From Candidatus Poribacteria bacterium (lineage in GTDB: Bacteria > Poribacteria > WGA-4E > WGA-3G): a stretch of 64,000 bases of DNA. The stretch lies in contig OZ242029.1 in the NCBI GenBank assembly GCA_965205015.1, positions 4,512,001 through 4,576,000 on the forward strand, read 5' to 3'. Positions within the stretch are counted from its first letter, which is position 1, and every line of letters starts with the position of its first letter. Below, piece after piece: positions 1-64,000 of the stretch. A model generated the notes under the pieces. The model ran no database searches and had not been told where the DNA came from. It saw only the letters and a program-made list of their open reading frames with translations. The translations under genes and the position numbers were made by a program.

Positions 1-1205
1 CCGCCGCCAGCCAGTATAATCGGGAGGTCGTGATGGCTGTGTCGGTTGCCGTCAGCGTTTCCACTCCCGTACAGAATCATTGAATGATCCAAGAGTGAAC
101 CCTCCCCTTCAGGAGTGGCACTGAGTTTTTCCAAGAAGTATGCCAACTGTTGAGAATGGAAGATATCAATGCGTTTGATCTTTTCTATCTTCTCTTCATC
201 ACCACCGTGATGTGACAGATAGTGGTGTCCGTCTGGAACGTCGACAAACGGATAGGGTCTATTGCTGCCTTCATTTGCGAGGACGAAGGTCGTAACGCGA
301 GTTACATCCGCCTGAAATGCGAGGACCATGAGATCCATCATCAGGCGCAGATGCTCCTGATAATCTTCTGGAATTTCCTCCGGCACGGTATAGTCCGGGC
401 TTTCGATCGGTGGGAACCTCTCAGCCGATGCGATTCTCACCTCAATATCCCGGATAGAGGAGAAGTACTCATCGAGTTTCCGGACATCGTTCCCACTGAC
501 TTGACGGCGTAACGCTTTCGAGTCCTGTTTTACAAAATCGAGGATACTTTTTCGCTGTTGATCGCGTGCTTCTCGTTGTGTGTCGGGCAGAGAGGAGAAC
601 AGCCGTTCAAAAGCGAGTTTCGGATTTACCTCTTTGGGAAGCGGTTGCGTCGCAGAACGCCATGAGAGTGTCGATGAATAGACGCAGCTATAGCCAGAAT
701 CGCAATTCCCTGCCCTTCTGCCAGGGTCAATTCCGAGTTCAAGTGAAGGCATTCGCGTCCGGTTACCGATATGTGATGCGGCGACTTGGTCAACAGAAAC
801 GCCAGCCTGAATATCAGCACCATCCGTTTTACGGGGCTGCGCGCCTGTAAGGAAAGCCGCCATGGCACGGGCGTGATCGCCACCGCCGTCCCCGTTCGCG
901 CGGGCTTTATCAGCCGTTAGACCGCTGAGCACCAACATCTTGTCTTTTACATTTTCCAAGGGGGTCAGGATATCCGTGAGTTCATAGTTCGCTCCGATCT
1001 GCGTCGGGGTCCACTCCTCCATAATCTTTCCGTTAGGTACGTAAAGGAATGCCATCCGATTCGGAACCGTCTGGTGTGCTACCCCACTCGCTGGAGCGTT
1101 TGCCCACGAGGTAAGGGGTCCCATGACCTCCAGCCACGGTAGTGCGATACTCACTCCCAAACCGCGTAAAAATGTTCGACGTGAAAGTTGCTTTGAGGTG
1201 TTCAT
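1..1205 (-). CDS. DUF1552 family Tat-exported protein (3' end runs off the window)
   Basis: Manual translation MNTSKQLSRRTFLRGLGVSIALPWLE...RMAFLYVPNG...GDHARA...SVDQVAA...SLELG...CDSGYSCVY; twin-arginine motif; DUF1592 partner upstream. Absent from the ORF track because it has no stop in the window. Confidence 0.88.
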   Translation of the reverse strand, partial: MNTSKQLSRRTFLRGLGVSIALPWLEVMGPLTSWANAPASGVAHQTVPNRMAFLYVPNGKIMEEWTPTQIGANYELTDILTPLENVKDKMLVLSGLTADKARANGDGGGDHARAMAAFLTGAQPRKTDGADIQAGVSVDQVAASHIGNRTRMPSLELGIDPGRRAGNCDSGYSCVYSSTLSWRSATQPLPKEVNPKLAFERLFSSLPDTQREARDQQRKSILDFVKQDSKALRRQVSGNDVRKLDEYFSSIRDIEVRIASAERFPPIESPDYTVPEEIPEDYQEHLRLMMDLMVLAFQADVTRVTTFVLANEGSNRPYPFVDVPDGHHYLSHHGGDEEKIEKIKRIDIFHSQQLAYFLEKLSATPEGEGSLLDHSMILYGSGNADGNRHSHHDLPIILAGG

Positions 1206-1307
1206 AATTGTTCCTTCGTCAACTCTCCATAGTTAAGGCAGTAGGAAACTTGCAAAAAACCGCTACTGTCCCTATATGATTTCTCGTTTCAGAACGCCTA
1301 TACCACA

Positions 1308-1336
1308 ATTATACCTTATTTTATATGACGTGTCAA
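1308..1336 (-). promoter_or_regulatory. sigma70-type promoter for the DUF1552 gene
   Basis: Minus strand TTGACA-17 nt-TATAAT, perfect consensus. Confidence 0.8.
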
Positions 1337-1394
1337 GTATTTATCGGATCCTTCTGAAAACCCTGATTCAGACGTGCCCACTGACTGCTGATGG

Positions 1395-2444
1395 CTAAAA
1401 ATACGGTACCCCTTGTGCATTGACATAAACGGAATAGAGAGATTGGCTACCTGCCATAAAGAGCCTGTTTCGTTTCACACCGCCGAAACAGATATTCGCA
1501 CAAATTTCTGGGAGATGAATCTTTCCGATAAGCGTTCCATCTGGCGCGAAGATATGCACACCATCGTAGCCTTCGCCGACCCAGCCTGTGCCTGCCCACA
1601 GATTTCCATCGGTATCGCATCGAAGTCCGTCCGCAGCACCGGGTGCCATATCCGCGAATACCTGTTTGTTAGCCAACCGTTCACCGTTGACGACATCATG
1701 GACGACAATATTTTTCGGTGGACCGGTATCCGCAACGTAAAGTTTAGTGTAATCAGGCGAGAAACAGATACCGTTCGGTCTTTCGATTTCCTCCGTTACG
1801 ACGACTGCTTCGCCGGTATCAGGATTCAGGCGATAAACGGAAGTCGGTAATTCAAATTCTGCTTTATGCCCTTCATAATGGGAAAGGATACCGTATCCGG
1901 GGTCAGTGAACCAGATATGTCCGTCAGGATGGACAGCTGCATCGTTCGGTGCGTTGAAGCGTTTGCCCTCAAAGGTGTCTATGAGGACGGTAATCGTTCC
2001 GTCATATTCAGTTCGTGTGACACGTCGGGTGCCGTGTTCACAACTGATGAGCCTCCCTTGTCGATCGCGCGTGTGTCCATTGGTATAGTTAGACGGTTTG
2101 CGATAGACGCTCACCATGCCGGTGGCTTCCTGCCATTTCAGAATACGATTGTTCGGAATATCACTCCAAAGGAGGTAGCCGCCATCACCGAACCAGACAG
2201 GTCCCTCTGCCCAGCGCGACCCCGTCCATAACCGTTCCACAACGGCATTCCCGATTTTGTATTTGGCGAAACGCGGATCAATGACTTCAACCGCTGGATC
2301 CGGATAACGGGTAATCGGTCCCTCTTTTGTAGGAATATCTGCCCAAGCGGTTAGCGGACGTATCGCTTCCAACCAAGGTAAAGCAGCACCGACCCCTAAA
2401 CCGCGTAAAAATGTTCGACGTGAAAATTGTTTTGATGTGTTCAT
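1395..2444 (-). CDS. SMP-30/gluconolactonase family protein with Tat signal
   Basis: WAEGPVW, SDIPNNRI, NAPND, PNGICFSPD, ADGLRCD motifs; N-terminal SRRTFL. Confidence 0.9.
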   Translation of the reverse strand: MNTSKQFSRRTFLRGLGVGAALPWLEAIRPLTAWADIPTKEGPITRYPDPAVEVIDPRFAKYKIGNAVVERLWTGSRWAEGPVWFGDGGYLLWSDIPNNRILKWQEATGMVSVYRKPSNYTNGHTRDRQGRLISCEHGTRRVTRTEYDGTITVLIDTFEGKRFNAPNDAAVHPDGHIWFTDPGYGILSHYEGHKAEFELPTSVYRLNPDTGEAVVVTEEIERPNGICFSPDYTKLYVADTGPPKNIVVHDVVNGERLANKQVFADMAPGAADGLRCDTDGNLWAGTGWVGEGYDGVHIFAPDGTLIGKIHLPEICANICFGGVKRNRLFMAGSQSLYSVYVNAQGVPYF

Positions 2445-2459
2445 AAACCTCTCCCAGAT

Positions 2460-3518
2460 TTACATAAAATTAGACGTGCCCCAACGTTCGACATACAGAA
2501 GCATAATTTCATGGATAAATTCATATTTCTCAGGGCAACAGGAACGGAGTCTATGGGGATAGAGAAGATAAGAGGCGATACTTTCGGCCATATCCTCATT
2601 CGGATCTTCCTCAAAAGCGTAAGTTGATATAAACGCTGATCGTTCTTTCGTTGTTGACCAACCTGACTCACTTGTTGCCTCTCGATACCATCCACCAAGT
2701 TTCGCCCAATTCAATTTAAGTTCCCTATTAAAAACATAAGTCCATAAAAAATGTGCCTTTTCGTGGGCAATGACGTGCCGAGCCCTATTAGAATTCCCGT
2801 GGCGAAAAATGGATTCAGCGAACTCTATGTGCCCCCGACCTGTCCGGGCATAACTGATTCCTCTTTCATCCGGACCTTCATCCTTATCCACTCTACGAAT
2901 TATATGCTTTAATCGCGGTATTTTATGCAGTGCGTGAGGAAATTCTTCAAACACTGATATAACGAGCATCAAATCGTCATTTTCAAAGTTCGAATAGCGT
3001 TTTGATGCTGTGTTTTGGATTCCCTCGGTTGGCTCGGTTGATGAATCATCAGTTGATGAATCATAGGAGGGGACATATATACCATACCTTTTTTGTAAAA
3101 TTAATTCTATGATGGCTCTATTTGTTCCATTCTCTGTTACGTATTGAACGACTGCATAATAGAGGTGCTTGCCCGGAGACAGCACCTCTTGAGATTCTTC
3201 AACAGGAAAAACATCTTTACTAATCGTAACGAACTTTAACTTATCCTTAGATTCAATCTTAATATCGTTTTCTAAGCCGTCTTCAGTTATACTCCATCTG
3301 GAAAATTGTAGATTCAGATTCGGGGATATGGCTTCAAAGACCCTTAAGAGCGTGTGGGCATGTTTTTTTGTCCACGTAGAATCTAAGTAAACGGAATATT
3401 TTTGCTCCAACTGGGACATAGGATTGTTATCTGGTGTTTCATAATAAGGGGCTGTATAACAACTTGGCTGGAAAATTATGATGAATAAAAGGAAAATTAG
3501 AAAAATTCGCATCATCAA
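2460..3518 (-). CDS. secreted zincin-like metallopeptidase domain protein
   Basis: Hydrophobic N-terminus; HEKAH (HExxH) followed by FISTYA...EDMAES; visibly AT-rich. Confidence 0.6.
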   Translation of the reverse strand: MMMRIFLIFLLFIIIFQPSCYTAPYYETPDNNPMSQLEQKYSVYLDSTWTKKHAHTLLRVFEAISPNLNLQFSRWSITEDGLENDIKIESKDKLKFVTISKDVFPVEESQEVLSPGKHLYYAVVQYVTENGTNRAIIELILQKRYGIYVPSYDSSTDDSSTEPTEGIQNTASKRYSNFENDDLMLVISVFEEFPHALHKIPRLKHIIRRVDKDEGPDERGISYARTGRGHIEFAESIFRHGNSNRARHVIAHEKAHFLWTYVFNRELKLNWAKLGGWYREATSESGWSTTKERSAFISTYAFEEDPNEDMAESIASYLLYPHRLRSCCPEKYEFIHEIMLLYVERWGTSNFM

Positions 3519-5956
3519 TTGTCCTTTGTGCCGCGTCGCAACCGGAAGGGATCACTCTTAACGATCTCTGTAATCATCACAGAACTTCTATACCCCTCGG
3601 CTTCAAGTTGTGACACGATCCTATCAACCGTCGATCGGTCATAGTATTCCAATCCTCTGCCCAACGCATAGGTTAACATTTTCTCTGTCAAACAGTGTAG
3701 GAACTGCTGTTTTCTGTCTTTGACAACCTGTTTCAGGTCCGCGACCCCGCGCACTATCGTTCCGTCCGGCAATTCCGCGGTTGTATCAATATTCAGTTCG
3801 CCATCTTTCCACCGAAAAGCCCCAATCGCGTTGTAGTTTTCGAGTGCGAATCCGATCGGATCCATTTTCGCATGGCAGTTAGCGCATGCGGGATCTGCTC
3901 GGTGTTGCTCGAGACGTTCACGTAGTGTCCTCCCGTGAACCGCTTCACCCTCTTCCTCTAACTCTGGAACATCCGGTGGCGGTGGTGGTGGCGGTGTACC
4001 GAGTATCTGTTCCAAAACCCAGCGTCCCCTTTTGACGGGAGAGGTGCGCGTTGGGTTAGAAGTCACCGTCAAGACGCTGGCGTGGCTAAGGATTCCACCC
4101 CGCGCGGTACTCTGCAACTTGACCCGTCGAAACGCTCTGCCTTTAATCGCTTCACCGCCGGGAATGATGGTCTTTTGTCCCCTCCAGTTCCCTTGTGTAT
4201 CCATAATACCGTAGTGGTTTGCTAAAGGTTGGTTGAGGAAAGTGTAGTCCGCATCAATGAGATCAAGTACACTCCGGTCTTCACGAAAGATCGATTCAAG
4301 AAAGAGTTCCGTTTCCTTTAACATGGCAGCGCGCAGTGCTCCCGTGAATGTCGGAAACTGTTCGAGATCCGGTGCAGCCGTTGTCAGTCGTTGGATTTGA
4401 AGCCATTGGGTTCCGAAATTACTGCCTAATTCGGATGCCTTCGGGTCTGCTAACATCCGTTTAATTTGGGATTCCAGATTGGCAGTGAGTTGTTTCTTCT
4501 CAGCGAGTTCAAGGAGTTCGTCATCCGGCATGCTACTCCACAAGAAGTAGGAGAGCCGTGACGCGAGTTGAACCGCATCCATCGGATGCGGTTCTGGACC
4601 CTGCGGACGGTCATCTAACTCCAACCGAAATAGGAACTTGGGTGAACAAAGAATGACTTTAATCGCCGCTTGAATGCCTGCTTCCCACGACGCCCCATCC
4701 GCTTGGACGGATGCCACAAACTGGGTAAGTTGTTCTACTTCGTTTTCGGTGGGTGGACGACGATAGCCGCGCCGCAGCAAACGCGTTAGCACCTCACGGG
4801 TCTGGTCTGCTTGGGAGATATCGGGTGTGCACGCCAGAATTTCAAAATGAGAATCGGGTCTGGTCTCTAAGGGTCCCTCTGCCCAGAGCGTGCGAATCTG
4901 GAGTTTCGCGTGCGGCTCACCTTCTATCGGCTTAAGCATCGCAATGCCGACTTTTTCAATGTTAGGAATACGGGTAATAAGGAATTCAATTGTCTGTCTT
5001 TTTTCTTCATCGCGGGCGGTAATCTCAAAAGCCTTCAAAACTTTGATATTGTTGTCTACCGTAGGATCTACGCCAACCAAGCGCGCGAGTTTCTCCGGTG
5101 GGGTTGTCACCTCCAAATTTTCACCCTGAATGAATAGAACGACCTCTACGGGTGTTTCACTGTCTGTTTCGGCGTAAAGCGTTGCATGGTAGACGATTTC
5201 TGTATCGGGAGTTATTCTGAAATCTGCCGCTCCCGTTGTAAAGGGACCAGATTTCCACGCTTCTGTGGCGGTTGGATCGAGCAGACGGTAACGTTCATCA
5301 GGGACATCATCGTGGCGAGGCTCCAGACGACTACCACTTTGGTAACGTTTGGAGGGTGGTGGCGGATCCAACAAGATAACACGCGTGGCGATTGCCTCCG
5401 CGGCTTCAAGATACCGCTCCATTAGAAGCGGTGACATCGTGAGCACATCGCCAATATTATCAAACCCGTGTCCGACATCATCCGCAGGAAAATTTTCGGT
5501 CGGATTGAAATCAGCCCCGAGCAGGTCTCGGACAGTATTCTTGTATTCGACTTTATTGAGTCGGCGGACGGTTACGCGTCCAGGATCTGGCTTCGCCGTG
5601 CGATCCGCATTTTCAAAAATCGCTTCAATATGCGCAACAAACGATTCCGACGCTTCTATTGACGGAAACCGATCGCTGTCCGACGGTGGCATCTGACCTG
5701 TCGTTAGCATGTCCAGAATCCGTTCCCAGATGTCTCGCTCCTCAATTAACGAACGATTGTCCGTGAATGAATCCAAGGAGAGTTCAGCGGCAGGCTCGTC
5801 ACCGGCGTGACAACTAAAGCAATACTCTTCCAAGAACAAAGCACCATTCTGCGAAAAGTCGGCAGTGTCCTTTTCACCCGGGTTAACTATAGGGACAACG
5901 AGCAGTAGCACCAAGATCAAACAAAAACAGTATGAAACATAATTGATCGAAGTCAT
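3515..5956 (-). CDS. DUF1592/DUF1588 (PSD-domain) cytochrome c-like protein
   Basis: CxxCH motifs CFSCH and CANCH; RRLNKVEYKNTVRDLLG, GFDNIG, LASRLSYFLWSSMPD, TSPVKRGRWV, YALGR. Confidence 0.9.
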   Translation of the reverse strand: MTSINYVSYCFCLILVLLLVVPIVNPGEKDTADFSQNGALFLEEYCFSCHAGDEPAAELSLDSFTDNRSLIEERDIWERILDMLTTGQMPPSDSDRFPSIEASESFVAHIEAIFENADRTAKPDPGRVTVRRLNKVEYKNTVRDLLGADFNPTENFPADDVGHGFDNIGDVLTMSPLLMERYLEAAEAIATRVILLDPPPPSKRYQSGSRLEPRHDDVPDERYRLLDPTATEAWKSGPFTTGAADFRITPDTEIVYHATLYAETDSETPVEVVLFIQGENLEVTTPPEKLARLVGVDPTVDNNIKVLKAFEITARDEEKRQTIEFLITRIPNIEKVGIAMLKPIEGEPHAKLQIRTLWAEGPLETRPDSHFEILACTPDISQADQTREVLTRLLRRGYRRPPTENEVEQLTQFVASVQADGASWEAGIQAAIKVILCSPKFLFRLELDDRPQGPEPHPMDAVQLASRLSYFLWSSMPDDELLELAEKKQLTANLESQIKRMLADPKASELGSNFGTQWLQIQRLTTAAPDLEQFPTFTGALRAAMLKETELFLESIFREDRSVLDLIDADYTFLNQPLANHYGIMDTQGNWRGQKTIIPGGEAIKGRAFRRVKLQSTARGGILSHASVLTVTSNPTRTSPVKRGRWVLEQILGTPPPPPPPDVPELEEEGEAVHGRTLRERLEQHRADPACANCHAKMDPIGFALENYNAIGAFRWKDGELNIDTTAELPDGTIVRGVADLKQVVKDRKQQFLHCLTEKMLTYALGRGLEYYDRSTVDRIVSQLEAEGYRSSVMITEIVKSDPFRLRRGTKDN

Positions 5957-6210
5957 GAGTATCTTTCCAACTGTGGAGGTGGGGTTGCAATGTAATACAA
6001 GGAATGGATTTAGTCCATTCCCAGACGAAATCCCTTATGACAACGTTTGCGTTCGGTTATAAGTTTACGCCAATATGCAGTAATTATATCTCAGTATAAT
6101 GCATAAAGGCAAATAAAAACCCACCAAATACTGGATTATTTAGTTTTATGAACAGAATTTGCGCTTTATCGTCAATTCTGCTAAAATAGCGGCGTTAGAA
6201 ACAGACATTT

Positions 6211-6239
6211 TGTAGGGGTATCCCCTGTGGATGTCCTAC
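6211..6239 (+). repeat. GTAG-type REP palindrome
   Basis: TGTAGGGGTATCCCCTGTGGATGTCC; close relative at 30220. Confidence 0.6.
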
Positions 6240-6306
6240 TGTCCACGTGTCCTTCTCACCCAACGCATATAAATGTGTTGAAAACGCCAAAGGAGCACCT
6301 CCCGCT

Positions 6307-7380
6307 ATGAATCGACACGAGCAAGAAGCAATCGTGAACGCAGGAGCATTGCAAACCGTCTGTAGTCAACTGTACCAAAAAGTAGGTGTTGCGCAATCGG
6401 ATGCAGATACCGTCGCAGAAATGCAGGTACTGATGGATTTGCGCGGCGTTCATTCGCACGCGACACGCGCCGTGCCACGTTATGTCCGAGGTATCATCAA
6501 CGGTGATATAAATCCGACACCGGCACTTCAAACGCTTGAAGACAACGCCGCCTCCGTTTTATTAGACGGTGACCGGGGATTGGGACATCTCGTCGGTGTC
6601 CGTGCAATGAACATCGCCGTTGAAAAAGCGAAGTCCACTTCGATCGGTGTGGCTGTTGTTCGGAATAGCAATCACTTCGGGGCTGCCTCCAGCCATGCGA
6701 TACGAGCCACAGAACACGATATGATCGGTTTCGCGACCACCAACGGCTTGGGTGTGAACGTCGCCGTCTTCGGTGCGAAAAGCACTTCGATCGGAAATAA
6801 TGCGCTCTCCTTTGCTATCCCTGCTGGTGAAGAGCCTCCGATCGTATTGGATATGGCGTGCGGTGCTGCCGCCGCTGGACGTATCGGAACCGCAAGGTTA
6901 TACGAAGAAAAAATCCCATTGGGATGGGCATTGGACGCTGACGGCAACGAAACCGATGATCCCAGTAAGGTTGCCGCGATCTTACCTGCCGCAGGTCCCA
7001 AAGGTTCCGCACTTGCGATCGTGATGGATATCTTATGTGGTCCCTTAAGCGGTGGACTGATGGGTATCAACAAGCATTATCAGCCTGGAGATGCCCCACG
7101 AGAGAAACGCGTATCAGCACACTTTTTCCTCGCAATCAACATCGCCAGTTTCACCTCCATCACAGAATTTAAGGCTGAAATTGATCGGCAGATTCGGATG
7201 ACACGTCAAGCCACCCCACGCAGCGGATTTACGCGTGTCACTCTCCCCGGCGAGATTGAGTGGGAATTGACGCAAGAACGCCTCGCAAATGGGATTCCGC
7301 TGCACAAGGAGCCATTGCGGGAACTCGAGCAGCTTGCCGACGAATTGGATGTTGAAATTCCATGGAGCGGTTGTAATTAG
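6307..7380 (+). CDS. Ldh_2 (malate/L-lactate/ureidoglycolate dehydrogenase) family oxidoreductase
   Basis: DLRGVHSH, NSNHFG, GNNALSFAIP, LDMA, GPKGSAL, LPGEIE; start placed at the ATG after AAGGAG. Confidence 0.88.
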   Translation: MNRHEQEAIVNAGALQTVCSQLYQKVGVAQSDADTVAEMQVLMDLRGVHSHATRAVPRYVRGIINGDINPTPALQTLEDNAASVLLDGDRGLGHLVGVRAMNIAVEKAKSTSIGVAVVRNSNHFGAASSHAIRATEHDMIGFATTNGLGVNVAVFGAKSTSIGNNALSFAIPAGEEPPIVLDMACGAAAAGRIGTARLYEEKIPLGWALDADGNETDDPSKVAAILPAAGPKGSALAIVMDILCGPLSGGLMGINKHYQPGDAPREKRVSAHFFLAINIASFTSITEFKAEIDRQIRMTRQATPRSGFTRVTLPGEIEWELTQERLANGIPLHKEPLRELEQLADELDVEIPWSGCN

Positions 7381-7391
7381 TATAGAAAAAT

Positions 7392-7420
7392 TTGACATTC
7401 GTTAGAAAATCAGGTATAAT
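7392..7420 (+). promoter_or_regulatory. sigma70-type promoter of argF
   Basis: TTGACA-17 nt-TATAAT. Confidence 0.8.
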
Positions 7421-7533
7421 TATGCTTTCTTATTTATCACCGAGAGTCTTGAAGACACTGCACAACCTTTCTATGGGTTGTAAAGGATGGAAACCTTCCA
7501 TCGATTTCTAAGCACTCTACTGTGGAGGTAATT

Positions 7534-8478
7534 ATGCATCTAATTACGCTAAACCCATGGTCAGAAAAAGACATTCTTGAAACAGTTGAAAACAGTCTGA
7601 ACATCAAAAACCATCCTGAAAAATATAGACACGCTGTCGGTGGAAAGAGTCTCTGCCTGCTTTTCCAAAAGACCTCCACGCGCACGCGCTGCGCCGGTGA
7701 AATCGGTATAACGCAACTCGGTGGACATGCCCATTACCTCGACTGGCGCACGACAAACTTTGCATTAGCCGACCTTGGCGACGAAATGCGTGTCCTTTCG
7801 GGGTATGTTGATATTATCTTAGCACGGTTCTTGCAACACTCGGAACTCGTTGAGGCGGCAGCCGCTGCAACCGTTCCAGTCATTAACGGCTGTTGTGACA
7901 AATACCATCCAACGCAAGCCCTTGGCGATCTGATGACGATCCGGGAGCACCTCGGTAGACTGGAAGGGGTCAAATTGTGCTTTATCGGTGTGCATAACAA
8001 CGTCTGTAATTCGTTGATCGCCGCCGGTATGAAAGTAGGTATGGAAGTCACAGTCGTCGCACCAGAGGTGAATCCTGCTGCTGTCGACAAAGAACTATGG
8101 GAAGACGCCTCTCGCAAAGGTCTCTATAAAACGCTTAATACCGACACCGCGGCGATGGAGAGTTCATTGGAGAAAATAATTGCCAAAAGCGATGTCGTCT
8201 ACACAGATACATGGGTGGATATGGAGTTCTTCACGGATCCAGCTTTTGCAAAAGAACGGAAACGTCGGTTAGAAAAGATGATGCCGTATCAATTGAATGC
8301 TGAACTGCTGAAAGCACACGAGTGTCGGGTTATGCACTGCCTTCCCGCACACCACGGATATGAAATTTCGGGTGAACTCATTAACGATGAACGCTCAATT
8401 ATCTTTGAGCAATCCGAAAACCGTCTCTATAGCATGAAAGCGATCCTTCTCAAACTGCTTGGAGATGCCAGCCCGTAA
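7534..8478 (+). CDS. argF: ornithine carbamoyltransferase
   Basis: STRTR, HPTQ, YTDTW and HCLP motifs; GGAGG RBS. Confidence 0.88.
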   Translation: MHLITLNPWSEKDILETVENSLNIKNHPEKYRHAVGGKSLCLLFQKTSTRTRCAGEIGITQLGGHAHYLDWRTTNFALADLGDEMRVLSGYVDIILARFLQHSELVEAAAAATVPVINGCCDKYHPTQALGDLMTIREHLGRLEGVKLCFIGVHNNVCNSLIAAGMKVGMEVTVVAPEVNPAAVDKELWEDASRKGLYKTLNTDTAAMESSLEKIIAKSDVVYTDTWVDMEFFTDPAFAKERKRRLEKMMPYQLNAELLKAHECRVMHCLPAHHGYEISGELINDERSIIFEQSENRLYSMKAILLKLLGDASP

Positions 8479-8550
8479 ACATCACGGTTCATTTCTGTGC
8501 TGTGGTCGCAATCCTTTTATGTCGATGATTAGCAAAAAGGAGAAGAACCG

Positions 8551-8886
8551 ATGGAAAAACTGATGTATCCATTCATGACACGCGTCTTATTACCAGAAGA
8601 AGGGGGCGGTTATTTAATCGAGTTTCCGGACCTTCCGGGTTGTATGTCCGATGGCGAGACGCTTGAAGAAGCCATTGAAAATGGAAAGGATGCCCTGCAG
8701 TGCTGGCTTGAAGCAGCAGCAGCAGATGGACAGGAAATACCTGAGCCGGGTTCATCGCCAACGTGGATTCAACAAGTTCCTAACCATATTCATATACAAC
8801 TGTCCCAACGGGCGGCGGCAGAAGGCATGAGCATTTCTGAACTCGTTGCCTCAATATTGGGCCAAGCCACAGATAATACAAGATGA
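8551..8886 (+). CDS. HicB family antitoxin (no HicA seen)
   Basis: EEGGGYLIEFPDLPGCMSDGETLEEA plus C-terminal RHH-like segment. Confidence 0.85.
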   Translation: MEKLMYPFMTRVLLPEEGGGYLIEFPDLPGCMSDGETLEEAIENGKDALQCWLEAAAADGQEIPEPGSSPTWIQQVPNHIHIQLSQRAAAEGMSISELVASILGQATDNTR

Positions 8887-8953
8887 TGGAAGGGCTCTCG
8901 ACCGAACGCGAAGCAGTCATAAACAGTATAAACATCCAACCTAAAACGAAGTC

Positions 8954-10135
8954 GTGACGCTTGTAGGGGCTGCCCCTATTGCTGAGGCAAAAAAGTTGAA
9001 AAATCTGGAATGTAGTAGGTGTAACGAAACTTATGACCATCTCACCCCGCAGAATGTCTGTACCACTTGCGGAAAACCGCTACTTGCCCGCTACGCGCTT
9101 GAACAGATCGCAGAAACATGGACGCGGGACACGCTCCAGTTGAGACCCCCCTCACTCTGGCGTTATTCGGAACTCCTACCCATATCTAACCCAGCCGACA
9201 TCGTAACGCTTGGGGAAACGATGACCCCCCTCGTCCATACAAAGCGGTTGGGAGCAACGTTTGGACTTACAGACGTGTGGGTGAAGGACGAATCCCGATT
9301 ACCCACTGGAAGTTTCAAAGCGCGCGGTTTAGCAATGGCAGTTTCCAAGGCAAAGTCGCTCGGATTAACGCAATTAGCGATTCCTTCTGCTGGCAATGCC
9401 GCGACTGCCCTCTCAGTTTACGCCGCTGCTGCAGGTGTATCGGCACATATCTTTATGCCACAAGATACGCCTCCCTTCAATAAAGAGACGTGTCAACTCG
9501 CCGGTGCAAACGTCACACTGATTGAGGGTCTCATTACGGATGCAGGTCGAATTGTCACAGAACGGAAGGAGCAGGAAGGATGGTTTGATGTGTCAACGCT
9601 GAAAGAACCCTACCGCGTGGAAGGGAAAAAAACGATGGGGTTTGAGCTCGCCGAGCAGTGTGGATGGGAATTGCCGGACGTTATCATCTATCCGACCGGC
9701 GGCGGTACCGGTATCGTCGGGATGTGGAAAGGCTTCGCGGAATTAGAAGCCATCGGTTGGATAGGCAAGAAAAGACCACGGTTCATCTCTGTACAGTCAG
9801 CAGGATGTGCTCCGATTGTTAGGGCATGGGAAGAAGGTGCTACCGAAGCAACTCCCTGGCGTGATGCACATACCGTTGCGAGTGGTTTGCGAGTCCCACA
9901 AGCCATCGGGGATTTCCTCATTTTAGAGGCGATTCGTAAAAGCAACGGTGCCGCGATTGCCGTCACGGACGATGCCATCCGTGAAGCAATGCAACTGCTC
10001 CCCACAACCGAAGGGATTTTGACATGCCCCGAAGGCGCTGCAACTGTCGCTGCACTCAAACAACTCGTCTCGAATGGGATGATTCAAGACACCGAGCGCG
10101 TTGTACTTTTTAATACAGGCGGCTACCAGTCATAG
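8954..10135 (+). CDS. thrC: threonine synthase (PLP, fold type II); true start may be the TTG near 8996
   Basis: N-terminal CxxC/CxxC, SLWRY, PTGSFKARG, SAGNA, EGKKT, PTGGG, CPEGAA. Confidence 0.82.
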   Translation: MTLVGAAPIAEAKKLKNLECSRCNETYDHLTPQNVCTTCGKPLLARYALEQIAETWTRDTLQLRPPSLWRYSELLPISNPADIVTLGETMTPLVHTKRLGATFGLTDVWVKDESRLPTGSFKARGLAMAVSKAKSLGLTQLAIPSAGNAATALSVYAAAAGVSAHIFMPQDTPPFNKETCQLAGANVTLIEGLITDAGRIVTERKEQEGWFDVSTLKEPYRVEGKKTMGFELAEQCGWELPDVIIYPTGGGTGIVGMWKGFAELEAIGWIGKKRPRFISVQSAGCAPIVRAWEEGATEATPWRDAHTVASGLRVPQAIGDFLILEAIRKSNGAAIAVTDDAIREAMQLLPTTEGILTCPEGAATVAALKQLVSNGMIQDTERVVLFNTGGYQS

Positions 10136-10164
10136 GTAGAAAGCCGCAATTAGGGATCATTCTT

Positions 10165-10890
10165 CTACTTCTCAAGGTAGTCGTAGGTCGGTTGTCCCGC
10201 CGTTTTCGCTTCAGATGCTTTCGTCTTGAGATGATACCCTACCTCGTACTCGCGGACGGATATAATTGGATAGGGACCGTCAAATCCTGCGATTATACCT
10301 TTTACCTCGACCGGTTTATTGTTGTTTGCCGTATCTATCCGCAGCTGATCAAACTCAGGATTCGCACTGAAGACAAACTTCTGCTCTTCATGCCCCGCAG
10401 TCATCGCATGATGGATGTTGGAGGTATCCGGTCGCCAACGTCGCCATGCCGGAACGTTTCGGAGGTAGCTTCGGGCGAAGCCGGGATGTGCAAATAGATC
10501 GCCGCGGATGGTAGCCTCGGTCTTAAGAACGCGGGAGTGCCCAATGCCGTGGCGCCCCCGGAAACGCGAATCGTTAAGTTGACGCATGATGTCATAGACG
10601 TCAAACGTATGCGTTTCACTGTATTTAGAGGGACCCTGTCTCGGTTTGACTTCCACCAGCGTCGTAAAAAGCCGTTTTCTACCGTGCTTGTCAACAGGTG
10701 TGCGGAATGTGATGTCCTCTGGATCCGCCCAAGGTTCCAGTAACCGTCGAATTTGCCTTGCATCGGCGCTGCTGACGACATCGGAAATCTCCAACTTTAA
10801 AACAGCCACTTCAGCCATGCTTACCATACTGATTCCAACAAACAGAAGGACCACCACAAAGGTCAGCCAATAGAAATGTGAGCGTTTCAT
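10165..10890 (-). CDS. secreted hypothetical protein
   Basis: Signal peptide, AGGAG RBS, 241 aa ORF. Confidence 0.7.
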   Translation of the reverse strand: MKRSHFYWLTFVVVLLFVGISMVSMAEVAVLKLEISDVVSSADARQIRRLLEPWADPEDITFRTPVDKHGRKRLFTTLVEVKPRQGPSKYSETHTFDVYDIMRQLNDSRFRGRHGIGHSRVLKTEATIRGDLFAHPGFARSYLRNVPAWRRWRPDTSNIHHAMTAGHEEQKFVFSANPEFDQLRIDTANNNKPVEVKGIIAGFDGPYPIISVREYEVGYHLKTKASEAKTAGQPTYDYLEK

Positions 10891-10930
10891 TCCGTTTCTC
10901 CTTATTCGTACGTTTTTCTTTCTTATACCT

Positions 10931-10960
10931 ATTAGACACCATTCAACGCAAAAAGTTTCA
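10931..10960 (-). promoter_or_regulatory. ECF sigma-type promoter
   Basis: Minus strand TGAAAC-16 nt-TGTCTAAT just upstream of the 10890 start. Confidence 0.55.
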
Positions 10961-10981
10961 AAAAAAGTTACGGATGATTTC

Positions 10982-11135
10982 TGTAGGGTCGAGTCGATGG
11001 AACGAACCCCTTGATTTGCGGGTTTAAACGGTTAATGTTAGAAAAAAGTTTACACGCTTATAGAAACACACATTTTAAAACCGATTTCTCAAAAAAGTAA
11101 AAAAATAGAGAAAATCGGAGTCACTCGACGCCACA
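10982..11135. repeat. MITE/REPIN-like element bounded by imperfect inverted repeats
   Basis: TGTAGGGTCGAGT ... ACTCGACGCCACA; internal hairpin CCGATTTCTC...GAGAAAATCGG. Confidence 0.35.
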
Positions 11136-11299
11136 AATATCCTTAGCACGATAATCCCACCACACAGATACACGAAATTCCTTGAAAAATTAACGGCACC
11201 TATGTTAGGATTTTAAAATGGAGGCGTCGCTTTTCGCGCGCTCTTAAGAACCATAGATTGCGCGCTTACGCAGCGCACAGTAAAATGAGGAGATACATA

Positions 11300-12232
11300 A
11301 TGATGAAGAAGATGTTTTGGGCAATAGCACTATCGGTTTTATGTGTTACCATCAGTTACGGGCAATATAATGGAGAATGTTGGGTCGTCAGCAAAGGAGA
11401 TACAGTTTATAAATTATATGCCGATGGAAACGCTGATCCACAGGTTATTCCGAATTTACCACAAGCAACTGCCGCCGAGGTGAATCCAGCAGATGGCGTT
11501 GTTTGGATTGCGGTTTCAGCGGCAAACACCGTCTATCGTTATAATCCAAATACTGGCGATTTTAAAGAGATTCCCGATATTAACCGTCCGAACCAGATCG
11601 CCATTAACCCCGCCGATGGTTCAGCATGGATCGCAGGGCTGGATGCTGTTAAAAAAGTATCCGGTGATGGTGCCCAAGTTGTCGCGACAATAGCCGCCCA
11701 TGAACCCGCAGTGGCAGTTAATCCTACGGACGGTTCGGCATGGATAACAAACGCACGAGGACCTATCGCACGCTATGATGCCGCAGGAAACAAAGTTGCA
11801 GACGCACCACCGATGGGTGAGCCTAAAGGTGTAACCGTTGACTACGAGGGAAACGCTTGGATCGCTGATAGTCAACATAGTGTTCTGATGCGGGTTTCAG
11901 CGAGCGGACAGAAACTGGTGGAAATTACCGATATTCCGAACCCTACGTCCCCGCGCGTCAATGTGGCTGATGGAAGTGTCTGGGTCGTTTCACAACAGTC
12001 AATGTTAATGAACTTGGGACCAGATGGCGGCAAAAGAGCTGAATTTCTTGCGGGAATGGCAATCGTGGCGATCAGTGTTTCACCTACAGATGGTGGTATT
12101 TGGATAGCGGACCTACTCGGAGAAACATTCCAAGGCGAAATTAGCAAATGGACATCCAGCGGACAGGCGTTGTTCAAAAATCCGATTCCGCAACCCTCCT
12201 CGGTCTCCGTCGGGCACTGGGCAGGAAACTAA
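11300..12232 (+). CDS. secreted beta-propeller (NHL/YVTN/Vgb-like) protein
   Basis: Signal peptide; repeated VNPxDGSxWI blades. Confidence 0.8.
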   Translation: MMKKMFWAIALSVLCVTISYGQYNGECWVVSKGDTVYKLYADGNADPQVIPNLPQATAAEVNPADGVVWIAVSAANTVYRYNPNTGDFKEIPDINRPNQIAINPADGSAWIAGLDAVKKVSGDGAQVVATIAAHEPAVAVNPTDGSAWITNARGPIARYDAAGNKVADAPPMGEPKGVTVDYEGNAWIADSQHSVLMRVSASGQKLVEITDIPNPTSPRVNVADGSVWVVSQQSMLMNLGPDGGKRAEFLAGMAIVAISVSPTDGGIWIADLLGETFQGEISKWTSSGQALFKNPIPQPSSVSVGHWAGN

Positions 12233-12347
12233 TATAGGATCGGTAGGAATTGCGTTGCCACGTTCGGCTGGTTGAGCGATAAATCAAAATCTGGTTGTGG
12301 CACTCGTCGGAATCATAACAATTTCCTTGATAGATGTGAGGTACATC

Positions 12348-14783
12348 ATGATTAGGTATCTTCGTTTGACGCAGCACGTCAGTTTCCGAAATCTACTGTT
12401 AAGATTGGCAATCGGAATATGTGTTATTGCCTCCCTTAGCACGAGTGGATTCGCGCAACTACCAGACTTCCGTGTTGATGCTGATAGTATCTCCTTTTCC
12501 AATCCAACCCCCGTTGAAGGAGAAGAGATTACTATCTCAGTTGAGGTGAAGAATGTAGGGGACGGAACACAAACGATGAACCAGGATCTGGTTGTTGACC
12601 TTTACGAGGCGGATCCGGCAACGCAACCGCTTCAAATACTCTGTAAGGATGTCATCTTGGAGTTAAAGCCGGGGCAGAGCAAGCGCGTAAAAACACAGTG
12701 GCAACCGCCGCCCGGTAAGACCGAAATCTATGCCGTCATCAACCCGACCGGTGCAAAACACATTGAAGAAACAGACACAGGAAATAACCTCACGCATGCG
12801 GCAATCATTGCTGCGTCGCGCACGTTCCCACCCGTCACCCCTGAACAGATCCAGAACGCGATAACGAAAGGTATTGCTTGGATAGAAGCACAACAAGGCA
12901 GGCATAGCCGAACCTGTTTGCAGTGTGGAACTGAAAACCAACTTATCTTAATCTGTATCAACTGCGGAGCGAGCCTAAAAGGTCTCGCTGAAAACTTTAT
13001 CCCCGGCAAATCTTGGAATTTTGGCGAGGATCAGACACAAGAAACAGCGTTAGCACTACAAACGTTATTCGCAACAGGACATACAACTTCGCATCCACCC
13101 GTCCAAAAAGGCTTAGAATTCCTCTTAGAGCAGAACTGGAACGAATTCGCTGTTTACCAGTCCGCGGTGGTTATTCCGGCTTTAGTTGCGACACAAGATG
13201 TCGCTTACAGAGAGCGTGTTCAGTTTGCTGTGAATCAGTTAGTCAAAAAGCAGCTGCCCGTCAGCGGCAGTGAGTTCACAGACGATCGCGACGATGGCGG
13301 TTGGGGATACGGTTATAGTGCCGATGGCGCGCACATGAATATGGTTATCTATGCCCTCTATGCTGCAAAGCAGTGGGGGATTGATATTCCTCCTGACACT
13401 TGGGTACGTGCCCAACAATGGATTCGGCGGAACCAAACTGAAACGGGTGGATGGCTCTACAATTTGGTTGATGACGGTTCCCCGTGGGCAATAGGTGTCT
13501 ATGGAAGTATGACTGCAACGGGACTGTGGGCACTGCGGGCGTGTGGTGTTCCTGTTGATGATCCGCAGATTCAGAAAGGTATTGCGTGGCTTAAAAAGCA
13601 TTGGTCCTTAACCCGTAACCCCGGTTCTAACTCATGGCTTTATTACTATTTACTTTCACTGCAACGGTTCTGCGATATTCCCCCAACTTTAGACACACTC
13701 GCGGGTTACAACTGGTACGATGAAATCTCACGGATGATGGTTGCCCAACAGGAATCTGATGGGAGATGGCGCGGATCTGAGAGCGATTTTTTGTCGACCT
13801 GCTTCACGGTGATGACCTTGAGTCATGCCCTGGTAGGTCCAACAGAACCGAACATCGGGATTGTTCCACGAAGCCTCCGATTTTCACCGCCTACGCCACG
13901 CGTCGGCGAAGCCGTCCGACTGAGTGCTACCCTTCAGAATACCGGGACCCCTCTTGACGATATTCTTAACGTTGAGTTTTATGTTGATGGTGAAAAGGTT
14001 ACTAACACCGAAGTCCTTTGGACTTCTAAACTCACTGAGACCGTCATTTCTACCGATTGGGTGCCGGCAACAGAAGGGCAGATAGAGTTTGTGGCACGTA
14101 TCGCCTTCTCGGATGCAGACAACAATGATAATAGTGCTTCGGAAAAACTCACTGTGTTTCCACAATCCACTGCAGCTGCAGATGTTCAATTGGCAAAACC
14201 GAAGCGAATTAGCGAAAATATTTATCAACTCGGCAATGTTGTTTTCGATACCAGCAAACGTGAAGTAACGGTGCCGGGTGAAATTAACATTGTCAGTGGA
14301 GATGCGTATATTGAATTCTTTGCCTGCGGCAAACTTGGCAAAACACACGAGAGCATTTTAATTGTTGATGCAGAGCCGATTTATCTACTTACGGTACTCG
14401 GTGCCTTGGATTTTAAGCCCGGTATGGATCTCACTGTCGAAGGGGATCCTCGAACGCCTACAGGAGCACCTGTTGACATCTGGGTGGAATGGAATCAAGG
14501 TGAGGAAATTGTCTCGCGCCGCGCGAGAGAGTTAGTATGGAATGCTTTTACGGAGCAGCCAATGCGGGAAACACCATGGGTCTTTACAGGTGGACGGCTT
14601 AAAAATAATCAATTCACTGTCCAGCTCTTTCACAACATTATCGCCGTTTACCGCGACCCAGATTCACTTTTCAACCACCCCTTACCTACTGGCACAGATG
14701 ATCGGACGTATCGTGTGAATACCGATGTCATCCCACCTAAAGGCACAAAGATAAAACTTATCATCCGTCCTACCACAGCTTAA
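12348..14783 (+). CDS. secreted multidomain protein: CARDB + prenyltransferase/squalene-cyclase-like barrel + CARDB + YdjY-like domain
   Basis: IxVxVKNxG...ExDxxNN CARDB repeats; QW-type motifs DGGWGY, QTETGGWLY, GSMTATG, QESDGRW; C-terminal EFFACG..KTHES...WVFTGG. Confidence 0.7.
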   Translation: MIRYLRLTQHVSFRNLLLRLAIGICVIASLSTSGFAQLPDFRVDADSISFSNPTPVEGEEITISVEVKNVGDGTQTMNQDLVVDLYEADPATQPLQILCKDVILELKPGQSKRVKTQWQPPPGKTEIYAVINPTGAKHIEETDTGNNLTHAAIIAASRTFPPVTPEQIQNAITKGIAWIEAQQGRHSRTCLQCGTENQLILICINCGASLKGLAENFIPGKSWNFGEDQTQETALALQTLFATGHTTSHPPVQKGLEFLLEQNWNEFAVYQSAVVIPALVATQDVAYRERVQFAVNQLVKKQLPVSGSEFTDDRDDGGWGYGYSADGAHMNMVIYALYAAKQWGIDIPPDTWVRAQQWIRRNQTETGGWLYNLVDDGSPWAIGVYGSMTATGLWALRACGVPVDDPQIQKGIAWLKKHWSLTRNPGSNSWLYYYLLSLQRFCDIPPTLDTLAGYNWYDEISRMMVAQQESDGRWRGSESDFLSTCFTVMTLSHALVGPTEPNIGIVPRSLRFSPPTPRVGEAVRLSATLQNTGTPLDDILNVEFYVDGEKVTNTEVLWTSKLTETVISTDWVPATEGQIEFVARIAFSDADNNDNSASEKLTVFPQSTAAADVQLAKPKRISENIYQLGNVVFDTSKREVTVPGEINIVSGDAYIEFFACGKLGKTHESILIVDAEPIYLLTVLGALDFKPGMDLTVEGDPRTPTGAPVDIWVEWNQGEEIVSRRARELVWNAFTEQPMRETPWVFTGGRLKNNQFTVQLFHNIIAVYRDPDSLFNHPLPTGTDDRTYRVNTDVIPPKGTKIKLIIRPTTA

Positions 14784-14793
14784 AGGAAAAACG

Positions 14794-15035
14794 ATGCCAA
14801 TTTTTGAATATCGCTGCAAGGTCCGATAGCATAGGTCAGCATTGTATTTTCCTTAGCATTACAGTCCAATAGACTCGGAAGTGATAGCGCTCTCCATAAG
14901 CGGGGGACACGCTCTATATACAATGCAATTCTACGTATACCACAAACCTCCGTTTGTGTAGAAATCAAGCCATTTATAAAATATAAGGAGCATGGCGGTC
15001 CTCCCAAAGCGATGGGATGGATGCTAAAAGATTCT
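14794..15035 (+). pseudogene. degenerate FmdB-family zinc-ribbon gene
   Basis: AAGGA RBS then MPIFEYRCKVR* (stop at 14827-14829); downstream PKAMGWMLK resembles the C-terminus of longer FmdB-family proteins. The end coordinate is approximate. Confidence 0.6.
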
Positions 15036-16430
15036 ATGAGGCAGAAACCTACAAAGCCCGCACCAAACATCCTTCGCGAGATTCAAGCGAACAAAGTCTT
15101 ACCGGTATACCTACTCTGTGGCGAGGAAAGTTTCCTCATTGAAGGGACCCTCAAACAGATGCTCGATCACCTACTTCTCCCTGAAATACGCGATTTTAAC
15201 CTCACCTTTCTCGATGGCAGCGATATAACAATTCGAGAAATTCTCAGTCAAGTTGACCTCTACCCAGTCATGTCCAAATGGCGAGTTGTTGTTGTCCGCG
15301 ATGCCCCCTTTTTCAAACCCCAACAACGTACAACACCGATAACGCTCCTCCGAAATGCGTTCAAAATTGAAATTACGGACCCGCAAAAATCTATCTCTAC
15401 AATGGCAAAACTCTTAGAGGTGGATTCCCAACAAATCGCCGAACAGCATTTTGACTTCACAAATGCCGTTGAAGCGCTCATCAATGAGTTAGGGACAAAA
15501 TTAACCGACGAAGAGCGCAGTTTCTTGGAACGTTTGCCGGAAATCGCCCAACAACTGGATATCCATACGACTGAAGCCGGTGCCGCTGATGACATTGACT
15601 TACTTCTTGAATGGCTCCAAGCTGATCTCCCCAAAAACAGCGTTCTGATATTTATAGTGCGCGGACCCGTGAACGCGCGTAACAGGGTCGTTAAAGCGAT
15701 TGAAAGTGTGGGACGCTATATCTCGTTTGACCCAGCGAAAGCCAATCCATCACTGAAGGAAGACCCGTTGTATAAAAAAGTCTCAGAAAAGTTCAATGAA
15801 TTCAATAAACAGATAACACCCCGTGCTTTCACGCAACTCAGGACTCGCACCGGTGGCGATATGCACACAATTGCCGAAGCGATCAACAAGATTATCGATT
15901 TCGTAGGAGACAAGCGTCAAATTGACGAGCATGATATCCAGAATATTGTGACACAGAACACATTTGACAACATTTTTGACCTCACCGATGCGATTGGAAG
16001 GCGTTCAACTCGACAGGCACTGAAAAGTCTCTACGAGGTGTTAGCAAGTGGTCAAGAACCCATCGTGATTAATTCGACGATCACACGTCAATTTCGATTT
16101 GCCCTCCAAGCCAAGCTTATCACAGACAGGAAGGGACTGCGATCATTCCGGAGTCGGATGCCGTTCTCGGAGTTTACACAGAATATTTTTAAATCTCTTG
16201 TTGAAGAAATGGGGAGTTTTTTACCGAAGGCAGCTACGCATAACCTGCTGAAACAGAATCCTTATGTCGCCTACAAAGTATTTCAGACGCTCCACGCTTT
16301 TACTGCTGAGGAATTAGTCGCCGCGATTGAGAAAACGCTTATCGTGGATACCCAATTAAAAACAAGCCAACAAAATGAAACGAGCATTTTGGAGCAATTG
16401 GTGTGTGAACTTTGTACAACCCCGAGATAG
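15036..16430 (+). CDS. holA: DNA polymerase III delta subunit (with internal insertion)
   Basis: PVYLLCGEESFLI, DFNLTFLDG, YPVMSKWRVVVV, NIFDLTDAI, terminal D.QLK...LEQLV. Confidence 0.82.
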   Translation: MRQKPTKPAPNILREIQANKVLPVYLLCGEESFLIEGTLKQMLDHLLLPEIRDFNLTFLDGSDITIREILSQVDLYPVMSKWRVVVVRDAPFFKPQQRTTPITLLRNAFKIEITDPQKSISTMAKLLEVDSQQIAEQHFDFTNAVEALINELGTKLTDEERSFLERLPEIAQQLDIHTTEAGAADDIDLLLEWLQADLPKNSVLIFIVRGPVNARNRVVKAIESVGRYISFDPAKANPSLKEDPLYKKVSEKFNEFNKQITPRAFTQLRTRTGGDMHTIAEAINKIIDFVGDKRQIDEHDIQNIVTQNTFDNIFDLTDAIGRRSTRQALKSLYEVLASGQEPIVINSTITRQFRFALQAKLITDRKGLRSFRSRMPFSEFTQNIFKSLVEEMGSFLPKAATHNLLKQNPYVAYKVFQTLHAFTAEELVAAIEKTLIVDTQLKTSQQNETSILEQLVCELCTTPR

Positions 16431-16526
16431 CGCAGCTTGTTTTCTACAGAACAAAACTTAGAAACCGATAGAATTTGATGCCGTTTTAAATATTATGTAC
16501 GCATAGAAGCAAGGAGTTTTTTTATT

Positions 16527-17294
16527 GTGAAAGGCACAAGACCTTTAGACAACGTTGAAATCCGTAAGGTATCAGCGGCTTTTGACGGAGCATTCACCAT
16601 TCGGAATAGAAGTCTATTCATGCTGGGTGTCTCCGTCGGTGGACGGATTAGCGAATTGATTGCACTGAAAGTGAACGACGTATGGCAGAACGACAAACCG
16701 GTTTCTGATTTGCTGTTTGATCGGAACATTGTAAAGGGCGGTGAGGTATCGAGAGCAGTGCCTGTGAACATAGACGGCAGGCAGGCAATTGAAGACCTTG
16801 TCGCTTGGCATCTTAAACTCTATGGGAATGCTGATCCAATCCGTCCACTCTTCCCTTCCCGGAAAGGACAAGGTTTGAAAGCGATGACGAGAATAGCGGC
16901 GCACGATGCGCTAAAGGGCGCGTTTGAAACGGCGGGCTTAAATGGAAAACTTGGCACGCATTCTCTACGGAAGTCTTACGCGCAACGTCTTTATGAACAG
17001 ACGAACGATATTTATGCCGTACAAGAAATGTTAGGGCATAAAAGCGTCGTAACAACACAGCGATATTTAGGTGTAAACTATGCAAGCGTTCGGGATGCAT
17101 CGGAAGCAATGTCCATTCATTCCGAATCTAACAGAAGTGTGCAAACGTTAGGTTCGGTAAATGAAGCCTCGGATGACGTGCTTTTAATCGAATTGCTCCG
17201 CAGAGGATTTGATGTCGCTCGACTACTTGAAAAGAGTGAAACAGAGCAACCTTTTTCACTTCCAGATGAAGAGACAGCAGCAAAATTCGTTTAA
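16527..17294 (+). CDS. tyrosine recombinase/integrase
   Basis: Catalytic residues GGRISE (R), K, HSLRKS (HxxR), LGHKS (H), TQRY (Y). Confidence 0.9.
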   Translation: MKGTRPLDNVEIRKVSAAFDGAFTIRNRSLFMLGVSVGGRISELIALKVNDVWQNDKPVSDLLFDRNIVKGGEVSRAVPVNIDGRQAIEDLVAWHLKLYGNADPIRPLFPSRKGQGLKAMTRIAAHDALKGAFETAGLNGKLGTHSLRKSYAQRLYEQTNDIYAVQEMLGHKSVVTTQRYLGVNYASVRDASEAMSIHSESNRSVQTLGSVNEASDDVLLIELLRRGFDVARLLEKSETEQPFSLPDEETAAKFV

Positions 17295-17383
17295 ATAAAT
17301 TGATTAACCGTTTTTTTTTACTATCCTTTCCAGTTTTGCAGACTCTATCCTGTAACACAACATAAAAATGGGAGGAATTTGAA

Positions 17384-17608
17384 ATGGAATCAGTACTCAT
17401 CATTGTGCTGGGTATTACGGTTACAACGCTTGGATGTGTGGCGATGGGCATATCCTACTCTAAAAAAGTAAACGGTTTGGAGAAGGGAGCATCGCAAAGT
17501 GATATAGAGGCACTGCAGCAGCACGTAAACCATATTCAAGAAGAAATGGTTGCCCTGAAGAAGGAAGTAAAACGGCTCATCAAGATTGCTAAAGGTGTTG
17601 ATGAGTAA
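17384..17608 (+). CDS. small membrane protein with coiled coil
   Basis: GGAGG RBS; N-terminal TM helix followed by a heptad region. Confidence 0.7.
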   Translation: MESVLIIVLGITVTTLGCVAMGISYSKKVNGLEKGASQSDIEALQQHVNHIQEEMVALKKEVKRLIKIAKGVDE

Positions 17609-17621
17609 AGGAGGGAAAAAC

Positions 17622-17951
17622 ATGCCGTTACTGCTACTGCTTTTAATAGGGGTCGGACTCTTCTTGATCGTCAAATATATAACTGTGATTGCCACTGTGA
17701 CGGCAATTATTATCAGCGGGATAACAGTTATTACACTTGCATGTGTTTGGATGGGAACCTCGTATTCCCTACAACAGTCAGGCTACCATCCCCGCAATGC
17801 AAAGCAAGCCTACCAACAAGTTGAATCAGATTTGAAACAGATCGCAGGAGATTTAACCGAGATTCGCTTGCAATTAGATGATGCTGCACCGTACTTGCGC
17901 GATATGGAATTTTTGAGGTACGCCCGCGAGAATCGGAAAAAAGAGAATTAG
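17622..17951 (+). CDS. small membrane protein with coiled coil (paralog of the preceding gene)
   Basis: GGAGG RBS; GITVITLACVWMGTSYS vs GITVTTLGCVAMGISYS. Confidence 0.7.
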   Translation: MPLLLLLLIGVGLFLIVKYITVIATVTAIIISGITVITLACVWMGTSYSLQQSGYHPRNAKQAYQQVESDLKQIAGDLTEIRLQLDDAAPYLRDMEFLRYARENRKKEN

Positions 17952-17978
17952 CGTCGTAAAGCGAAAAAAGGTGAAAAG

Positions 17979-18006
17979 TAGGCAGGACATGTCTTTGTCC
18001 TGCCTA
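17979..18006. terminator. hairpin (GTAG-REP-like) between convergent genes
   Basis: TAGGCAGGACA-tgtctt-TGTCCTGCCTA, perfect 11 bp stem. Confidence 0.6.
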
Positions 18007-18143
18007 TTGCATGTACGAAAATATTTCTTGAAATAATCTAAGCCGCTACAATGCCCTTATATTTTTCGGGTAGGGTTACCATAGCGGGGTATCTTTTTCA
18101 GGGGGCTTGTAGGGCATTCTCGAAAGGATTTTTTTTAGCTGCC

Positions 18144-19331
18144 CTAAAAAGCCAACCATCGGTGAAAGAGGACGCCTTTCCCTTCAGGTTCCACCACTCG
18201 TAATAAAACTTTCCCATCATTGAGAAAATCTATCGCCATGAAACCGGTATGTTGATGTGCGAATAGCGTATTGTCGCCGGACATCACTTCGGTCACTTTT
18301 CGGCTCGCCGCGGCACCACTCACGAGAAGATAATCGGTAACTTCGCCCTTCAAAACCTGCAGGGAATGTTCATGCCCAGCAGCGTAGATTAAGAGTGGCG
18401 GACCTTGCGGTGGCAATTTTCGTTTGGCAAACGCCCCGTTTAACTGCGCGACCATATTTTTGTTGTGTGTGCCGCTCAGGTCTTGATCAGATCTGTAGAG
18501 GTGCCACCGTGCGTATGGATAGATGGAACCCACTATCGGTATCGGGATCCAGAGCCATTTTTTCATAAATCTGACAGGAAAGAGGTGTGCCTTCCAGTCA
18601 TGGAAACCGCCATGGGGTCCGTAACTTTCCAGTGGATGGTGTCCGACGACGATGACGGGTAATTCCGTATCTAAGAGGGCAACGAGTTCTTCTATCACCT
18701 GTTGAGGTACTTTTTTCGGTTTCTCATGTTGATGGAGCCACCACTGCGTGTCCAGCACAACAAGCCGTACTGCGGGGTCGGTTTTCGGGAGTTCAAGGGA
18801 AACAGGACCGGGTGAGCCACCCGGTGGCAGAAAATTCGATTCACCCGCAAGCGCATCGTTGATAAACTTTTCTTGGGCAAGGACTGCACGAAGTCCCTCT
18901 GCTCGTCCACTCGCCCAATCATGGTTTCCGGGTATAAAGAGTCCGTGGGCACCCGTAGATTTGACCACGGCGAGTTGTGGCATAAGCCGAGCCGATGCTT
19001 CATGCTTCTTCCGCTCCGTCATCCCTTCGGGATACATGTTATCGCCTAAAAAGACAACACTTGTGCGTGCTGGATCCTTTTTTGCCCATTCGTCGAGCGT
19101 TTTCAGGACAGGTTCATCCGGTTCCGGCTCTCCGCCATCCCCCAGTAATAAAAGGCGGTATCGGAGTATGCCTTCCGTTTGACTCTCATGTTTCGCACTA
19201 TCGGGTATATCGGGATGGTAATACGGCTTTGTATGACTACACCCGACAATTGTCAGTTGCACTGCTTGAACAATGCAACAGAGCAGAACAATGTAACGGG
19301 TGAAGTTGGGGCGTTGATAAAATTGTTTCAT
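18144..19331 (-). CDS. calcineurin-like metallophosphoesterase, exported
   Basis: GDGG, LGDNMYP, PGNHDW, GHHP, AGHEH motifs. Confidence 0.88.
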   Translation of the reverse strand: MKQFYQRPNFTRYIVLLCCIVQAVQLTIVGCSHTKPYYHPDIPDSAKHESQTEGILRYRLLLLGDGGEPEPDEPVLKTLDEWAKKDPARTSVVFLGDNMYPEGMTERKKHEASARLMPQLAVVKSTGAHGLFIPGNHDWASGRAEGLRAVLAQEKFINDALAGESNFLPPGGSPGPVSLELPKTDPAVRLVVLDTQWWLHQHEKPKKVPQQVIEELVALLDTELPVIVVGHHPLESYGPHGGFHDWKAHLFPVRFMKKWLWIPIPIVGSIYPYARWHLYRSDQDLSGTHNKNMVAQLNGAFAKRKLPPQGPPLLIYAAGHEHSLQVLKGEVTDYLLVSGAAASRKVTEVMSGDNTLFAHQHTGFMAIDFLNDGKVLLRVVEPEGKGVLFHRWLAF

Positions 19332-19386
19332 CTTCTAATACTCTCATGCTCCCGTTGCTATTGAGACATTCACGCAGAGAATCGCT

Positions 19387-20718
19387 TTAGGTGTCTATCC
19401 ATCGCTGAATGTGTTCAACAAGTTCTTCTCGCGGAACGATCTGTTGCTCTCTGCTTTCGAGATTCCGTATTGCCACTGTGCCTGCCTCTAATTCGTCAGA
19501 GCCGAGAATAACGGCGTACGGGATACCTTTCGTATCGGCGTATTTTATCTGTGTGCTGATACGCGTCGGACGACTGTAGACCTCTGTACGGATACTGTCT
19601 TGGCGTAGAAGCGTCGCCAATTTCAGGGATTCTTGGGCGAGTTCAGCATCGAAAACAGTAACTAATACCTGTGTCACCGTTTTACCTACGGTCGCGGGAA
19701 ACATATCAAATTCTTCCATCACGTCTATAATCCGTTCAATACCGAAACTGGTACCAGTCGCTGGATATCCCTGCTTGCTGAAACTTCCAATGAGTTCATC
19801 ATATCTCCCGCCGCCGGTGATACTCCCAATCTTCGGTTCCTCAACAACGGTTTCGTAGATCGGACCGGTATAGTATTCCAAGCCACGCACCATTGAAACG
19901 TTAATCCGATAGAACTCGTCCGGCACCCCAAGCGTTTCGAGATAGCCATTGAGTTCTTCTAATTCCACAATACCCTCTCTCGCCACTTCGGAGTCTCCGA
20001 GTTGTTCATTGAGTGCGTTCAGCACCGTCGCTGTATCACCTTCAATCTGCAGCAGTGCGAGCAGTTTTTCAATGACGGGTTCCGGAATCTGATTTTCTGC
20101 TAATTCGTCCCTGACCGCCGAAAGTCCAATTTTATCTAATTTATCAATAGACCGATAGAGTCCACCGAGTTGCTCGTCTGGCACCCCGGCGAATTGCCCG
20201 ATCCCAGTGATTAATTTTCGGTCGTTGATATTAACCTCGAATTGCTCAAAACCGAGCCGAGTGAGCACCTGATAGATGAGATTAACATTTTCAGCATCAG
20301 CGAGCATACTCTCGGTTCCTACCGTATCCGCATCGCATTGGAAGAATTGGCGATAGCGTCCTTTTTGTGGACGTTCCGCTCGCCAGACAGGATCGATCTG
20401 GTATCGCTTAAACGGTTTCGGGAGTTGTGGATGCATAGCAATAACTCGACAGAGCGGCACCGAAAGGTCGTAACGGAGAGAGATGTCCTCTTTTCCACCT
20501 ACGTGCCCTGCCTGATAGATGAGTTTCTCAGCATCCGGTCCGTATTTGCCTGTGAGGACTTCAGACAACTCAAGCGCGGGTGTTTGCAAGGGTTCAAACC
20601 CGAATTCCTCGAACACGTCTCGAATCACATCAATCACATACTGTCTACGAATCATCTGCTCAGGCAAAATGTCTCGCATCCCGCGCGGGACGCGCGGTTT
20701 AATAAAAGGGGTTGCCAT
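19387..20718 (-). CDS. hisS: histidine--tRNA ligase
   Basis: PRGMRD, LRYDLSVP, WRAERPQKGRYRQFFQCD, RGLEYYTG, GGGRYD, anticodon-binding domain. Confidence 0.95.
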   Translation of the reverse strand: MATPFIKPRVPRGMRDILPEQMIRRQYVIDVIRDVFEEFGFEPLQTPALELSEVLTGKYGPDAEKLIYQAGHVGGKEDISLRYDLSVPLCRVIAMHPQLPKPFKRYQIDPVWRAERPQKGRYRQFFQCDADTVGTESMLADAENVNLIYQVLTRLGFEQFEVNINDRKLITGIGQFAGVPDEQLGGLYRSIDKLDKIGLSAVRDELAENQIPEPVIEKLLALLQIEGDTATVLNALNEQLGDSEVAREGIVELEELNGYLETLGVPDEFYRINVSMVRGLEYYTGPIYETVVEEPKIGSITGGGRYDELIGSFSKQGYPATGTSFGIERIIDVMEEFDMFPATVGKTVTQVLVTVFDAELAQESLKLATLLRQDSIRTEVYSRPTRISTQIKYADTKGIPYAVILGSDELEAGTVAIRNLESREQQIVPREELVEHIQRWIDT

Positions 20719-20730
20719 AAGTTCGGCTCC

Positions 20731-21510
20731 TTAAATGTGCCCGGGGAGTGCCTGACTCCGCCGTCTTCGCAAACCTTTTTGGAGGGTCTGCTTCAGTTCT
20801 TCAATCTTCTCCCGTTTCCATGAATCCCTGAGTGCCTTTGGATTCGCAATGAGAGAAGATTCAGTCTCGCGCAGCAGTTCAACCACCTTGAGATTATTTG
20901 CCTTGATTGTACGCCGAGATGAAGTCGAATTGTCAATGATAGCATCCGCTTCCTCAGGAGGTTTCCCTTCAGTGGCACCGAAAGACAACATGAGTGTAAT
21001 GGGGGACTGATAAGTACCAGGAGTGTTAAGCCGCTTCCACGGTGTCAAAATCGTAGGTGCGACCTTATTTCCCGTTTTTTGAAGGATATATTTCTCGGAG
21101 ATATTTAAATATTCAGTGGAAATTCGAATGTTTCTACCCGAGAAATTCATCAAATCGTCAAACGTGTTAATGTCATCGCGTTCTTCACGAACAGCGAGGA
21201 GAATATCCATACGTCCGTATTCCAAAGGCAAGATTTCCTCAACATCCGCGTCAGTTTCTTCGACCCAATCTTGACCCGTAATTCCGACATCGTAGAAGTC
21301 ATCCATACCGACATAGACGGGTATCTCTTGGGGACGCGAAATTTTGATTTGAAATTCGTTGTCGTTGCGGAAGGTCGCGCGATAAGACCTATCCGTTTCG
21401 GTATAACCGTTGAGTTCGTAACCGGCGCGCTGAAACATCTCAAGCGTATCCGTCTGTAGACTCCCTTTCGGTAAAAGTAGTTTCAGCGTCCTTTGTGATT
21501 CCGTTTGCAT
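20731..21510 (-). CDS. hisG: ATP phosphoribosyltransferase, short form
   Basis: LPKGSL, RPQEIP, DVGITGQDW, STEY, FGATE; no C-terminal regulatory domain. Confidence 0.85.
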   Translation of the reverse strand: MQTESQRTLKLLLPKGSLQTDTLEMFQRAGYELNGYTETDRSYRATFRNDNEFQIKISRPQEIPVYVGMDDFYDVGITGQDWVEETDADVEEILPLEYGRMDILLAVREERDDINTFDDLMNFSGRNIRISTEYLNISEKYILQKTGNKVAPTILTPWKRLNTPGTYQSPITLMLSFGATEGKPPEEADAIIDNSTSSRRTIKANNLKVVELLRETESSLIANPKALRDSWKREKIEELKQTLQKGLRRRRSQALPGHI

Positions 21511-21548
21511 TATAAATTCTCCTTCTCCTATAAAGTACTGGGAAGTAT

Positions 21549-22988
21549 TCATAGAAGATCTTCAACAGTGACCACTTGTTTATCGCCCGTTTTGATTTGA
21601 ATTCTACACATCGGTTCATCGGAGACCAAACGGAGCAGATACTTATAATTCGCTTGGCTGGCGTACTCCTGCTGTGCCTGTAGATCACGCTCCATCAAGT
21701 CTACCTCAACGTTTTTACCCGATTTCCGCAGCGTTTCTGCGAGTCGTTGTGCTTCAGCAATGCCTTCGGGCGTTTCTGCTGCGATGAAGTAGTCTCTTTT
21801 CCCGTTAACAGGGGTTGCCTCGTTTGTGTCAGTAAAGGCTTCCACAAGTGCGTCAAATTGAAACGCAAATCCAGCACCAGGTATCGACGGACCTCCGAAG
21901 GAAGCGATCAGGTTGTCGTATCTTCCACCACCACAGAGTGGTAAACGTTTTTCAGGCAATTCGATTTGAAAAACCGTACCGGTATAGAAATCGAACCCGC
22001 GTGTGATACCTAAATTGATTTCAAAATCTGTAATACCGTAGTTTTCCAGACAGGCACAGAGGACAAGTAGTTCTTGACGTGCTGCTTGCGCTGTATCGCC
22101 GAGACGCGTCTCCCACGCTGTCATCACAGTGTCCTTATCGCCACAAATCCTTGAGACATCTATACAACACTGCGCCATATCTTCGGAAACATTGAAATAA
22201 CGGTGCCATCTCGCCTTATAAGTCTCCTCAGCAATCGTTGGCAGTTGCTCCGCAACGGCGGGGGCAGTGCTTTCGGTTAATCCCCGAATCGAGGCGGTTT
22301 CAATTTTGTAATTGCCTTGGTAGTCAGCTCCTTGCAGACGACGCAGCATCGTAAGCGCATCTTGCAGCGTTTCCAGATCCCACAGTTTACTTTCGTTACG
22401 GAGACTTACAAGATGGTCAATATCCCAAATCATTTCTGCTTGGTCTTTCGGATCCAAGGCACCCTGTTTGAAAATCTCGCGAAAAACGCCTGTATTGCCA
22501 ATTCTTAACTTCGTATGTGAGACGTTGAGTCTCTCAAGGACTCGGATCGGAATCGTAATAATTTCAGCATCTGCATGGACGGAAGCCGGTCCAATAAGTT
22601 CAACACCTGCCTGCCGGAATTCCCGCTTTACTTCGGCACCATCGGTAATCGGTTCCTGTCGGACACATTGTCCGATATAGTAGAGTTTATACGGATAAGG
22701 GAGATGTTTCAGTTCACCATTAGCGATGAGTCTACAGACAGGTGCGGTCAACTCAGGTCTCAGCGCATAATCCACCCGATCCGAACCGACGAACGTGAAC
22801 ATCTTGTGCCGGATCTCTTCGCCAGATTGCGCAGATAATAGGGCAAAGGCTTCAAACAGTGGGGTCTGGACCTGTGCGTATCCATAAGTTTCAAAGGTTT
22901 CGCGAACGATGTTTTCAACGAAATTTCGCTGAACCATCTGATCGGGTAGAAAATCGTTCGTTCCAGCAGGTTTCTCAAACTTTTCCAT
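21549..22988 (-). CDS. hisZ: ATP phosphoribosyltransferase regulatory subunit (HisRS paralog)
   Basis: LRPELTAP, REFRQAGVELIG, FYTG, GGGRYD; lies next to short hisG. Confidence 0.8.
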   Translation of the reverse strand: MEKFEKPAGTNDFLPDQMVQRNFVENIVRETFETYGYAQVQTPLFEAFALLSAQSGEEIRHKMFTFVGSDRVDYALRPELTAPVCRLIANGELKHLPYPYKLYYIGQCVRQEPITDGAEVKREFRQAGVELIGPASVHADAEIITIPIRVLERLNVSHTKLRIGNTGVFREIFKQGALDPKDQAEMIWDIDHLVSLRNESKLWDLETLQDALTMLRRLQGADYQGNYKIETASIRGLTESTAPAVAEQLPTIAEETYKARWHRYFNVSEDMAQCCIDVSRICGDKDTVMTAWETRLGDTAQAARQELLVLCACLENYGITDFEINLGITRGFDFYTGTVFQIELPEKRLPLCGGGRYDNLIASFGGPSIPGAGFAFQFDALVEAFTDTNEATPVNGKRDYFIAAETPEGIAEAQRLAETLRKSGKNVEVDLMERDLQAQQEYASQANYKYLLRLVSDEPMCRIQIKTGDKQVVTVEDLL

Positions 22989-23017
22989 ATTTTAATTTTT
23001 CCTTACGGTAAAATGTC

Positions 23018-23103
23018 AAAAAAAAAACCCAGTAAACAGCTTACTCTTTTTCTCGCGCGCATCGACAACGCGGCACGGAGGAGAGCGGCTCGTTTACCAG
23101 GGT
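23018..23103 (-). terminator. attenuator terminator of the his leader
   Basis: CCCUGGUAAACGAGC...GCUGUUUACUGGG followed by U10, about 30 nt before the hisZ start. Confidence 0.75.
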
Positions 23104-23166
23104 CCAAACAAGTTAAACTTGCTTCGTATCTAAAGGTATTTATTCATTTCCCATCATCCGCTCTAC

Positions 23167-23220
23167 TCAGAAATCGACCGAATGATGGTGATGGATATTC
23201 AATGTATTCGCGTTACACAT
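23167..23220 (-). CDS. hisL: his operon leader peptide MCNANTLNIHHHHSVDF
   Basis: ATG...CAT CAC CAT CAT...TGA between a consensus promoter and a terminator upstream of hisZ. Confidence 0.8.
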   Translation of the reverse strand: MCNANTLNIHHHHSVDF

Positions 23221-23317
23221 TTTTCATTTTCGCTCGCAATGTCGGGTCCCCACCCGTTACTCGGAAGGGGTCAAACTCAATATTAAAAAGTCAGTGATTT
23301 TAATTTAATTTAATGAT

Positions 23318-23346
23318 ATTATACCTCATTGAAAGATGAATGTCAA
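23318..23346 (-). promoter_or_regulatory. sigma70-type promoter of the his operon
   Basis: TTGACA-17 nt-TATAAT. Confidence 0.85.
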
Positions 23347-23374
23347 ATTTTTTTAGAGACCACCGAACAACACA

Positions 23375-25006
23375 ATGCAAATTAAACCTATTTACATCAT
23401 CTCTATCCTCGGTTTCCTGCTATCGGTACTCCTCTGCGGTATCTACTTTCAATTTTCCTACTTTGAACCGGACACCGTCTCGTATCTATTCCAAGCAAAG
23501 TTGTTCACCGAGGGTAAACTCTCGGTGCCAGCGCCTCCGGAACACGGGTTCTCCTCTTCCCCACATATCAACGTTCTAAACGGGAAATGGTATTCAAAAT
23601 ATCCATTCGGAAACGCCTTGATGCTGATGTTCGGTGTATTTATCAATGCCCCGTGGCTGATTCCGGCACTCGCAACGGGGGGCGCGCTGCTGCTGCTCTA
23701 TCTTTTTGTGAAAGAGATATACGGGAACATCCATCCCGGAATGGCACTCACTGCCGCGGTGCTCGCTCTCATTTCGCCAGCGACACTTGGGATGGGTTCG
23801 ACCTGGTTCAGCGAGCCCGTGAGTCGTTTCTATCTTTCGCTTTATCTCCTTACACTCCTCAGGACGCTGAATTGCCAAAAGGATGCCTCTCTCCTCGCAC
23901 GGGTCGGTTACCCACTGCTCTCAGGGTTTTCGTTGGGATACGCGTTCAATACACGCCCACTCTCGGCAGTCGTCTTTGGTGTTGTCGGCGCAGGGTTAAC
24001 ACTTTACCACCTGTTTACCCAATGGCACCATCGACACGAAGCGGTGCAAGCGGTGCCCTCTACCATAAAACGCTTAGGGTTCTTCTTTATTCCATTCGTT
24101 GTGATGCTTGGCGTGTGCATGTCATGGAACGCACATTTCACGGAAGAGCCGCTCATGTTTACACATACGGTCGCGCAGCCTTATGACAAAATCGGTTTCG
24201 GTGTTCGCACAGAAGGTTACGAACCTAATCTTGAACGGGCGTTTATTTTTACACCGGCATGGGCGATCGAAAGGACCTGGCGACACATCCTCCCGAGCAT
24301 CAGCTTTAACGCGCTCGGTTGGGGGAGCTATCACCACGATTTGTTGAAGGACATAAAATTATCAGTGACGTGGTTCGTCGCCTTTGTGCCGTTAATTCTG
24401 CCGTGGGTTCTGGTCTTTATACCTTTCTTCCACCGCTCGCGCAACAGATACGATGTGTTCTGTTTGTCCCTACTCGTCGCCAACTTGCTGCTTTACGCCT
24501 TCTTCTACTTTGAGGGTTCGACGTGGGGATTCACGCCTGTGAATGCTCGCTATTACACTGAGTCAACTTTTCTTGCGTTCATCCCATTAGCGGCGCGCGG
24601 AATATGTATCCTCAATGAACGGTTCAAACCGTTCCAAAGACGCGGGCTTGCGATTGGTGTCGGGATATGTTTTCTGTTGCTGAGCGTTAACGTGGTGTGG
24701 AGTTATGTCCGCATTGGGAAGGTGTACCAGAATTGGAGTCCTGTCTATCAGAAACTGCCACCGATGGTAGCGGAGCGGGATATTCACAATGCCGTTATTT
24801 TCGTGGCGCAACACCGAGGCGCGCCGATTGGCGATTATCCGTTTAAGGCTCTCCAAGAGGCGGACATTGTCTACTTCAAACTCGGTCCCGCACCCCGGTG
24901 GAAACTCACAAATAGTGACTGGCAGAATGTCTATGCCCAATATTTCACGGGTCGGAACGCCTATCTGTACGTGCCTCGTGAAAACAGCCTTACACATTTA
25001 AAATAA
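23375..25006 (+). CDS. GT-C fold (ArnT/PMT-like) polytopic membrane glycosyltransferase
   Basis: EPDxxxYLFQA, YSKYP.G, NTRP, RYY motifs; many TM helices. Confidence 0.7.
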   Translation: MQIKPIYIISILGFLLSVLLCGIYFQFSYFEPDTVSYLFQAKLFTEGKLSVPAPPEHGFSSSPHINVLNGKWYSKYPFGNALMLMFGVFINAPWLIPALATGGALLLLYLFVKEIYGNIHPGMALTAAVLALISPATLGMGSTWFSEPVSRFYLSLYLLTLLRTLNCQKDASLLARVGYPLLSGFSLGYAFNTRPLSAVVFGVVGAGLTLYHLFTQWHHRHEAVQAVPSTIKRLGFFFIPFVVMLGVCMSWNAHFTEEPLMFTHTVAQPYDKIGFGVRTEGYEPNLERAFIFTPAWAIERTWRHILPSISFNALGWGSYHHDLLKDIKLSVTWFVAFVPLILPWVLVFIPFFHRSRNRYDVFCLSLLVANLLLYAFFYFEGSTWGFTPVNARYYTESTFLAFIPLAARGICILNERFKPFQRRGLAIGVGICFLLLSVNVVWSYVRIGKVYQNWSPVYQKLPPMVAERDIHNAVIFVAQHRGAPIGDYPFKALQEADIVYFKLGPAPRWKLTNSDWQNVYAQYFTGRNAYLYVPRENSLTHLK

Positions 25007-25042
25007 GCGTAAGACCTTCGCCTATCGCTATAGAGCAAGAAC

Positions 25043-26152
25043 CTACATTACCTGTTCCAAAATGACAATATCCCCAGGGTTCCACGATTGCGCAATGATG
25101 TAAAGTTTACCGTCAATCTTACGGATCACAGCGCCGTGTAGATGCTGGAAAGTCTCCACACCCAACTCCTCTTTTAGCATAACCGTTGAGACAAGGTTGT
25201 TGCCCTCCAAGATGTAGAGCGGCGCGCCTTTCTCTTTATTCGGTCCGAAGAGACATGCGACGACAGCATATCCTGCTTCGTAGTCAATGCTACAGGGGAA
25301 TGATCCTTTGATAAGGAAGAGTGTTTCCAAGTAGGTACCATCTGGGGAATAACGTTCAATTTCTGCGTTTGCCCGATCGGAAGCATCCAATCGCTGTGTG
25401 CCGTAAGGCACTGTAATGTGGTGTCCTGTACCGAATTGCCCCGGTTCATCACCTTTACCGCCGAATGCCAACGGATACCAACTCGCCTCAAGCGGTTCAA
25501 GGCTTGTGAGTTTCACTCCCAGAATATAATCCAAATCGGAGTACCCAGTCGTAACGTAAAGCATTCCATCAATATGCGTGATACCGGTGGGTACGAACTT
25601 CCCACCCTCACTGAAATAGGTGTTAACTGCCTGATTCTTGAAATCGGTCATTGCGTCCGGAGCTTCCAGTGTATGAACGAGCTTCCCCTCCATCGTCGTC
25701 GTGAAAATTTTGCCGACATCGTCTGCCGGGAAGGAGAGGTAAGATGCCCCGGTAGAGGTGGTCCAGACGGTTGTGTAGTGGGCATTGGCTTTTTTCAGCG
25801 CAGGAGGGGTCTCAATGCGTCGCGTCGTCTTCAGATCTGCACTGATCTGGATGATGCCGACACCAGGGAGCGCAAAATAGGTTTCACCTTTCCCTTCCCG
25901 TCGGTCTACGTCAAACCCACCGTGTGCTTCATCAATTGCGGGGACGACTTCTGGCGGAAAATGGTCGCGCGTATAGAGGACCTTGAACTTCAGCGCGCCT
26001 TGCCCACTGGTTAGCTTCATGTCAGGTGCTTCATGATGCGCTACAAACTGGAAATTTCCTGTTCCTGTTGGAGGGTGTTCTGTTACATGCGCAGAAACAC
26101 CTCCAATTATTATAAAGGTAACGGCAAAAATTAAAACGACAACCCGTTTCAT
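25043..26152 (-). CDS. secreted hypothetical protein, probably NHL-like propeller
   Basis: Signal peptide; FGGKGDEPGQFGTGH and SDRAN resemble NHL blades. Confidence 0.6.
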   Translation of the reverse strand: MKRVVVLIFAVTFIIIGGVSAHVTEHPPTGTGNFQFVAHHEAPDMKLTSGQGALKFKVLYTRDHFPPEVVPAIDEAHGGFDVDRREGKGETYFALPGVGIIQISADLKTTRRIETPPALKKANAHYTTVWTTSTGASYLSFPADDVGKIFTTTMEGKLVHTLEAPDAMTDFKNQAVNTYFSEGGKFVPTGITHIDGMLYVTTGYSDLDYILGVKLTSLEPLEASWYPLAFGGKGDEPGQFGTGHHITVPYGTQRLDASDRANAEIERYSPDGTYLETLFLIKGSFPCSIDYEAGYAVVACLFGPNKEKGAPLYILEGNNLVSTVMLKEELGVETFQHLHGAVIRKIDGKLYIIAQSWNPGDIVILEQVM

Positions 26153-26165
26153 CTAAATCTCCTCT

Positions 26166-26939
26166 CTATGCTTGTATCATCGCTCGAAACTTTTTGGTAA
26201 ACTCGCAACTGCGCGCAATACTCGCGACATCTTCCATCTTGTACTGGACAACGAGCGGACCTGAAAAACCGATCTCCTTCAAGCCTTGCGCAAACGTCTC
26301 AAAATCGAAAACGCCGCCACCCGGTTCCCCGCGGTTACTTCCCGATACATGGACATCACCGAGGCACGCCTTCATGGCGTGCGCCGCCGTGTGCGGTTCA
26401 GCCCCATCGTTGAAAAGATGATACGTATCACACGTCAGATAGACCTGCAGGCCCGTATCCTCAATGAATGCCACACCCTCGCGATAGTTATCAAGCGGAC
26501 ACCCCTTCTCAAACTCAAGTGCAATCTTCATCCCGTTTTCATTGCAAGCGGGTATCATCTGAGACAGGCTATCGGCAAGTGCGTCCAGAGATTCCTGTCT
26601 CGACACACCTTCGGACGGATTCACCCATACCCCAATGACTTCAGCATCGAATCGGCGTGCAACCTCAAGGACGATCTCAAAGTGCTGCAACGCTTCAGTT
26701 TTTCGGGCGGGTGTTGTTAAGATATGATTGCCGAATCCAATCGTTGGGGCAACGAGATTGTGTTTCTCGGCGAGGTTAACCGCGTCATCTATCTCCGCAG
26801 CCGAGAGTTCACCGAGAAAACCGGAATTCACAGGAATGTTGATACCCTCGTAGCCTGCATCGGCGACAAGGTCAAAAATCTTGGCACGTGTGAATCTACC
26901 CAATGTGCCAGAATACGGGTCATAACAGATAGTTAGCAT
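26166..26939 (-). CDS. sugar phosphate isomerase/epimerase (AP_endonuc_2 TIM barrel)
   Basis: ALEF, DTYH, VHVSGSNRGEPG.G motifs. Confidence 0.8.
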   Translation of the reverse strand: MLTICYDPYSGTLGRFTRAKIFDLVADAGYEGINIPVNSGFLGELSAAEIDDAVNLAEKHNLVAPTIGFGNHILTTPARKTEALQHFEIVLEVARRFDAEVIGVWVNPSEGVSRQESLDALADSLSQMIPACNENGMKIALEFEKGCPLDNYREGVAFIEDTGLQVYLTCDTYHLFNDGAEPHTAAHAMKACLGDVHVSGSNRGEPGGGVFDFETFAQGLKEIGFSGPLVVQYKMEDVASIARSCEFTKKFRAMIQA

Positions 26940-26989
26940 TTTTTCCTACACAGATACCGCCCCCTACGGGGCTTGAATTGATTGTCAAA

Positions 26990-27220
26990 TTATTCAGAAT
27001 CGCTTCTTCCATCGGTTTCTTTTGATAAGGGATATGGATCTTCTTTTGTCAGTTCACCATTGGGGAGTTCATAGTAGAGGTGCCCATTGAAATCATAGAC
27101 GTTCGGAATCCCTTTTTTACGGTTTTCCTCTTGGGCTCTTTTGACGGCGCGATTACCAATCCTCAGGAACTCAAGTGTTTCTTCATAAATATCAACAGAA
27201 TCTAATTTGTCGTTGCGCAT
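26990..27220 (-). CDS. small protein coupled to zeta toxin (putative antitoxin)
   Basis: RAVKRAQEENRKKGIPNVY, typical of zeta/AAA partners; overlaps the upstream stop. Confidence 0.65.
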   Translation of the reverse strand: MRNDKLDSVDIYEETLEFLRIGNRAVKRAQEENRKKGIPNVYDFNGHLYYELPNGELTKEDPYPLSKETDGRSDSE

Positions 27221-27807
27221 TATGCACCTCCATTGCGAATATTTTGCATGAACAATTCAAAGAAATGTTCGTTTATTACCTTAATCTCATTGCCCTTACC
27301 AACGACGGTTTCCTGAAAGTGTTCCGCAGAGTTGTAAAACAAATGCCACCTATCTACCATATCTTTATAGATATACCAAAAATTGTGCTTGCTCCGATAA
27401 AAACGACGCACGACATCTTCTGTTGGCACATGGTGTCCACCCGCGCTCACTCGATTTCGTACCCGGGCAACGCATGTGTCAGCGGATTTGAGAAAAATAA
27501 AGACAATCGTGATTGTATATCCAGCACGTTTCAATTGGGAGATGATTCTCGTAAATCCTTTTCCTGAGAGTGTTACCTCAACGGCAAAGTCTTTCTCTGC
27601 TTCAATCAGCTCATGGATCTCTTTTATAAAGAGACGTCCGGCTTGAATTTTGACGCTGCCCATGTCCTCTGGTCTGGATACCAGTCTTTCCGCGATTGCA
27701 TCGGCACTGATGTATTCGGAAATCACTGAGTCGCGAAGATATTCACGAGCAAACGTCGTTTTGCCAGAACCGTTTGGACCCGCTACGACTATCACATTTT
27801 TCGACAA
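27220..27807 (-). CDS. zeta toxin family P-loop protein
   Basis: AGPNGSGKTT, ADAIA, E.TLSG, RVRNRVSAGGHHVP..VVRRF. Confidence 0.85.
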   Translation of the reverse strand: MSKNVIVVAGPNGSGKTTFAREYLRDSVISEYISADAIAERLVSRPEDMGSVKIQAGRLFIKEIHELIEAEKDFAVEVTLSGKGFTRIISQLKRAGYTITIVFIFLKSADTCVARVRNRVSAGGHHVPTEDVVRRFYRSKHNFWYIYKDMVDRWHLFYNSAEHFQETVVGKGNEIKVINEHFFELFMQNIRNGGA

Positions 27808-27825
27808 AGTTTACCTTCCTAATTT

Positions 27826-27853
27826 CGGTGCAGTTAGGAAACCGCACCTACCG
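27826..27853 (-). repeat. GTAG-type REP palindrome
   Basis: CGGTAGGTGCGGTTTCCTAACTGCACCG. Confidence 0.65.
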
Positions 27854-27862
27854 CGGGCTGGG

Positions 27863-29152
27863 TTACTTCTTGTTCAGACAGCACTGCTTATATTTCCGTC
27901 CACTCCCGCAGGGACACGGCGAGTTTCGTCCGATTTTCCGTGAACCTATTGGTGTATTAGTGCTTATTTTTTCTTGCTGACGCTGGCGCAAGATCGGCAT
28001 AATACTATTCGCAGGTCGTCCCGCTTGTAGTGCGGAAGCCATCATTTTCATCGGTTCGTCAATGTGATTGAAAAACTGCTTATAGCCAGCACAGAGATAG
28101 TTCAAGCCATCTTCACCCGTAGGTGTTTTGATGAATCGGTTCTTTGGGCAGCCACCGTTGCAAACGAACTTCACTTCGCAACTTCGACAGTATTCGGGCA
28201 GCGTATCGCGTTTATCGGTCCCGAATTTGCGTTGAAATGTTGAATCTACCATCTCGGCAATCGTGTTGTCCGCGATATTTCCGACGTGATAATCAGGCGT
28301 GACGTAATGGTCACAAGAGTAGAGGTCGCCGTTGTGCTCAATTGCGAGGGCATCCCCGCACGTTTCATTGAAAACACAGAGGCTCGGATTATAACCCAGC
28401 CATGCCTCCAGTGCGATATCGAAAATCTGGACGAAAACCCGTCCGATGTCGTTCACCACCCATTCATCAAAAATAGCGCAAAGGAATTTGCCGTATTGCC
28501 GCGCCGTGACGGAACGCGGGGACACATTCTTTCCATCGAAATGCTCGACCGCTGGAATAAACTGCATAAACTCTGCACCGAGTTCTTTGAAGTAGTTATA
28601 GACCTCCAGCGGATATTCAGCGTTGTGTTTATTGACAACGCAAAGTATATTGTAATCGACCCGATGCTCCTGCAAGACCCGCAACCCACGAATGACTTGT
28701 TCAGACGATGGCCTGCCGCGTTTGTCATACCGATATTTATCGTGAATTTCTGGCGGTCCGTCGATGCTGACCCCGATTAAAAATCTGTTCCGCTTGAACA
28801 ACTCCGCCCATTCATCATTGAGGAGGGTGGCATTTGTCTGAAACGTATTTTGGATCTGCATACCCGGGCGTCTATACTTCTGCTGATATCTGACTGCTTG
28901 TCGGAAGAAGTCCACCCCCATCAACGTCGGTTCTCCACCTTGCCATGCGAACGTGACTTCGTTGGTCTCCTGGGCGTCAATGTATTGCTTGATGTAGTTC
29001 TCCAAAATTTCGTCAGTCATGCGGAAGGAACGCGTTTCGGGATAGAGTTTCTCTTTATCGAGATAGAAGCAGTACTCGCAATCCAAATTGCATATTGGAC
29101 CGATCGGCTTTGTCATCACATGAAATGCGCGCGGTGTGTTATGTTGAACCAT
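27863..29152 (-). CDS. anaerobic sulfatase maturase (radical SAM/SPASM) with SEC-C motif
   Basis: CNLDCEYC, WQGGEPTL, YSCDH, CxxCxxxxxCxGGCPK, terminal CPCGSGRKYKQCC. Confidence 0.92.
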   Translation of the reverse strand: MVQHNTPRAFHVMTKPIGPICNLDCEYCFYLDKEKLYPETRSFRMTDEILENYIKQYIDAQETNEVTFAWQGGEPTLMGVDFFRQAVRYQQKYRRPGMQIQNTFQTNATLLNDEWAELFKRNRFLIGVSIDGPPEIHDKYRYDKRGRPSSEQVIRGLRVLQEHRVDYNILCVVNKHNAEYPLEVYNYFKELGAEFMQFIPAVEHFDGKNVSPRSVTARQYGKFLCAIFDEWVVNDIGRVFVQIFDIALEAWLGYNPSLCVFNETCGDALAIEHNGDLYSCDHYVTPDYHVGNIADNTIAEMVDSTFQRKFGTDKRDTLPEYCRSCEVKFVCNGGCPKNRFIKTPTGEDGLNYLCAGYKQFFNHIDEPMKMMASALQAGRPANSIMPILRQRQQEKISTNTPIGSRKIGRNSPCPCGSGRKYKQCCLNKK

Positions 29153-29431
29153 CTGATTGTCCTCTTTTCACCTTAACCTTGTAACATAGAGCTTCCAAAG
29201 ATGTCTTAAAGTTTAGCATATTCCACGTGAATCTACAAGAAAATTTGTCGCGCTCAAATTTAGGTGGGCTGCGCTCTTCTTTCCCGTAGAAAAGCATCTG
29301 CTAAAAAAGGAAAAATGTGATATAATATTTTGTACAGAGGGATACAGAAAAACCTATTCACCTGACATTTCAAATTAAGATTTTGTGTCCGATAAGATTT
29401 TGGGCATTTCGTATTTGATGGAGGCGTTAAA

Positions 29432-30202
29432 ATGAAATTGCTATGTATTGGAATTGCACTGCTTTTATGCCTTGGTGCCACCTCGTGGGCATTAGAAGAA
29501 GACGATCCAGCGATTGTTGGTGTATGGCTCTTTGAGGGCAATGCCGATGATGCCACAGACAACGGCAATGACGGAAAGATCAACGGGGCATTTAAGTTTG
29601 AAGACGGTAAATTTGGTAAGGCGGTCGTGGCGAAGGGCGGCGGTAGTATTGATGTCGACGATTCGGACAGTATCCTGAGCGTTGAAGCAGAACTGACAGT
29701 TGCTGCGTGGTTCCGAGTAGATGCCGATTCAGATACCGGGGTCAGAAAAAATGGTGCCTATCTGTTGGAAGACCAATCTGCAAGTGAACCCGTGCCTGAT
29801 GGCTTCTCGTTCAGAATCTGGACAGGTGCCGGAATTACGCCCGGATTTTACGGGCAAACAGAGTTGGAACAGGGAAAATGGTACCATCTCGCTGGAACGT
29901 ACGACGGAAAAATCGTCGAGATGTATGTTGACGGCGAACCTGAAAGTAAAAAAGGCGCGTTGTCATCCAACAAGGCAGATTGGAAACCGGAGTGGAACGG
30001 TAAGGTTAACCCTGGAGAAACACTACAACTCAAATTCGGACCAGAGCCGTTTACCGGTGGCATCGACGAGGTTGTCATTCTCAGTCGCGCCCTTGAGGCG
30101 GATGAAATTAAGCAGCTGCTGAACGGTTGGGACGAGGCTTTCGCCGTTGAACCGGAGGGCAAGTTGGCGACGACATGGGCGAGAGTAAAAATTGCCCGAT
30201 AA
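29432..30202 (+). CDS. secreted LamG-like jellyroll protein
   Basis: W.FEG, GKFGKA, LTVAAW, WYHLAGTYDG, MYVDG, GGIDEV; tail AVEPEGKLATTWARVK. Confidence 0.85.
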   Translation: MKLLCIGIALLLCLGATSWALEEDDPAIVGVWLFEGNADDATDNGNDGKINGAFKFEDGKFGKAVVAKGGGSIDVDDSDSILSVEAELTVAAWFRVDADSDTGVRKNGAYLLEDQSASEPVPDGFSFRIWTGAGITPGFYGQTELEQGKWYHLAGTYDGKIVEMYVDGEPESKKGALSSNKADWKPEWNGKVNPGETLQLKFGPEPFTGGIDEVVILSRALEADEIKQLLNGWDEAFAVEPEGKLATTWARVKIAR

Positions 30203-30219
30203 GCGGAAGGTCGCGATGT

Positions 30220-30245
30220 TGTAGGGGCATCCCTTGTGGGGGCCC
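30220..30245 (+). repeat. GTAG-type REP palindrome
   Basis: TGTAGGGGCATCCCTTGTGGGGGCCC. Confidence 0.6.
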
Positions 30246-30282
30246 AACTATGGATGCTCTTATAACTCCGAATTTGTAGACT

Positions 30283-31791
30283 ATGGCGGATAAATCAACT
30301 ATAATTGGAGAGGTTTTTACCCCGCTGAAATGGGCAAAATGGCTCATCGACAAGTGGGATATTCTCAACGCCTGGATTGATGGGGCACACATCTGCGACC
30401 CAACAGCAGGAAAAGGGGCATTCATCCTCGCGCTTCTGGAGATCGCACGTTATAGAGGGGTCCCTATCACCTCTGACCGTCTATCACGCCTAACGCTCAT
30501 TGAGAGGAACGCTGCCCATCTGGCATGCTTTAGAAACAACGTCAAACAAGAATTCGGTGTTGACTTCCCAGCCTCCCAACTCTTCTGCCAAGATGTAATC
30601 ATGGAACCGCACGCGGGAAAATATGACATTCTTATTGGGAACCCGCCGTGGGTGAATTTCGCGGATCTGCCATCGGATTACAAAGCGCGTGTAAAGCCTT
30701 TTTTTCTCGCAGAAGGGCTGATGCCAGACAGGCAGCAATTGCTCTTAGGTTCCTCTCGTATCGACATCGCCGCACTCGTTCTAAAGATCGCTCTCGGTCA
30801 ATTGCTAAAAGAGAACGGGGTTGGGTATTTCTATCTCCCATTGTCCCTCTTTTTCGGTGATGGTGCACATAGTGGTTTTAGAAATTATCGCGCACATCAA
30901 CGCGATTTCGCCGTAGATACGGTCTATGAATTCGCATCAACCCAAGTATTTAAAGGGGTCAACACATCATACTGTTGCGCTAAATTTCGGTGCGATACGC
31001 GTCAGACTTTCCCAGTTCCATATTTCAGGGAATTGAGTGGAAAATGGACTGAACATAAGGCTGTCCCACTTAACGATTCTGCAGACCTATGGCGGGTTGT
31101 GAGGAACCTCAACGAACTGAATACAGGTACAACCGTTGACCTTAACTTGTCCCCGGCACAAACACCGCGACAGGGTGTGAACACATGCGGTACCAACAGC
31201 ATTTTTATTTTTGAAGATAAGCCTTCACACCTCCCTGAAGCATTTTTGTATCCACTTGCAACAAAGGAAACTTGGCGACAATCGGCATCCTCCGCCCATA
31301 AATGGATACTGCTACCGTATCATCGGGAAACCGGAAAACCGCTCACGCAGCATCAGATTGACCAGCATGTTTCTTTAAAGGAATACCTCCAGAGTGCTGA
31401 AGAGGTGTTACGATCGCGGAAGGGAACGCTTCTCCGAGCGGCGATTGATAGAGGCTATTGGTGGGCACTGCTCGGTGTCGGTCCCTATTCGTTTGCACCG
31501 TTCAAAGTGATGTGGGAGGCATATGGGAGAAGTCGGTTTAACCCAATTGTGCTGAATGATATAGATGGACAGGCGTGGCAAGGCAACCAGTCGATGCATG
31601 CGTTCATCCCGTGCTGGTCTGAAGATGCCGCACAGCGGATTAAAGAAACCCTTGAGAACCCCCAAATTCCGACGCTATTACGGCAGCTCAATGGTGCGGG
31701 TAAACGCAATTGGGCACAACCGGGGAAAATTAAAAAGATTCTTTCATTTAGAGAATCACATGACACGCGAAAGGATCAGGTGTATACATGA
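30283..31791 (+). CDS. N6-adenine DNA methyltransferase (gamma-type), solitary
   Basis: GEVFTP, DPTAGKGAF (motif I), IGNPPW (motif IV). Confidence 0.8.
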   Translation: MADKSTIIGEVFTPLKWAKWLIDKWDILNAWIDGAHICDPTAGKGAFILALLEIARYRGVPITSDRLSRLTLIERNAAHLACFRNNVKQEFGVDFPASQLFCQDVIMEPHAGKYDILIGNPPWVNFADLPSDYKARVKPFFLAEGLMPDRQQLLLGSSRIDIAALVLKIALGQLLKENGVGYFYLPLSLFFGDGAHSGFRNYRAHQRDFAVDTVYEFASTQVFKGVNTSYCCAKFRCDTRQTFPVPYFRELSGKWTEHKAVPLNDSADLWRVVRNLNELNTGTTVDLNLSPAQTPRQGVNTCGTNSIFIFEDKPSHLPEAFLYPLATKETWRQSASSAHKWILLPYHRETGKPLTQHQIDQHVSLKEYLQSAEEVLRSRKGTLLRAAIDRGYWWALLGVGPYSFAPFKVMWEAYGRSRFNPIVLNDIDGQAWQGNQSMHAFIPCWSEDAAQRIKETLENPQIPTLLRQLNGAGKRNWAQPGKIKKILSFRESHDTRKDQVYT

Positions 31792-32735
31792 TACAAAAGA
31801 CAGGGTTCGCCTATCATCCAGACTACCTCAATCACGATACCGGTCCGAACCACCCCGAACGCCCCGATCGGTTACGCGCCAGCTTAGCCGCACTTCAGCA
31901 AAGCGATGTCTGGGAACAGTTGCACCGCATTGAACCGACACCCGCAAGTGTCGCGCAGCTCTGCTACGCACACGAACCGAGCTATCCTGAACACATTCAG
32001 CAATTCTGTGAGCGAGAATTGCCTCTCACCTACGATACACCCGTCGTAAAAGCTTCGTTCGATATAGCAAAACTTTCCGCGGGCGGGGTGCTACGTGTCG
32101 CGGATGCCGTCGTAACGGGAGCCGTGAAAAACGGCTTCGCGATGGTCCGTCCCCCTGGACACCATGCCTCACAGAACCGGAGTATGGGGTTTTGTTTGTT
32201 CAATAATATCGCGATTGCTGCGCGTTATCTTCAACGCGAGCATAGCATTGGGAAGGTCGCAATTGTGGACTGGGATGTCCACCACGGGAACGGCACACAA
32301 GACATTTTCTACGAAGATGAGACGGTCTTCTTTTTCTCTATCCATCAGTCACCGCTCTATCCCGGCACGGGTTCGAGTTACGAACAGGGTAGCGGAAAAG
32401 CGCGCGGCACAACCCTGAACATACCGATGCCCGCGGGGAGCGGTGATAGCGAATACGTCTCGGTCTTTAAGGATGTACTGATCCCCGCTTTAAGAGATTT
32501 CTCGCCTGAGGTCGTATTAATTTCAGCAGGCTTTGATGCGCACTACCTCGACCCACTCGCCGGGACTGAACTCACGGCAGACGGATTTTCCACGCTGACA
32601 GATCTAATTCTTGAATTTGCCGAGGAAACGGCATCGGGACGCGTCGTGTCTGCGCTAGAGGGTGGCTATAGTCTGGAGGGCGTATCTGAATCCATCGTAG
32701 CGCATGTAGAACGGTTGGTTAAGAAGGGCGATTGA
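31788..32735 (+). CDS. histone deacetylase family protein
   Basis: HPERPDR, RPPGHHA, GFCLFNN, DWDVHHGNGTQ, SAGFDAH, LEGGY. Confidence 0.93.
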   Translation: MIQKTGFAYHPDYLNHDTGPNHPERPDRLRASLAALQQSDVWEQLHRIEPTPASVAQLCYAHEPSYPEHIQQFCERELPLTYDTPVVKASFDIAKLSAGGVLRVADAVVTGAVKNGFAMVRPPGHHASQNRSMGFCLFNNIAIAARYLQREHSIGKVAIVDWDVHHGNGTQDIFYEDETVFFFSIHQSPLYPGTGSSYEQGSGKARGTTLNIPMPAGSGDSEYVSVFKDVLIPALRDFSPEVVLISAGFDAHYLDPLAGTELTADGFSTLTDLILEFAEETASGRVVSALEGGYSLEGVSESIVAHVERLVKKGD

Positions 32736-32933
32736 ATGAAGTTTATAGTAAAGTGTGAAAATATGTTGACATTTTGAAAAACAACGAAAAGATAGTAATC
32801 GACAATCAGTCCAGAGATGTTAGAACGATCATAACTGAAAAACCCCTCTTATTTGCTGTTTGACTACTGCTAAATGTCTATAGGTAGAGGCGAACACAAA
32901 GATCCACCTCTACTGTCTCCACTTTTTCTATCA

Positions 32934-33225
32934 AAAGTCTGAGGAAATTCCTTTTTCTTTCGACTTAATATATGCTTCCTCAAGAGATTTATTCCTAGAC
33001 AAGTTTAGCGGTTTCAGATGTTTTTACCAACTTTCGACTCATTCTCCATTTCGTTTGTCTAAAGTGATATGTAGCCGCGTCTTTTGAATTTTCCTTGACA
33101 TAGATCCAAGTTCCATCATCTCTCAGTAGAACTTTCTTACCTTCCTTTGTATAGACAATTTCGTCAGCATTCGCTGAGAATAGCAAAGCAAAAAACACAA
33201 TCAGTACAACACAAAACTTTTTCAT
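32934..33225 (-). pseudogene. truncated/internally deleted secreted protein (DUF3157-like N-terminus)
   Basis: Signal peptide + TKEGKKVLLRDDGTW + FRQTKW.MS..V..SE, stop at 32995; a possible C-terminal remnant IKSLEEAYIKSKEKGISSDF* follows in another frame. Confidence 0.5.
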
Positions 33226-33438
33226 TGTTAATCTCCTTCTACCGTTTCCGATTGAAAATTTTCAATAGAATTTTAACGAAAACATCGATTTGTAGCATAA
33301 ACCGTTAGTTTGTACAGTTTTGTTACACTTTGATATGAGTTGTAAATGCAATAGAATCTCTTAGAAATGGTATAACATCGTACGTTACCGAATTAAAATC
33401 TTGATTTTCATAAAATCGAACCGGCAAAATACCCGTGG

Positions 33439-34155
33439 TTATGTCAGGCAGTTATCAGGTTTCTTTCCGACGTGAATCGAAACGATACCGAACGTTTTCC
33501 GATAGAACTGGACATCCGTCAGTCCACACTGCTCCATAACGACTTTCAAGGCATCGCAATTCGGGAATTTCATGACGGAACGGGGGAGATATCCATAAGC
33601 GTCGTCCTTACTCCGAGAAATAAAGTTTCCGACAAAGGGTAGGATCTTGGTGAAGTAGAAATAGTAGAGGCTCCGAAATAGCGGATTCACAGGCTGCGTA
33701 AACTCCAAGATAACGACTCTACCTCCCGGTGCCGCAACGCGCGCCATCTCGCGTATTCCCATCTCCAAATCTGAAACGTTCCGGATACCGAAACCGACAG
33801 AAACAACGTCGAAGGTATTATCTAAAAACGGAAGGATGAGGGTATCGGCTGCCAGAAAACTGGTGTCTGTCCCTCGGTCCTTCTGTCCCACCTTCTCATC
33901 GCCGATAACCAGCATCTCAAAGCAGAAGTCTGAAGCGATCACAAAACCTTCCGCCCCAATTTTATCGGCATACGCAAGGGCGAGTTCACCCGTGCCAGTA
34001 CAGACATCCAGCACCTTACTTCTTAAGTCAACACCGCTTACTTTGACTGTTTCGCGCCGCCAACTTCTGTCGCGTCTGAGGCTTAAAAGGGCATTAAGAA
34101 AGTCGTAGTGGCGTGCAATGACTGAAAACAGGTTCTTGATTCGATGGGCATGCAT
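33439..34155 (-). CDS. ubiE: demethylmenaquinone/ubiquinone methyltransferase (UbiE/MenG)
   Basis: IARHYDFLN.LLS, LDVCTGTG, GFGIRNV, ILEF, AY.YLP.S. Confidence 0.9.
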   Translation of the reverse strand: MHAHRIKNLFSVIARHYDFLNALLSLRRDRSWRRETVKVSGVDLRSKVLDVCTGTGELALAYADKIGAEGFVIASDFCFEMLVIGDEKVGQKDRGTDTSFLAADTLILPFLDNTFDVVSVGFGIRNVSDLEMGIREMARVAAPGGRVVILEFTQPVNPLFRSLYYFYFTKILPFVGNFISRSKDDAYGYLPRSVMKFPNCDALKVVMEQCGLTDVQFYRKTFGIVSIHVGKKPDNCLT

Positions 34156-34157
34156 AG

Positions 34158-36581
34158 CTACATTCGCAATTCTGCACCTAACTCCCGATTGAGGCGTTTC
34201 ACAACCTCATCGTGAAGGGCATTGACCGCTTTATCTGTCAATGTTTCGGTCGCAGAATGATAGGTAATGGTATAGGCAAGACTCTTCTTACCTTCCGGAA
34301 CCTGTTCACCTTCATAGACATCAAACAGACGCACCGAGTCCACAGCATCCCCACCTGTCATATAGATAAGTTCTGTCGGCATATCCGACAGGACCTCCTT
34401 ATCCACGACGATCGCGAGGTCGCGGGCGACCTTTGGGTAGATGGAAATCGGTTCAAAACGTTTGGCAAATGTAGCAACATCCGCTAAGCCTTCAAGGTCG
34501 AACTCAAAGAGGTATGCCTTATACGGTAAATCGTAATTTTCGAGAACCTCCGGATGAACCTCTCCAAAGACACCGATCCGTTTATCACCCAACAACACTT
34601 CGGCGTTCCTGCCCGGATGGAAGGTGGGAGTGTCTGTGTTCTGTAGCGTCCAATCAACAACGCCACATACCTCAAGCATCCCCTCCACCAATCCTTTGAT
34701 GTCAAAGAAATCTGGAGATCGGTACGGATCGCTATAGACGCCTTCCCCGACTTGCCCAGCGAGAACGCCTGCAGCGCGTTCCGGCTCAAGCGTCGCGATT
34801 CGGAGATCGCGCCTACCGCTTTCGCCATCGTGGAGAAATACACCGCCGATTTCAAAGAGCGCGATCGTATCTATCTGGTGATTCCGGTTATGCTGTGCGT
34901 TTTCGAGCAGTCCTGGCATCAGTGTTGTGCGTAGCACCGACATCTCTGGGCTCAACGGGTTACGGAGTTGCAGGGTGTTACGCAGCGGATCATCGGTATT
35001 CAACCGGATCTTATCAAAACAATTGGGGTCACAAAAACTGTAATTCACCGCCTCCATCATTCCAGTCCCGAGGAGAAAATGTTTGATACACCTGCGGACT
35101 TCGGTTTTTGGGTTCGATGCCGGGACAGGGATGTCGCCTTTGGGCAATGTTGTCGGAATATTATCGTAGCCGTAGACCCGCGCGATTTCCTCAATGAGGT
35201 CGATTTCTCGGGTGACATCAGCCCTGAAAGTCGGTACAGTGACTTGATAGACCTCACCGGTAGTGTCGACGTCGAAACCGAGACGGTTCAGAATCTGCGC
35301 CATTTCCGCCGCTTCGAGTGTCGTCCCTAATACGAAATTGACGCGTTCAGGACGGAGTTGAATCTGGGCCAAAGGCTGCTGCCTCGGATAGACATCAACG
35401 ATGCCTTCAGAGATTCTGCCACCCGCTAATTCGGTAATGAGCTGTGCCGCACGGTCAAGCGCAGTGAGGACTGCACCCGGGTCAGCCCCGCGCTCAAATC
35501 TGTAGGAGGCTTCTGTGCTGATTCCGAGCGCCTTTGCGGTCGCACGAACACTCGATGGATTGAAATAGGCACTCTCCAGCAGAACATCACAGGTCGCGCC
35601 CGTGATTTCCGAATCGTAACCCCCCATAATTCCAGCAAGTGCGACAGGTTTTTCGGCATCAGCGATAACGAGCATATCGGGTGCGAGTTCGCGTTCAACT
35701 GCGTCGAGCGTTGTAATGTGTTCACCCGCCGTCGCGCGGCGCACAACAATACGGTTCTCCGTGAGCTTGTGATAATCAAAGGCGTGGAGCGGCTGTCCAT
35801 ATTCCATTAAGACGAAGTTGGTGACATCGACAATATTGTTAATAGCACCTATACCGACAGATTCAAGCCGTTGTTGCAACCATACTGGGGATTCCGTCAC
35901 TTTAACACCGTGAATGACGCGTGCTGCGTACCGCGGGCAAAGATCCGGGGCATCGATCGTAACAGAGGTCAGGTCTCGGACGTTGATGTTATTTTCCTTC
36001 AGCGCAACAGTAGGTAGTTTTAAAGGATTGCCGGTTTCCGCTCGGATTTCGCGAGCGACACCGATCAGGCTGAGACAATCCGGACGGTTGGGTGTAATCT
36101 CCAGTTCAAACACGACATCGTCCAATCCGAGAGCCTCTGAAAGGGGTGTTCCAATCGGTATATCCGTCGGTAATTCCATCAAACCGGCGGCATCTTCAGA
36201 AAGTGCTAATTCCTTTTCAGAGCAGAGCATCCCTTCCGAAGTCTCGCCGCGCAGTTTTGCGCGTTTAATTGTCAAACCGACGGGTAGTGTCGTTCCGATC
36301 GTCGCAACAGGCGCGAGCATCCCCTCTCGGACATTCGGGGCACCGCAGACAATCTGAAGTGTTTCTGTCTCACCGGTATCTACCTGACACAGAACAAGTT
36401 TATCGGCGTTTGGGTGCGGCCGGATTGAGGTAACACTCCCCACAATTACACCTTCGAGCTCGGCACCGAGTTGTTTGATAGATTCAACTTCAACACCTAA
36501 CATCGTCAACCGATCAGCGAGTTCGCTTGGGGAAAACTCAAAATTGATGTAGTTTTTAAGCCAATTTAGGGTTACATTCAT
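34158..36581 (-). CDS. pheT: phenylalanine--tRNA ligase beta subunit
   Basis: HPNADKL, IVCGAPN, ITPNRPD, GQPLHAFD, SYRFERG, DLIEEIAR, FDX-ACB domain. Confidence 0.97.
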   Translation of the reverse strand: MNVTLNWLKNYINFEFSPSELADRLTMLGVEVESIKQLGAELEGVIVGSVTSIRPHPNADKLVLCQVDTGETETLQIVCGAPNVREGMLAPVATIGTTLPVGLTIKRAKLRGETSEGMLCSEKELALSEDAAGLMELPTDIPIGTPLSEALGLDDVVFELEITPNRPDCLSLIGVAREIRAETGNPLKLPTVALKENNINVRDLTSVTIDAPDLCPRYAARVIHGVKVTESPVWLQQRLESVGIGAINNIVDVTNFVLMEYGQPLHAFDYHKLTENRIVVRRATAGEHITTLDAVERELAPDMLVIADAEKPVALAGIMGGYDSEITGATCDVLLESAYFNPSSVRATAKALGISTEASYRFERGADPGAVLTALDRAAQLITELAGGRISEGIVDVYPRQQPLAQIQLRPERVNFVLGTTLEAAEMAQILNRLGFDVDTTGEVYQVTVPTFRADVTREIDLIEEIARVYGYDNIPTTLPKGDIPVPASNPKTEVRRCIKHFLLGTGMMEAVNYSFCDPNCFDKIRLNTDDPLRNTLQLRNPLSPEMSVLRTTLMPGLLENAQHNRNHQIDTIALFEIGGVFLHDGESGRRDLRIATLEPERAAGVLAGQVGEGVYSDPYRSPDFFDIKGLVEGMLEVCGVVDWTLQNTDTPTFHPGRNAEVLLGDKRIGVFGEVHPEVLENYDLPYKAYLFEFDLEGLADVATFAKRFEPISIYPKVARDLAIVVDKEVLSDMPTELIYMTGGDAVDSVRLFDVYEGEQVPEGKKSLAYTITYHSATETLTDKAVNALHDEVVKRLNRELGAELRM
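34792..34818 (-). repeat. GTAG-type REP in frame within pheT
   Basis: CGGTAGGCGCGATCTCCGAATCGCGAC encodes GRRDLRIAT. Confidence 0.6.
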
Positions 36582-36583
36582 AA

Positions 36584-37417
36584 CTAACGAAGCTCCGGTA
36601 TGCTATGCCGGCGTTTCAAGTCCCCCCAGGCAATCGGCAACTTTGCGCGAGGTGAGACATCAAAGGGGACGAGAAGATCTTCAAAGTACTCAAACTGCGC
36701 GATCTGCTTACCTTTTCCATCACAGATCCCGGCGTAGACACCGACTTCAAGCGGTTCCTCGAACTCTTGCTCGGTTTCGCCGATGTCTATCCATGCGTCC
36801 TTAGCTTTCCGTTTCCACCACGCCGTAAAGGTATCCTTCTCACGGCGGAGTCTCATGTAAAGCGCCATTTCACCTACTGGGTCCTGGAAACCGGGAACGA
36901 CCCCAATAAGCCCTTCACCGGCATCGAATTGCCGTTTCTGATATTGGATGACAGCGTTGTTGTTTTGCGCGGGACCCCGACCCCAGAGCTTAATCGTCAC
37001 CCATTCGCCCTCGCGTCCTTGATGATCCTTTGTAGTCGGTGAGTACGCAACAACACCCGCGACAACACAAGCATCTTCGTAGTCCATAAAGAGATGCGTT
37101 TCTATATCGAAGTCCCCTTCGTGTTCCTGATAGAGGCGATTTGTCGTGTCTGCGGGCCAGAGATTCCGGTTCAGTTCCCCTTTAATATGAAGCCATCCAG
37201 CCTTCGTTTTGCCCATATCCCACTCTTTCGGTTCAACGCCCTCTTCGTCGGAAGTCTTCCACTTCCAATTCGGGTTCTTCAAGGCGTTTCCATCAAAAGG
37301 GTCCCCGAGGGAGTCCGCGGCTTGTACGGAAGTTATGCCGTAGAGCATCGCGAAGCCGATACACAATAAAATAACCGCTTGTTTCAAATTCTGTCTCCAT
37401 AAAAGAACTGGCGGCAT
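36584..37417 (-). CDS. secreted ConA-like/DUF1349-like beta-sandwich protein
   Basis: Signal peptide; DFDIET, LRREKDTF.AWW, LEVGVYA; tail DVSPRAKLPIAWGDLK. Confidence 0.7.
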   Translation of the reverse strand: MPPVLLWRQNLKQAVILLCIGFAMLYGITSVQAADSLGDPFDGNALKNPNWKWKTSDEEGVEPKEWDMGKTKAGWLHIKGELNRNLWPADTTNRLYQEHEGDFDIETHLFMDYEDACVVAGVVAYSPTTKDHQGREGEWVTIKLWGRGPAQNNNAVIQYQKRQFDAGEGLIGVVPGFQDPVGEMALYMRLRREKDTFTAWWKRKAKDAWIDIGETEQEFEEPLEVGVYAGICDGKGKQIAQFEYFEDLLVPFDVSPRAKLPIAWGDLKRRHSIPELR

Positions 37418-37461
37418 TATAGCCGCCAGTGATTCAAAGTAGCTGCGATCAGAACCTGCGA

Positions 37462-38247
37462 CTACTGTTGTCCTTTCAATTCACCCCACGTAACGGCGAG
37501 GCGCCCGCGTGGATCAACCGGAGTCGCTGGACTCGACGCTTCTCGGAAGTAGTCAAAGGTAACAGTCATCTTACCGGCACCTTGGCCTTCGCAGATACCG
37601 ACGTAGATGCCGACCTCAAGCGGTTCTTCGAGTTCGTTGGTCGCTTTACCGACCGAGACCCAGTCGCCTTCTGCATTCGGCTTGAACCATGATTCGTATT
37701 CGTCGCCATCGCGCTTGACGCGCAGTTCAAGCGGAATAACGCCTTGATCTGGATTGTAATCGGCTTGCGTGCCGACATATCCCAAATCGGCAGAATCATT
37801 TTCACGCCGTTGATACTGGAGCACGGCATTATTACCTTGGGCAGCACCGCGTCCCCACAACTTCAAGGTCACCCATTGCCCATCGCGGTTCTGGTGATCC
37901 TTCGTTGTCGCGGAATACACGACGATACCGGCTACAGTGCAAGCATCAGCGTAATCGACAACCATTGACGTTTCAATGTCAAACTGATCCATGTCTGTGA
38001 CTTGATAGAAACGCGTGGAGGTATCAGAACCCCACAAGTTCTGATCGAAACCTGCCTCGGCAACGAGGAGTCCGTCTTTTAGTTCCCATGGGCTCTTATC
38101 ACCATCCTTGACCTGCCAGAAGGATTGGAGGTCTTGACCGGTTCCAATGAATTCGTCGCTCATCAAGGTTTGCGCGAAAACGCTGGGAATGAGACATACG
38201 GACAAAAATAAAATTGTAACTATACAAGTAATCTGTTTCATTAACAT
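37462..38247 (-). CDS. secreted ConA-like/DUF1349-like protein (tandem paralog)
   Basis: Shares TTKDHQ.R.G.WVT.KLWGRG.AQ.NNAV.QYQ.R with 36584-37417; tail PVDPRGRLAVTWGELK. Confidence 0.7.
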   Translation of the reverse strand: MLMKQITCIVTILFLSVCLIPSVFAQTLMSDEFIGTGQDLQSFWQVKDGDKSPWELKDGLLVAEAGFDQNLWGSDTSTRFYQVTDMDQFDIETSMVVDYADACTVAGIVVYSATTKDHQNRDGQWVTLKLWGRGAAQGNNAVLQYQRRENDSADLGYVGTQADYNPDQGVIPLELRVKRDGDEYESWFKPNAEGDWVSVGKATNELEEPLEVGIYVGICEGQGAGKMTVTFDYFREASSPATPVDPRGRLAVTWGELKGQQ

Positions 38248-38531
38248 CTCCTTTCTATTTTTTACGTACAGGACGACCTTTTTTGGTATCCAATAGGATT
38301 CTTTTACCTGTCAGATGACTCTTGGTTCGTCCGTACAGATGATTCATCTGAAATATATTAACACACTGATTGGAAAAAATCAACTTTTTTCGGGCAGTTT
38401 CGTAATTAACATAATGTGAAAAAGCAGATATCCTTGCAATTCATGCTCAGACTATGTTAAAATTGCAAAAATCGCAGAATTGATGCGAAAAGCATTTTGA
38501 ATTACAAGTTGTGTCCTTTAGGAGGTCGTGT

Positions 38532-39296
38532 ATGAAGATAGGTATTCGGGACGGGATGTTGCCCGTTCCTTTTGAAGAATCGTTTCAGAAAGCGAAAGAG
38601 ATCGGGTTCGATGGTGTCGAGATTTGCATGGGAGTCAACTACCGTGAACATTTGCTCTGGCAAGATGGCGGAATTGATAAAGTGAACAGTTTGGCAGAAG
38701 CCGCGGACATTGAGGTATCTTCACTGTCCCCGGGTGGCTTCACTGCATATTCGTTTATGCATCCGACCGATAGCACGCGGACCGAGGGGATCGCAAAATT
38801 GCAATATCTGGCAGAAACATGTCCGCAACTCGGCGCGAAAGTGATTTTGGTTCCGTTTTTCGGGAATGGTCAGATCAAAGATGAACACATCAGCGCATCA
38901 CGGTTTATTGATGGTCTGAAAATGGCTGCTGAAACCGCTGAGAAACACGGTGTTTTCCTCGCTATTGAATCCACTTTAAGTGCCGAACAACATCAACAGA
39001 TCATTGATAACGTCGGTTCGTCAGCCGTAGGGGTTTATTACGATATGGGGAACGCCACAGGATTCGGTTACGACTCGCCGTCTGAAATTCGGAACTTGGG
39101 CGGGGCAATCGTACAGATGCACATCAAGGACACCAATGGCAATCACGCCGGTGAAGGCGATGTTGACTTCCCTGCCGTCTTTGAGGCTGTCCACGCCGTT
39201 GGATACGATAGTTGGTTTGTCTTAGAAACCCCCAGTAAAGATGATCCGGTTGCGTCCGCCGCAAAAAACCTCGATTTTGTGAGACATAGTTTTTGA
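38532..39296 (+). CDS. sugar phosphate isomerase/epimerase family protein
   Basis: GFDGVE, ILVPFF, AIE, YYDMGN, HIKD, GEGDVDF, VLET. Confidence 0.85.
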   Translation: MKIGIRDGMLPVPFEESFQKAKEIGFDGVEICMGVNYREHLLWQDGGIDKVNSLAEAADIEVSSLSPGGFTAYSFMHPTDSTRTEGIAKLQYLAETCPQLGAKVILVPFFGNGQIKDEHISASRFIDGLKMAAETAEKHGVFLAIESTLSAEQHQQIIDNVGSSAVGVYYDMGNATGFGYDSPSEIRNLGGAIVQMHIKDTNGNHAGEGDVDFPAVFEAVHAVGYDSWFVLETPSKDDPVASAAKNLDFVRHSF

Positions 39297-39376
39297 GGCA
39301 GTGATAGAGGTGACATTCGTTATCAGAAATTTATGCACTTCAATATTGGCCCCCGTTTCATGATGAAGGAGGTGGC

Positions 39377-40183
39377 ATGAACAGCCCAAAAGCGATAACC
39401 CCACGTTCCGAAAGTAAGAAGTTACTGTCTCTACCGACACGGCAAGCGGAGCAACTCTTTCAAAGTTACGAGAAGCAACAGCAATTGGATATTCTCAGCG
39501 CAACTCGCAACCCGAGGTCTCGAGAGAAACTCTACTATCTCGTGCCCGATTGTACTGAACTCATCCAGGCAAGTCCGACTGAAGATGTACTCCAAGTTTT
39601 GGATACCATGCTCGGCACAGGACTCGCTTCAGTGCTATTGCCATGCCTCTCAAATGAGCAATTTGAGGAGCTGCTGGATATTGCTGTCTGGCGCGATGGC
39701 AAACTCGATGAAGAGTCGTTGGATCTCTGGCTTTTTGAACTTTCTGAATGTGAACGAGACGATCTGGGACGGCTTCTCAGAGAGCTTGATATCCGTTTGT
39801 TGGCAGCACTCCTCCACAGTCGGGTCACACTTCAGGATCTCCACAGTGGGATGCTGCTTGAAGCTGGGTATCTCGATCCGAGTTCCCCAGCGATTGATTA
39901 TGTAGATGAACGCGCTCGGGCGATTTGTAATGCTATCTGGGAAGCAGATGATGAAGTTTTTCTGATCCTTATCAAGGAACTCTTCGCAATTGATACAGAG
40001 GGTGATGTTGATGCCGAACTCGCCGCCGCTTTCGACGCTGTACAGGCCGACAGAGCACAACGCGTCGCAGCGCGTGATAAAGAAGCCGGTATTGATGTTA
40101 CGGAAGCTGATCTCACAGAGAAGGTCGATTTAGAGTCGCTTACACTTGATGACGATGAGGATGACTATGACGAAGACGAATAG
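39377..40183 (+). CDS. DUF6178-like protein, N-terminal part, with acidic tail
   Basis: LSNEQFEELLDIAVWRDGKLD..LDLWL resembles the DUF6178 N-terminus. Confidence 0.55.
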   Translation: MNSPKAITPRSESKKLLSLPTRQAEQLFQSYEKQQQLDILSATRNPRSREKLYYLVPDCTELIQASPTEDVLQVLDTMLGTGLASVLLPCLSNEQFEELLDIAVWRDGKLDEESLDLWLFELSECERDDLGRLLRELDIRLLAALLHSRVTLQDLHSGMLLEAGYLDPSSPAIDYVDERARAICNAIWEADDEVFLILIKELFAIDTEGDVDAELAAAFDAVQADRAQRVAARDKEAGIDVTEADLTEKVDLESLTLDDDEDDYDEDE

Positions 40184-41129
40184 ATTCGCTCTCGTCGCTG
40201 AGGCACAACTTGACGGACGACTTTTCCTCGCACAAGCCTTAGCGCATGGAGACACCTTTGGTGGTATTCCGCATGAACAGGCAGAGGCACTCTATCAGAG
40301 TATAGCCGCCATTGCCCACAAACTCATTACAATGAAGACGGCAGACCTCTCCGATCAATCGGGACTACGGACGCAGATTCAGACTGCTTTCACGCTCATC
40401 AGTCTTGGATTGGAGTATGGCAGCAAGGGCGATTTTGACAAGGCGGTTCGACTCCTCCGCAAAAACCGAGCCGTCAAATTTTTCCAAATCGGGAACACAC
40501 TGACCGAAAAATTGTTGGACAGAGTGCGCCAGCTCCTGCAAGACGGGGTAATTCTACCTCCTGATATGGATGAGGAACATGTTCTCGGCGCCACCTATAC
40601 TGACCTTGAAACAGAAGGTATCCAGATTTATACCCAAGCGGAACACGAATTCTTAAAGGCGTTATTGACTTATAGAACCACGATTCGGTCGCTTCAAATA
40701 ACGATCAGAGATACGGATGTTCCCCGAGTGCTTACCCATTTGGCTGAAGTCAATATGATCGATCAGCAGTTGGCGTGCATCGAAAATCGCTGCCACTATG
40801 TAAAAGCCTTACCACTGGAGAATCTATTCGCTCTGGATCCACCCCTCAGCATCTTCCCCAATCCTATTGAACACCTCACTCTCGGATTGATAGTCAATCT
40901 TGTCCTGTATCGCCAAGTTGATTTTCAATTAGATAACGACACACGGCAGGATTTCTACAAGTTGGCTTATGTGGATGGCGAGATTCGGCACTCCCTCCGG
41001 CAGCAGTTACTTGACTGGATAGCGCAGTACCTTGAGCAAACGCACCAACCTGAACCTGTGAAAACGTATGCTGTCTCTTATTGGGATGAGTGTCTCCGAA
41101 TGGAGGGAACGAAAGTTGCCGCTGACTAA
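40167..41129 (+). CDS. DUF6178-like protein, C-terminal part
   Basis: LISLGLEY.S.GD..KA..LL......FFQIG. Confidence 0.5.
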   Translation: MTKTNRFALVAEAQLDGRLFLAQALAHGDTFGGIPHEQAEALYQSIAAIAHKLITMKTADLSDQSGLRTQIQTAFTLISLGLEYGSKGDFDKAVRLLRKNRAVKFFQIGNTLTEKLLDRVRQLLQDGVILPPDMDEEHVLGATYTDLETEGIQIYTQAEHEFLKALLTYRTTIRSLQITIRDTDVPRVLTHLAEVNMIDQQLACIENRCHYVKALPLENLFALDPPLSIFPNPIEHLTLGLIVNLVLYRQVDFQLDNDTRQDFYKLAYVDGEIRHSLRQQLLDWIAQYLEQTHQPEPVKTYAVSYWDECLRMEGTKVAAD

Positions 41130-41131
41130 TC

Positions 41132-41803
41132 TCAGCGATCTGCCAATCCTTTCTTGGCGTCCGAAATTGCCTTGCGGGCTTGGGGCGTACCGATGTCATT
41201 CAGGGCGCGTTCTGCCATACGGCGGAGGTCAGAGTTAGGCGAATTCAGTGCCACGGTGAGCGGGTCAACCGCAGGCGTCCCGATTGTAGCCAAGGCGCGT
41301 ACAACAAGACGCCGGACGTTCCATTCCGGATCTGTCAGTGTGTTGATGAGTGCAGGTAAAATTGTGTCAAGCGGTGTCCCGATTTCACCTAACGCATACG
41401 CGGCATTCAGTCGGATTTCTGCTGCGTCTGCTGTTAAAGCATCAATGAGATACGGCACGGCAGGTTCACCGACATTTTGTAGGGCAACAGAACCGACTAC
41501 ACGGATGTTTTCATCGGGATCCGCCAGCACAGAGATAAGGGCAGGTACAATGCGGGCAGCAGGGGTTTTGATTTCGCTGAGCGTCCACGCCGACATCTCA
41601 CGAATCTGCGGATTTTCATTGGATAACCCGTCAATGAGTGCCCCAACCGCCTCGGGTCCCATTTTGACTAATGCTTCGGAGGCTTCGGTGCGACGTACAG
41701 CCGCTCTGTCACCAAGTTGATTGACAAGCGTTTTAATGTGTTGTTCTTGGGACTGGCATGCTATCAGACACAGGAAAATGGGAAGTAAAAAAAAACGTTT
41801 CAT
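41132..41803 (-). CDS. HEAT-repeat lipoprotein
   Basis: Lipobox LIAC; repeated L.D.D..VR..A..AL..IG. Confidence 0.85.
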   Translation of the reverse strand: MKRFFLLPIFLCLIACQSQEQHIKTLVNQLGDRAAVRRTEASEALVKMGPEAVGALIDGLSNENPQIREMSAWTLSEIKTPAARIVPALISVLADPDENIRVVGSVALQNVGEPAVPYLIDALTADAAEIRLNAAYALGEIGTPLDTILPALINTLTDPEWNVRRLVVRALATIGTPAVDPLTVALNSPNSDLRRMAERALNDIGTPQARKAISDAKKGLADR

Positions 41804-41901
41804 AGGGTATGAGTATAGCATTATTTTTGGCTTTTTGCAACTAACAACTGTCAAAGGAGAAGCACGGGGTTCGCCATAGTGCGAAAACCGTCAATAGAGA
41901 G

Positions 41902-42441
41902 ATGAAATTAGAAACAGCGACGTTTGGAGCAGGGTGTTTTTGGTGTGTGGAGGCAGTCTTTCTGCAATTACAGGGTGTTCACACGGTCGTCTCCGGGTAC
42001 ACCGGCGGCACCACCGTCAATCCAACGTATGAAGCGGTGTGTATGGGAATGACGGGCCACGCCGAAGTGGCTCAGATTCAGTTCGATCCGGACATTATCT
42101 CCTACGAAACGTTATTGGAAGTTTTTTGGCACACACACGATCCTACGACCTTAAATCGGCAAGGGGCTGATGTCGGGACCCAATACCGTTCAGCAATTTT
42201 CTATCACACGGAGGTGCAACAACGGATCGCCGAAAAATCTAAAACTGAGATGGACGCATCCAATATGTGGGATGCCCCGATTGTGACAGAGATCACTCCG
42301 ATTGATGTCTTTTATCCTGCCGAAGATTACCACCAAAACTATTTCCAAGTGAATCCAAACCAGCTGTACTGCCAATTTGTGATTCACCCAAAGATGCAAA
42401 AGTTCACAAAGGATTTTAAGGATAAACTTAAAGATGGTTAA
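41902..42441 (+). CDS. msrA: peptide-methionine (S)-S-oxide reductase
   Basis: GCFWC, GHAE, DVGTQYRS, AEDYHQNY. Confidence 0.95.
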   Translation: MKLETATFGAGCFWCVEAVFLQLQGVHTVVSGYTGGTTVNPTYEAVCMGMTGHAEVAQIQFDPDIISYETLLEVFWHTHDPTTLNRQGADVGTQYRSAIFYHTEVQQRIAEKSKTEMDASNMWDAPIVTEITPIDVFYPAEDYHQNYFQVNPNQLYCQFVIHPKMQKFTKDFKDKLKDG

Positions 42442-44071
42442 TAAACACATTTTAAAAGCGTATACTGCAATTTATGCCAAAGTCCGAATGTTAAAGCGGA
42501 CAAATACCCGGCGACACCCACTTCTATTGAGCGTTCTCGCGATTATCTTCTCTTTTAGTGCAGGGAGCGTGAGTGCCCAACAGGCGACATCGCCGATTGC
42601 TGTGCCAGTTACAACAGCGAGACGTGGGACGATTGTTTCCACAAAGCAGTACACCGGGCATTTAGAACCGAATGCTGAGGTGAAGGCGTTTGCCAATGTC
42701 CCCGGGAAGATTGTTGCCCTGAGCGCGACTGTTGGGCAAAGTGTGATGAAGGATGATGTGCTGGCAGAAACGGATTCAAGAGAAGCCGTACTTGCCGTGA
42801 TACGTGCAGAATCGGCATTAAGCAGTGCAAAATCCCGATTTACGTCGACGGAAGCAAATGCCCAAGCGGATGTAGAGTCTCAGTTAGCGGTTGCACAGGA
42901 AACATTGATGACAGCACAATCGAACCTTGTGGAGACACAATCGCTCGCTGAAATGCGTGTCCGTAACCAACTCGTGCAGGCAGAAGCGACGTACCAAGCA
43001 GCCGTGGAGACAATTGAAAAATCGAAAACAAACGCAGAACAAGCCTTGGAACGCGCAAGGGTAGAGCGTGATGACGCTAAAGCAGATTATGATCGAAACA
43101 AATCGCTCCACGAGAAGCAGCACATCAGTGATAGCAATTTTGAATCCGTGGAAAAGCGTTTAAGATTGGCAGAAACCCGTTTAGAGGAAACACAGGTTAC
43201 AGCAAGACAATTTGAGGAGGGCTCAACACATCCGTCCGTTGAGAAGGCAAAGGCAGAATTAGCCGTTGCTCGGAAGCTCATGGAGATCCGCAGCTGGGAA
43301 CGCGAGATCGCTTTGTCAGAATCAAAGGTTACCCAAGCACAAGCCGACCTTAACGCTGCGCAGAAACTGGTGAAAGCCAAGTCTTGGGAGCGAGAAATTG
43401 AAATTGCGAGAGCGGCAGTGAGTCAAGCTGAAGAACAACTCAAAATCGCGCAAGAACAGGTGAGTGCTACAACTCTTAAATCTCCAATTGATGGCGTTAT
43501 TGCCACACGCCACTTGAACATGGGAGATTATGCAGGATCCGCCTCCTCACCTACGGGGGAACCCATATTTACGGTCATCGGCGTTAAAGCCCTCAATGCC
43601 ATTTGGAATATGCCTGTCACCGATGCACGTCGTATTCACAGCGGCGGGCTCGTCCTGATTTCTACGAATGCTGACATTCGGAATATCGTCGGCACGATTG
43701 ATTTTATCAGTCCCACGATCAACCGTGAAGACAATACTGTGCTTGTTCATGCCAACGTCCCGAATTCTGTGGGGACCCTCTCTCACACTGGCGGTCTAAG
43801 ACCGGGTGGCACAATCACAGTTTCCGTCAAAACCGGTGAACGGAAAAATGTGCAACTCCTTCCGTTGCATGCAGTCCTGCATATTCAGAATGGGAGCGGA
43901 ACCATCTTCACCGTTGAAGGGAACACGGCACGCCGGGAACAGGTCAGCGTTGGCGCTGTTTACGGGGGTGAGATAGAAATTACCTCGAAACTTGCGGCAG
44001 GGACATTGGTAATTGTTGATAACCAACATCAGTTACAGGATGGAACACCGGTGTCTATCGTTCGGGATTAG
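42434..44071 (+). CDS. RND efflux periplasmic adaptor (MFP) with very long coiled coil
   Basis: VPGKI...VGQ.V..DDVL and LKSPIDGVI lipoyl halves; long helical hairpin. Confidence 0.8.
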   Translation: MVNKHILKAYTAIYAKVRMLKRTNTRRHPLLLSVLAIIFSFSAGSVSAQQATSPIAVPVTTARRGTIVSTKQYTGHLEPNAEVKAFANVPGKIVALSATVGQSVMKDDVLAETDSREAVLAVIRAESALSSAKSRFTSTEANAQADVESQLAVAQETLMTAQSNLVETQSLAEMRVRNQLVQAEATYQAAVETIEKSKTNAEQALERARVERDDAKADYDRNKSLHEKQHISDSNFESVEKRLRLAETRLEETQVTARQFEEGSTHPSVEKAKAELAVARKLMEIRSWEREIALSESKVTQAQADLNAAQKLVKAKSWEREIEIARAAVSQAEEQLKIAQEQVSATTLKSPIDGVIATRHLNMGDYAGSASSPTGEPIFTVIGVKALNAIWNMPVTDARRIHSGGLVLISTNADIRNIVGTIDFISPTINREDNTVLVHANVPNSVGTLSHTGGLRPGGTITVSVKTGERKNVQLLPLHAVLHIQNGSGTIFTVEGNTARREQVSVGAVYGGEIEITSKLAAGTLVIVDNQHQLQDGTPVSIVRD

Positions 44072-44142
44072 TCTTATTCGCTTACGATAGGTTGTCAATT
44101 CTCAACGGGTTGCAGTCCAGTATTATAGGCTTTTGGGTCCGT

Positions 44143-46770
44143 TTAGAGAGATGCCGAGATCGTCCAATAGCCTTCTCCTTCATACTTTGTGCGCCCATGC
44201 TTATCAGAGAGTGTCCCCGATGGGCTCAAGTCTCCCAGAGCATCGCGGCAACGCCTTTTTATAATTTCGTCAGATTCCTTTCCACCACGCTCTCTATACA
44301 CATCAAGGACCTGTTCGTAGATTTCGTCTCTATGGACAGTCTGACCTGTGAATAATTCCTTCAAGAGGTCTCGAATTATCTCCGTAAGAGACCTCACCTT
44401 AGCGTTAGCGCGTGTGGGTTTAGCGGCGGAATCTACCTCGCCATCTTCTTTAGCGATTGTGCTGTCATTTTCAGTCGCTTCTGCGAATTGCTTTGATTGG
44501 ATTCGGAAATTCCAGAAAGCATCTTGGAAAGCACGCAGCATATTTCTTTCATCTTCCATGAAATCATAAGTTGGATTATTTTGATCTCTAATAAGTTGGG
44601 CAATACCCTCTTCAAGTGCCGTAATTCCATATTCCTCCGCGAACTGCAGAGCAAGATTGTATTTGTTCTGGTAATCCTCTTGGTCTTCAAATACTGGAGA
44701 TTCCAGTTCTTCCGCCTCGAATACTGGAGATTCCCAATCTAAGTCTGCAGTGCTCGGTTCGTTAACCGTTTGCAAAGTCGTGTTTGCGGTAGCGAAGTTG
44801 TTGGCGGCGCGCTGTCGTAAAGCATTGAATGCACTCATGCCCCTTTGAGGCCACACATCAGGAGTGGGTGGTGTAATTTCACTCCGTTCTGTTTCTGTTA
44901 TAGGTTGCATGTCGCTGTCTTTTTCAGGGGTTTTGAAATACTTTTTGCGGATGTTGCCTTCGCGTAATATTTGTTCACTGCCTATATTCAGTTTCTCCAA
45001 TATTCTTTCCCAAATTTGATCAATGGAATACTCAAGTTGGAACGTTCGAAACTCCGCCGTTTCTTTTTTCAATTCCTCTCCATTACGATAAATTTCCGAT
45101 TCCTCCAATTCCCTTGGCACAGGTGATAAGAAGGGCGTTATAATACCTTTTCCATCTCGTTCAAGGAAACCTAACTCCTCAAAGATAGCAAGACCTGTCT
45201 CAATGCCCATTTCTACCATATCCAACGCATTATAAACTTCTTCACGCTTAACAAAACCACCGTTTGCTGTTGCGAGTTTTTTCAATTCTCTGTAACCCCC
45301 TCTCAACTCTTCCTCATCTGGATACTTTTGGGCTAACAATTGGTCCAATCCTTCAATGTCTTTTTCATTATTGTAAATGAGATGTAAGTAAGCATTCTTT
45401 TCTGATGTAAAAGCAGGTTGGCATCGTTTGAAAAATTCATCTAAACCAGGAACAATGTGACAAAAAACAAAGTGTTCAAGATAGTGGGCCGATGTCAACA
45501 TGGAAAATGTAGTATTTGAAATAACAGCAATTAATTCTCCCCTTTCAAGTTTTTCCAAAATCTCTGTTTCTTCTGCCTCAGAGGTTTGTTCATCATGCTT
45601 TCCAATAATCTCTGCTTTCTCTGAACCAACGAGTTTCAATAACTGATCAATTTTCTCTTCACTTTGAACATAAATGATAGTCGGTTTTTTCTGTTCCAGC
45701 AGCTCTAAAAGATAGGTGGATTTATTTGTGCCTCGACGGTCGAATATTCGGACAGTAGCGTCAGTGCCGAGAGATGGAAACACCGTTTGATCATCGATTG
45801 CTACTGTGGTTAGTAGATTCCGTGCGACTGTCAGGTATTTCTCAGAAGCATTTTGCTCGACTTGCACCGATGCAAGTTCATTTGATGTGGCAGTGAGGCG
45901 TTCTTCAAAGGTACTCCGTTCGACTTTCACTGATTCTAATTCTTCCGATATGGTTTCGAGATGTTTCTTATGATCAGTTCGCTCTGCTTCTGCTGCTGCC
46001 AGTTTATTTTTCGTATCTTTTAATTCCTTTGACGTAGTTTGGAGGCGTTCTTTATAGTTAGCTTGTGCCGCTTCGGACTTTTCCAAACGTCGCTTTGTGC
46101 CTGTAAGGTTCTTTTTATATTTGTCGGTTTCTGATCTTGCTTCCTTCAATCGTTTTGATGTAGTTTCAATTTTTAGTGCGTTATCAAGCATCTGTTGTGA
46201 CAACTCCTTCTTGTTGTTTTCATATTCCTGTTTTTCTACTTCTACAGTCTCTAAGTGTTTTTCTGCTTCCTTAAGGGACTTCTGATATTTAGCATTTTCT
46301 GCTTCCACTTTCAGGAGGTGTTCCTTTGTGTCATTAGGAAAGAGTTTGTCTCGAATAGCCTTAACTTCACGGTGTTCGTTCGGTTTATTAATTTTACCGA
46401 GTAGTTCGGCGATGAGGAATAGTTGTGTCCGGGTGAACTCAGGATCCAAATCCCACGGTCGATGTGAAGCTCGGTTTCGCCCCTCCACTATCAGGCCTAT
46501 TGCACTCCGAACTTCGTAGTGGCGATCAATAGCTTCAAATTGTTCCTCAAATGAATCGTACCAGTATGTTCTAACAAGATGCGCAATGTCCCTAATTTCT
46601 ATTTTTTCTTCGATGTCATCCTGTGATGACCATCTCAAGGCATCCGTGATTAATTTTTTTGCTGTTGTGCCCTGAACTTTACCTAAACATTTGCTAACAA
46701 ATTGGTACATGGCATCTAAGTATATATCATTTGCTTGACGAAGGGCATCTCGGTTTGGGTATTTCGGCAT
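44143..46770 (-). CDS. Swt1-family HEPN + coiled coil + RecJ C-terminal-like + winged-helix fusion protein
   Basis: RNRASH (RxxxxH) in a Swt1-like context; heptad region; IFDRRG..K..YL, YPDEEEL, IFEELGF; terminal helical domain ending GYWTI; start at the ATG after GGAGG. Confidence 0.65.
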   Translation of the reverse strand: MPKYPNRDALRQANDIYLDAMYQFVSKCLGKVQGTTAKKLITDALRWSSQDDIEEKIEIRDIAHLVRTYWYDSFEEQFEAIDRHYEVRSAIGLIVEGRNRASHRPWDLDPEFTRTQLFLIAELLGKINKPNEHREVKAIRDKLFPNDTKEHLLKVEAENAKYQKSLKEAEKHLETVEVEKQEYENNKKELSQQMLDNALKIETTSKRLKEARSETDKYKKNLTGTKRRLEKSEAAQANYKERLQTTSKELKDTKNKLAAAEAERTDHKKHLETISEELESVKVERSTFEERLTATSNELASVQVEQNASEKYLTVARNLLTTVAIDDQTVFPSLGTDATVRIFDRRGTNKSTYLLELLEQKKPTIIYVQSEEKIDQLLKLVGSEKAEIIGKHDEQTSEAEETEILEKLERGELIAVISNTTFSMLTSAHYLEHFVFCHIVPGLDEFFKRCQPAFTSEKNAYLHLIYNNEKDIEGLDQLLAQKYPDEEELRGGYRELKKLATANGGFVKREEVYNALDMVEMGIETGLAIFEELGFLERDGKGIITPFLSPVPRELEESEIYRNGEELKKETAEFRTFQLEYSIDQIWERILEKLNIGSEQILREGNIRKKYFKTPEKDSDMQPITETERSEITPPTPDVWPQRGMSAFNALRQRAANNFATANTTLQTVNEPSTADLDWESPVFEAEELESPVFEDQEDYQNKYNLALQFAEEYGITALEEGIAQLIRDQNNPTYDFMEDERNMLRAFQDAFWNFRIQSKQFAEATENDSTIAKEDGEVDSAAKPTRANAKVRSLTEIIRDLLKELFTGQTVHRDEIYEQVLDVYRERGGKESDEIIKRRCRDALGDLSPSGTLSDKHGRTKYEGEGYWTISASL

Positions 46771-46806
46771 GCTCAAGTCTACAACCTCCACATGGATATT
46801 TTCCTT

Positions 46807-46835
46807 AGCATACCATTTTGAGGATTGTTTGTCAA
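46807..46835 (-). promoter_or_regulatory. sigma70-type promoter of the HEPN fusion gene
   Basis: TTGACA-17 nt-TATGCT. Confidence 0.6.
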
Positions 46836-46966
46836 TCAGAATGCAAAGGGGCAAAGGCGAAATTATCAGTGGGTGTGCAAATATTTCGATAGTAGGTTGT
46901 CAGAGATAGGATTTTTTAGGATTTCGGAAGGAGGCGACACACGTTAACAGGTTTCGCAAATTTGAG

Positions 46967-47094
46967 GATATTTTCATAGTTTTCATAGCAAACCGAAAAA
47001 TCAATAAGTGTTGGAAGAGGCGATAAACCCTGATGGGGATTGGATTTTAGACGTTTTTATCAGGAGTTGCTATGAAAGCTGCTATGAAAATGTC
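46967..47094. repeat. MITE-like element with terminal inverted repeats
   Basis: GATATTTTCATAGTTTTCATAGCAA ... TTGCTATGAAAGCTGCTATGAAAATGTC. Confidence 0.55.
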
Positions 47095-47105
47095 ACACCG
47101 AGGGA

Positions 47106-48233
47106 TTATGTTCTTCCTAACACATACACCCGAATCTGTTCCCATTTCCTTTTGGACCGATGCGTCGCAACCCGCCTTTTAAAGAGCGTATCTTCTTTAA
47201 AGCCAGCGTCAGCGCTGATCGTTTCCAAATTCGCAATCGCCTTCGGTCCTGAGGCGTCCGCATATCCCAACAAAATAACACCATCAGGTTTTAAGAAAGT
47301 GGAGACCTGCGCAAAAAAACGTTTTACCGTCTCCTGTTTCTCATCGTGAATAGCGAGTTCTGCTCGGTTACGCACACGGGCAACAACCCACGGGGCATTG
47401 AAAATAATTACATCGAATCGATGCGAAGGAAACGGATCAAACAGGTCGCCAGCGGTCATGACGTGGACAGTGCCTGAATCAGGGAGAAGGCGTTGAAGAT
47501 TGAGTTTCGTTGTTGCTACCGCTTCAGGGAGTAGATCCGATGCGTATAGTTCAATCTGTTCTCCCAATTCCTGTCGTGCCAACAAGGTTAAACACCCACT
47601 TCCACATCCGATGTCAGCAACCGTAGAGGGACTGGACGCACGAACATGCTGGAGTGCCTCTTGAAAGCACTCGATTGTCTCTTGCGAGCGTGGGGCAAGG
47701 ACGTTTTCAGAAGCGACAAGAGAGGCGTTGAGGGCACGGATAGGATAGGTATCCGCTAACGCGTGTTGAATTTGTTGGATCTTTGTCAGGGATAGAAGGA
47801 ACGGTTTCCCTCGGTTCGCTTCCGCGGGTTCCCCAGCAAGTTCTAAGAGATACGGTAGAACGGGAGCACTTTCAGCCTGTAAAATTCCATCGGCATCTGC
47901 CCAACACATCAGTCTCGCTAAGGCTTCCCTCGACGCATGACTTGCGGACTTCCCGCGCGAATCTCTCCGACCTCGTTTTCTGGTATCACGCTGCGGTTGT
48001 TGAATCAAATCCTGTTTGTGGCGTTGGATGTACTCCATCAGTGTCGTGATCTGTTCCCATTTTCCCTCCACAACAGCAACACCCCCGTGTCGGATGTGGG
48101 TGAAGATGCGATTGAGGTGTCCTAATTCTTGATGCGAGAACAGTTTGGCGCGTGCGCGCGCGAAAACCGCGCCCCGGCACTCAGCAGGGACATAGAGTTC
48201 ACCGATGTTACCAATGGAATAGAAGGATTTCAT
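47106..48233 (-). CDS. class I SAM methyltransferase (HemK/MTS-like)
   Basis: DIGCGSG, GDLF, FNAPW (NPPW-like). Confidence 0.8.
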   Translation of the reverse strand: MKSFYSIGNIGELYVPAECRGAVFARARAKLFSHQELGHLNRIFTHIRHGGVAVVEGKWEQITTLMEYIQRHKQDLIQQPQRDTRKRGRRDSRGKSASHASREALARLMCWADADGILQAESAPVLPYLLELAGEPAEANRGKPFLLSLTKIQQIQHALADTYPIRALNASLVASENVLAPRSQETIECFQEALQHVRASSPSTVADIGCGSGCLTLLARQELGEQIELYASDLLPEAVATTKLNLQRLLPDSGTVHVMTAGDLFDPFPSHRFDVIIFNAPWVVARVRNRAELAIHDEKQETVKRFFAQVSTFLKPDGVILLGYADASGPKAIANLETISADAGFKEDTLFKRRVATHRSKRKWEQIRVYVLGRT

Positions 48234-48266
48234 TTAAAAATAGTAGGCACGCGCCCGTTCATACAC

Positions 48267-49346
48267 CTAAGAGATTGGGACAATCTCGCCCGTTTTGACC
48301 GATTCCGCTTCCTTATAGCAGAGCAGCAACGCATCTCTCGCACCGACACCCGACAGTGCGGACGGTTCCTCTTCCCAGTCAATCGCGTCAACGGCGTATT
48401 GAAGTTCACCCGTGAAGGCATCAATCGGGTCAACCTCTCCTAAATCGACCTGTTCCACTTCACCTTCATCGTTGAGAAGTGTCAGTGGCACTGCAGTAGC
48501 GGCTTCACCGGCTACTGTTGAAAAGTCATAAAGGAGTGTTGCTTTTTCGAGATAGATTTCAAACCCGTGCGAGAAAGCGCGTCCGCGTTGTGAGACGGCT
48601 CCAGACGAACAACTCACAGAGAGTTCCTTATCGTTATAGATGTATTGGGTCGTCAAGTAATCGACATAAGTGCCGCTGGCGAGTTTGCCTTGTGAAAATA
48701 CTGCGTCTGGGACACCACAGAGTAGCTGAATGAAATGGGTATCGTGGATGTGCAAGTCGATGCCGGGACCGCCACTCTTTTCGATGTCGGCAACATCTCG
48801 TGACCAGCTCGGTTTGGAGATAATCCGCTTGAAATGTGCACCGAGGAGTTTACCGTATTTTCCCTCTTCCACTACCCGTTTCGCATAAGCGTATTCAGCG
48901 AAGAAGGGTAGCACATGTGCGACCATCAGGAAACACGGACCTTCATTGGCGGCTTTCCGCGCGGCACCCGTCTTTTCTGCGAGTTCAACGAGTTCATTGG
49001 CATCGTCAATAGAGATAGAAATCGGTTTTTCGACGAGGGTATGTTTTCCCGCTTCAAGGGATGCCATACTCACCGGTTTGTGCAAATGTGTCGGCAGACA
49101 AATATCGACCAATTCTACTTCGTCATCAGCGAGAAGTTCGTCAATCTCACTATATTTTCGGACATCTGAGAGATCCTCCATGCCACCTCGGGGTCCGAAA
49201 TTCCCTTGAATGTCCGTCCAATCGCCAGCGAGTTTCTTTGGATCCCGTGTGCAGATGGCAACCACTTCGGCACCCGTAATTCGCTGAATGGCGTAGTAGT
49301 GAATCATACCCATAAATCCGATACCGACGATTCCGATTTTTGTCAT
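48267..49346 (-). CDS. Gfo/Idh/MocA family oxidoreductase
   Basis: GIGFMG, ICLPTHLH, VEKP, DLHIHD. Confidence 0.9.
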   Translation of the reverse strand: MTKIGIVGIGFMGMIHYYAIQRITGAEVVAICTRDPKKLAGDWTDIQGNFGPRGGMEDLSDVRKYSEIDELLADDEVELVDICLPTHLHKPVSMASLEAGKHTLVEKPISISIDDANELVELAEKTGAARKAANEGPCFLMVAHVLPFFAEYAYAKRVVEEGKYGKLLGAHFKRIISKPSWSRDVADIEKSGGPGIDLHIHDTHFIQLLCGVPDAVFSQGKLASGTYVDYLTTQYIYNDKELSVSCSSGAVSQRGRAFSHGFEIYLEKATLLYDFSTVAGEAATAVPLTLLNDEGEVEQVDLGEVDPIDAFTGELQYAVDAIDWEEEPSALSGVGARDALLLCYKEAESVKTGEIVPIS

Positions 49347-49435
49347 CGCTCAACCCCTATTTATGAAGAAGGCACAGGTATCGATCCGTTTTCAGGGGGA
49401 TGCCTATGCCGTTGAGATTTTACGTGAGACCGCGT

Positions 49436-50227
49436 TTAGTGTGTGATAGTTCTTGACTTAATGCTGCCCCAGGTCGTTGTTGCTTTATCGCGAGGTGAAA
49501 CTGCGAGGAAGCCTTCGTTCATTATTTCTTGGATTTCTGCCTCGCTGAGCGCACGCCGCCACACTGCGGCTTCGTCGATAGAACCGTTTTCAAAGGTATA
49601 ATTCGGACGGTCTTTAGAGCAGCCGATCCGCAAATCCTGATCGTTGGTCCCTTTGAAATCAAACTTTTCGTCTTTCTCGGCGGCGACTTCGCCGTCAACG
49701 TAGACTTTCATGGTTGACCCGTCATAAGTTCCAACGACGTGTTGCCATTTCTTCGTATCCAGGGCATGTGGCTGGTTCAGGGTCGGTCTACTATTGCCCG
49801 TCCCCAAGAACATATTAAAATTCGCCCCGCCTTGGAAAGCCCCGATGCCGTAGGAAGAATGCTCACCGCCGTTATGGCAGTTTTTGTCGAACCACTGCGC
49901 ATCATTTCCCCAAGAGTCCTGATTGATCCAAGCCGCCATCGTGATTTCACCCGTGATTTTCAGTTCATCAGCGGCTGGCACATTGACACAATCCGCGCCT
50001 ACGTTTGTAATGCGAATCGCATCCCCATATTTACCTTTCACAATTTCAGTATTAGCGATGATATCGGCGTCCAGTCCATTGCCGGAATCGTCAACAATCG
50101 TCTTACCGTTGACATTGTCAAATGTGAAATAAACGACGAGTCCTTCCGCGAGATCTGCCGTAGCGTATCCTATCCCTATAAACATCACAGCACTGAGCAA
50201 CACGGCGTAACCAAATAGCTTTTTCAT
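49436..50227 (-). CDS. secreted LamG-like jellyroll protein
   Basis: YFTFD, GKYG, ITMAAW, WQHVVGTYDG, IDE; tail AVSPRDKATTTWGSIK. Confidence 0.85.
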   Translation of the reverse strand: MKKLFGYAVLLSAVMFIGIGYATADLAEGLVVYFTFDNVNGKTIVDDSGNGLDADIIANTEIVKGKYGDAIRITNVGADCVNVPAADELKITGEITMAAWINQDSWGNDAQWFDKNCHNGGEHSSYGIGAFQGGANFNMFLGTGNSRPTLNQPHALDTKKWQHVVGTYDGSTMKVYVDGEVAAEKDEKFDFKGTNDQDLRIGCSKDRPNYTFENGSIDEAAVWRRALSEAEIQEIMNEGFLAVSPRDKATTTWGSIKSRTITH

Positions 50228-50371
50228 TCTATGTCTCCTCCTGTGGAGTCTGATTACATCAAAAATGTGAATTTGCTTGTTCGGAAGTAATTAGAGTATA
50301 TCACGAGTCCCGTGAAGAAGGCAATGTGTTTTTGTTTGGCAATGCGGATCGATTCTGTGTTCCCACTACGA

Positions 50372-51199
50372 TTAAAATGCCTCCCGCTTAATATTGCCCC
50401 ACGTCGTAGTGACCTTATCCTTCGGCGAAACCGCGAGTAATGGACCTCGCATCGCAGCTCTGACCTCATCCTCGCTAAGCGCACGACTCCATATCGAGAC
50501 TTCATCAATGGAACCGCCTTCAAACGCGTAGTGTGGTTTATTCTTCACACAACCAATCCGCAAATCCTCTTCATTTGTGCCTTTAAAGTTAATGTTATCA
50601 AATTTGTCTACAGGTCGGAGTATAATTTCTCCGTCAAGATACATTTTTACACCGCTACGCTCACAGACCCCGACAATGTGATGCCATTTTTTATCTTTCA
50701 TTGTCCTATCAACTACCTGAATTTGTTGGGTTGCACCGGTCCCTAATACAATTCCAATACCGGAACCATCCTTGAACCATCCAGCCCCACCAAGATCCTT
50801 CTCATGAAAGACTGCCATACCGTATACACTATGGCGGTCTCTGCCATGACTCCCTTTATCAAGCCACTGCGAAGAATGTCCCTTCCAATTCTCGTGATAC
50901 ACCCATGCCATCATCGTGATCTCCTCACTGATTTCCAATGCCTTCGCTGAGGGGATATTCACGCAATCTTCGGTCTCATGAGTGATGTGGATTGCCTTCC
51001 CGTATTTGCCATCAACAAATTGCGTATTTTCGATAACCTCGGCATCCAAGCCGTTCCCAGATTCATCAACAATCATCTTCCCTTTAACAGTATCGAACGT
51101 AAAGTGAAGGACAAGATCGTCAGTGAGATCCGCTGTCGCATCTCCTACTGACACAAGCACCAGAACAACGCATAAAGGGTAGTAAAATAAACTTCTCAT
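50372..51199 (-). CDS. secreted LamG-like jellyroll protein (tandem paralog)
   Basis: Similar to 49436-50227; tail AVSPKDKVTTTWGNIK. Confidence 0.85.
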   Translation of the reverse strand: MRSLFYYPLCVVLVLVSVGDATADLTDDLVLHFTFDTVKGKMIVDESGNGLDAEVIENTQFVDGKYGKAIHITHETEDCVNIPSAKALEISEEITMMAWVYHENWKGHSSQWLDKGSHGRDRHSVYGMAVFHEKDLGGAGWFKDGSGIGIVLGTGATQQIQVVDRTMKDKKWHHIVGVCERSGVKMYLDGEIILRPVDKFDNINFKGTNEEDLRIGCVKNKPHYAFEGGSIDEVSIWSRALSEDEVRAAMRGPLLAVSPKDKVTTTWGNIKREAF

Positions 51200-51315
51200 T
51201 TTTCACCTTTAGGACTTGTGCATTTCTTTTATTGTAGGAGCGAACTGTGCTCGCGATTCCCTACTGACTCCCAATTAATTCCGTAAAGCCCGATTCTGAC
51301 AACCAACATCCCAGA

Positions 51316-52155
51316 TTACCGGGCTGACTCATTAGAGGCAAGCACGGCGTTCATGAGTTCTTCCCATCTGCCTTCAAATTTCTCACCGAACTCGGTTTCG
51401 CCACCGGTAGCCAGGGGTCCACGGAGCATTGGTTTAGCGGCGTTATTATTTTCCCAAAGCGCCTTCCCGCCGAAGTCGTTGTGGAGGAAATGGAGTGCCA
51501 CGCCAGCGCGTTCTTTATCGGAGAGGTTCGATTTCGTGCAGTGTGCCACGCCGTAGCAGAAGAAGAGTACACCCCCCGCCTTGAGTTCGATGGGGACGGC
51601 GCGTTCTTCGGGCGGATCACACCGGATGTGGTGATCGCTCAGTGGGTCGCGATAGTGTTCGTAACTCTCCCGATGACTACCCGGTATGACGTGCATGCAA
51701 CCGTTCTCAACATTTGCATCATGGATCGCGATCCACATCGCAGTGCCGCGCAACGGGTCTGCGATTTTGAAATAGGCGTTATCTTGATGCCAACTCGTGC
51801 CGATACCGACTTTAGGCGGTTTCCAGAACGCTTGATCCAGTTCCAACATAAATTCATCGCCGATAAGTTGTTGAACGGCGGAAAGGACTTTCGGGTGAAA
51901 GGGTAGAGCTTTGTGTAAGTCGCTACGGTTGTTAAGCGGAATTACTTGAAGATTTTGGCGTTCACCCACATTGTCCCGCTTGGTCCCATCCGCTTGCACC
52001 GCGCAATTGATGCCCGTTCCGTTTTTGAGTTCAGTATCGTAGATCCGTTCTAATTCGAGTCGGAGCGCCTTCGCTTCAACGGGATTGAAAAATCCTTCAA
52101 TGGCAAGATACCCACTGTTTCGGAATTCCGCGAGCTGCTTCTCACTGAGTTGCAT
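51316..52155 (-). CDS. phytanoyl-CoA dioxygenase (PhyH) family Fe/2OG enzyme
   Basis: KPP...WHQD (HxD), NGCMHVIPGSH, distal His and Arg; start at MQLSEKQL after an AAGGTGG RBS. Confidence 0.88.
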   Translation of the reverse strand: MQLSEKQLAEFRNSGYLAIEGFFNPVEAKALRLELERIYDTELKNGTGINCAVQADGTKRDNVGERQNLQVIPLNNRSDLHKALPFHPKVLSAVQQLIGDEFMLELDQAFWKPPKVGIGTSWHQDNAYFKIADPLRGTAMWIAIHDANVENGCMHVIPGSHRESYEHYRDPLSDHHIRCDPPEERAVPIELKAGGVLFFCYGVAHCTKSNLSDKERAGVALHFLHNDFGGKALWENNNAAKPMLRGPLATGGETEFGEKFEGRWEELMNAVLASNESAR

Positions 52156-52204
52156 GGTTAAAACCACCTTTCTATGCATGATGGCACGACGTGTGCATCT
52201 TATC

Positions 52205-53611
52205 TTATTGTCTCTCTGCACACGGCACGATAATAGAATCCACCATGCCGTGTAGAATTTTCTTGTCCGCTGGACAGACCGCCGCTTGCATGCCCCCGAG
52301 TTTGACAGTGTCGCCGACGACAAAATAGTAGGGACGGAGGAGTGGACGGCACGCCATCTCTTGGACATCGCCAGCATCGAAATCGTAATACTGCATCCGT
52401 ACCCGTTCAGCAGTATGGAATTTCTGTAAGACGTACGGATTTTTCTCGAAATTCTCAAGACTGTTCTCAATAACGGCTTCCCATTCCTCCGTAGGAAGAT
52501 CATGTCCGATCGCGACACCGCGGCTCCCCCATGCGAGTTCAGAAAACCCTGAGGGTTTGATAACCAATTCCCGTTGTTTTTGCGTCACTGAACCGAGTTG
52601 TCGCCAATCTGTCACCGCATTTCCGTCCACCTCCAAATTGGGAATTACAGCATGCGGGGGTAGGGGACGGGCATCGATAACCCATGTCTCTGGAATTGTT
52701 CGTTGTAAGAAGGGATAGGTTTTTTTGCCGAGATGGCGTTTCCAAAAGGGTTGGAGCGTCGGATGATGAAAAAGCGCGAGGCATAATTTTTCTTCCAGAT
52801 AGGATTTCGGTGGTGGTGTCATTACAACGGTGCGTTTCTTCGCACTATAAAACATTAACTCCGCTTTCGGGATATTCGGCAGATCGAACAGTTCATAGAA
52901 ACGATAGAGTACGTCAACTTCTATCTTACCGTCTATCGTTTCAACAAGTAGTGCATCCTCGGTAAAAATTACCTCGTGCGGTTTGACGGTGCGAGTCTCC
53001 ACCCCCGCCTCACAAAGTGCCGCGGCAAGCCAGACCATCTCCGCCCAGTAATCTTCCGATTCGTCTGAAACGACGATTGCGAGTGTCGGGTTATCCTTCT
53101 TCGCCAGCGCACGGATCATTTCGGCATATCCGTTCACCATTCCATCGCTGCCCCCGATGATGCTATAGCCGAGTTGTGCGTAGAGCCGTCCTAAGCATCC
53201 TGTCGCCCCGATAAATCCCGGAATCGAGTCGAGTTCGGTAATCGCCATACCGTCAGCAGTCGGGAGTATGTCGGGACGTAGCACACCGGGCAATTGGCTC
53301 TTAAAACGGTTCATCCGCCCATATTGGATAACGGGTTCCGGTTTGCCGAACTCTAAGTACTCCGCCACCCACCCGGGTTGAATACCTCGTGCACTTTGGG
53401 AATAGAGTAAATTACAGGCGCGATAGAAGTTTAAAAGATGGGTTCCGAGTTCCTCAAACCACCTCAAATCCGATTTGGTAATCCAGAACGGTTCCGGGGA
53501 GATACGCCAAGAGGTGTTGCAATCTGGATGGACATCCCGTTTCTCTGATTCAAAGAGCTTCGCCTTCGGGATTTCGTCGTTAATAAATAGACATTTCTGT
53601 TTGGCGTCCAA
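52205..53611 (-). CDS. circularly permuted ATP-grasp / glutathionylspermidine synthase-like ligase
   Basis: LRPD....G..ITELD, YRFYE, EEK, IPETW, VIKPSG, GSRGV.IG, YVLQ. Confidence 0.6.
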   Translation of the reverse strand: MDAKQKCLFINDEIPKAKLFESEKRDVHPDCNTSWRISPEPFWITKSDLRWFEELGTHLLNFYRACNLLYSQSARGIQPGWVAEYLEFGKPEPVIQYGRMNRFKSQLPGVLRPDILPTADGMAITELDSIPGFIGATGCLGRLYAQLGYSIIGGSDGMVNGYAEMIRALAKKDNPTLAIVVSDESEDYWAEMVWLAAALCEAGVETRTVKPHEVIFTEDALLVETIDGKIEVDVLYRFYELFDLPNIPKAELMFYSAKKRTVVMTPPPKSYLEEKLCLALFHHPTLQPFWKRHLGKKTYPFLQRTIPETWVIDARPLPPHAVIPNLEVDGNAVTDWRQLGSVTQKQRELVIKPSGFSELAWGSRGVAIGHDLPTEEWEAVIENSLENFEKNPYVLQKFHTAERVRMQYYDFDAGDVQEMACRPLLRPYYFVVGDTVKLGGMQAAVCPADKKILHGMVDSIIVPCAERQ

Positions 53612-53626
53612 TTTTTAATGATTCCT

Positions 53627-55213
53627 TTATGCCAAGAAGACCTGCTTAACGAAGTCGATCTTCTTCTGTTCAGCAATGGTTTGTAAAACGCGCCGAGGCA
53701 CAGGACTATCTACGTTGATAAGCGTCACGGCGAGTTCCCATAAGCGTGAACGTCCGACAGTCATATCTGCGATGTTAATACCGTGCTCCCCGAGAATTGT
53801 TCCCATTAACCCTATCATTCCAGGCTGGTCACTATTGTAGATGAGGAGAATATAGCCGGTCGGTCTCACGTTTATATGAAGTTGATCTATTCGGACGATA
53901 CGGATGTCCTTTTTGCCGAAGGCAGTGCCTTCAATGACCGCTTCGCCTTTATCGGTTGTGATTGTAATGGCGATGGAGTTGGCAAAATCTGCTTCTGATT
54001 CGCTTTTCGTCTCTGTAACGGCGATCCCGCGTTGCTTAATCAGAAATGGGGCGTTTACATAGTTCACGTCCGTCAGCACAGGTGCCAAAAGCCCTTTCTG
54101 TAAAGCGACCGTTATCGGCGTAACGTCTTCTTTCTGGAAGAGCGTGCCGTTGTAATGGATTTTAATCGCGGAGATTTGTCCCTCAACAATTTGGGCGTGA
54201 AAACTGCCGATCTTTTCGGCAAGTTCCAGATAGGGACCCAAAATATCGAGTGTCCTCGGATCGATTTTCGGTTGATTTACGGCATTCGCGACGGGCTGTT
54301 CGCGGAGCGCGTTGATGACTTGCTGTGCCACCTCGACGGCGACATGTTCCTGTGCTTCTGATGTAGACGCACCGAGGTGTGGGAGTGCCAGCACACTCTC
54401 TAAGTCCAGCAGTGGGGTTTCGGTTGCCGGTTCGCTTTCAAAAACGTCCAGTGCAGCACCGGCGAGTTGTCCAGTTTTTAAGGCGTGATAGAGGGCATTT
54501 TCATCAATAATACCGCCACGCGCACAGTTAATCAGGCGGCAACTTGGCTTCATCAACGCAAATTCCGCTTCACCGACACTATGATACGTTTCGGCGTTGA
54601 GATGCGTGTGGACGGAAATGTAATCGGATTCCTGAAAAAGCGCATCCCGCTCGACGGGTCGAATGCCGATCTTTTCTGCCGCACTCGCTGAAATATACGG
54701 ATCGTAGGCGATGACTTGCATCCCGAAAGCCTGTGCGCGTCGGGCGACCTCTCGTCCGATCCGTCCCAGTCCGATCGTGCCAAAAACCTTCCCATATAAC
54801 TCAACCCCGATGAAGTCGTTGCGTTTCCACGTTTTGTTCCGGAGTGAAATCCCAGCAGGCACGATGTTGCGCGCCAATGCCAACAGCATCGCAATCGTAT
54901 GCTCCGCCGCCGCGATTGTGTTCCCCGTCGGTGTGTTGACAACCAGGATGCCGTTTCGCGTTGCGGCTTGTACATCAATATTATCCACACCGACCCCGGC
55001 GCGCCCGATGACCTTTAGCTGCTTGGCGTTGTCAATGACGTCCGCAGTCACTTTCGTCGCGCTTCTGATAAGTAGGGCATGATAGTCAGCAATCCGGTCC
55101 AACAGTTCTTCATGAGAGAGATTGAGATTAACGTCCACCTGAAAATCACCACTCTCTTCCAAAACATCCAAACCTCGCCGCGACAGCAGGTCGCTGACCA
55201 GCACCTTGTTCAT
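53627..55213 (-). CDS. serA: D-3-phosphoglycerate dehydrogenase
   Basis: RSATKV, RAGVGVDN, GLGRIG, NCARGG, PHLGAST.EAQ; ASB and ACT domains. Confidence 0.95.
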   Translation of the reverse strand: MNKVLVSDLLSRRGLDVLEESGDFQVDVNLNLSHEELLDRIADYHALLIRSATKVTADVIDNAKQLKVIGRAGVGVDNIDVQAATRNGILVVNTPTGNTIAAAEHTIAMLLALARNIVPAGISLRNKTWKRNDFIGVELYGKVFGTIGLGRIGREVARRAQAFGMQVIAYDPYISASAAEKIGIRPVERDALFQESDYISVHTHLNAETYHSVGEAEFALMKPSCRLINCARGGIIDENALYHALKTGQLAGAALDVFESEPATETPLLDLESVLALPHLGASTSEAQEHVAVEVAQQVINALREQPVANAVNQPKIDPRTLDILGPYLELAEKIGSFHAQIVEGQISAIKIHYNGTLFQKEDVTPITVALQKGLLAPVLTDVNYVNAPFLIKQRGIAVTETKSESEADFANSIAITITTDKGEAVIEGTAFGKKDIRIVRIDQLHINVRPTGYILLIYNSDQPGMIGLMGTILGEHGINIADMTVGRSRLWELAVTLINVDSPVPRRVLQTIAEQKKIDFVKQVFLA

Positions 55214-55283
55214 AATTCGGACTCCTCCACCGTTATCGTATCGAGACGACACCTTCCCCTCTTTGTTTGCAAGTTATCTTTAA

Positions 55284-55312
55284 ATTATAGCACATCCTAA
55301 GCTCCGTGTCAA
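55284..55312 (-). promoter_or_regulatory. sigma70-type promoter of serA
   Basis: TTGACA-17 nt-TATAAT. Confidence 0.8.
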
Positions 55313-55444
55313 CAGTAAAGGACATTCAGTTTCAAAAAATTAACGGAATACCATTGGACATATTTTTTCTTCTGTGGTAATATATACCCTAATATCCATC
55401 GTGCATCCGCACAAGGCACGAACTACCCAAAAAAACATGGAGGC

Positions 55445-55663
55445 ATGAATATGTTAGGCCTGGGTCCGTGGGAATTATTGATTGTGTTGGCTGTCGTGTT
55501 ACTCATATTTGGCGGAAAACGTCTTCCCGAATTGGCGCGGGGACTCGGTAAGAGCGTTACAAACTTTAAAGCTGGACTCAATGAAGAACAGACAGAGGAA
55601 ACCGAAACGACAACACAAGTACAACAAGAGAATGGAGTGCCACCAAAAGAGAAAACTGGATAG
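55445..55663 (+). CDS. tatA: twin-arginine translocase subunit TatA
   Basis: GPWELLIV..LLIFGGKRLPELARGLG....FK. Confidence 0.92.
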   Translation: MNMLGLGPWELLIVLAVVLLIFGGKRLPELARGLGKSVTNFKAGLNEEQTEETETTTQVQQENGVPPKEKTG

Positions 55664-55757
55664 AGAAGCCCCGCTTCTCCACTCCGTTCTCATCTGCTTG
55701 TAGGCGCAAGCGCCATTCGCGACTTGTATACTCTTAACTGACAACTAACAACTAACA

Positions 55758-56078
55758 ATGAAAGATAAATTACCCGATTTTCTTCAGAATGTGATTGATG
55801 AATACCCCGATGTTTGGAAGGCATATCAGGCATTGGGTGAAGCGTGTGGGACCGCCGGTCCCCTTGAACAGAAAACCGTGAGGCTCGTTAAACTCGCATT
55901 GGCGATAGGTGCCAAGTCTGAAGGCGCGGTACACTCCCATACACGGCGCGCCCTTCGAGAAGGCATCACGCCAGAGGAGTTACAACAGGTAGCACTGCTC
56001 GCTGTGACCTCTATTGGCTGGTCTTCGAGTATGGCGGCATTATCTTGGATTCAAGATGTTGTGGACAAACAATCGTAA
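55758..56078 (+). CDS. carboxymuconolactone decarboxylase family protein
   Basis: GPL..KT..LVKLALA, AVHSHTRRAL. Confidence 0.85.
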   Translation: MKDKLPDFLQNVIDEYPDVWKAYQALGEACGTAGPLEQKTVRLVKLALAIGAKSEGAVHSHTRRALREGITPEELQQVALLAVTSIGWSSSMAALSWIQDVVDKQS

Positions 56079-56140
56079 TTTAATCGAGAAAACCAGCAGC
56101 GATGCAGGTTATCCTAACCCTAAGGAGCACATATAGTATT

Positions 56141-56542
56141 ATGAACGGAAAATTCATTGCGTCCGCGAACGTAGAACGAGACGAACTTGACTGGGGAACA
56201 ATCGGTTGGCTCAGTCGCCCAGAAAGTACAGGCGCGAAAGACATCGTTGCCATGGAAGTTAGTCTCTCCCCCGGATATGGACACGATTTCCATAAACATC
56301 CCGATCAAGAAGAGGTTATCTACGTTATAGAAGGCAGTGTAGAGCAGTGGCTTGAGGATAAAAAACAGACACTCAACGCCGGAGATTCTGTTTTTATCCC
56401 AGCGGACATGGTCCACGCCTCTTTTAACGTCTCCTCTGCGTCCGCGAAATTATTTGTTACCCTCAGTCCAAGCAAAGGTGCAGAGGGGTATCAACTCATC
56501 GACGTTTACGATCAAGCACCGTGGAATACACTCCGCTCGTAA
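56141..56542 (+). CDS. cupin domain protein
   Basis: HDFHKHPDQEEVIYVIEG, GDSVFIP...VH. Confidence 0.88.
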   Translation: MNGKFIASANVERDELDWGTIGWLSRPESTGAKDIVAMEVSLSPGYGHDFHKHPDQEEVIYVIEGSVEQWLEDKKQTLNAGDSVFIPADMVHASFNVSSASAKLFVTLSPSKGAEGYQLIDVYDQAPWNTLRS

Positions 56543-56553
56543 TAGTAAAAAAA

Positions 56554-57393
56554 ATGATTGGAACGCCAGTCCCTGAAACATCAATGTCAATTCGCCAGCG
56601 GATGCGTGAGTTCTACGAAACATCGGAGACCTATAAAGGCCTTCTATCTGCGCACGATGAAGCCTATCTCCGACACTACGTAGAATTGGTAACCCGCTAC
56701 GCTTCCCCGCGTTCCAAAATCCTTGACCTTGGATGCGGGAACGGTATCTCAGCGAGACTGCTCAATCAGGCGGACTTTGATGTCGTCGGAACCGATATTT
56801 CCCCGCTCTTTCTCAAAGAAGCACGCGCATGGGAAAATCCGAAACTCCGCTATCGGGTGTGCGATGTGATGGAACTCCCCTTTGAAAGCGAGTCCTTTGA
56901 TGTTATCTGCTCAAACGAATTGGTTGAACATCTGCCCGATGTGGAAACGGCGTTAACCGAAATGATGCGGGTTGTGTGCAAGGGTGGGAAAATTGTGCTT
57001 TCCGGACCCAATCTCTGTTCACCCTTAATCCCATTGCTTGATTGGCTGAACCTGATGTCTGGCAGACCCGGCAGACCCGTTTGGGGTGAGACGAAACGAC
57101 AAGCGTTGGAGCAATTTACACGTAACTGTAGACTCTATGTCCGGAAGCGGTTCTTGACACCTCCGACAGTGGCACCGAACTTCATTTACCGTGAACCCGA
57201 TTTACAGGTGGATGCCATTGGTGGTGATGCAGACAGCGCTTATTATGCCAGCCCGATTGATCTCGCTCAATTTTTCCGGTCGCACGGGTGCAGGATCGTC
57301 AAGAAAGCCGTTGGCTTCGGGGTAAAAGGCAGAATTATCGCGAGTGCGTTTCCGTACCTGAGTCCTTATATCACCATGGTTGTGGAGAAATGA
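56554..57393 (+). CDS. class I SAM methyltransferase (type 11)
   Basis: LDLGCGNG, LPFESESFD, EH.PD. Confidence 0.85.
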   Translation: MIGTPVPETSMSIRQRMREFYETSETYKGLLSAHDEAYLRHYVELVTRYASPRSKILDLGCGNGISARLLNQADFDVVGTDISPLFLKEARAWENPKLRYRVCDVMELPFESESFDVICSNELVEHLPDVETALTEMMRVVCKGGKIVLSGPNLCSPLIPLLDWLNLMSGRPGRPVWGETKRQALEQFTRNCRLYVRKRFLTPPTVAPNFIYREPDLQVDAIGGDADSAYYASPIDLAQFFRSHGCRIVKKAVGFGVKGRIIASAFPYLSPYITMVVEK

Positions 57394-57497
57394 AAAAGAT
57401 TTAGGCGAAATCATAGAATGGTACCTAAAAACCCACAGGAAACCAACGGCACAAGAGACAACGCACAGGCTAACAGCCTATGCTACACTTTATCCTA

Positions 57498-58304
57498 ATG
57501 AACATTCGCGCGGACGATTTTGTTTTAGAGATAGGGAGCGGTCACAACCCGAAGGCACGTTCGGATGTTTTGTGTGATAAATTCATAGGGGATGACGAAC
57601 AGCGCGGCGGTGCCATCGTTACCGACCGTCCGATGGTGGAAGCGGATGGTCAGTTCCTGCCGTTCGCAGATCGGGCGTTTGATTATGTGATCTGCTCACA
57701 TGTGCTGGAACACGTCAAGGACCCTGCCCAATTCATCGCCGAATTAGAGCGTGTCGCCTGCCGTGGGTATATTGAAACGCCCTCTGAAATAGGGGAGCGA
57801 ATCTACGGATGGCACTATCACAATTGGGTCGTCAACTTGGTCGATGGCTGTTTGATGCTACGGAAGAACGAAAAAAAATCCCAATTTGGGCAACTTTTCC
57901 ACAGATTGGCGGTAACAGATAAGCATTGGAAGCGGTTTCATATTACGCATCATAACCTTTTTTTGGTCCAATACGAATGGGAAGATGAAATAAACTATAA
58001 AATACTCCTTGAACATGAGTCAGCACTGGATTTAGAATGCCCTGATACACTTGACAGGCTTGTTGCACCAGATGGTAATGTTCAAAACGAGTGGTTGCTG
58101 CTTCTTAAAAGCGCGGTGCCGCGAGGTATCGTCTCCCGTGCAAAATCGCTTTTGACCAAAGGTAATAGTCGGCAGCGGAAAACATTACGAGAAATTCTTG
58201 TTTGCCCACGGTGTAAAGGTGAGATCACATGGGAAGAGCAGCGTCTCCACTGCAAAATGTGCGAACAGTCCTATCGGATTGTTGATGGAATTCCGAGATT
58301 TTAA
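57498..58304 (+). CDS. methyltransferase type 11 with C-terminal Trm112-like zinc ribbon
   Basis: LEIGSG, LPFADRAFD..SHVLEH; LVCPRCKG...C..C...YRIVDGIP. Confidence 0.8.
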   Translation: MNIRADDFVLEIGSGHNPKARSDVLCDKFIGDDEQRGGAIVTDRPMVEADGQFLPFADRAFDYVICSHVLEHVKDPAQFIAELERVACRGYIETPSEIGERIYGWHYHNWVVNLVDGCLMLRKNEKKSQFGQLFHRLAVTDKHWKRFHITHHNLFLVQYEWEDEINYKILLEHESALDLECPDTLDRLVAPDGNVQNEWLLLLKSAVPRGIVSRAKSLLTKGNSRQRKTLREILVCPRCKGEITWEEQRLHCKMCEQSYRIVDGIPRF

Positions 58305-58536
58305 TTATTCGCAAGGCGTTAGATGAGGCAATTGGTTTGTTGACGGTTTTTTCTCAAATCCGCCTGCGTGTTTTTGCTTAGGTATTTCTGCGTATTGTTG
58401 CAGGCTACTATCTTTGGTTACAGGAATTGTAGATAAAACTAAAAACCGTAACTCGTAACGAAGTGGAGAGCGGATTTAAGGAAAACACAGCAATGATTCA
58501 AAGTTACGTCGTTTCTCCGCAAGGAAAATTTAAAAC

Positions 58537-59514
58537 ATGAATGTAGTACCGAAAGAATTTATCCGTGTGATGCCAGATGCGATGCGGAACTTCATCAGTG
58601 CCGCTTTCCAGAAGGCAGGCACTTCGGAAGAGGACGCTGCACACATGGCGCACCTGCTGGTTCTTACCGATCTACGCGGTGTATTCAGTCATGGCACATG
58701 GCAAACACCGGGATATGTCGGGATGATGCTTGACGGGAAAGTAAACCCACGTCCAAACGTCCGCTGCATCGATGAATCCCCAACGACGGCGGTCTACGAC
58801 GGCGATGGCGGTATGGGGCATTTTGCCTCGTATCATGCTGCGAAGGCAGCCGTCAAAAAAGCCAAAGAGATGGGGCTCGGGGCCGCGACGAGTCGGAACC
58901 ACTTCCACTTTGGGAGTGCTGGCAAGTATACACGGCTCGCGCTTGAAGCGGATTGCGCCGGGTTTGCGGTCTCTTGCCACCGTTTTCGACACGGTCCCGA
59001 CAGTCCGATTGCTACCGCAACAGGAGCCTCGCCGATGAGTTTCGCGATTCCCGCGGGCAACCAGCCGCCTATCGTCGTTGATATGGCAACCGGTATTGAT
59101 GCCAAATTACCCTTAGAACAAGCGTTTGAACAGAGTCCCGCTGCGTTCTTCAAGATGTTGGGATTGAGTCATGTGAGTCATGCGCTCGGTGGGTTTATGG
59201 CGGGCATCTGGCTATTCGATAAACCGCCGGATCCCCCAACAATCTGGGAAGGTGCCAATCAAGGGGCTTTCATCGCAGCGATCGACATTTCGCGATTCCG
59301 ACCGGTTGACACGTATAAAGCCGAGATCGATCAACATATCCACGATGCACGACAGATGCACCCCGCACCCGGTTATGACCGATCGGATCTGCCCGGTGGT
59401 TTAGAATGGGAACGCGAACAGGAATGGGCTGACATCGGCATCCCCGTTGGCGAAGCACATCAGGAACAGTTGAAAATAGCTGCTGAACGGGTTGGCATTT
59501 CGCTTCCATTTTAA
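58537..59514 (+). CDS. Ldh_2 family oxidoreductase (second paralog)
   Basis: DLRGVFSHG, DGDGGMGH, NHFHFG, SFAIP, DMA, LPGGLE. Confidence 0.85.
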   Translation: MNVVPKEFIRVMPDAMRNFISAAFQKAGTSEEDAAHMAHLLVLTDLRGVFSHGTWQTPGYVGMMLDGKVNPRPNVRCIDESPTTAVYDGDGGMGHFASYHAAKAAVKKAKEMGLGAATSRNHFHFGSAGKYTRLALEADCAGFAVSCHRFRHGPDSPIATATGASPMSFAIPAGNQPPIVVDMATGIDAKLPLEQAFEQSPAAFFKMLGLSHVSHALGGFMAGIWLFDKPPDPPTIWEGANQGAFIAAIDISRFRPVDTYKAEIDQHIHDARQMHPAPGYDRSDLPGGLEWEREQEWADIGIPVGEAHQEQLKIAAERVGISLPF

Positions 59515-59551
59515 ATGACGACTTTAAAAATAAAAAGGAATAAAAAACAGA

Positions 59552-60514
59552 ATGGAAACTAATACAAACAACGTAGAAGATCGAAATATTGTAATTATTG
59601 GCGGTGGCACTGCAGGGTTTGCCGCGGGGGTCTACACATCTCGCGCAATGCTTGAACCTGTTCTCATTACAGGAGACGCACTCGGTGGACAACTCTCTTT
59701 AACCCTTGACTTGGAAAACTATCCCGGTTTCTTCGGTAACGAAGCGGGGGTCTTCATACAAGGCATACAAGAACAGGCGGAGCGATTCGGCACCGAGGTC
59801 AAATTCGACACCGTAACGGCGATTGACTTTTCGCAACACCCGTTTGCTGTCACGACCTATGAGAAAGAATACCGTGCGAAATCTGTGATTATATGCACGG
59901 GCGCGTCGCCACGCACGCTCGATATTTCCGGTGAAGAGGAATACGGCGGACGGGGTGTCTCCTACTGTGCAACGTGCGACGGGTTCTTTTTTCAAGATCA
60001 GCGATTGATTGTCGTTGGCGGAGGAGACGCTGCGTTGGAGGAAGGCATCTTCCTAACCAAATATGCTTCTGAAGTATATATCGTTCACCGCCGCGATCAG
60101 CTCCGTGCGAGCCAGATCATGCAGGAACGCGCCTTCAAAAACGATAAAATTAAGTTCATCTGGGACACCGTCGTAGAGGAAATTAACGGCGATGCAGAAA
60201 AAGTGACAGGTGCTACCCTCAAAAACGTTAAAACCGGTGAGACGCAACTCTTCCCGATTGACGGTGTGTTTATCTTTATTGGACATATCCCGAACACAGA
60301 ACTCTTCACAGATGTCATAGATATGAACGATCAAGGTTATATTATTGTAGACGAGATGCAGCGCACGAACGTAAACGGGGTTTATGCCGCGGGTGATGTA
60401 CACGATCATGTCTTTCGTCAGGCAATTACCGCCGCCGGTGCGGGTGCTGCCGCTGCGATCGCCGCTGAAAAGTTCGTCGCAGAATTAGAGAACCGCGCCT
60501 ATCCGGGGAATTGA
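59552..60514 (+). CDS. trxB: thioredoxin-disulfide reductase
   Basis: GGQL, GRGVSYCATCDG, GGGDAALEE, HRRD, AAGDV. Confidence 0.95.
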   Translation: METNTNNVEDRNIVIIGGGTAGFAAGVYTSRAMLEPVLITGDALGGQLSLTLDLENYPGFFGNEAGVFIQGIQEQAERFGTEVKFDTVTAIDFSQHPFAVTTYEKEYRAKSVIICTGASPRTLDISGEEEYGGRGVSYCATCDGFFFQDQRLIVVGGGDAALEEGIFLTKYASEVYIVHRRDQLRASQIMQERAFKNDKIKFIWDTVVEEINGDAEKVTGATLKNVKTGETQLFPIDGVFIFIGHIPNTELFTDVIDMNDQGYIIVDEMQRTNVNGVYAAGDVHDHVFRQAITAAGAGAAAAIAAEKFVAELENRAYPGN

Positions 60515-60637
60515 TCGCTGCATAGATGAACCGTAAAGAAGGTTGATATTTGTCGGCAGATTAGGGTAGAATGTTGTTGATATGATCCACGTATTTGAAC
60601 ATTTTTCACGGAATTCAACTATAAGGAAACCGTTTTA

Positions 60638-62284
60638 GTGACTGATCACATACACCCACGACTCGCGCTCGGTTTAGATTCCAGCACGCAGAGCCTATCC
60701 GCTGTCGTCATTGATATAGACACAGCAGAAAAATGCTTTGAGCATTCGCTTGACTATCGCACCGACGAACGTCTCAACCAATTCGGTATCGGAGAGGACT
60801 ATATCTTGCCGCCGAGAGAGGAAGGTGAAGCCGAACAGCCACCACTCATGTACCTCGCCTCACTCGACGCCCTGTTTGCTGACATGCGCGAGGTGGGTGT
60901 GCCGCTTGAGAACATCCTCCTCATCAACACATCCGGACAGCAACACGGGCATGTCTATTTGAACCGAGATGCAGATGCACTTTTGGCGCAACTTGCCAGT
61001 TTCCAGAACTTCAACGAAGATACACGCGACCTGCAAATCCTGCTAAAAGATGTGTTTGCGTATCCCAATGCGCCCATCTGGATGACCGCGAATACGACTG
61101 CACAGACCGATGCTGTCCGAAACGGGGTCGGCGGAAAATCGGAGATGATTGACCTTTCCGGTTCGGACGCGCCGCTCCGCTTCACAGGTGCCGTCGTGCG
61201 CCGTGTCGGGGAACAATTCCCTGAATGTTACGCCGCGACAGCAAAAGTCCAATTGATTAGCAGTTTTATCCCTGCAGTGTTGACCGGTAACGCCGATGTG
61301 CCTATCGACTACGGAAACGGATGTGGGATGTCGCTCATGAATTACCGGAGCAAGGCGTGGGATTCCGCCCTGTTGGCAGCAACCGCGGACGGCTTACCGG
61401 GGGCTGTGGGGGCACTCCAATCGAAATTGCCTGCGCTTGCACGCCCAGATTCCATTGTGGGCAGTCTCGCTGCGTATTACATAGAGAAGTATGGCTTCGA
61501 TGGTCGCTGCGCGGTAATCGCGGGTTCTGGCGACAATCCACAATCGAAGGTGCCTGTTGCTGGAGATTTGCTGAGCCTCGGAACCAGTTTCGTCAACATG
61601 GTGTCAACCGACGGAGATACGCTCGATCCAGAAGGGTTTGCCAACGCCATGTATGACGGCATTAACCGTCCCTTTATGTTTGGATGCCGCACAAACGGTG
61701 CGATGGTATGGGATGCCGTGCGGAGTCATTACGGCTTGGCAAAAGAGGAATATGCCCCTGCAGAAGCGGCATTGCAGACCGTTGCCCCCGGACAGTTTAT
61801 GACGTTTTGGCAACCGAAGACAGAATCCTTCCCCGTCTCTGGTGCGTTTGCGTTAATCCGCGCCACCGCAGAATCCACATTAGCAGAGGACTATACCGGT
61901 ATTATCGAAACGAGCCTCGCCGCGGTTTACATTTACTCCGCCGTTTTCACAAAGCAGACACAGGAACCGTTGTTTGTAACGGGCGGCGCAACAGATAGTC
62001 CTGAAATCATGCGGCGTGTCGCAGGAATCTGGAACAGACCGACGCTTCCGGTAGAGAAAGGCGGTGCCGCACTCGGGGCGGCTGTCGCAGGGGTCAAGGC
62101 ACTTTTTGATGCGGATACTGATAGGGAGGCAGAACCTTTTGATGTTGAGACGTTCAGTGCTGCGGTCTTAAAGCGTGGTGAATCAATCCAACCGAACCCC
62201 ACAGACGTTGCCGCCTATCATGGTGATGGGAAATACCTCCAACAGTTTCAGGAAAAATACGAAAAAATCATGGCAGAATATTAG
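60638..62284 (+). CDS. FGGY carbohydrate kinase, eukaryotic-like xylulokinase subfamily
   Basis: GLDSSTQS, SGQQHG, RFTG, LISSF, GDNP, SLGTS, TGGA. Confidence 0.75.
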   Translation: MTDHIHPRLALGLDSSTQSLSAVVIDIDTAEKCFEHSLDYRTDERLNQFGIGEDYILPPREEGEAEQPPLMYLASLDALFADMREVGVPLENILLINTSGQQHGHVYLNRDADALLAQLASFQNFNEDTRDLQILLKDVFAYPNAPIWMTANTTAQTDAVRNGVGGKSEMIDLSGSDAPLRFTGAVVRRVGEQFPECYAATAKVQLISSFIPAVLTGNADVPIDYGNGCGMSLMNYRSKAWDSALLAATADGLPGAVGALQSKLPALARPDSIVGSLAAYYIEKYGFDGRCAVIAGSGDNPQSKVPVAGDLLSLGTSFVNMVSTDGDTLDPEGFANAMYDGINRPFMFGCRTNGAMVWDAVRSHYGLAKEEYAPAEAALQTVAPGQFMTFWQPKTESFPVSGAFALIRATAESTLAEDYTGIIETSLAAVYIYSAVFTKQTQEPLFVTGGATDSPEIMRRVAGIWNRPTLPVEKGGAALGAAVAGVKALFDADTDREAEPFDVETFSAAVLKRGESIQPNPTDVAAYHGDGKYLQQFQEKYEKIMAEY

Positions 62285-62314
62285 CAGTCAGCAGTCAGTT
62301 ACAAGAAGGATACG

Positions 62315-62446
62315 ATTGTAGGGATAGGTCTCGTGCCTATCCTATACCAATAGCATCAATTGTAGGGATAGGTCTCGTGCCTACCCTATACCAATAGCAT
62401 CAATTGTAGGGATAGGTCTCGTGCCTACCCTATACCAATAGCATCA
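62315..62446 (+). repeat. 3 x 44 bp tandem array of a GTAG-REP-containing unit
   Basis: Unit ATTGTAGGGATAGGTCTCGTGCCTA(C/T)CCTATACCAATAGCATCA at 62315, 62359 and 62403. Confidence 0.95.
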
Positions 62447-62947
62447 ATGAAAGAACAACTAACACATTTCGACGAAAAAGGCAACACACGAATGGTGGAT
62501 GTCGGTGGTAAAGACGAGACACTCCGCATCGCCATCGCTCATGGGCATATTACTGCGCACCCTGAAACCCTCCGTCTCATCGCTGAACAAGGCATGAAGA
62601 AGGGGGATGTTTTAGAGGTCGCGCGGCTTGCGGGGATCATGGCGGCGAAACGCACCGGTGAACTCATCCCATTGTGCCACCCCCTCGCATTGACCTCAAT
62701 TCGCGTTGAACTCGCTATCGCAGATGATGCACCACAGGTCGAAATTGAAGCAGAAGTTCAGACGGTAGGACGTACAGGCGTGGAAATGGAGGCACTCACT
62801 GCTGTGTCAGTTGCAGCCTTGACTGTTTATGACATGTGTAAGGCAGTAGATAGAGAGATGGTTATCGGTGAAGTCCAGCTTATGAAAAAAACAGGCGGCA
62901 AGAGCGGCGATTTTACAAAGGAGACAGTCGCAGGTTCTAACACGTAG
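62447..62947 (+). CDS. moaC: cyclic pyranopterin monophosphate synthase
   Basis: [39 protein letters not shown]. Confidence 0.96.
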
Positions 62948-62970
62948 TTCCGTCAACAAGGTATATAATC

Positions 62971-64000
62971 ATGAAGAAAAAAATGCTTCAGATATGCATC
63001 ATAATCCTTGCACTTTGTCTAACGGCTACAACCCCCTTTGCCGCGGATCATGTCCTAATCATTGGTGGTGTTGTTGGTGAAAAATCCTTTTACGACGCGT
63101 TCTGGGGTGCTACCTCTCGGTTCCACCATTTGCTCACTGATGAATACGGCTACACACCCGACCAGATTACTTTTCTCTTTGAGGATACGGGTGATATAGA
63201 CCGAGGTGAGGAAGACGCGTTAGAACTGGTTGACGCAGAATCAAATCGCGAACAGGTCTTAGCTGCATTCGACCAACTCGCCAAGACCGTGCAACCCTCA
63301 GACCGGTTCCTACTGTTTATGCTGGGACACGCTTCCCGTACCGGTAGAGGCAGTGCAAAATTTAATCTACGAGGACGGGACATTACTGAAGTAGAATATG
63401 TGACGCTCATTAATAGCATTCCTGCTGAGAATCAGGTTCTCATCTTCGGTTTCCCCTATAGTGGACGACTTGTGCCGCAACTCAGTGCCCCGGGACGCCT
63501 CATCCTCACCTCAAGTTCACCCAATGAAGGCTATTCGCTACAGGCAGGCTTCGGCGATATCTTTGTTGATGCCTTCTCCACCGCAGATAACGATATAAAC
63601 GGTGATAGAGACATCTCTGTGTTAGAAGCGTTCCTATCGCTACAGACACGGACGAAGGCGTGGTATGAGAACGACGGAACGATTCAGTCCGAACATCCAC
63701 ATCTCGATGATAACGGTGATGGAAATGCGACTCGGAACCTAACGATTGATCCTGAAGTTCCACGTGTAGACGGGGCAGATGATGGCGCACTCGCCGAAAA
63801 GACCTTTTTAGGGAAACGTCGTTCCGCCTTGCCAAGCACCTCACCTCCACCGGAATCTGAGGCTTTAACTGACACGCAAAATCCGCTGCCTCGCAAACCT
63901 CCCCTTTTTACCGATGTGTTGCCCACTGTCCCCTCGGAAACCGATGAACTCGAGCATGAACTGGTAGAGCCGGATAACCCCATCGCCCCGCGCACGCCTG
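62971..64000 (+). CDS. secreted caspase/legumain (C13)-fold protein, partial
   Basis: Manual translation MKKKMLQICIIILALCL...VLIIGG...FLLFMLGHA...FNLRGRD...FGFPYSG...DINGDRDISVLEAF...EHPHLDDNGDG; open to the window end. Confidence 0.65.
   Translation, partial: MKKKMLQICIIILALCLTATTPFAADHVLIIGGVVGEKSFYDAFWGATSRFHHLLTDEYGYTPDQITFLFEDTGDIDRGEEDALELVDAESNREQVLAAFDQLAKTVQPSDRFLLFMLGHASRTGRGSAKFNLRGRDITEVEYVTLINSIPAENQVLIFGFPYSGRLVPQLSAPGRLILTSSSPNEGYSLQAGFGDIFVDAFSTADNDINGDRDISVLEAFLSLQTRTKAWYENDGTIQSEHPHLDDNGDGNATRNLTIDPEVPRVDGADDGALAEKTFLGKRRSALPSTSPPPESEALTDTQNPLPRKPPLFTDVLPTVPSETDELEHELVEPDNPIAPRTP

Follow-up and report, generated by a model that had tools for sequence, protein, structure and literature searches.

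The hisZ-hisG-hisS operon of an uncultured member of Candidatus Poribacteria is preceded by a leader that is probably a ribosome-mediated (leader-peptide) transcription attenuator, tuning the three genes to the supply of charged tRNA-His. Leader and operon lie on the minus strand of a 64 kb stretch of Candidatus Poribacteria DNA, which was analyzed at its full length and is referred to here as the window. The leader had been proposed to follow the logic of ribosome-mediated his attenuation. This proposal is supported by the presence of all structural elements in the window and in 48 related leaders, and the coordinates and pairings of the original prediction were all correct when checked on the minus strand.

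The hisZ-hisG-hisS operon and its relatives

Three genes follow the leader in the window:

21549..22988, minus strand: hisZ-like gene, 479 aa, a HisRS paralogue; its ATG lies 29 nt past the U run of the leader
20731..21510, minus strand: hisG, short form; TIGR00070 score 118.1 (cut-off 75.75)
19387..20718, minus strand: hisS, histidine--tRNA ligase; TIGR00442 score 393.5 (cut-off 286.75)

The claim that the operon includes a histidyl-tRNA synthetase was borne out by family and domain matches, with the first gene being called hisZ-like. In addition to its NCBIfam score, HisS matched the Pfam families tRNA-synt_His and HGTP_anticodon, the anticodon-binding domain. In the first protein of the operon tRNA-synt_His was detected and HGTP_anticodon was not found by Pfam. 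It scored 276.6 against TIGR00442 (hisS; cut-off 286.75) and 222.9 against TIGR00443 (hisZ; cut-off 271.65), and the gene is termed hisZ-like here, both family scores being below the cut-off. A protein of 89% identity has been named 'ATP phosphoribosyltransferase regulatory subunit' by one source, while among PDB sequence matches HisRS and HisZ chains were on a par and a HisRS chain aligned up to residue 476. HisG matched the Pfam HisG domain without HisG_C and thus consists of the catalytic domain only; it is this short form that functions together with HisZ.

As judged from the sequence, hisG more likely starts at position 21510, behind a GGAGAAGGAG Shine-Dalgarno sequence, than at the ATG of the longest ORF at 21552. 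The hisZ-like gene and hisG are separated by 38 nt or overlap, and the ATG of hisS, with AAGGAG 8 nt ahead of it, is located 12 nt past hisG. A scan for terminator-like sites between hisZ, hisG and hisS found none. Neither other his genes nor tRNA genes were found in the 64-kb window, so that tRNA-His is not encoded nearby.

The best 120 protein matches showed 87-100% identity, and the named ones among them belonged to Candidatus Poribacteria. Eleven of these 120 were combined in alignment A1, which served as query for a scan of genome contigs. This yielded 51 loci, all from Poribacteria MAGs or uncultured bacteria, with hisZ-like proteins 74-91% identical to that of the window. Protein matches and loci therefore agree with the original assignment to an uncultured lineage. 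Gene order is conserved: the hisZ-like gene is followed by hisG in all 51 loci and then by hisS in 48 of them, the exceptions being two loci at a contig edge (L023, L036) and one that has an ABC-2 permease ORF instead (L026). Upstream of hisZ, 48 of the 51 loci have a short ORF that contains a run of His codons; in the other three, contig ends leave just 36, 276 and 355 nt of upstream DNA. Hence, all 48 related loci with sufficient upstream DNA carry the leader. The 49 leaders (window and 48 relatives) were aligned over 255 columns (alignment A2); the related loci come from a single clade and were recovered with two peptide patterns, and the 48 leaders are thus not independent of each other.

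Promoter and 5' segment of the leader

The following elements were assigned upstream of the leader ORF:

23318..23346, minus strand: sigma-70-type promoter; TTGACA at 23346-23341, 17-nt spacer, TATAAT at 23323-23318; 12/12 consensus positions
23248..23270, minus strand: 5' hairpin upstream of the leader ORF, present in the MFE and centroid structures

The promoter, which had been described as perfect, indeed reached a sigma-70 score of 12/12 and was the sole site of this quality within positions 18000-27000. In this interval the promoter scan detected 3 promoter-like sites, compared with 10.2 expected from shuffles, and on the minus strand no promoter-like site was found apart from the leader promoter. 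Conservation of the promoter is high as well, with 12/12 in 42 of the 46 leaders that have enough upstream DNA, including the window, and 11/12 (TTGACT) in the other four. Its position would place the transcription start near 23311. The promoter is followed by a strongly conserved A/U-rich segment, which lies ahead of the hairpin at 23270-23248. In relatives this hairpin is missing, simple, or carries a nested insertion of ~30 nt, and it is probably dispensable.

The distance between the U run at the end of the leader and the ATG of hisZ ranges from 24 to 539 nt. It amounts to 24-42 nt in the window and nine other leaders and to 55-539 nt in 39 of the 49. Because 24-42 nt cannot hold a promoter, hisZ depends on read-through in the window and these nine leaders. 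An invertible spacer between U run and hisZ ATG in relatives was also considered and was rejected, at low confidence, since the shared inverted element, identified by eye, measured only ~40-70 nt and did not comprise the entire spacer.

These data bear on the reading that promoter, short ORF and terminator form an independent small gene, producing an RNA of ~290 nt or a 17-aa micropeptide, with a constitutive terminator and an operon that is transcribed from elsewhere. With a perfect-consensus promoter and a very strong terminator, transcription would mostly yield a separate small RNA, the motif F-N-I-HHHH-S-V-H-F is conserved as amino acids, and the 39 spacers of 55-539 nt could hold another promoter. 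In the ten leaders with short spacers, however, hisZ would be left without a promoter, and the scan of positions 18000-27000 did not reveal a second one on the minus strand. Moreover, the leader is linked to hisZ in every locus, and an independent gene would leave unexplained why region 2 of the leader (see below) has two complementary partners, regions 1 and 3, and abuts the stop codon. We regard an independent small gene as highly improbable.

The leader ORF

The ORF and its His codons are located as follows:

23167..23220, minus strand: leader ORF of 17 codons (coordinates include the stop), encoding MCNANTLNIHHHHSVDF; ATG at 23220, TGA at 23169-23167
23193-23182, minus strand: four adjacent His codons within the leader ORF, presumed to be regulatory

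The 17-aa ORF with its His codons was thus found where it had been predicted. Related leaders share the peptide consensus M-x-N-x-x-x-F-N-I-H-H-H-H-S-V-H-F. Conservation of the His run in related hisZ upstream regions had been suggested as a check on the prediction, and the window as well as 47 of the 48 related leaders proved to encode HHHH, so that the run of four His codons shows no variation in 48 of 49; the most distant locus (L043) encodes HHH plus one more His. The ATG is invariant throughout A2. Indels within the ORF are 3 nt long and keep the reading frame (L024, L029, L047, L049 and L050), with the exception of a 1-nt deletion at the stop codon of L038, which shifts the stop one codon on. 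In codons 7-9 (F-N-I) the third position shows an entropy of 0.97-1.69 bits compared with 0.15-0.50 bits at positions 1 and 2, a pattern that reads as a coding signature. The His and S-V-H-F codons have entropies of 0-0.15 bits, wobble positions included; as they sit within the protector helix described below, this synonymous invariance is consistent with a further constraint from RNA pairing. An A-rich stretch but no Shine-Dalgarno sequence lies ahead of the ORF, whereas hisS and hisG have clear ones. Taken together, the ORF may be translated.

Across all six reading frames of the 64-kb window HHHH is encoded nowhere but in the leader ORF, which is also the only intergenic short ORF in the window that combines an amino-acid run, a hairpin and a T run. 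One other leader-peptide-like match lies within a 502-aa ORF and was discarded; none was found outside coding ORFs. An antisense ORF at 23013-23297 (plus strand, 94 aa) was likewise dismissed as a gene, as it is open over at least 90 aa in 14 of the 49 leaders and spans 34-47 aa in ten.

If the His ORF were incidental, the leader might instead be an RNA switch that works independently of translation, such as a T-box-like element, a riboswitch, the target of an RNA-binding antiterminator, or a site of autoregulation by HisZ or HisRS. Firmicutes hisS genes are under T-box control according to Naville and Gautheret (PMC2965389), both the middle hairpin (see below) and the A/U-rich 5' segment show strong conservation that no assigned role accounts for, and the leader ORF has no Shine-Dalgarno sequence. 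Against this, the conserved frame and the variation at third codon positions are unexpected for an incidental ORF. At gathering score no Rfam family matched the whole window or 14 related loci. In the E-value search of positions 22000-24500 only chance-level hits to two snoRNA families and RNA-OUT were obtained (E 0.55-4.3), with T-box and His_leader among the families giving no match at E ≤ 10. Because Rfam gave no match, T-box, His_leader and riboswitch readings were dropped. The only T-box-like GGGUGG lies in the 5' hairpin, which is absent from many or most relatives. A translation-independent switch is consequently very unlikely.

Protector, middle hairpin and terminator

Downstream of the His codons, five RNA elements were delimited:

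23176..23191, minus strand: region 1, covers His codons 2-4 plus the codons after them and supplies the protector with its 5' arm (MFE, RNAalifold)
23149..23169, minus strand: region 2, begins at the stop codon; its partner is region 1 or region 3 (folds, near-invariance)
23104..23126, minus strand: middle hairpin, located past region 2 and ahead of the terminator, within the antiterminator loop; -7.3 kcal/mol
23078..23088, minus strand: region 3, in the 5' half of the terminator; its partner is region 2 or region 4, the 3' half (folds)
23018..23103, minus strand: intrinsic terminator; basal, inner and apical helices at 23103-23028 and U10 at 23027-23018; -32.7 kcal/mol

Folding of the leader, which had been recommended as a check, gave an MFE of -86.9 kcal/mol for 324 nt (z = -2.9; 0 of 100 shuffles folded as well), and in the MFE structure the long terminator is preceded by protector and middle hairpin. 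Pairing of the His codons with 23151-23160, claimed to form the protector, was recovered as a 10-bp helix with one G-U pair (23188-23179 with 23160-23151). In the MFE structure the protector helix reaches from 23191 to 23149, with 23191-23176 paired to 23165-23149 (-18.9 kcal/mol). Likewise, the long hairpin proposed to end in U10 turned out to be a 76-nt hairpin of three helices, followed by the ten U residues; it is missing from a simple terminator scan because loop and stem exceed the limits of the scan. A terminator is present in 49 of 49 leaders, with a T run of 6-12 nt, and 120-159 nt separate the ORF stop from the end of the T run.

The same three elements were recovered by RNAalifold on A2. 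Protector columns 64-73 and 92-101 were paired in 99.1% of cells, and the sequence of region 2 is nearly invariant in the 49 leaders. Among the full-length MFE structures, all 49 showed the protector and 47 the basal helix of the terminator. Two one-sided changes in the protector of L002 keep the pairing, and in L043 the His codons pair with a different downstream segment over 8-12 bp, so that the protector is kept with other letters. In the middle hairpin (columns 145-150 with 154-161) 99.3% of cells were paired, and four of the six pairs showed one-sided changes; that it acts as a pause site or a spacer is a guess. The basal helix of the terminator was 100% paired in 48 distinct rows and showed one-sided changes only, for instance two tandem G-U pairs that became Watson-Crick pairs in five leaders.

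Over the whole consensus structure of A2, 98.9% of cells were paired, compared with 29-45% when partner columns were slid. Compensatory changes were confined to the apical helix of the terminator (4 pairs, 28 cells), and none of 500 shuffles matched the observed number of paired cells, of compensatory cells or the covariation score.

The predicted antiterminator and folding in three states

The overlapping segment 23158-23168 had been predicted to pair at 10 of 11 positions with 23078-23088, and exactly this was observed (23168-23158 with 23088-23078). In A2 the corresponding columns, 84-94 and 183-193, were paired in 88.6% of cells, with no variation at all in the seven core pairs. Invariance of both strands deprives the shuffle control of any information on this helix (500 of 500 shuffles scored as high). 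A test for covariation of both alternative stems had been suggested; compensatory changes were seen in the apical helix of the terminator and had no counterpart in the invariant antiterminator. Invariance and energy models thus lend support to the antiterminator as a predicted structure, and covariation speaks neither for nor against it.

In most relatives region 2 reads ...GAUGAGGG, and its 3' part pairs with CCCU and two further bases of the basal 5' arm of the terminator; this CCCU corresponds to 23102-23099 of the window. This second contact, with the basal 5' arm, makes the antiterminator bipartite, with the middle hairpin inside it. In the window, pairing of region 2 with basal arm and region 3 amounts to -18.8 kcal/mol. 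The CCCU extension matters, because the 2:3 pairing alone competes with the inner helix only and not with the helix adjacent to the U tract. In the window a G-to-U change (GAUGAUGGG) makes the protector a perfect 10-bp helix and weakens the basal-arm extension to GGG:CCC. In principle the basal helix might nevertheless arise as part of a pseudoknot, a structure outside the model of ViennaRNA, and this is the weakest point of the mechanism.

The bipartite extension had not been part of the original prediction. An alternative antiterminator, in which the basal 5' arm would pair with the loop of the middle hairpin, was predicted by no fold and was rejected.

All 49 leaders were then folded in three states after being cut before the 3' basal arm, which represents the moment at which the structure is chosen; the 2:3 pairing was scored as present when at least 6 bp formed, and the outcome describes an energy model applied to related sequences. 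With a mask for a stalled ribosome (through the four His codons plus 12 nt) regions 2 and 3 paired in 47 of 49 leaders, the MFE structures of L043 and L044 being without the antiterminator. The same pairing was found in 5 of 49 without a ribosome mask and in 1 of 49 with the mask at the stop codon, where regions 3 and 4 were paired in 42 of 49. Complementarity and energy-model folds thereby gave mutually exclusive 1:2, 2:3 and 3:4 pairings. When the stall mask was applied to the full-length RNA, the terminator remained in the MFE structure of 29 of 49 leaders, including the window, and was lost in 20. Since the full-length MFE keeps the terminator in these 29, the switch would have to be kinetic.

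It is conceivable that the leader is a leader-peptide attenuator with a switch other than the 2:3 pairing, operating through Rho-dependent or translational control further downstream or as a general sensor of translation capacity. The 2:3 pairing shows no covariation, the basal terminator helix is just partly sequestered, and most relatives have a fifth His codon near the stop (as seen in the list of peptides), at which stalling, if it occurred, would cover region 2. On the other hand, the four adjacent His codons do not vary in nearly all leaders, the folds in three states match the prediction of the classical model, and the regulated genes are all specific for histidine. We consider a different switch unlikely and retain the classical one, based on 2:3 pairing.

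Proposed mechanism of attenuation

According to the classical model, the very strong promoter would start a leader RNA of ~290 nt, of which the 17-codon ORF would be translated. When histidine is plentiful, the ribosome would reach the UGA and cover region 2, which begins at this stop codon; region 3 would pair with region 4, the 76-nt terminator hairpin would be completed before U10, and transcription would end 29 nt ahead of hisZ. When His-tRNA is scarce, the ribosome would stall on the four His codons, hold region 1 and free region 2. Region 2 would then pair with region 3 as soon as this has been made, and in most relatives also with the CCCU of the basal arm; the terminator would fail to nucleate in time, and RNA polymerase would read into hisZ-hisG-hisS. 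In the absence of a ribosome region 1 would pair with region 2 as the protector, which would again lead to termination. Directly visible in the data are the elements in the sequence and how they are conserved, the coding signature that the ORF bears, and the alternative folds as predictions; we infer that the ORF is translated, that the folds compete kinetically and that the operon responds to histidine.

Natural variants of the leader fit this attenuator model. Apart from L043, in which the protector is retained with other letters, these are three leaders (L004, L005 and L007) that have lost the UGA. Their ORF continues through region 2 and stops 24-27 nt later, so that an unstalled ribosome would cover region 2 even more fully.

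A more far-reaching reading is that Poribacteria evolved their own leader-peptide attenuator independently, with an unusual architecture, and that the terminated ~290-nt RNA may in addition act in trans. The architecture would be unusual in its ORF without a Shine-Dalgarno sequence, its perfect promoter, its 76-nt terminator of three helices and its bipartite antiterminator. An attenuator RNA of the rhizobial trp system has been reported to act in trans. As a joint reading this is doubtful. If true, the switch would tie only the committed step (HisZ-HisG) and the charging enzyme (HisRS) to the charging of tRNA-His.

Comparison with known attenuators

Leader-peptide attenuation is textbook knowledge in Gammaproteobacteria, and most predictions from elsewhere concern Firmicutes and Actinobacteria. 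The leader described here is a clean example from an uncultured phylum, conserved across 48 genomes. The mechanism itself is the textbook one, and no new mechanism is opened; what seems to be new, as far as the sequences tell, is the lineage, the lack of similarity to the curated His leader, the unusual anatomy and the presence of hisS in the operon. As it has no match in Rfam, the leader is missed by annotation pipelines at present and represents a candidate for a new RNA family. In this phylum the leader can be used to mark histidine prototrophy and a coupling of transcription with translation. To have a single switch govern both histidyl-tRNA synthetase and the enzyme that opens histidine synthesis is a sensible design. 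To our knowledge there are few documented parallels to such a joint switch on a synthesis enzyme and a synthetase.

A precedent for a synthetase under leader-peptide attenuation is the pheST leader of E. coli (pheM), in which a synthetase operon is controlled by stalling of the ribosome on codons of its own amino acid. It differs from the leader in Poribacteria in amino acid and lineage, and its operon is without a biosynthetic gene.

The his leader of E. coli and Salmonella (hisL, RF00514) resembles the Poribacteria leader in having a short ORF in which His codons stand in tandem, hairpins 1:2, 2:3 and 3:4 that exclude one another, and an intrinsic terminator before the first his gene. The decision between structures would be a kinetic one, as it is in classical attenuators. 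The E. coli hisL peptide is encoded with seven His codons in a row, whereas the Poribacteria leader has four and no Shine-Dalgarno sequence, and neither its sequence nor its structure matches RF00514. It further differs from gammaproteobacterial his leaders in the 76-nt, three-helix terminator and in the bipartite antiterminator around the middle hairpin, and the operon that it precedes comprises hisZ-hisG and hisS only and not the whole pathway. The logic of his leaders in Gammaproteobacteria, where the first his gene is that for ATP phosphoribosyltransferase, is given here as summarized in PMC9413887.

A literature search on attenuators and leader peptides in Poribacteria found no description for this lineage within the literature covered, as had been surmised, and no broader survey of attenuators including Poribacteria was found in the same literature; the papers listed for leader peptides in Poribacteria dealt with sponge natural products or RiPPs or were general reviews of natural products and antibiotics. 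The finding is nevertheless less novel than the original prediction implied, because leaders of hisZ and of a hisS paralogue have already been published for Bacillus. Histidine-dependent leaders of two kinds have been described outside Proteobacteria. His T-box leaders of Firmicutes hisS and his genes sense the charging of tRNA-His and switch between terminator and antiterminator (PMC2965389, PMC9413887). The T-box (RF00230) binds the tRNA directly and without translation, and the Poribacteria leader has no match to it. His leader peptides, on the other hand, were predicted in the Bacillus cereus group before hisZ and before a hisS paralogue; according to the authors, demonstrations of leader peptides had up to that point been limited to Proteobacteria and Actinobacteria (Naville and Gautheret, 2010; PMC2965389). 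Besides the Bacillus cereus group, Clostridium difficile has been listed as having hisZ leaders (PMC4833913), and Peptostreptococcaceae and Erysipelotrichales are added in PMC9413887. The His leaders of Bacillus are like the one in Poribacteria in being predicted attenuators with a His run before a gene of the hisZ/HisRS family, outside Proteobacteria, and in resting on comparative genomics only. Bacillus belongs to another phylum and has separate leaders for hisZ and hisS*, while in Poribacteria one leader precedes hisZ, hisG and a full-length hisS.

Gene context of the his operon and probable start of hisG

The genes flanking the hisZ-hisG-hisS operon on both sides and other regions of the window include the following.

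18144-19331, minus strand: metallophosphoesterase-like ORF, 395 aa, 55 nt after hisS
23375-25006, plus strand: divergent upstream gene, 543 aa
25043-26152, minus strand: next ORF beyond the divergent gene, 369 aa
27863-29152, minus strand: anaerobic sulfatase maturase
16527-17294, plus strand: short tyrosine-recombinase-like ORF, 255 aa, matching XerC/XerD models in its C-terminal half only
8479-8953: long stretch without an ORF of at least 150 aa, upstream of thrC (8954-10135, plus strand)
55253-56520: long stretch without an ORF of at least 150 aa, with only small overlapping ORFs listed in it, upstream of serA (53627-55252, minus strand)

The 543-aa divergent gene was syntenic in 43 of the 51 related loci, and searches of Pfam and NCBIfam with this gene and the 369-aa ORF gave no match. 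Since the 55-nt gap between hisS and the metallophosphoesterase-like ORF contains no terminator-like site, this ORF may be located on the same transcript as hisS.

The longest hisG ORF begins at 21552 (minus strand) and overlaps the hisZ stop codon. A strong Shine-Dalgarno sequence together with an ATG at 21510 (window 21508-21552, minus strand), as well as a 259-aa ORF in the related locus L026, suggests that 21510 is the true start of hisG. In L026, and in this locus alone, an ABC-2 family permease ORF (7123-8538 of that locus) follows hisG in place of hisS; a rearrangement may account for this, or a join made during assembly.

Variation in the leader and in the spacer before hisZ

Among species, the 5' hairpin of the leader (23248-23270, minus strand) was found in three forms:

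Form 1: hairpin absent
Form 2: simple GCAAG/CUUGC hairpin
Form 3: GCAAG/CUUGC hairpin with a nested insertion of about 30 nt, as in the window

The stem of this hairpin is similar to that of the conserved middle hairpin of the leader.

The distance from the U run of the terminator to the hisZ ATG varies across the loci, from 24 to 539 nt, and this spacer therefore seems to be a hot spot for insertions. In some related loci it harbors an element of about 40-70 nt with an internal hairpin, positioned 54-152 nt upstream of the hisZ ATG and lying either way round depending on the species. No copy of it was detected elsewhere in the 51 loci, and none in the window.

Orientation of the spacer element in related loci
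Plus: L014, L034, L040
Minus: L016, L023, L027, L041, L046

Many loci with a long spacer (e.g. L002, L017, L034 and L040) carry a GGAGG about 27-30 nt upstream of the hisZ ATG, and within the last 45 nt or so a 7-bp hairpin is located between the two. Judged by this arrangement, GGAGG looks like a Shine-Dalgarno sequence that the intervening hairpin would bring close to the hisZ start codon. The window differs from these long-spacer loci in that AAGGA is found 13-17 nt upstream of the hisZ ATG.
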